From positions 95,555 through 133,422 of the forward strand of contig NIVC01002201.1 of the NCBI GenBank assembly GCA_002269645.1: a DNA stretch of 37,868 nt, in the 5' to 3' direction. Of this stretch, positions 1 to 37,868 are shown one piece after another; position 1 is the first letter of the stretch; each line of letters starts with the position of its first letter. The DNA is from Macrostomum lignano (Eukaryota). The notes under the pieces are model-generated. The model saw only the letters and a list, made by a program, of their open reading frames with translations, ran no database searches and was not told the DNA's origin. Made by a program: the position numbers and the translations under genes.

Positions 1-456
1 TAACAATAATAAAAAGACACAACTCCTGTCAAGCTAAATTCAGCTGAAGCGGAAGTGAAGCAAGCGCAGCTGCTTGGAACGGGACGCCATTGCGAGTTTA
101 TTTGTTTAAATGAAGTTCGAATCAGCGCAAAGAAACGCACAGCCTGTGACTGCATGATGGACGGATTAAGCAGAAGTCCCGTAAATATTGCGAGGCACAG
201 ATGACTTAGCAACAAGAGAGAAGAGCAGTGAAATAGCAGTGAATATTACACTACTCGGCCGCAAGCGATCAATACATGTTTTAGCTGTAGCTTCAGCTAT
301 TTAACAAATACCGATATTCTATTGAGTTCTGTGTAGATATGTACGTACGAAGTATTACTGAACAGGTGTAGCATGTTGTAACACGGGCTTTCAATGAAAG
401 TGCATCGGAGACTTGACTTTTTTCGGACTAGTCAAATGTCTGAGCCTGAGCTGGGG

Positions 457-7279
<6,823 letters not shown>

Positions 7280-8400
7280 TGCGACCAAGCGTAGCTACTT
7301 GTAATTTTGCTGTGTAGAAAACCGCCGTTTAAAAGCATGCATTGAAAGGAAACAAAAATGTATAGAGAGTAGTTCATTTTCATAGATTAATGCACGCAAT
7401 AAAATTAGCTGACTATTTTATATTTACAATAAAATCAATGGTTTTGTTTTAAGTTGATTGAACTATAACTGTGAAATTCTCGCTTAGACATTTACATTAA
7501 TCCTCTTTACCTTAGATATAATGTATTTTAGTCTTGTCTACTAAATTGTCACAATGAATTATCAAGCAACTTAATTTTTATTTTTGAAATACTAGGATAG
7601 TCATAATGCACTTCAAAAATTGAATTATGCAGCAAAATAAAACCAAGTCAAGTCAAAACCAAGTCAATATAAAAGCAAACAAAAAAAGTATAAACTGTCT
7701 TATTGAAATATTTTTAAGAAATGTTTATAAAATGTTCAGGAAAAGCTTACATTTAACAATTCTATGATGATAATAATAAATTAGAAAAAACAACAAAATA
7801 TCTAGAGGAGCCTAGATCTGTTTTGATGAAGTAAAATATTTTTTGTTTCTCTGTCCAAAGGGAAGACTATCTGTCTTGTCTTAGGACAAAAGAAACAAAA
7901 AAACATTAATTAGAAATCTAGAGCTTAAAGCAGAGCACAGGTTTTGTTCGCTATTTAATTAGTTAAATATTCGTCCTATGATTTTAGTCTTACAATTGAG
8001 ATAGAATTTATCCTTTGGCTTTACGTATCCTACTTACGTATAATATTGTACAAAAGGAAAACAGTCACAACTGTCGAAGTTTCAAAAGTGAATTCCATGA
8101 AGCTGAAAGGTACAGTAAATATTGATTTAACTGACTTTTTAAATATACACTCGTAGAAAACAAACGGGTGTTAAATTTTATTTTCTATCTATTTAATGCC
8201 TGTGCGATTTTGAATATGATTACTTGAAGCGAAGGGGCAGACCAAGAGCCAAATAAAATCTACTAGAATTTTCAAGTTAAACTTGTGCTCGACGCTATGT
8301 CACGGAAGAAACCCATTCGTAATATAACGAGCTATTTAACAGTTACCGTGGCCTAAGTGGCAAATACAAGTTTATTCGCGCAGATTGCAGTTATCTTTTT

Positions 8401-8572
8401 CAGGTACGGATCCAGAAAATTTTGAACGGGGGGCGCAGATACTAAGTACATGTATATGTATATTATGTACATGTATATGTACGCGATAATGTGTATTTTC
8501 CTTATTAAAAATTTAAAAAATTCTAACTCGTCGGGGGGCGCCCTGTGCGCCTCCCCCCTAAATCCGCCACTG
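8401..8572. mobile_element. MITE-like non-autonomous DNA element
   Basis: Imperfect terminal inverted repeats CAGGTACGGATCCAG and CTAAATCCGCCACTG, with subterminal GGGGGGCGC motifs, in an AT-rich context. No clear TSD, so the superfamily is not assigned. Confidence 0.55.
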
Positions 8573-9391
8573 ATTGTTTTTAAGAACTTTGAGATGAATT
8601 TCAGAAACAGAGGTCAGTCTTAAAAATGTTTGTCAAGTAGCCTTTAGTTATAAAAGGTCTGTCAATACTTTTCATTTAAATGTGCAGTAACGGTAACTAT
8701 AGTGTAATATGGAGTCAGCTTACTATCCGTTTTTAACACGAGTACAAGACTTTCTTTACATAATATACGCTTAATTCTCATTGTAAAGTTCCAGTCAAAA
8801 TTACTGTATGATGGCTCGATTTTTTCAAAAACGTAGCCTGCAGGAAACTTGATAACTCTCCTTCGAATTTTATTGTAACCTAGTCAAAAATAGACAAAAT
8901 ATTGTCCCCTTGATCCCGCATTTAAAAATAACTCCTTTTGCGATTTCATTCATAGACACGTAATCAATATTGAAGCAGAAAAATTGATTTTTATGCGCGT
9001 TTTGCGTACGTTACATGTACATGTGTACAAACATACGTACATGTATGGTCTGCAGCTGGGGGGTGCAGCAAGCAGAATTTTATTCGAAGTCTATGCAAGG
9101 TGCACAAATTTAGTCGTTCGCATAGAGGGTGAATGAAACAGAACCATCTATTAACTTAACATAACATTAATGATCTTTAATAAAAATAAACAAATTTTAT
9201 ACAACTTGTCTCTTTCCAAGCTACTACATCATGTACATGTTTTCGATTTTGCTGTATTTAAATGCATGATACACTGTACATGTATTTAATTTATATGCAT
9301 GTACACGATGTACATGTAACTAGATGATTAGATACTAGGTACATGTACATGCATTGCAAGGTACATGTACATTCTAAATTGCAAACAAATT

Positions 9392-9630
9392 AAGGGGTTT
9401 CGATTCTCGACCAACTTGAACAACTAGTGGCCTTGAGCAAGACACGTACATGTACATGTAACTCTGCATTGCTTCAGTTCACCCAGTTGTAAAATGAGTA
9501 CCTGGGGTAATTGAGGGTGTGTGTAGCGACCCCCCCCCCCAGTCCTTGGACTGAACAGCCGACGCAGCCTTCAAATGCGCTTACGCATGCAATAGCTGCG
9601 GCTGAACTGTCGGTTGCACATATCTGGCCC
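9392..9630 (+). mobile_element. CORE-like SINE, family B, 5'-truncated copy
   Basis: Aligns with 28288-28533 over the B-box GGTTTCGATTCTCG, CCTTGAGCAAG...AACTCTGCATTGCTTCAG...TGTAAAATG, TTGGACTGAACAGCCG and CTGTCGGTTGCACAT. Confidence 0.75.
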
Positions 9631-9925
9631 AATTTGGTAGGGCAGGTGTAATATATTATTATTTTATTAAATCACAAGGGCTTCTCTATGTTAATTTAAT
9701 TACAAATCATTTCGGCCCGAACAGCTATCCGACGTCGGCGGTACAGTTACATGTATGGCCAATGCTTTTGCTTTTGATATACTCGTACATATGTTCATGT
9801 ATTTATCGTCAGACTACTCGTACTACTTCGGAATGTTGCACAGGGATACAACTTAGTAGAATGCTAAAGATTTTCAGCGCAAGATACATGTACATGTACA
9901 TGTAACACGTACAGTAGCTGACCGT

Positions 9926-9975
9926 AGGCCGCGCACATCAAGGACCACTAGAAGTTACTGTTGTAACAACGTTGT
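9926..9975. repeat. Dispersed duplicate of 10185-10222 plus 11061-11071 (the empty site of the LTR insertion)
   Basis: 39-bp exact match AGGCCGCGCACATCAAGGACCACTAGAAGTTACTGTTGT at 9926 and 10185. Confidence 0.9.
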
Positions 9976-10222
9976 AGCGCCTTGTTTCCCACTGTCCTTG
10001 CGATTAATAAAAGTACTTTCTTTTGAGTGCCCACAAGCTATGACCCAAACTCCAACTTTCGGTTTCAGCCTCAAACTAACTGTACTTTATTTTTCATTAA
10101 ATAGACGCGATCGCCCCCTAGCCGAGGTTTAACCTTTTCGCTCAACTTAATTAATGATCTTCATCCTTTGGTAGCCAGCGCTACAGGCCGCGCACATCAA
10201 GGACCACTAGAAGTTACTGTTG

Positions 10223-11060
10223 TGTCATGAATGTGTTATGACAGTGTGCTCTTTGCTAAGTTGCTGCACCGGGCCAGTGGGCCGTCCTCTCCCCCTCCCC
10301 CCTCCTTAGATATTTTCTGACTCACCCACCTGCACTTCTGCGCGTGCGTACCCCTCTCCTCCCTGCCTAGACCTTTTCTGTTGAGTCAACCCCCCCCCCA
10401 TGCTCTGCGTGCGACCTCCCCCTGTGCGACCCCGCCCCATTATTTTGTTAGCTTTGCTGCCCCGCCCCTGTTTGTGATTGGCTGCCAGTCCCAGTCTGCC
10501 GTGCTGCGCCCCGGCGATTGGCTGGTACAGCTCATGCGTTGCCTTGGCTGATGTCTAAGCCCCCTTTTCTGCCTTTATCCCGCGCCCTCAACCCCCAGTT
10601 TGCTGCCTATTTATTCAGAGCCCCTTGAGACCCCATTCTCGTTGTCTTTGTGGCTCCTCGGCGATTGTGCCAGCGTTGGTTGCTGAATTGCTATTCCTCG
10701 CAGAATTGCTAGACAAATATATAAGTAAAGGATATCGAGATCACCACTGCTCTGACGGCGCTGTTTCTTGCACGACTGAAATCGCGGCTGGTAAGCCTTC
10801 CAATTTGTACGTCATTTGGGTCTGCATCTGTACTAGGCACCTTAGAGGGATTAAGTGCGTCGTACGCCGGTCCCACCCCAAGCAGCTCTGCGTCGTACGC
10901 GAGTCTGTAGGCTGTCGTGCGTCGTACGCTCGAGCAGCCTAGTCCCGACGGACACCGCGTCGTACGCGTGTCAGTGGAGGACCGCAGCCAGGGTCAGTAC
11001 ACGAACCCGGGTCTGGGAAAGGGGCACGAAAGGACCGAGCCCTTGAACCCCATCATCACA
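10223..11060 (+). mobile_element. Solo LTR (838 bp), probably Ty3/Gypsy-type
   Basis: Starts TGTCATGA and ends TCATCACA (TG...CA with a 7/8 terminal inverted repeat). Flanked by the 4-bp TSD GTTG (10219-10222 and 11061-11064). Removing it restores the sequence seen at 9956-9975. It contains GC boxes, ATTGG boxes and a TATA-like TATTTAT; the orientation is inferred from these. Confidence 0.8.
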
Positions 11061-11120
11061 GTTGTAACAACGTTGGTAACAACGTTGATACGTTGTTACA
11101 AACAACGTATCACGCGCTAT

Positions 11121-11522
11121 CTTGGGAACATGAAGCCTACGCGCACATCTTGGGAACATGAAGCCTACGCGCACATCTTGGGAACATGAAGCCTACGCGC
11201 ACATCTTGGGAACATGAAGCCTACGCGCACATCTTGGGAACATGAAGCCTACGCGCACATCTTGGGAACATGAAGCCTACGCGCACATCTTGGGAACATG
11301 AAGCCTACGCGCACATCTTGGGAACATGAAGCCTACGCGCACATCTTGGGAACATGAAGCCTACGCGCACATCTTGGGAACATGAAGCCTACGCGCACAT
11401 CTTGGGAACATGAAGCCTACGCGCACATCTTGGGAACATGAAGCCTACGCGCACATCTTGGGAACATGAAGCCTACGCGCACATCTTGGGAACATGAAGC
11501 CTACGCGCACATCTTGGGAACA
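11121..11522. repeat. 28-bp minisatellite (CTTGGGAACATGAAGCCTACGCGCACAT)n, about 14 copies
   Basis: Perfect 28-bp period. Confidence 0.97.
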
Positions 11523-13018
11523 AACATCATGCTGTTCGAATTCACAAATTGCATGGAAGATCCAGATGTGCATGCAATGTATAATAGAAAATTATTAACG
11601 TTGTACACCGCGTACATGAATTCGTACTGCTGCTGCGGCAAAGTGATAGTGAAAGAGCTGCAAAAGTTCCCACAACAGTTGCACAAGTTTCCGACGCCTG
11701 TACGTGTCTGTGTGTGCTATATCTAGTCGGCCATTATACCGTTTAGAATCGATTGCGCTTGCAAGTACGAATATAATATTGTGCATAATACAATCGCGTA
11801 TGCGATCGTTCATGGCTGCAGCGAACAGCTGAAGCGGTGGAAATGGCTGGGGATAGAATGAAGCCGCCTCCGATTTCGAAAGGCCCGATTTGGGGAGGTT
11901 GTTAGGTTGGGCGGGGAGCAAGTCAAGGAGGACGGCTTATACACAGCGATGCAGCACAGCAGCGACAGAATTTATCCATCCAGTTAGGATTCGCATTTGG
12001 GATTATAAGGCTCGTAAAATGGCGCGATGCTCGTATCTGAAGTGTCAGTTTAGCGTTTGGAGTCAAGCGGCGGGAAGAGGAGGGGAAGAGGGAGGGGAGG
12101 CATGGAGGGGACAGAAGCGGGGGCGGCAGTACCGTGATCGTACGCGCAAAATACTTAGCTGGGGGGTGGAGGCGGCGACCGACCGTTGGATATTCGACTT
12201 GATTCAATTCTGGCCTCCACTCGGGCTTCGCTCTATCCCTAAATTAGAGCGGCCCCACCAGGCCTCACTCGTCCTCCTCCTCCCTACTGCATAAGCCGGC
12301 AACCGCCAACCAGACCCCAAATATTTCTGCTTTGGCCGGCTCTCCCTCTCTCCCTCCTCTGCCTCTCGCGCGTGCCACAAGCAAGACCCCTCGCGGGCCA
12401 ACCGCAAAAGCCTCAGACGCAGACAGAGAGACAGACAGAAGAAGAAAGCAGCCCAGAAGAGAAAAGCAAAAAAGAAGCCCTCCTCTACTTTAGCTGCTTC
12501 TAGGGGTTGCTGGTGCTACGTTTCGCACTGGAATATTGCAGCCCAGGAAAATAGAAAGTAAAAATAAAGAAGAAGATCGAACAATACGAAGAGAGGCAAG
12601 GCCAAGCAGAGAAAGGAGGTGCAAAGTGTCGCACTGCTAATATCGGTCTCAGAAAGCGGCAAGTCAGCTAGTGAGCTTGGCTTTAAACTTCTGTTAATCA
12701 TCGCTATATATACATAGGCTTCCCTTATTCTGTTACAACCCACCCCAGTATAAAGCCTTTGTCCTCAGACACTTCTTCCCACTTTTACAAGAGCTAACAA
12801 TCACCCAATAGTTTGATTCTCCAGTCTTTGTCCCGTCGGTCACCGCCTTCCCCTCTCCCCTCTGTCCTACTGAAATGAGTCACGTGGACTATCCGTCATA
12901 AAAACGCTCTGCAAAAGCTAACCAAGTAAGGCAATATAAACAACGGTAACTTCCCCGCGCACGAGACCAGAGAGAGACAGGCATCAGTTCCCAATTCGGG
13001 GCCATTGGGCAGGCAGAA

Positions 13019-13951
13019 ATGAGCTCCCACTCGCACTGCAACGGCTATCAAAGTCTCCTAGCCGGAGGAGGCGGCGCGCAATGCGCTAACGGCACACCCC
13101 CGGTGACTGCGGCGGCTTCAGTTAGCCTCGGCAGCGGCAGCAACCAGCATTCTCTGATCGACACGGACCCGCCTCGCAGTCATCTGCATCACCACCATCA
13201 GCAGCCGTTGCCGCGCAGCGATCGCTCCGACCGGAAGCTGCTCGCTCCGCACTTCTTCGCCGAGTTGAACACCGACTTGGCTTCGTACGCCGACGCCGCC
13301 TCGTCGACAATGTCCGACGCTGGCGAGGGCGGCCGCGGCGGTCGCTCCCGTTGGCGCCGACTCCGGATGCGCCTGTGCCGCTTCTGCAACAGCGACGCTT
13401 TCGTCGACTGGAGCGTCGAACGTTTGTACCGGAAGTACGCTTTCCGACTGGAGCGGGCCATGCTAAGCCGCTTCCTGCTGACCTACGTCTGCCTGCTGCT
13501 GGCGCTGACGTCAATCGACTACGCATTCGGTCACCGGTTTTCCTACAAAGCCGCGGTATACGTCGCCTCCGCCTCGGCGTTCCTGTTTGCCGCGGTGTTC
13601 CTACACAGCCGGCTGATGCGGCCCGAGCACACGTCCACCGGCTGCGCTTTGGTGCTGCTCCTAGTCAGCCTGATCGCTGCCACGGCTTTCCCCGTCAGCT
13701 GGGTCAGCGCTTCAACAGTCCAGCAACAGCAGATTTTTACCATGGCCGACGGGCTGTGGCAGGTGGCATTCGCGGTGTTCGCAGTCTACTGCCTGCTGCC
13801 TGGTCAGCTGCTGGCCACGGCGCTCTACGGATCGGTTCTGAGCCTTTGCTACCTGGCGTGCTCGGCTGTGCTCACGAGGCAGCAGCTTGTGGAGCCAAGC
13901 AGAGCTGACAGCGTTGCTCGCAAGCATATCACTGAGAGCTACTGGACTTCT
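13019..13951 (+). CDS. ADCY-like exon 1 (N-terminus, TM1-5)
   Basis: ATG at 13019; donor TCT|GTGAGT at 13952; phase 0. Confidence 0.9.
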
Positions 13952-16900
13952 GTGAGTACAGACTTTTGTTAGAAGCGGGCCAATGAAATGACCAGAGATG
14001 GCCGCTAGGTGCTAAAGCATAGAATGTGCTCAAAATGAGCGTCAGAGGCGCATCTTTGGGTGACTTCGTGAGTAACTCTCTGAGTGTCGTCATGGGTGAC
14101 TCTCTGAGTGTCGTCATGGGTGACTCTCTGAGTGTCGTCATGGGTGACTCTCTGAGTGTCGTCATGGGTGACTCTCTGAGTGTCGTCATGGGTGACTCTC
14201 TGAGTGTCTTCATGGGTAACTCTGAGTGTCGTCATGGGTAACTCTCTGAGTTTCTTCATAGGTAACTCTCTGGGTGTCTTCGTGGGTAACTTTCTGAATG
14301 TCTTCATGGGTGACTCTCTGAGTGTCGTCATGTATGACTCTCTGAGTGCCTTCATGGGTGACTCTCTGAGTGTCTTCATGTGTGACTTTCTGAGTGCCTT
14401 CATGGGTAACTCTCTGAGAGTGTCTTCATGTGCAGATCTCCGAGGGTCTGAATGAGGCCAACAGTTCACATTTAACGCACTCGGTCCGTCGGTAAAATTC
14501 TTAAAAACCAGCGTTTTCCTGCACGTCCCGTAGCCCTTATGGGATTAACAATGCCCGCATCGTCCAAACCGGCAGTACTTCTCGTAGCATCACCTGTTTC
14601 AGAATGGTTTCGAATCATTCACGACGTACGAGTATCTGCGCAATACAAACGAGGAAGATTTCCCCTGCGTCAAGAGCTGTCTCTAGTGGGGGCTATGTGA
14701 GGTTCAGTCATGACTTTGCGAGCTGCTTTGAAGTCCCTTCGCCTTTAACTGCGCAAATTTGATAGATTCAGACTGAACAGCCAACCAATATGCCAGCCAG
14801 TGTAGCAGATCCAACAGCTGTCCCGTTCATTCCTATTTGCTAGTCAGAGCGCATAAAATCTCTTTCTAGGAATTAACTGACTGGCTGAAGTTTGAAGAAC
14901 GGCGTGCATAAAGTTAAAGAATTAGATGTTGCCGAAATCAATAATCAGTAATATACAGTGTGGGTTGACCAGGTGACCTGCACTGTATGTTGGTGCTGCG
15001 GTCCCTGTGTTTGATAGACACCTACCTGTTAGATAAACACCTACCTGATAGATAGACACCTACCTGTTAGATAGACACCTACCTGTTAGATAGACATCTA
15101 CCTGTTAGATTAACACCTACCTGTTAGATAGACACCTACCTGTTAGATAAACACCTACTTGATAGATAGACACCTACCTGTTAGATAAACACCTACTTGA
15201 TAGATAGACACCTACCTGTTAGATAGACACCTACTTGATAGATAGACACCTACCTGTTAGATAAACACCTACCTGTTAGATAGACACCTACCTGTTAGAT
15301 AACCACCTACCTGTTAGATAAACACCTACTTGTTAGATATACATATACCTGTTAGATAAACACCTACTTGTTAGATATACATATACCTGTTAGATAACCA
15401 CCTACCTGTTAGATAAACACCTACTTGTTAGATATACATATACCTGTTTGATAGATGCTTTCCTGTTACATATACACCTACCTTTTCGATAGACACCTAC
15501 CTGTTAGATAGACATCAAACTGTTTGATAGATGCTTACCTGTAAGATAAACACCAACCTGTTAGATAAATGTAGATGCCTTCTTATTTGATAGACACCTG
15601 TTAGACTGAAGATAGACACCTGTTAAACAGAAAATAGGCACCTGTTAGACAGAAGATATACACCTGTTAGACAGAAGCTAGACACCTGTTAGACAGAAGA
15701 TAGACACCTGTTAGACAGAAGATAGACACCTGTTAGACAGAAGATAGACACCTGTTAGACGGAAGCTAGACACCTGTTAGACAGAAGATAGACACCTGTT
15801 AGACAGAAGCTAGACACCTGTTAGACGGAAGCTAGACACCTGTTAGACGGAAGATAGACACCTGTTAGACAGAGAATCCTGCTAGTTATACAGACAGTAG
15901 CACGTCAGAAAAAATGGAATTTTGCCAGAATAGTCGACAGGAAAGCACCGAGGCAAATTATGCGGCTGAGTAGCAACCAATGCACAGGGGACGAGAATGC
16001 TTTGAGCAATTTAGAAACGTAACCCAGGACAACTGAACTCTTATTCCAATGCTGTGACTATTAAACTTGAAAACCGATTATCATGGAGGCCCTCCAATTT
16101 CCCAGTCTAAATCGATCCGATGGGAGCTGGGCTATGTGGACGCGAGGGTCAGGTCAAGTGGGGTTGCCAGTGACCTCAGAAGGCAAACTTTCGAGTTTTC
16201 TCTCTCTATCTCTGTTTTTATCCCTCCGTGTTGGCTGGGAGTTTTTGGGTCTAGCATCCTTAAATTTCTCCCATCGATGCTCAAAAGCTTTGGAATTTCT
16301 TTAAAATAGGCTTTTTAAAGTACATGTAAATTCTCGAATTGATAAAATTTCGATTCAAGTTTTAATCTTTACAAAATCAAGTCTGATACGCTATATACAA
16401 AATCACGCTGGGTTTCACTCAATAGAATTAAAATCCTTCTTCATTCGACTCTCACCCCGATGGAAACTCATTTTTGGAATCTTACCTCGCAGAATCTCGC
16501 CCCTAGAATCTTATCCTTCAGAATCTCACCCCTCAGAATCTCAGAATTCAGAATCTCATCTCTCAGAATCTCACCCCTAGGATCTTATCTTTAAGAATCA
16601 CATCACTCAGAATCTCACAATTCAAAATATCACCCTTCAGAATCTCACCCTTCAGAATCTCACCCTTCAGAATCTCACCCTTAGGAATCTCACCCTTCAG
16701 AATCTCACCCTTCAGAATCTCACCCTTCAGAATCTCACCCTTAGGAATCCCACCCTTAGGAATCTCACCCTTCATAATCTCACCCTTAGGAATCTCACCC
16801 TTAGGAATCCCACCCTTAGGAATCTCACCCTTCATAATCTCACCCTTAGGAATCTCACCCTTAGGAATCTCACCCTTAGGAATCTCACCCTTAGGAAGCT

Positions 16901-19900
16901 CACCCTTCATAATCTCACCCTTAGGAATCTCACCCTTCAGAATCTCACCCTTAGGAATCTCACCCTTCAGAATCTCACCCTTAGGAATCTCACCCTTCAT
17001 AATCTCACCCTTAGGAATCTCACCCTTAGGAATCCCACCCTTAGGAATCTCACCCTTCATAATCTCACCCTTAGGAATCTCACCCTTAGGAATCTCACCC
17101 TTAGGAATCTCACCCTTAGGAATCTCACCCTTCATAATCTCACCCTTAGGAATCTCACCCTTCAGAATCTCACCCTTAGGAATCCCACCCTTAGGAATGT
17201 CACCCTTCATAATCTCACCCTTAGGAATCTCACCCTTAGGAATCCCACCCTTAGGAATCTCACCCTTCATAATCTCACCCTTAGGAATCTCACCCTTAGG
17301 AATCTCACCCTTAGGAATCTCACCCTTAGGAATCTCACCCTTCATAATCTCACCCTTCAGAATCTAACAATTCAGAATCTCATCCCTCAGAATTCAACCT
17401 CTCAGAATCTCACCCCTCGAAATGTTACACTTCAGAATCTCAAACCTTAAATTCTTAGAATCTCACCGTCTAGATTCTCATCCCTCAGATTCTTACCCGT
17501 CAAATCTTACCAATCAGAATCTCAACCGCTTAGAGTTTGATTGACTTCTCAGCGTCTCACCCCCACAGAGCCTCAATTCAGCGAATCTCACCCATAGAAT
17601 ATCAACCCTGATAATATCCCTAAATTTCTCCAGCAAGAGTCAACAACAACATCACTTCTTCTTTCCCAATTTTCCAGCTGATCGCCTCATCACTTGTGCT
17701 GCTCTGCGCCAATCTGGGTGGCGCCTGTTTGCAGCGCTTTCGCGACAGCCTGTTGCGCCGCAGTTTCCTGGAAACCAAGGCCTGCATCGCCAATCAGCTG
17801 CAGTTGGATGACGAGACCTACAAGCTGGTGAGCTAGTTGCTGGGCAGGATTATAAAATTGTGGATCTGGATATGGGAATTTTGGAATTCGGGATCTGGTT
17901 ATGGGATTATGAAATTGGGGATCTGGATATGGGAATTATGGAATTTGGGATTTGGATATGGGAATTATGAAATTGGGGATTTGGATATGGGAATTATGAA
18001 ATTGGGGATCTGGCTATGGGAATTATGAAATTTAGGACTTGATTTTAGGGATTATGAATTTGGGGATCTAGACATTAAAATTATAGAATCGGGAATCTTG
18101 GGGATCTGGAAATGGGAATTATTACACTATACGCCATTCCATAAACTTTATCAATAATGGGATTATCTTGTATCTCTTATAAACAGCATTAATTGTTTCT
18201 CCTACAAGAGTACAGCCAGAAAAAGCAGCAAAAAGCATCGAACAAATAGAGGTGACAAAAATTCGGCTGTTGAGTCAGACTTTCAAACTTTTTTCCCTAA
18301 AGAAAAAGGGGATTTTTTCATCCCCCAGTGGGAGTGCAAGATTGATTGAACGGGAGCAGGCTAGTAAGGGATTGATGAAGGAACCAATGTGTCTAAAAGT
18401 ACATTTCGTCTTTAAGGGGGTTGCACTTTACAAATGAGGATAAATCTGTTTCCTCCTAATCAGACAGGGGATAGAATCTGTCTCTCTAGACTTTGAGTTC
18501 GCAATGATGCAGCTGGGAGTCTGGTGCAGCGGTACTTTGGGGACACATTTCGTTGTGTCTCATGGGAGAAGGGATCTGACCAGCGGTCCGCAGCTGATAT
18601 GACGTCGAAATCTCGTCTCCTACAAAAAGAGAAATCTTTTTTTTCAGTTATTTGGGCATTGCATCTCAGAATGGATTGGATTTCAAATTATTTGTTGGCT
18701 TTTACGTTTAAAGTACATCGTGACACTGGATAGTTCGATGTGCCGACTGATTTAGTCAATTTAAATTAGTAAATTCTTAGATCATGAAGTGGATTGGAGT
18801 AGAGATTATAATGTAGATTTGGGATTCTTGATTATAATCAAGAATTGGGATTTGGGAATATAATTTACAATTGGAGTGGGATTATAATGTAAAATAGGGC
18901 TTTGGGATTAGTATGTAGAATGGGGATTTGGGATTAGAATGTAGAACAGGGATTTGGGATCATAATGTAGAACAGGGATTTGGGATCATAATTTAGAACA
19001 GGGATTTGGGATCATAATGTAGAACAGGGATTTGGGATCATAATGTAAAACAGGGATTTGGGATCATAATGTAAAACAGGGATTTGGGATCATAATGTAG
19101 AACGGGGATTTGGGATCATAATATTGAAGATAGAGACTTAAACTGGTATAGGCTATGGTTCTGAATGCCACAAGATAGTTTAGGATTTCTTAAATCTAAG
19201 GAATGGGTTTCAGGATAGAGTAACCATGGCTGAGAAACTGAAAGGCCAATTTGCTAGTTGAAATTTCAGTTATAAAATTTCGAGTTGGGACCTGCGTATG
19301 GCTGCAGATTCAAGGCTATGCTATAAATTATTGGAATTTCTAAGTCTCTGCACTGCTGAGGCTGCAATTAGCTATAAAAGTCTAGCCGATGACTGTCAAA
19401 CTGCAGGGTCCGTGAAGAGGTATGGCGCACCAGCACTGCTGTTCGCTTCACTTCAAGCGTCATGTGTTGCCTTACCAGCCCGAGAGGGCCCCCAAACCCC
19501 CCCCCCCCCATAGCAACAAGACCGCAACCTCAGTGCATTTCTCATCCCACAGGAACGCCTGGTGCAGTCTGTGGTGCCTTCCGACCTGACGGACGACATG
19601 CGGGCCGACTGTCTGCATGGCAACTTCGGCTGGAAGGTGGCCCAGGTCAACCAGACACCGTACATGAGGTTGGGACTCTGGGTGATGGACTTCAGGGGGA
19701 CAGGGAGCTTGGGCGGAAAGAAAGACAGACGGGTAGATAGACAAGAAGACAGTCAGACAGGCGACGAGACAGACACTAAAACAAGCATTAAAACAGGAAC
19801 TAAGACACTAAACCAGACACTAAGACAGTCACTAAGACAGTCACTAAGACAGGCACTAAGACAGTCACTAAGACAGACAAAACTACACTAAATCAGACTC

Positions 19901-22900
19901 TATGACAGGAACTAGGACACTAAATTAGACACTAAGACAGACACAGACACTAAGACACTAGATCAGACACTAAGACAAACGCTAGATCAGACACTAAGAC
20001 ACTAGATCAGACACTGAGACAAACCGCTCACACAGGAGCAACCAACCGCCCCGCAGCCTGATGTGCGCCAGCATCTCTGGCCTCACCAAGTTCCCGGCCA
20101 GCTTCCCAGCCTCAGACGCGGTGAAGCTGATGAATCAGGTGTTCTGTCGGCTGGACCAATTAGCCTACGTAAGTGACAAAACACTGCAGGATACAATACT
20201 GTTTGCCAGAAAACAGAGCTAAAGACGGCAGTGGAAGCTGTCTCAGTCAGTAATAAATCGATGCTAAACATGGATTAATAACCGGAGACTTGTCGGCAGT
20301 TCATCTCTCCAGTTGTATGCAGATATCGAAGACAGCTTAGCAAATAAAGGGTTTAGAGAGGCATGTCTGTGCGCGGTAGTGACCGCTTGAAGTGCAGCAG
20401 CGATGAGTCATCCAAATTGCCGAGGGGCTGACTGGGTGTTGTGTGCTGCGGGAGGTTCTTTAGAAACTTGAATGGAAAGTTTTTTGCATGAATTGGCCAG
20501 TGCAGAATGGGTTTTTGCAAATGCAACATGGCTAAAGATTTGCGTCAATTAAGCTAGCTGAGTTTGAGAAATCATGAGCCGTACTTTTTGGGTCTAAGTA
20601 AATCAAAATTGCACAGAGATTGAGGAGGGACAGCGAAGAGATGAATGAAGGGAGAGTAAAGAGATTAAGGAAGAGCGGAGAGATGAAGGGAGAGTGGAGA
20701 GATGAAGGGAGAGTGGAGAGATGAAGGGAGAGTGGAGAGATGAAGGGAGAGTGGAGAGATGAAGGGAGAGCGGGAGAGATGAAGTGAGAGCGGGAGAGAT
20801 GAAGGGAGGGAGAGTGGAGAAATGTAGTGACGGAAAGCGGAGAGATGAAGGGAGAGCGGGAGAGATGAAGTGAGAGCGGGAGAGATGAAGGGAGGGAGAG
20901 TGGAGAAATGTAGTGACGCAAAGCGGAGAGATGAAGGGAGGGAGAGTGGAGAAATGTAGTGACGCAAAGCGGAGAGATGAAGGGAGGGAGAGTGGAGAAA
21001 TGTAGTGACGCAAAGCGGAGAGATGAAAGGAGAGCGGAGAGATGAAGCGAGAGCGGAAAGATGAAGGGAGAGCGGGAGAGATGAAGGGAGGGAGAGTGGA
21101 GAAATGTAGTGACGCAAAGCGGAGAGATGAAGGGAGGGAGAGTGGAGAAATGTAGTGACGCAAAGCGGAGAGATGAAGGGAGGGAGAATGGAGAAATGTA
21201 GTGACGCAAAGCGGAGAGATGAAGGGAGGGAGAGTGGAGAAATGTAGTGACGGAAAGCGGAGAGATGAAGGGAGGGAGAGGGAGAGAGGCAGAGAGACAA
21301 CACAGCATCTCTCAGAGAGCACAGAAGCACTTAAAGCCATCCTGATTATCCCTTCACAGGAGCATCAAGCGTTCCGAGTTCGAATCCAGGGCGACGAGTA
21401 CACTGCCGCCATCGGGTTCCCGCACGAGTGCGCCGAGCACGCCACTCTGGCTGTCCGCTTTGGCCAGGTTCTGCTGGAAATGATCGGGTGAGCTGGCGGC
21501 AGCTACTGCGGGAGGGAGAGACGCGAGAGAGAGATTAGAAGGAGATCATTGGGATTGATGAGATTGAGAGATTGGGGAAGGGATGTGACGGAGAAAAGAG
21601 AAGGAGAGATTGGGGAAGGGATGAGAAGGAGGGATGGGAAGAGAAATGAGAGGAGAGATGAGAGGGAGAGATGAGAAGGAGAGATGAGAAGGAGAGATGA
21701 GAGGGAGAGATGAGAGGGAGAGATAAGAGGGAGAGATGAGGGGAGAGATAAGAGGGAGAGATGAGGGGAGAGATGAGAGGGAGAGATGAGAGGGAGAGAT
21801 GAGAGAAAGATGAGGGGAGAGATGCGGGGAGAGATGCGGGGAGAGATGCGGGGAGAGATGCGGGGAGAGATGAGAGGGAGAGATGAGGGGAGAGATGAGG
21901 GGAGAGATGAGGGGAGAGATGAGAGGGAGAGATGAGAGGGAGAGATGAGAGAAAGATGAGGGGAGAGATGCGGGGAGAGATGCGGGGAGAGATGCGGGGA
22001 GAGATGCGGGGAGAGATGAGAGGGAGAGATGAGGGGAGAGATGAGGGGAGAGATGAGGGGAGAGATGAGGGGAGAGATGAGGGCAGAGATGAGAGGGAGA
22101 GATGAGGGGAGAGATAAGAGGGAGAGATGAAGGGAGAGATGAGGGGAGAGATGAGGGGAGAGATAAGAGGGAGAGATGAGGGGAGAGATGAGAATGAGAG
22201 GAGGGAAAAGAGCAGAGCAAGCAATGCAGGGGCAACCAAGGAGAAGCAACAAGTTCCGCACCGTTCGATATTCCAAGCAAAAGGCGGCTGCAACCAGCAC
22301 AGCCACAAGCAGCTCCCCAGCCTCTCTACTATGGATTTTTTACCCCAAAACTCCACACTCAACGCATTGCCCTCAGACTCTTTCTTTCCTTCACCATCCC
22401 AAAACTGATTCGGCTTGTAAAAGAAAGCCTAGGAAATTTATTTCAGGCATATGGCTATACTTGATAAGACACAGTTACTATTTCCAACTATGTATACAGA
22501 GTGCCGCCGCTGGCAATAGCTATCTGCTTCTAGGGGAAGGCTTGAGGATTGTCAGTCTCGAATATTGGACGAGTTTTAATTGCGGCAGGATTAATCCTGT
22601 GTAATCCGGGCCTGTTTAGCTTAATCCTACTGACTGCACAGCAGATGTTACAGACTTGTAGTTCAGGCTTTTCCACGCACCTGCTGCATGGACCGGGGTT
22701 GGGGTTAATGAATCGGAATCCATTACAGGTCTGGGTTGTATATACAGGATATGAGCCATCAGCTTGTACGGGGATCAGATGATCCCTAGGCTTCGGACTG
22801 GATATTTGCTCTGCAGTTTAATCACTGCAAGCTTTATGAATATTCTGTGTAAAACAGGCCGAATCTTTAGTGCATTCGCAACTTACCTCCCAGGTGACTC

Positions 22901-25900
22901 TTGAGCCTTGATCCATGGTTCGACTCCGCCCCCCCCCCCAAATTTGCAGGAATCTCTCCGAGTGCTCACAGCTGCCCCTGGAGGCCAGAGTGGGCATCAA
23001 CTCGGGCGTAGCTTACGCCGCCCTGCTGGGCAAATGCCGGCTCACCTATGACGTCATGGGCGAGCAAGTGGTCATAGCCAGGCGCCTCCTGCAAGCCTGC
23101 CCGCCTGGGTGAGCTGTCATACAGTCTACAGCTGGGCGAATTGAATTAAGTTTAGAAAGTGGAATTTAGATATTCCTCAGTGAGAGTTCTAGATTTATCT
23201 CAGGGTGAGAATAGCAAATTTCTAAATTCTTCTCAGGGTGAGATTTCTAAGTTTATCTTAAGAGTGAGATTTCTGAATTTATCGAAGGGGGGAGATTTCT
23301 CAATTAATCGAAGGGGGGAGATTTCTCAATTAATCTCAGGGGTGAGATTTTTGAATCCATCGAAGATGTGAGATTTCTAATTTCATCTTAGGGGTGAGAT
23401 TTCTAAATTCTTCTCAGGGTGAGATTTCTAAGTTTATCTCAAGGGTGAGATTTCTAAATTATTCTCAGGGTGAGATTTCTAATTTTATCTCAAGGGTGAG
23501 ATTTCTGAATTCTTTTCAGGGTGAGATTTCTAATTTTATCTCAAGGGTGAGATTTCTGAATTCTTTTCAGGGTGAGATTTCTAAGTTTATCTCAAGAGTG
23601 AGATTTCTAGGTTTATCTCAAGGGTGAGATTTCTAAGTTTATCTCAAGGGTGAGATTTCTAAATTCTTCTCAGGGTGAGATTTCTAATTTAATCTCAGGG
23701 GTGAGATTTCGCAATTAATCTCAGGGGTGAGATTTCCAAATTCTTCCCAGGGTGAGATTTCTAAGTTTATCTCAAGGGTGAGATTTCTAAATTTTTCTTA
23801 GGGTGAGATTTCTAAGTTTATCTCAAAAGTGAAATTTCTAAATTCTTCTCAGGGTGAGATTTCTAAGTTTATCTCAAGAGTGAGATTTCTCAATTAATCC
23901 CAGGGTGAGATTTCTAAATTATTCTCAGGGTGAGATTTCTAAATTCATCTCAGAGTGAGAGACACCCAAGGTTATCTAAGGCGTGAGATCTCAAAACTTA
24001 TCTCTGTTTTTCAATTTTGGTCAGAGGTTAGATTTTGAAAGCCCTTGATACAGAATCAAAGGTGAGATTCTTAAATTCATTGCAAGGGTGAGTTCGAAGC
24101 GCAAGCCTCACCAGTCAGCCTCTCCTCTACCAGGCGCATTCTTCTGTCTAAGTCGACCTACCTGGAGCTGGCGGACGCCGACCTGAGAGTCGAACCCGGG
24201 CCCCTGCTGGATCGGCCGGGCGCGAACGGCGGCGTTCGAACTAAACTGGAGACCGTGATTGTTCGGCCGCGGCAGCTCATGTCCGTGAGTTGGAGCAGAG
24301 AGAAGATGAAGGGTTGCCCACTGATTTTTTTAAGTTCGGCGAGATACCTAGTAACGGGAACTAGGTATAATGAGTCGATTTAATGAGTCAAGAAATAGCA
24401 TAGCAACCATATAGCAACCACAGCGACCGCATAGCAATGCCAGCAAGAGCAGAACAACAACATAACAACCGCATAGTAACCGCATTGAAACCGCATAGAA
24501 ACCGCATAGTAACCGCAGAGTGATCGGATAGTAACAACATACAACCGCAAAACAACGGCATAGCACCACATAGCAACCGCAAAAAAACGGCATAGCAAAC
24601 GCATAGCAACCGCATAGAAACCGCATAGTAACCGCAGAGTGATCGGATAGTAACAACATACAACCGCAAAACAACGGCATAGCACCACATAGCAACCGCA
24701 AAAAAACGGCATAGCAACCGCATAGCAACCGCATAGAAACCGCATAGTAACCGCAGAGTGATCGGATAGTAACAACATACAACCGCAAAACAACGGCATA
24801 GCACCACATAGCAACCGCAAAAAACGGCATAGCAACCGCATAGCAACCGCATAGAAACCGCATAGAAACCGCATAGTAACCGAAGAGTGATCGGATAGCA
24901 ACAACATACAACAGCGTAGCAACCGCGTAGCAACCGTATAGCAACCGCATAGCAACCGCATAGCAACCGCATAGCAACCGCATAGCAACCTTCGGGGAAA
25001 CTATTGGAGCTAAAATTTCTTCCTACAATGTCTTCTTCTATTGCAGTCATCCAAGAGCAGCTCGAGACAGCAGCATCATCTGGACGACGGGGAGCGGACC
25101 GAAGGACTCAGACGGTTGAGCCAGTTCGCCAATCACCAGTGCGAATCGCCGTTCCAGTACATTGGCGAGACTAAAGTCAACCAGGCTCAGCGAATGGTAA
25201 TTACCGGGCTGCAAACACTTGATCAAGTTTTTTTAGCAAAGCTGAGTAATCAGCTGATTGACTACTCTGACAGCTGGTCAGTTGAATTTTCAGTGAAAAT
25301 CGTCAATAGAGTGGTCAGTTGACCAACCCTCTAATCGAACTTCCATTGCGAAGTTTAGCTGACTCCATTTTTAGGGGACCCCGAACCTAAAAATCTATGG
25401 GGTAGGTCAATCTAATTATTGACCCCCAATCTAATAATCTATAGGGGAGGTCAGTTGACCCCCCAATCGAATTTTCTAAAGGGAGGTCAGTTGACCCCAA
25501 TCTAATTATCTATAGGGGAGGTCATTTGAACCCCAAGATAATAACCTAAAGGAGAGGTCACTTCACTTTCAATTTAGTTAACTATTGCGAAGGTCAGTTG
25601 ACCCCAATATAATAATCTATAGGGGAGGTCAGTTGACCCAACTCATCTTAAATTCGATCTGCTGGCCTCTATCTATCAATTTGTGTAAAAACTTCACAAC
25701 TTTAAATGTTAACAAATCTTTCAGAAGCTGACCGAGGAACTTCTGAAGTGCCAGCCCTCAGGAAAAATGTAAGAATCCTAACAACTCGTGGAAAATGTAT
25801 TCGAACAAATTTTAAAAGTACATATTCGAACCCACCCTCGCAGCAGGAGTTCCGGTGGCAGCTCCAGTCCTCTCATTGGGAACGGGCACGCGGCTTCGTT

Positions 25901-28900
25901 CAAAGGCACCGAACTCACCCGCCTGGGCAGCGTCAAGACTTCGTCGACCTCTTCAGGCTGCGGTGGTCAAGTAGCTGCTAGCGGCGCCTCAACAACCGTG
26001 CTGAGGCGCTGCCGAACCAGCATGAACCCGGTGACGCTGAAGTTCTCAACTCAGGCTAAAGAGAATGAGGTGAGCAGGAGTGCTTAAGTTGAACTCGAAC
26101 CGAAAGTTTGGTTATAGCTTTTGTTTAAGAATTCGAAATTCAGTCTTGACAACAGCTTAGCAAATCGCATGGCAACTGCGTAGAAATAGCATAGCAACCG
26201 CACAGCGACTGCATAGCAATCAAAAAGCATCGGCGTAGCAACCGTGTAGCAACTGTACAGCAAGCGAGAAACGTAATGAAAAAGCAATCAGCATAACAAC
26301 CGCATAGAAACCGTGTACCAACCGCATAGTAACTACATGTACGTAACTCGTAAACAGTAATGAGATAGAAACAGCTATCTCAGCAACCTCAAAGCAACAG
26401 CATAGCAACCGCATCGCAACCGCATCGCAACCGCATCGCAACCGCATAGCAACCGTATGGCAACTGCATAGCAACCACATAGCAACAATATAGCAACCGC
26501 ATAGCAACCGCATAGCAATCGCATAGCAACCGCATAGCAATCGCATAGCAACCGCATAGCAATCGCATAGCAACCGTATGGCAACCGCAGAGCAACTGCG
26601 TACCAACCGCGTTGTAACTAAACAGTAATCAATCAGATAGATACAACCTAGTCTCTACATTGCTTTAAAATAGTATAGCAACCGCTTAGCAACCCCACAG
26701 CAACTGCATAACAACCGAGTAAAATAATAGTTTGAATCGGTCTCGCCCTAAACAGTACAAAAAAACGACGAAAAGATGTCATTCATTTTGCTTAGAATTT
26801 ATTCGCTAAATACATTGCAACTGAAAACTCAAACAAACAATTCCAGTACCACAGACAGGAGGATCACACATTCGGAGCGGCAATGCTAGCGGCCCTATTC
26901 ATTTTGCTAATTAGCGCCAGCCTTCAGGCTTCAGTGCTGCCCAGGTGAGCTCTTCGCGGAGAAAATGTAGAGATGCTGTTAAAAGCTGTTTTAATTAATT
27001 ATTAATGAACCCTTCCCCATTTTAGAACCATGCTGCTATTGCTGCTATTCATGATTGCGTTCACCTGGATTGGCATGATGCTCATGGTGTTGCTGGCTGC
27101 CAGGCTTAAGGTGAGCAAATTCAAATCAAGTTTGAGTTGGACTCCAATGAACCGCTCCATGCACCTATCTTGTCCCAGATTTGAAGGCCTTGAACGGATG
27201 GCTTGTTATGTCACACAAGCGCGCGGATGCGTACGCAGTCATACGCACAGGCACACACTCACACAGGAGTGTACAGCGGCCCTAACTTTATTTATCGTTA
27301 GTCATGTACACTTCACTGTCCTTAGGGTTGGCCTTCAAAGGTGTTAATTGCACGAGCAGAGCCAAGCCGAGATTCCAATTCTGCCTTAAATTAATGTGAC
27401 TGCACTTGGAATCGAGCCTGGGCCGCTGGCACATCAGAGCGCCGAGTTGGACCACTGGGCTATAAGATATTGAATGGCAGTTACTTTAATCTATACCCTG
27501 TAGAAATTTATGCACCCCATCAACTATGCAGAGATTAATTGAACAATTTCATTGGTGATTAAGTCACGCGTGAAAGAATCTAAATTCACTGTACACAATG
27601 CAGTAATTGTGAAAACAACCAATTTCCAATCGACAGTGCCTGGAATTCAACATTCAGAGCTCATTCGTCATACGAGTGGTTGTCATCATTACTTCGGTTC
27701 TGTTTGTGTACGCCGTATCGCAGGCCAATGTGGTGAGCTGAGCTGGCGTTTAGTGCTGTCGGGCTTGGGCTGGAGGTGGTTTTAGGATTTTCAACCGAAT
27801 TTATTGATTATTTGGCATCGGTTTTCAGTTCTGCTGCCGTTCGACAGTGGGCAACAGGACCACGTACGGCCCGATTCTGCAGGACTCGGACAACTCACTG
27901 GAGCTGCAGTGCCCGCTGCCGGACTTCATTTACCTGTCTGGCACCCTCTGCCTGATCTTGGTGGCTGTGTTCGCATCGCTGCCCTCCTTCATCAAGCTGT
28001 TCCTGCTCGTGGCCGTGTCCACCACCTTCGGCCTGACTGTAGCTGTCACGCATCGTCCGCTGTTCTCGCTGGTTGACTCCGATGTCAGAGGGCTGGCGAG
28101 TCTGTCCGGTCTGGCCGCCTCCGCTCACGACATGTCAGCTGGCCCTGTGCCAACCTTTGTCTGGGGCCTCGTCTGCCTGACCGCTTTCTCCATCTTGATC
28201 TTCGTGCACTCTCGGTTTCACGAGTTCGCCCAGCGACAGGAGTTCCAGTGGAAGTCGCAGGTGAGCTTCCATGATAGCCTAGAGTTTTAGCCTAGTGGCT
28301 AGAGCGTCGGAATTGAGACTGAAAGGTCCGGGGTTTCATTCTCGACCCACTCGTAACAATCTATAGTCCTTGACTTCTTGAGCAAGGCATTTAACTCTGC
28401 ATTGCTTCAGATCACCCAGCTGTAAAATGGGTGCCAGCATTAGCTGGAGTAATTCTAGGGGATCTTTGGACTGAACAGCCGTACGCAACCTTCAGATTTA
28501 CTCGGGCTCGAGCTGTCGGTTGCACATCTGCCCATTAGAAGATGGAATAGGAGAGGAGAGGGAGGGGATTAGAGAGTAGGGAGCTGAGAAGAGACACAAA
28601 CCCTGAGCGGCCCAGATTGCCATTGTGAAGTTTCAAAGGACCCGAGGGCCGGATAGAAAGGCTTTGTGGGCCGGAGTTTGCCGATCCTGAATAGCAAATG
28701 AATCACATATTTGCTTCTCCTGTGGTAAATTCAAAATGTTTTTTTAGAGAAAAAGTTTAAATAATAGTATGGGGTAGCGGAAGCTCTCACAATTCTGTTG
28801 TGTTTTAATTGAGGATTTTGCAAAGATTTTCTTTTTAATAGAAAAATCAACATTTCTACTTAGCAGACTTACAACCCTCGTACAGCCCAAATCGAATCAT

Positions 28901-31900
28901 TCTCTTTCATTTTTAACGAATATTTTTTCAGTCCGCCGAGAACCAGCACGACATGTTCCTGGTGAAGGAGGCCAGTTGCTGTTTGCTGAAAAATCTGCTG
29001 CCGCAGCACGTTGCGCTGCATTTCACGGATACGACTTATCGAAATCCTGTGGTGAGTACAGCTGGTAGCGGGTTTCACTTATTTAATTAATCTAATCTAT
29101 TTAAATCAGCTGATAGCAATGATAGAAATATCCTATTCGAGTGTAACGTCAAGTGCAATTCACCAGAAGAATAGGAGCTCGACTTTTTCTGACAAATTTA
29201 TTCATAGACAGCTTATTCATATTTACATAGGGAACTTGGCATGTAGTGTATATTGATAGAATAAGAGGCACAGATAGAGAGGGTTACACAGACTCGAGGT
29301 CAGTTGCCAGGCCACGAATTATTATAAGCATAACTCCGACGCGCAACGACGAAGCGTCGCACTAGAGGCCCGAAATGCCCTCCCTCATCCACTCTGGCCC
29401 AGCAAACCTTACCGAATGCCTTGATGGATGGGGCATGCCAAAGCCAAAGCCTGCCCCTGCCACCGAGTGCCGGTGGGGGTTTGCCGGTTGTTGCGCAGGG
29501 AATGAAGCCGAAAAAAGCGACGCGGAACTATAGGAAAAACTTGCCCGATTCCTCATCAATATATGCATATCTGCGCGTGCCTCGCGTGCCCGCATTCGAG
29601 CTTGGGTGAGTCATCAGAGCTAGCTGGAGAGGAGAAAACTTCACTATGGCTGGGGGTTTCGGGAGTTTGACGCGCGCGGTTTCGGTAGCAGTCATAACTT
29701 CGGTTCCCCAGTTGGGAGTATGCTGGGCTGAAGCCGGGAAAGCCTTCGAGTTTCGACCTGTGCAGCAGGGAGCCAGAGGGATGTGGAGTGCGTAGGAATT
29801 TCACAAAAAGCTAGAAAACCGTTTTTACTGACAGAGAAGCTCAGGGGTTAAGGCGTTTGACTCCAGGCACCAAAGTACCTGGGCCACACAAATTTGAGGC
29901 TCGTGAAAAAATTTACCTGACGTTTGGCACGAAAAATCGCCCATGAGGGCCAAAGCCCCAGGTCACAGAGTGAGAAATGCCTGCCAATGAGAAAGTCAGG
30001 GCCGTCTGTACATCCTGTGGATTTTTGCCTGCATTTCCGTGCGCCTTTGTGTGCTCTTTTGATGCCCTCCCCTAACGTCTCTCGCCAACACAGGATCTGT
30101 ACGCCCAAGAGTACCAGCTGCTGGGCATCCTGTGGGCCAATCTACCGGATTGGCAGCCAGCTCCTGGCACTGAGGCTCCCCTGCTTGTCCAGGAGAGCAT
30201 CCGGGTGCTCAATGACGTCATCTGCGAGCTGGACGAGCTAATTCAACGTGCCGACCGACACCAGGAGCTCGTCAAAGTGCGCACAGTTGGGGAAAACTAT
30301 GTAGTAGCTGTTGGCATGAATCCGCAACTGCAGGACAACCCGGCCAGCAAGCTGTTCCACCTTACCGGTCTGGTCCAGCTGGCCCAGCTGATGCGCCGCA
30401 GGGTGGCTGAACTCAACGCCACACTGTACGAGGATCGCATCCGTATGCGGGTTGGCATCGACCTCGGACCCGGCTTCTGCGGCGTGGTCGGCGGCTCCAG
30501 GCCAGTTTTCGACATCTGGGGCCAGGCAGCATCTATTTCGAAAGTGCTGGCCTCAGCGGCCGGTCCCGGACAGATCCTAGTGTCCGAACGTGTGCACCGG
30601 GTGGCTCAGCAGCAGTTCGACTTTACCGAGCATTCGTCGCACAACGTTGACGGCTTGCGAGTTCGCGCCATGGTGCTGCGCGAGGGCCGACCGGCCACGT
30701 CCTCTAGCCGAAATTCTCAAGTGACTGTAAATTCCACTGGCTTCCGTCAGCATCAAGGCAGTCAGCAACACCATCATCAACCGAGCCGCCGACAAAATAG
30801 CCCGCTAGAGTCGCCACAAGAAGCTTTCTCGGTGCTACAGGCCGGAGTCTCCAATAACATTTACTCTGCCCACTGCGGCAGCGGTTCCGGCCTCAAGCCG
30901 ATACCCGAGACGCACACACGGAGCGTGGTCGCTGCTGAAACGCAGACGCCGACTCTGCCACCGCCGCCTCCGCCACCTCAACTTCAGCCTCAGATTCAAC
31001 CGCAGCCTCACCAGCAGAAGCCGCAGAGGCCTCGAAGAATTAGCGACACCGTTGCCAGTAGGTCATCCCTGAGCAGTTTCCTCATGCACGAGAGTGCCGC
31101 CTTTCAGTCGGCGGCTAGGCATCCGCCGGGTGACACGCTCGATCAGATTGTCACCTCTGACGAAGATGAAGTAGCAACTGAGGCTACGGACAACGCCGCT
31201 GCAGTCAGCGCTTCGGCTACCGCCTCTGCTGAGATGCCGGGGCCGGTGAGCCACAGAAACCCGCTGTACACTGACACTGAGTACGATTCTATGGCTGAGA
31301 GTAGCGCAAACATCTTCATGGAGATGGCGGCTGTGAAGTCATCGGCTCCCGTGCCGCCTCCGCCGCGACCTCCACGTGGCAGTCACGGTCATAGCACCAG
31401 CATGACGCGATCGAACTCCGACACCAGTGGACATCACCAGTCTCAGCCTCAGCACCAATACCGGCCTCCTCCGCCAGTAGCCGCAGCTCGCGCTTCTGGA
31501 AAGTCTCGCACCTCAGCAAGCCCATCAGCCGAAGGTAGCCAGCGCAGCACGCCCAGTGCCCGTCACCTAGACTTCCCCGAGTATACGCGCCCGAGTCCTC
31601 CGATCTTGTCGCCAGCCAGTCGGCTGAGTGACTCCTCTGGAGGTAGCCGTTGCGGCGCTGGAGGCTTGAAGACTTCACCGCCATCAGACACGGCTGGGGC
31701 CACTTTGTCGCTTCCACCAATTGAGGCACCGATCTCTACAGCGTCCGCGACATCAACCAGCGCAGAACCCTCGCAGCGTTCAAACGCAGCCGCCAATACT
31801 GGCTGGGAAACGACGAACACATGCAGCGGCTCTACTGTGCCTCCAGTACTGTTCCGATTGGCCAAGGAACGCAGCGGAGCGTTCCGACTGGCGCCAGTAG

Positions 31901-33856
31901 CTCCACCGACGACTTCAAGTAGTGGCATCGGCGGAGTAGCGTCTGGCGGTGCGGCTGTTGGCGACTCGCTGCTTTCACTGGTCTCCGACTCCATTGGTGG
32001 GGGTCTGACCAGCGGTGACGAGGACGACAACACAGATGGAGGAGTCAGCGGTCGCGGCGGTCGCGATGGCGGCTGCGACACAGACCTGGATGCACTTCGC
32101 GGCCTGCAGAGCGACGACGGCGAGATCAGCGACGTTCTGGTGAGCGACATCGACGAGGACTGCACCAACTTTTTCCAATACGTGCCGCAGGCGTACAGAC
32201 CGTCGGCGCCGCCGTCTCTGCAGACACGACAGCGGCAACTGCGGCAAACGACATCGGTAGTGACAGTCGATTTAGAGGGAACTGCAATGCAGGTATGACC
32301 TTACCTTTTTATTTAAATTATAGTGTGTAAAGAAACGGTTTTTTAATAGTTCAATGAACTCCAAAAACATTGAACCAGGAGAGCCAGAGGCAGCACTGAT
32401 GCGCGCCTGGCCAGAAGAGGCAGCCGCTGCCGCCCTCTCTGACGCGGACCCGTCCTACTGCGAGCCTCCGGTCACGGCATCGTACCCTCCACCCGGGTCA
32501 GAGCCGCCGACGCCGGTACCCGCGCAGCGTCGGCTGCCGCAAGTGGCGCCGGTTGGCCTGCCGAACTTTGGCTTTTTACCGCCGACTTCCACTGCAAGCG
32601 TGGCCATCTCTAGCGAAGATCTTGGCAGAGTAAGCGACGGAGAAGTCCTGTTGACGCCATTGAACGCCGGACGTAGATTGCCAGCTCCGAGACCGCGCCA
32701 GCCCAGGCAGAAAACTGGAGAATATGACAACGGCGGAGACACCGACTTCGACGAGTACGGCTACGAAACTAGAGCCGAGGATGACGAAGATGAAGAGGAG
32801 GCTGGCTATTCGTGCGATGTTCCGTCGAGCGCGTACGAAACGCACTCTGAGGCGGAAGATGCGCCAGGGCTCAGGCGCAGCTTTGGCTACAACGGGTACA
32901 GCGGCCACCGGGGTGGCTATCAGAACGGCTTCGGCCGGCTGTTGCAGCCGCCGCATCAAGCTTCCTCACTGACGCCGAACGACACAACTTCGACGCCGGC
33001 ATCCAAGAAGTCCGACTACGACAACATGACCGACGAGTCCGACTTCCCGCAGCGGCTGCGAGCTGCCGGTCTGCCGTTTGCTATCGGCAGCGGCATGGAA
33101 GACAGCTTTCACGAGCGCATCGCCGCGGAGGCACGTCGAATTAGCAGCGTCTTCCGGCGCGACTTCTGCATGCCGGACGGAGCAGACTTATCCGAGGGCG
33201 AGGTGCCCGACCGGCTGTGCCACCGGCAGACTCTTGCGGCGCTGTTGGCTCCGATGCAGCCCACAGAGCAGCAGGGGAAGCAGCAGGCGCTGCCAGTGCC
33301 GCTTCAGCGGGGCAACTCGCACGATCGGACTCGGCCATCCAGCGGCCTGTCTATGTTCGGCTCGCTCGACCGGGCCAGTCGAGGTCAGAACTCGACCCCG
33401 GGTCAGCCTCGCTTCCGAATGCATCATCAACAGCCGCTGCAGCACCAGTCGGCCGTTGCTGTCAACGGAACATCGCCAGATTGCGCCCTACGACGGGCAT
33501 CGAGCCTCGATCAGCTGCAGGCCGCAGTCGCCAACGCGTCGGCGGTCGCCGCCGCCGCGGCTACCCTGGAGCTAGGCGCCGACGCCGACGCGGCCGACTT
33601 GGCCGCACGAAACGGCGTCATTAATGGGCAGGCGCGCGGACTGCCGCAAAGTTTCCAACGGTTCGTGGCTCGTCACGGCAAAATGCGCAGCGTCCTGCCA
33701 CCGGAGCTGCAGCGCTACATCCTGCCCGGCTGCATCAGCAGCAGCTCTCTGGCCACCAGCGTCGAGTACCCGAGCGATCCGAGCATGCAGTACAGCGCCT
33801 ACGAATCCGAGTACGATAATTACTATTACGAACCGAGAAAGTCCACAGTGGTATAA
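13019..33856 (+). CDS. ADCY: Transmembrane class III adenylyl cyclase homologue (M1-C1-M2-C2 plus very long tail), probably catalytically inactive: join(13019..13951,17678..17827,19553..19668,20057..20168,21360..21487,22950..23108,24134..24284,25047..25196,25725..25768,25844..26069,26847..26944,27026..27110,27637..27732,27829..28260,28932..29051,30094..32292,~32324/32350..33856), about 2,240 aa
   Basis: Exons 1-16 join through GT-AG introns with matching phases and no stops. Family motifs: ERLYRKY, SFLETKACI, ERLVQSVVP, IQGDEY, RVGINSG, GRILLS, LLKNLLPQHVA, RVLNDVICELD, MRVGIDLGP and FDIWG, with two hydrophobic TM clusters. The last junction is ambiguous (see findings). The subfamily is not assigned. 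Confidence 0.92.
14058..14430. repeat. 24-bp minisatellite (CATGGGTGACTCTCTGAGTGTCGT)n, ADCY intron 1
   Basis: 24-bp period, degenerating toward the right. Confidence 0.93.
15010..15570. repeat. 19-bp minisatellite (GTTAGATAGACACCTACCT)n, ADCY intron 1
   Basis: 19-bp period with variants. Confidence 0.92.
15590..15872. repeat. 22-bp minisatellite (CACCTGTTAGACAGAAGATAGA)n, ADCY intron 1
   Basis: 22-bp period; shares the CCTGTTAGA core with the adjacent 19-bp array. Confidence 0.92.
16480..17610. repeat. 15-bp minisatellite (GAATCTCACCCTTAG)n with degenerate flanks, ADCY intron 1
   Basis: 15-bp period, regular over about 16620-17365; explains the KGEIP ORF. Confidence 0.96.
17678..17827 (+). 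CDS. ADCY-like exon 2 (TM6 and coiled coil: LIASSLVLLCANLGG...ETYKL)
   Basis: ttttccag acceptor, GTGAGC donor, phase 0/0. Confidence 0.9.
17858..18120. repeat. ~29-bp minisatellite (TGGATATGGGAATTATGAAATTGGGGATT)n, intron 2
   Basis: About 29-bp period, degenerate. Confidence 0.85.
18895..19121. repeat. 26-bp minisatellite (GGGATTTGGGATCATAATGTAGAACA)n, intron 2
   Basis: 26-bp period. Confidence 0.92.
19553..19668 (+). CDS. ADCY-like exon 3 (ERLVQSVVP...TPYMS)
   Basis: cccacag acceptor, AG|GTTGGG donor, phase 0/2. Confidence 0.88.
19770..20020. repeat. ~12-bp degenerate minisatellite (AGACACTAAGAC / AGTCACTAAGAC), intron 3
   Basis: Recurrent CACTAAGAC core. Confidence 0.85.
20057..20168 (+). 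CDS. ADCY-like exon 4 (C1a: LMCASISGLT...LDQLAY)
   Basis: ccgcag acceptor, TAC|GTAAGT donor; aligns to the canonical ILFADIEGFT...FDKLAA. Confidence 0.88.
20655..21290. repeat. Purine-rich compound minisatellite (19-bp GGAGAGATGAAGGGAGAGT and a 46-bp unit containing AAATGTAGTGACGCAAAGC), intron 4
   Basis: Periods of 19 and 46 bp are visible. Confidence 0.93.
21360..21487 (+). CDS. ADCY-like exon 5 (EHQAFRVRIQGDEY...LLEMIG)
   Basis: ttcacag acceptor, GG|GTGAGC donor; aligns to RIKILGDCY. Confidence 0.9.
21645..22200. repeat. Purine-rich 12-13-bp minisatellite (GAGAGATGAGGG / GAGAGATGCGGG)n, intron 5
   Basis: Recurrent GGAGAGAT core. Confidence 0.95.
22950..23108 (+). CDS. ADCY-like exon 6 (EARVGINSG...ACPPG)
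   Basis: tttgcag acceptor, GG|GTGAGC donor; aligns to MRVGIHSG...GGKAG. Confidence 0.9.
23170..24092. repeat. 25/26-bp minisatellite (AGGGTGAGATTTCTAAGTTTATCTCA / AGGGTGAGATTTCTAAATTCTTCTC), intron 6
   Basis: Alternating 25- and 26-bp units. Confidence 0.95.
24134..24284 (+). CDS. ADCY-like exon 7 (GRILLSKSTY...RQLMS)
   Basis: ctaccag acceptor, TCC|GTGAGT donor; aligns to GRIHITKAT. Confidence 0.88.
24398..24990. repeat. 11-bp minisatellite (GCATAGCAACC)n with a ~119-bp higher-order unit, intron 7
   Basis: The TGATCGG marker recurs at 24521, 24640, 24759 and 24888. Confidence 0.94.
25047..25196 (+). CDS. ADCY-like exon 8 (C1b)
   Basis: ttgcag acceptor, ATG|GTAATT donor, phase 0/0. Confidence 0.82.
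25310..25640. repeat. Degenerate ~36-40-bp tandem repeat with a palindromic AGGTCAGTTGACCC core, intron 8
   Basis: Core at 25448, 25484, 25591 and 25626, partial at 25313; recurrent AATCTATAGGGG. Confidence 0.8.
25725..25768 (+). CDS. ADCY-like exon 9 (44 nt, KLTEELLKCQPSGKI)
   Basis: ctttcag acceptor, AT|GTAAGA donor; supplies the phase 0->2 change needed between exons 8 and 10. Confidence 0.78.
25844..26069 (+). CDS. ADCY-like exon 10 (...MNPVTLKFSTQAKENE)
   Basis: NAGNAG acceptor (25844 or 25847), GAG|GTGAGC donor. Confidence 0.82.
26170..26710. repeat. 11-bp minisatellite (GCATAGCAACC)n, intron 10 (same family as intron 7)
   Basis: Same unit and orientation as 24398-24990. Confidence 0.9.
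26847..26944 (+). CDS. ADCY-like exon 11 (TM7)
   Basis: ttccag acceptor, AG|GTGAGC donor; YHRQEDHTFG aligns to YSKQVDDRFG. Confidence 0.87.
27026..27110 (+). CDS. ADCY-like exon 12 (TM8)
   Basis: ttttag acceptor, AAG|GTGAGC donor; hydrophobic helix. Confidence 0.87.
27212..27462 (-). mobile_element. tRNA-derived SINE, family A, copy 2 (ADCY intron 12)
   Basis: Homologous to 6736-6974; the minus strand starts TAGCCCAGTGG (A box) and contains GGCTCGATTCC (B box). Confidence 0.8.
27637..27732 (+). CDS. ADCY-like exon 13 (TM9)
   Basis: cgacag acceptor, GTG|GTGAGC donor, phase 0/0, hydrophobic. Confidence 0.85.
27829..28260 (+). CDS. ADCY-like exon 14 (TM10-12: CPLPDFIY...FIKL...RQEFQWKSQ)
   Basis: ttttcag acceptor, CAG|GTGAGC donor; aligns to the C.FPEY...LK...RLDFLWK pattern. 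Confidence 0.9.
28288..28533 (+). mobile_element. tRNA-derived CORE-like SINE, family B (ADCY intron 14)
   Basis: A box TAGCCTAGTGG and B-box-like GGTTTCATTCTCG. The segment 28376-28431, TCTTGAGCAAGGCATTTAACTCTGCATTGCTTCAGATCACCCAGCTGTAAAATGGG, aligns with the MIR/CORE consensus as I recall it (CCTTGGGCAAGTCACTTAACCTCTCTGTGCCTCAGTTTCCTCATCTGTAAAATGGG). A second copy is at 9392-9630. Confidence 0.8.
28932..29051 (+). CDS. ADCY-like exon 15 (SAENQHDM...LLKNLLPQHVALHF)
   Basis: tttttcag acceptor, GTG|GTGAGT donor; aligns to LLHNILPKDVAAHF. Confidence 0.9.
30094..32292 (+). CDS. ADCY-like exon 16 (C2a domain and first half of the disordered tail)
   Basis: acacag acceptor; starts DLYAQEY (canonical ELYYQS); CAG|GTATGA donor. 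Confidence 0.9.
32324..33856 (+). CDS. ADCY-like terminal exon (about 500 aa disordered tail ending RKSTVV); 5' boundary uncertain
   Basis: A 500-aa non-repetitive ORF with the same codon style follows a short AT-rich intron-like spacer. Acceptors at 32323 (in frame) or 32349 (out of frame by one base) are possible. Confidence 0.7.
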   Translation, partial: CVKKRFFNSSMNSKNIEPGEPEAALMRAWPEEAAAAALSDADPSYCEPPVTASYPPPGSEPPTPVPAQRRLPQVAPVGLPNFGFLPPTSTASVAISSEDLGRVSDGEVLLTPLNAGRRLPAPRPRQPRQKTGEYDNGGDTDFDEYGYETRAEDDEDEEEAGYSCDVPSSAYETHSEAEDAPGLRRSFGYNGYSGHRGGYQNGFGRLLQPPHQASSLTPNDTTSTPASKKSDYDNMTDESDFPQRLRAAGLPFAIGSGMEDSFHERIAAEARRISSVFRRDFCMPDGADLSEGEVPDRLCHRQTLAALLAPMQPTEQQGKQQALPVPLQRGNSHDRTRPSSGLSMFGSLDRASRGQNSTPGQPRFRMHHQQPLQHQSAVAVNGTSPDCALRRASSLDQLQAAVANASAVAAAAATLELGADADAADLAARNGVINGQARGLPQSFQRFVARHGKMRSVLPPELQRYILPGCISSSSLATSVEYPSDPSMQYSAYESEYDNYYYEPRKSTVV

Positions 33857-34787
33857 AATTGATATCGAGTCATTAACACCGCGTTCCACAGACAACGCAT
33901 CTCGACGGTATGAATTTGTCCCTGTGTAACTTTTAAAGATTGTTTCTAAATAGCTTGTACGTTTACTGTTGATCTCGCGATATTTAACGATTTTCGTCAG
34001 TCAATCAGGTGTATCATGCTGGTTTTGAATTTACTCTCTTGGCAACTTAAATAGTAGACTTTTTGTAAATAATTTTGTCTAAACATTTTAGCGGCTTTTA
34101 TTTAGCATTTGCATGCCGACTTTTAAGTAGAGTAGATAGACCGCTTATATTTATCGATTGCTTTTGACAACACAGCTAAAAATGTGCATTAGCCTACTGC
34201 TAGTAGCGTACTGTGTGCTTTATAATACTTTCACCCGAAAATGTCGGGTGCTACGCAAATTGCTTGAGTATTTAGATTTTGAAAATATTACTTTTTCGGC
34301 TCAGACATAAACTGGTTAACTCTTTTGAACATTTGACAATACACGCAAACGCAAGATAAGATGCGAGATTGTGCACTATGAAGAAAATATCAGAGAGTGC
34401 TTTTAAAATTTAAAACGTATTTTTGAGTCCAACAACAATAATGGATATTTGATTATGAGGGTAATATTACCAAAGCTCTGTTGTCAGGAGCGTCGCCAAC
34501 GGGGGGACAGGGGGGACATGTCTATTGCATCTATATTGGCTTGCTAGACTATTTGTCGCTAAAACGCAAAATTTTTTCAAAATATTTCATTTAAACACAG
34601 TGTTCGACAAAAGTTTTTTAAATAGATTTTTTGGGGGTAGCGTTTTAATATTAATCAGAGTGTTCCGACTGTCCGCCTCAATTAGTTAATAAATCCAAGC
34701 TTGTTTCAATCTTGATTCATGGGAGTGTCGATCAGATCTTGTTTATCGTGGTAGAGGTGGTCTGGTTAGTAGCTTTGCTGTTGTTTG

Positions 34788-36352
34788 TCACTTGGTAGTC
34801 GCGGTGTTGGCCTTAGGCGATCCTTTGTCGCGCTGGCAGAAGATAGTTTGGATCACTGCCAGCCGGATTTGCCGATTGCTCAGGTGCACCAAAGATGATG
34901 ACAGCCGAATGGCAGGTGAGCCAGCCAAGTTACGAACAGGTGAACCCGGGCGGAACCACAGTGTTGCTGACGTCCACCAGAATGACAACAGTGTAGGGTA
35001 TCCAGCAGACGCAGAAGGCTACGATCATAGCCAGCAATGTACGGCAAGCTCGTGCTGTCTCTCGCCAGACAGCGCTTGGTCGAGGCGTTGGCTTGTCCAG
35101 ATGAGACGTGACGGCGGCGAGAAGGCGAAGCTTTGTAGAGTGAACCTTGACTAGGACTTTTATATTAGCGGCCAGCATCAGAGTCAGCGGGAAAGAGATC
35201 AGACCGACGCCGACAAAGAATGTGTACGACGAGGACGCCGTTCTCTGCCAAGCGCAGCTCTCGCTTTTCGATCGTAGAAATGGCCGCCCCAACCGAGAAA
35301 GTTACCAGCTCGGCTGTCAGGCTCAGCACCCAGCACAGGCAGCACTGCACAATGGCCTTTCGTCGGCTGAATAGGCTCTTGTACATTCGGTTGTGAGATG
35401 AATACCGTTCTGGATGCGTGGTGATGCAGATGCCAGACTGAAGAAGGCGCAGAAGCAGGCTGTCAGGCACAGCGAAGCGACCAGAGTGCAAAGTTCAGGT
35501 CTCTCAGTCAGATATTTTTCGCCTTTAATGGCAGCTGGAGGGGAAACGGAGACGCTTTTTACATTCAAGTAGCTTCGTTTCGACGTGTCTCAGGTACTAT
35601 GTCAGTGTGTTATTGTGACTCCAGCGACGTGTCTTCTTGGACCTACCAGACTTAAGACTTGATGGATGTATCCTTGACCACAAAAGACCCAAAACTAGCT
35701 CCAGTGATGTGTCTTGAATAGCCTAAGACCCACGACTCAGCGATGCTCATCATTGACCGCGCCTAGACTCAAGACTCCAGTGATGCATCATTGACCCACC
35801 TAAAACACAGGCCTCCAGCAATGTACCATTGACCCATCAAACCCCTAAGACTCCAGCGATGCATCATTGACCCGCCTAAGACCCAAGACGCCAGGGATGG
35901 TGTATCGTTGGCCCACCTAAGACCCAAGACGCCAGGGATGGTGTATCGTTGGCCCACCTAAGACCCAAGACTCCAGGGATGGTGTATCGTTGGCCACCTA
36001 AGACGAGATCAACTGAGATTCGAGCAGATAGGACACGACAGCCAGTTAATTCTGACCTTACATACACTGTTCAATAGCAACAGCAACTCACGACAATGCA
36101 CAGAGGATCGGCCAGTCCAGTGGACGCACAGATCAGCCAAGCACATGTTGGCCATGAACTCCCGGCCAACCTTCTGCACATCGGGCCGAGCCAACAGGGT
36201 AATAAAAATGGCGATATTGCTAAAAACCCAATGACCATGGCGAGGGAAGTCAGACTCACGTAGGGATAGAAAACAATGGGATCAGAGTCGATCAGAGCTG
36301 GTAGGTGCTCAAAAGCAGTCTCCAGTTCGGTAACCGTATCGTTAGCAGTCAT
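34788..36352 (-). pseudogene. Class A GPCR, melatonin-receptor/Tre1-Moody-like, 2 exons (36092..36352, 34788..35534), interrupted by at least 7 frame changes; a pseudogene or an intact gene with consensus errors
   Basis: Motifs recovered by switching frames: TM1 GFL-GN-IAI, TM2 NMCLADLCV, TM3 C...SL..RY, TM4 CW, ECL2 NFLGWGGHFYDRK-SESCAW, TM5 FPL, TM6 FCVCWIPY, TM7 WLAHL, and the tail LSNRQIR...TTK*. Confidence 0.75.
35720..36003. repeat. ~41-bp minisatellite (GACCCAAGACGCCAGGGATGGTGTATCGTTGGCCCACCTAA)n in the GPCR intron
   Basis: 41-bp period on the right, diverged units on the left. Confidence 0.88.
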
Positions 36353-36902
36353 GATGTATTTTTTAAGTTGTTTTACTAGTTTAAACATTAAAAAACGATT
36401 TTTACAACTCTTTAATAACGCTAAAAACCGCTGTATAGCTTCAACAGGCGAGTTGGGACTCCAACAGTTTATCGGTAGCCAGTGTCAAAATGTGCAGCGA
36501 AAATTTCCAGCAAAGATTCGAGAGGCCTTTATATAGCAATTTTTTCGCGGAGTAAATCTTTTCAGCGCAAAGCAGCTTTCCTCCTGTTAATCCGCTAATT
36601 ACAAGGTGATAATTGGTTGCCCACGTCGTTTGAGCATTTTCATTTGGAAGAAAACGCCAAATGGATTACTTTATTTTTGGAATTTTCCTTCCCAGGAAAT
36701 GATTGGCAAAGACAATCTGCTTAGGTCTGATTGGGAAAATCTGGACAAAATTGAAGTGTTTTCCGTCACAGATGCGACTGTGATTTGCGGATTAAGCGTT
36801 TTACGTCAGGATTATTCCTTTTATAGATGCGAGGATTGACGATTTCATCTCAAAAACAAAAATATCAGAAAAGAAAAATATTTTTTAGAATAATTACACG
36901 TA

Positions 36903-37630
36903 GATGAGGCAGATGCAGCTCGACTGGACTATACCAAAGCAGATGCAGCTGAGGCAGATGCAGCTGAGGCAGATGAAGCTGAGACAGATGAAGCTGAGAC
37001 AGATAAAGCTGAGACAGATGCAGCTGAGACAGATGAAGCTGAGAAAGATGAAGCTGAGGCAGATGAAGCTGAGGCAGATGCAGCTCGACTGGACTATACC
37101 AAAGCAGATGCAGCTGAGGCAGATGCAGCTGAGGCAGATGAAGCTGAGACAGATGAAGCTGAGGCAGATGAAGCTGAGGCAGATGCAGCTCGACTCGACT
37201 ATACCAAAGCAGATGAAGCTGAGACAGATGAAGCTGAGACAGATAAAGCTGAGACAGATGCAGCTGAGACAGATGAAGCTGAGAAAGATGAAGCTGAGGC
37301 AGATGAAGCTGAGGCAGATGCAGCTCGACTCGACTATACAAAGCAGATGCAGCTGAGCAGATGAAGCTGAGACAGATGCAGCTGAGACAGATGCAGCTGA
37401 AGCAGATGAAGCTGAGACAGATGCAGCTGAGACAGATGAGCTGAGGCAGATGCACTTGAGGCAGATGAAGCTGAGGCAGATGCACTTGAGGCAGATGAAG
37501 CTGAGGCAGATGAAGCTGAGACAGATGCAGCTGAGGCAGATGAAGCTGAGGCAGATATGAAGCTGAGACAGATGCAGCTGAGACAGATGAAGCTGAGAAA
37601 GATGAAGCTGAGGCAGATGCAATTGAGGCA
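36903..37630. repeat. 15-bp minisatellite (GCAGATGAAGCTGAG)n with a recurrent CTCGACTGGACTATACCAAA variant
   Basis: 15-bp period; the variant marker is spaced 165, 105 and 135 bp apart, all multiples of 15. Confidence 0.95.
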
Positions 37631-37868
37631 GCCAAGGTGCCATAATAAAATAAAGAAAGTGTTCACCAAGTGCAGGTTACTTCCATATCTACAGGTCCTG
37701 TTAAAACTGCTGTTACAGTCCTTAGTAATTTATTCCAACATTGCTACACTGCAAATTGGTTGATCATAAAAATTGAATATTTTTATGATGATTCTAAAAG
37801 TACAAACAAAATAGAGTTTGAGCAAATTAGACCCTAGGGATCACTACACATCTACAAATATTTTCGCT

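Follow-up and report, generated by a model that had tools for sequence, protein, structure and literature searches.

The window analysed here (37,868 nucleotides of Macrostomum lignano DNA) contains what is best read, with rather more confidence than doubt, as an intact gene whose product is a transmembrane adenylyl cyclase (tmAC) of rutabaga/AC1-like descent, dead as an enzyme but kept for a non-catalytic job. Its product, referred to below as the window protein or type A, is probably a non-catalytic "pseudo-cyclase" preserved by selection. The gene spans positions 13019-33856 of the + strand and its coding sequence is complete (6816 nt in 16 exons, with 15 introns that are all GT-AG and no internal stop), giving a protein of 2271 amino acids in the order 6TM-C1-6TM-C2, followed by a tail of ∼1040 residues rich in S, A, and P. 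It is already public as a partial model (UniProt A0A1I8GG26). A sequence-only reading of the same DNA had proposed a full-length 12-TM cyclase, spliced in frame from 16 exons without stops, with catalytic losses in both C1 and C2 and maintained as a pseudo-cyclase. This description holds, except for the end of the gene, which had been placed at 30660; that position marks the end of C2 only, and the stop codon follows a micro-intron and a last exon. No such protein was found described in the literature on pseudo-cyclases, inactive tmACs, and flatworm cyclases.

Exons of the window gene, the eight catalytic positions, and other located features. Positions are those of the window.
Feature	Position	Strand	Content	Remark
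Exon 1	13019-13951	+	Start codon, N-terminal region, TM helices 1-5	Frame open from 12950; Met at 13019; donor TCT followed by gtgagt
Motif in exon 1	13253-13294	+	FFAELNTDLASYAD	Family-private, common to type B only
Exon 2	17678-17827	+	TM6 and start of helical (coiled-coil) domain 1	Junction scoring; alignment to AC5/AC8 helical domain
Exon 3	19553-19668	+	Remainder of helical domain 1, start of C1	Junction fits type B spacing
Exon 4	20057-20168	+	C1 beta1/alpha1, CASISG	
D396	20070-20072	+	S405 (AGC), first metal-ligand position	CASISG versus FADIEG
Exon 5	21360-21487	+	C1, IQGDEY	
D440	21393-21395	+	D449	Kept
Exon 6	22950-23108	+	C1, EARVGINSG	
R484	22987-22989	+	R493	Kept; EARVGINSG versus NMRVGIHSG
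Exon 7	24134-24284	+	End of C1	53% identity to type B across this stretch
Exon 8	25047-25276	+	Linker (C1b)	Boundaries uncertain; top score among 242 in-frame splice chains
Exon 9	25847-26069	+	Linker to NPVTLKF, pre-TM7	5′ boundary uncertain; 3′ donor firm (GAG followed by gtgagc)
Exon 10	26796-26944	+	TM7	
Exon 11	27026-27110	+	TM8 (LFMIAFTWIGMMLMVLLAARLK)	Best-conserved membrane segment; 83% nucleotide identity to type B locus; conserved with canonical AC1-like proteins too
Exon 12	27637-27732	+	CLEFNIQ and TM9	
Exon 13	27829-28260	+	Extracellular loop, TM10-12, start of helical domain 2	Aligns to AC5/AC8 "DFLWK" region
Exon 14	28932-29051	+	Helical domain 2 (LVKEASCCLLKNLLPQHVA)	
Exon 15	30094-32292	+	Entire C2 (30094 to ∼30690) and first portion of disordered tail	2.2 kb
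K938	30280-30282	+	R1091	
D1018	30511-30513	+	D1168	Kept
N1025	30532-30534	+	S1175	
R1029	30544-30546	+	V1179	
K1065	30649-30651	+	D1214	NVDGLR versus NVKGKG
Micro-intron	32293-32323	+	31 nt, AT-rich (gtatgacc...aattatag)	Within GC-rich coding sequence
Exon 16	32324-33856	+	Rest of tail; stop codon 33854-33856	Motifs DYDNM, ERIAAEARR, and SEGEVP common to type B
C-terminal motif	33800-33823	+	YESEYDNY	Common to protostome rutabaga/AC1-like cyclases

The gene model is least certain in the poorly conserved linker (C1b), where more than one solution is possible for the exon at 25047-25276 and for the start of that at 25847-26069; the public protein P0003 has other small exons in the region of exon 8. 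The product of exon 15 is 100% identical to P0003, C2 included. Downstream, the micro-intron is required to join two frames, and homology to the type B paralogue resumes after it. Exact look-up of P0003 and of the last-exon open reading frame matched no contig and gave no second type A copy. The introns are full of minisatellites. It had been envisaged that alternative exons might restore the FADI or NxxxR motifs, but when six canonical cyclases were compared with the whole window by tblastn, no further cyclase-like coding segment was found in any intron. An exact match of eight residues to RIKLLGDC on the minus strand (12797-12820) was dismissed as a chance match, with a stop immediately after it.

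The overall build of the protein is that of an animal tmAC. Hydropathy gives 6+6 hydrophobic TM segments, and Pfam returns AC_N (PF16214) at residues 123-380 (E=1e-14) together with PF00211 (E=2.3e-50) in two stretches, the best of which covers profile positions 2-172 of 183; the two PF00211 domains of the class III nucleotidyl cyclase fold are thus present. HMMER alignments were made to reference sequences from PDB entries 8sl3 (AC5), 8buz (AC8), 1cjk/1azs (AC5-C1), and 1azs_B (AC2-C2) and to AC9. Both C1 and C2 align end to end with the AC5/AC8/AC9 structure sequences and both helical (coiled-coil) domains align to AC5/AC8.

Within this preserved frame, only D440, R484, and D1018 are kept among the eight catalytic positions, and the other five carry substitutions; residue numbers were counted from D396 and D1018 within the HMMER alignments, and each position has a role that has been described (PMC3591389). 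The residues and coordinates listed in the sequence-only reading were all recovered, to the codon. The pair of metal-ligand aspartates is incomplete, with Ser405 in place of D396, and the transition-state pair N1025/R1029 reads Ser/Val. In the triphosphate-binding set R484 is kept and K1065 is Asp, the VKGKG loop having become VDGLR, and in the adenine-specifying pair D1018 is kept and K938 is Arg. The surroundings have changed as well: 23 of 38 near-invariant columns are kept in C1 and 15 of 30 in C2. At the pseudo-symmetric second site C2 carries N and E at the would-be aspartate positions, and this site is predicted to be incompetent too. The counterparts of the forskolin-pocket residues in exon 6 are degenerate (DVMGEQVVIAR).

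The weight of these losses can be judged from a reference set of 133 canonical two-domain tmACs, the nearest representatives in a library of 1.84 billion proteins. The canonical residue is found in 128 of the 133 at D396, in 132 at D440 and at R1029, in 130 at K1065, and in all 133 at R484, K938, D1018, and N1025, so that the eight positions are 96%-100% invariant. Among the matches listed, only two M. lignano types deviate; the query of the representative search was the C2 exon alone and type B was itself not among the best 150 listed, so that non-listing does not amount to absence. Because the positions are so nearly invariant, the five losses are not a matter of chance. Two other candidates that looked degenerate at these positions were set aside, neither being an animal pseudo-tmAC: P0107 has its domains swapped (C2-type first and C1-type second) and, once this swap is allowed for, seems to have both metal Asp residues and the K/D/N/R/K set, and P0114 is a Mastigamoeba protein.

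By its full-length similarity and its C-terminal motif, the gene belongs with the Ca2+/calmodulin-type (rutabaga/AC1-like) lineage, from which it would descend. The best full-length match is an AC1-like protein of Tubulanus, in one HSP covering residues 116-1239 (E=8e-147), and when BLAST scores are summed for each protein, Tubulanus AC1-like and Drosophila rutabaga reach 534-556, compared with 389 for AC8, 323 for AC2-like, and 285 for AC9. The C-terminal Y[ED]SEYDN of mollusc, annelid, and arthropod rutabaga/AC1-like cyclases is retained. The catalytic domains taken alone are equally far from all subfamilies, and type A is in this respect no nearer to rutabaga than to AC8. Their identity to any canonical cyclase is 26%-30%, whereas canonical rutabaga-type cyclases from different phyla share 63%-76% (MAFFT-based values). 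This difference indicates that the catalytic domains of the window protein have been released from catalytic constraint.

A second M. lignano type, here called type B (BOX15_Mlig009489g1, Mlig012584g1, and Mlig012968g1; the P0001 cluster), bears directly on whether the gene has been maintained. It has the same architecture as the window gene, with a core identity of 43%, and is altered at the same five positions, where it carries C, R, R, A, and D (for D396, K938, N1025, R1029, and K1065, respectively). The replacements K938R and K1065D are thus identical in the two types, and the other three differ (S/C, S/R, and V/A). Both also have the private motifs FFAELNTDLA.YAD, PASKLFHL, ERIA.EARR, and SEGEVP. 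Type B differs in being shorter (1656-1672 residues), in having no C-terminal YESEYDN, and in an additional insert in C2; its catalytic domains have moved still further from the canonical ones (20%-24% identity). The two are deep paralogues, saturated at synonymous sites and without synteny: pS is 0.58-0.68 (dS >1.1), dN is 0.54-0.83, and 203 of the 397 identical core residues are written with different codons. The reading frames of both are nevertheless fully open, and this persistence in the face of synonymous saturation argues for long purifying selection on both paralogues since the loss of catalysis, which would itself have preceded the duplication that gave types A and B. Recent copies of type B point the same way, with dN/dS in the region of 0.1-0.3 (0.34 overall and 0-0.26 per domain), values that rest on ∼20 synonymous and 12 non-synonymous changes. 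By sequence, then, the two marks of a pseudoenzyme, loss of essential residues and maintained selection, can both be recognized, the omega part of the second on the small type B counts. Whether the two types are compared with each other or with canonical AC1-like proteins, TM7-TM9 and short motifs of the tail and N terminus are the best-conserved parts, and not the catalytic pockets; the C2 alpha3′ region, counted by eye from the alignment, is 59% identical between the types versus 43% for the whole core.

Taken together, these features suggest how the protein may work. A C1/C2 active site that has no D396 metal ligand (D396S), no ribose-binding Asn or transition-state Arg (N1025S and R1029V), and no gamma-phosphate Lys (K1065D), with K938R in addition, would make cAMP synthesis at a useful rate impossible. 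The protein retains its two six-helix anchors and both helical domains, together with two cyclase-homology domains that can fold and a tail with short motifs. Both paralogues would have been preserved since the duplication by purifying selection for a non-catalytic role. Judged from the retained surfaces, it is possible, at a likelihood clearly below even, that the protein partners active cyclases as a decoy or a scaffold. It could enter the same membrane complexes through the conserved TM7-TM9 region, the C2 alpha2′/alpha3′ groove, and the tail motifs, and could there draw activators such as G-alpha-s, as well as anchoring partners, away from active cyclases or form heteromers with them, so that cAMP synthesis would be damped or localized.

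The same pattern of conservation, with its peak in TM7-TM9 and in the tail and N-terminal motifs, would also suit a membrane receptor or scaffold independent of active cyclases, in which the anchor or the tail signals and the dead C1/C2 acts as a structural hub. The long S/A/P-rich tail is in line with such a role. This is considered rather unlikely, as the C1/C2 module is retained whole along with both helical domains, a sign that cyclase-type conformational machinery may still matter. Types A and B have unlike nucleotide and forskolin pockets, so that no conserved ligand site favors a role as a sensor. A different possibility is that the protein is still a nucleotidyl cyclase, using an unorthodox site in which Ser405 and Asp449 hold the metal and Lys1178 serves for the Arg, or acting on another substrate. 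Serine is able to ligate Mg2+, and Lys1178 adjoins the missing Arg (ISKVL), so that trace or unorthodox activity is conceivable; D440, R484, and D1018 are retained, and the base-specifying pair is open to variation among class III cyclases. With five of eight essential positions changed that are kept at 96%-100% across the canonical relatives, and with so many of the surrounding near-invariant columns lost too, a working enzyme is improbable. Moreover, the three replacements that differ between the paralogues show that no alternative catalytic solution has been conserved.

Very fast evolution of the catalytic domains and introns filled with minisatellites, in a repeat-rich and partly polyploid genome, might instead be taken as signs of a decaying or unexpressed duplicate. 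A pseudogene is, however, very improbable given 2271 codons that no stop or frameshift interrupts, 15 introns with canonical splice sites, a protein conserved relative to a paralogue saturated at synonymous sites, a C-terminal motif conserved with molluscs, annelids, and arthropods, and omega <1 among the type B copies. It is hardly credible that the losses are an artefact of the gene model and that the true mRNA has other exons with restored catalytic motifs. The linker exons are indeed ambiguous and the public model departs from the present one at several places, but the exons that carry the substituted residues can all be aligned over their full length with AC5, AC8, and AC9, tblastn with the six canonical cyclases shows no extra cyclase-like segment in the introns, and the C2 of the public protein is identical.

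The preferred reading, a dead but maintained cyclase, would have consequences beyond this locus. Non-catalytic roles of tmACs are debated and include scaffolding, heteromerization, and perhaps service of the membrane anchors as receptors. To our knowledge every animal tmAC that has been studied is active, which makes such roles hard to separate from cAMP production. If evolution has disabled a full-length tmAC and still preserved it, in two deep paralogues, it has in effect supplied a separation-of-function allele, in an animal amenable to RNAi and transgenesis. A family of such proteins would be a natural experiment in which what tmACs do as scaffolds or receptors is parted from catalysis. 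It is tentatively suggested that Macrostomum, and perhaps other flatworms, may possess such a family, ancient and maintained by selection, of full-length pseudo-cyclases of rutabaga/AC1 descent that work purely through the anchor, the G-protein-binding groove, and the tail motifs. As Y[ED]SEYDN persists in the window protein despite the probable loss of catalysis, it is a candidate catalysis-independent interaction site of rutabaga-type cyclases. Automatic naming as "adenylate cyclase" (EC-type) in UniProt would, for such proteins, inflate the inferred cAMP-synthesizing repertoire.

Among known systems, the closest are the rutabaga/AC1-like cyclases of protostomes (molluscs, annelids, nemerteans, chelicerates, and crustaceans), which have the same 6TM-C1-6TM-C2 order, the conserved TM7-TM9 block, and, as in the window protein, a very long C-terminal tail with a near-terminal Y[ED]SEYDN. 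They differ in keeping all eight catalytic residues, against three of eight here, and in catalytic domains that are 63%-76% identical to one another across phyla and to which the window protein is only 26%-28% identical. A functional model for a decoy may be found in AC3-AT, a truncated inactive isoform of mammalian AC3 that reduces cAMP output by binding and sequestering the active enzyme (PMC11971047). Like the window protein as proposed, it is natural, tmAC-derived, and inactive; it arises, however, from an active gene by alternative splicing or promoter use and has a truncated N terminus, whereas the window gene stands by itself, is full-length, and has its catalytic residues substituted. 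Class III cyclase-homology domains in which one of two pseudo-symmetric sites has lost its catalytic residues and become regulatory are seen in tmACs, at the degenerate second (forskolin) site, and in soluble guanylyl cyclase heterodimers, at the non-catalytic pseudo-site (PMC3591389 and general background). In those systems one site stays active, whereas in the window protein both C1/C2 sites are without essential residues.

The protein encoded by the window gene (type A) was aligned with HMMER to the sequences of solved structures: AC5 (8sl3, 1cjk and 1azs_A), AC8 (8buz), AC9 and AC2-C2 (1azs_B). No gaps were present around any catalytic motif; residue numbers were counted from D396 and D1018 and then mapped to the genome. 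The catalytic residues and coordinates that the sequence-only reading had assigned in C1 and C2 were reproduced exactly. The eight positions supply metal ligands and serve base recognition, the ribose, the transition state and the triphosphate (PMC3591389). Type A has lost a metal ligand (D396) from its active site, together with the Asn-Arg pair and the γ-phosphate lysine. In the second, pseudo-symmetric site, C2 has N and E in place of the needed aspartates, and this site is predicted to be incompetent as well. Alternative exons restoring the canonical motifs, named beforehand as evidence that would count against the claim, are not present in the introns of the window gene. On sequence grounds, type A is a well-supported candidate pseudo-cyclase, and we infer that it would make no cAMP at a useful rate.

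Cyclase-like coding pieces lie in stop-to-stop frames at 13.0–33.9 kb on the plus strand. Exon joins were made by scoring GT/AG pairs between homology-anchored pieces, with the best database relative as guide. The resulting model has 16 exons and a CDS of 6816 nt (2271 aa), whose single stop is the terminal one. Every intron is GT-AG, with donors mostly G|GTGAGC/T. In the linker, exon 8 and the start of exon 9 represent the top of 242 in-frame chains and are not uniquely determined; both linker exons lie outside the catalytic domains. The span of 13019–30660 proposed earlier holds at its start, but its end coincides merely with that of C2; exon 15 runs 1.6 kb further and is followed by an intron and a final exon. 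The intron joining exons 15 and 16 is an AT-rich, GT-AG micro-intron of 31 nt within a coding region of 60% GC, compared with 81–3726 nt for the remaining introns. Pfam detects AC_N and two PF00211 stretches (E=2.3e-50), and hydropathy indicates 6+6 membrane segments. Just 5′ of exon 1, an exact 8-residue RIKLLGDC, the AC8 C1 metal-site motif, is directly followed by a stop and was judged a chance match.

Features of the window cyclase gene and its surroundings
Feature	Position	Strand	Remark
Exon 1	13019-13951	+	
Exon 2	17678-17827	+	
Exon 3	19553-19668	+	
Exon 4	20057-20168	+	
Exon 5	21360-21487	+	
Exon 6	22950-23108	+	
Exon 7	24134-24284	+	
Exon 8	25047-25276	+	linker
Exon 9	25847-26069	+	linker (5′ end)
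Exon 10	26796-26944	+	
Exon 11	27026-27110	+	
Exon 12	27637-27732	+	
Exon 13	27829-28260	+	
Exon 14	28932-29051	+	
Exon 15	30094-32292	+	
Exon 16	32324-33856	+	
Micro-intron	32293-32323		
D396 → S405	20070-72		lost
D440 → D449	21393-95		kept
R484 → R493	22987-89		kept
K938 → R1091	30280-82		changed
D1018 → D1168	30511-13		kept
N1025 → S1175	30532-34		lost
R1029 → V1179	30544-46		lost
K1065 → D1214	30649-51		lost
Y[ED]SEYDN	33800-33823		
RIKLLGDC	12797-12820	−	chance match
GPCR fragment	34933-35301	−	
Open frame	5110-6081	−	324 aa
Dispersed repeat	9394-9502		
Dispersed repeat	28296-28453		intron 13/14
Satellite array	647-2260		
Satellite array	3531-4538		
Satellite array	11112-11522		
Satellite array	14075-14418		
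Satellite array	15008-15873		
Satellite array	16476-17442		
Satellite array	17849-19122		
Satellite array	20645-22200		
Satellite array	23218-24004		
Satellite array	24398-24990		
Satellite array	25419-25639		
Satellite array	26382-26610		
Satellite array	35722-36004		
Satellite array	36939-37631		

The protein is already public, but annotated as an ordinary adenylate cyclase. The entry (UniProt A0A1I8GG26, Macrostomum lignano; representative P0003) matches type A at 100%. It is an incomplete model from automatic annotation, carries the name 'adenylate cyclase', begins at exon 7 and differs in the linker, one donor and the tail. Compared with window 24134–33400, it omits the conserved helical-domain segment 'VHSRFHEFAQRQEFQWKSQ', and its linker and tail are broken by several small introns that switch the frame and lack homology support.

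The larger introns, like the flanks on either side, are filled with minisatellite or microsatellite arrays, for example a 25-nt unit repeated 65 times (98% identity) and (GACA)x252. Just downstream, tail-to-tail with the cyclase gene, lies part of a GPCR of the rhodopsin family (Pfam 7tm_1, E=6e-11; CWIPY motif in TM6), with more exons probably up to about 35500. The open frame upstream has no Pfam match and may derive from a repeat or represent a gene fragment.

In an exhaustive HMMER search of 1.84 billion representative proteins with the C2 exon, the window's own public protein was on top, followed by canonical animal tmACs. Each of the eight catalytic positions is conserved in 128–133 of 133 two-domain representatives; deviation is confined to the window protein and a second M. 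lignano family (type B). Conservation among canonical proteins reaches 93% or more at 68 columns, and type A keeps 38 of these. Its catalytic domains share 26–30% identity with any canonical rutabaga-type or other-subfamily tmAC, compared with 63–76% among rutabaga-type proteins of different phyla and 52–58% between subfamilies; the core of type A has thus diverged far more rapidly than that of any active relative. Among canonical proteins, type A is closest to the rutabaga/AC1-like cyclases of protostomes (Tubulanus, Ylistrum, Lottia, Octopus, Haliotis, Owenia, Limulus, Penaeus, Drosophila). With the Tubulanus protein the similarity forms one HSP (aa 116–1239, E=8e-147), and a separate match lies at the extreme C-terminus. 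The latter match, Y[ED]SEYDN, is found in 24 long-tailed cyclases of this type from molluscs, annelids, nemerteans and arthropods (representatives P0006, P0009, P0011, P0022, P0026 and others), at most 80 and usually 50–65 residues from the C-terminus; it is kept in type A but absent from type B.

The best non-self relative of type A is this type B paralogue (P0001, M. lignano BOX15_Mlig009489g1, with two near-identical copies), with 43% identity over the core. Homology continues into exon 16, beyond the micro-intron. Four motifs are common to both types and absent from all 150 other representatives: the N-terminal FFAELNTDLA.YAD, PASKLFHL just ahead of α3′ in C2, and two in the tail, ERIA.EARR and SEGEVP. 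At the altered positions type B carries C (D396), R (K938), R (N1025), A (R1029) and D (K1065). The same five positions are changed, with two replacements identical, which is most simply explained by a single loss of catalysis that preceded the duplication into A and B. The two types differ in their equivalents of the forskolin pocket. The loci share no gene neighbourhood, and their likeness in DNA is confined to a few conserved exons plus a single interspersed repeat. The dispersed repeat (~150 nt, 75–82% identity) has two copies in the window and one in type B locus L001, on another M. lignano contig (10911–11059).

Between A and B, synonymous sites are near saturation (pS 0.58–0.68, dS >1.1), with dN 0.54–0.83. 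Identical core residues are encoded by different codons at 203 of 397 positions, and, given the near-saturation, the proteins have therefore long been held in place. Between L001 and L002, two type B copies of recent origin, dN/dS is 0.34 overall and 0–0.26 per domain, from few substitutions. That type A is a dying gene is less likely, since neither type contains a stop or frameshift. Similarly less likely are a gene-model artefact and a residual, unorthodox activity at the altered site.

Type A retains the membrane anchors, both helical domains, the tail motifs and a C1/C2 pair with intact fold signature. Its most conserved surfaces are TM7–TM9, the α2′/α3′ region of C2, which in canonical enzymes forms the Gαs groove, and short tail motifs. 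For this reason a decoy or scaffold role is favored. Such a protein would occupy the complexes of active cyclases, competing for activators or anchoring partners, and might heteromerise with them and so shape cAMP output. The main rival is a receptor or scaffold acting independently of cyclases. No description of a naturally cyclase-dead full-length animal tmAC was found in the literature searched, which covers only part of the journals. A precedent for the proposed decoy or scaffold role is AC3-AT, an inactive mammalian isoform (PMC11971047).
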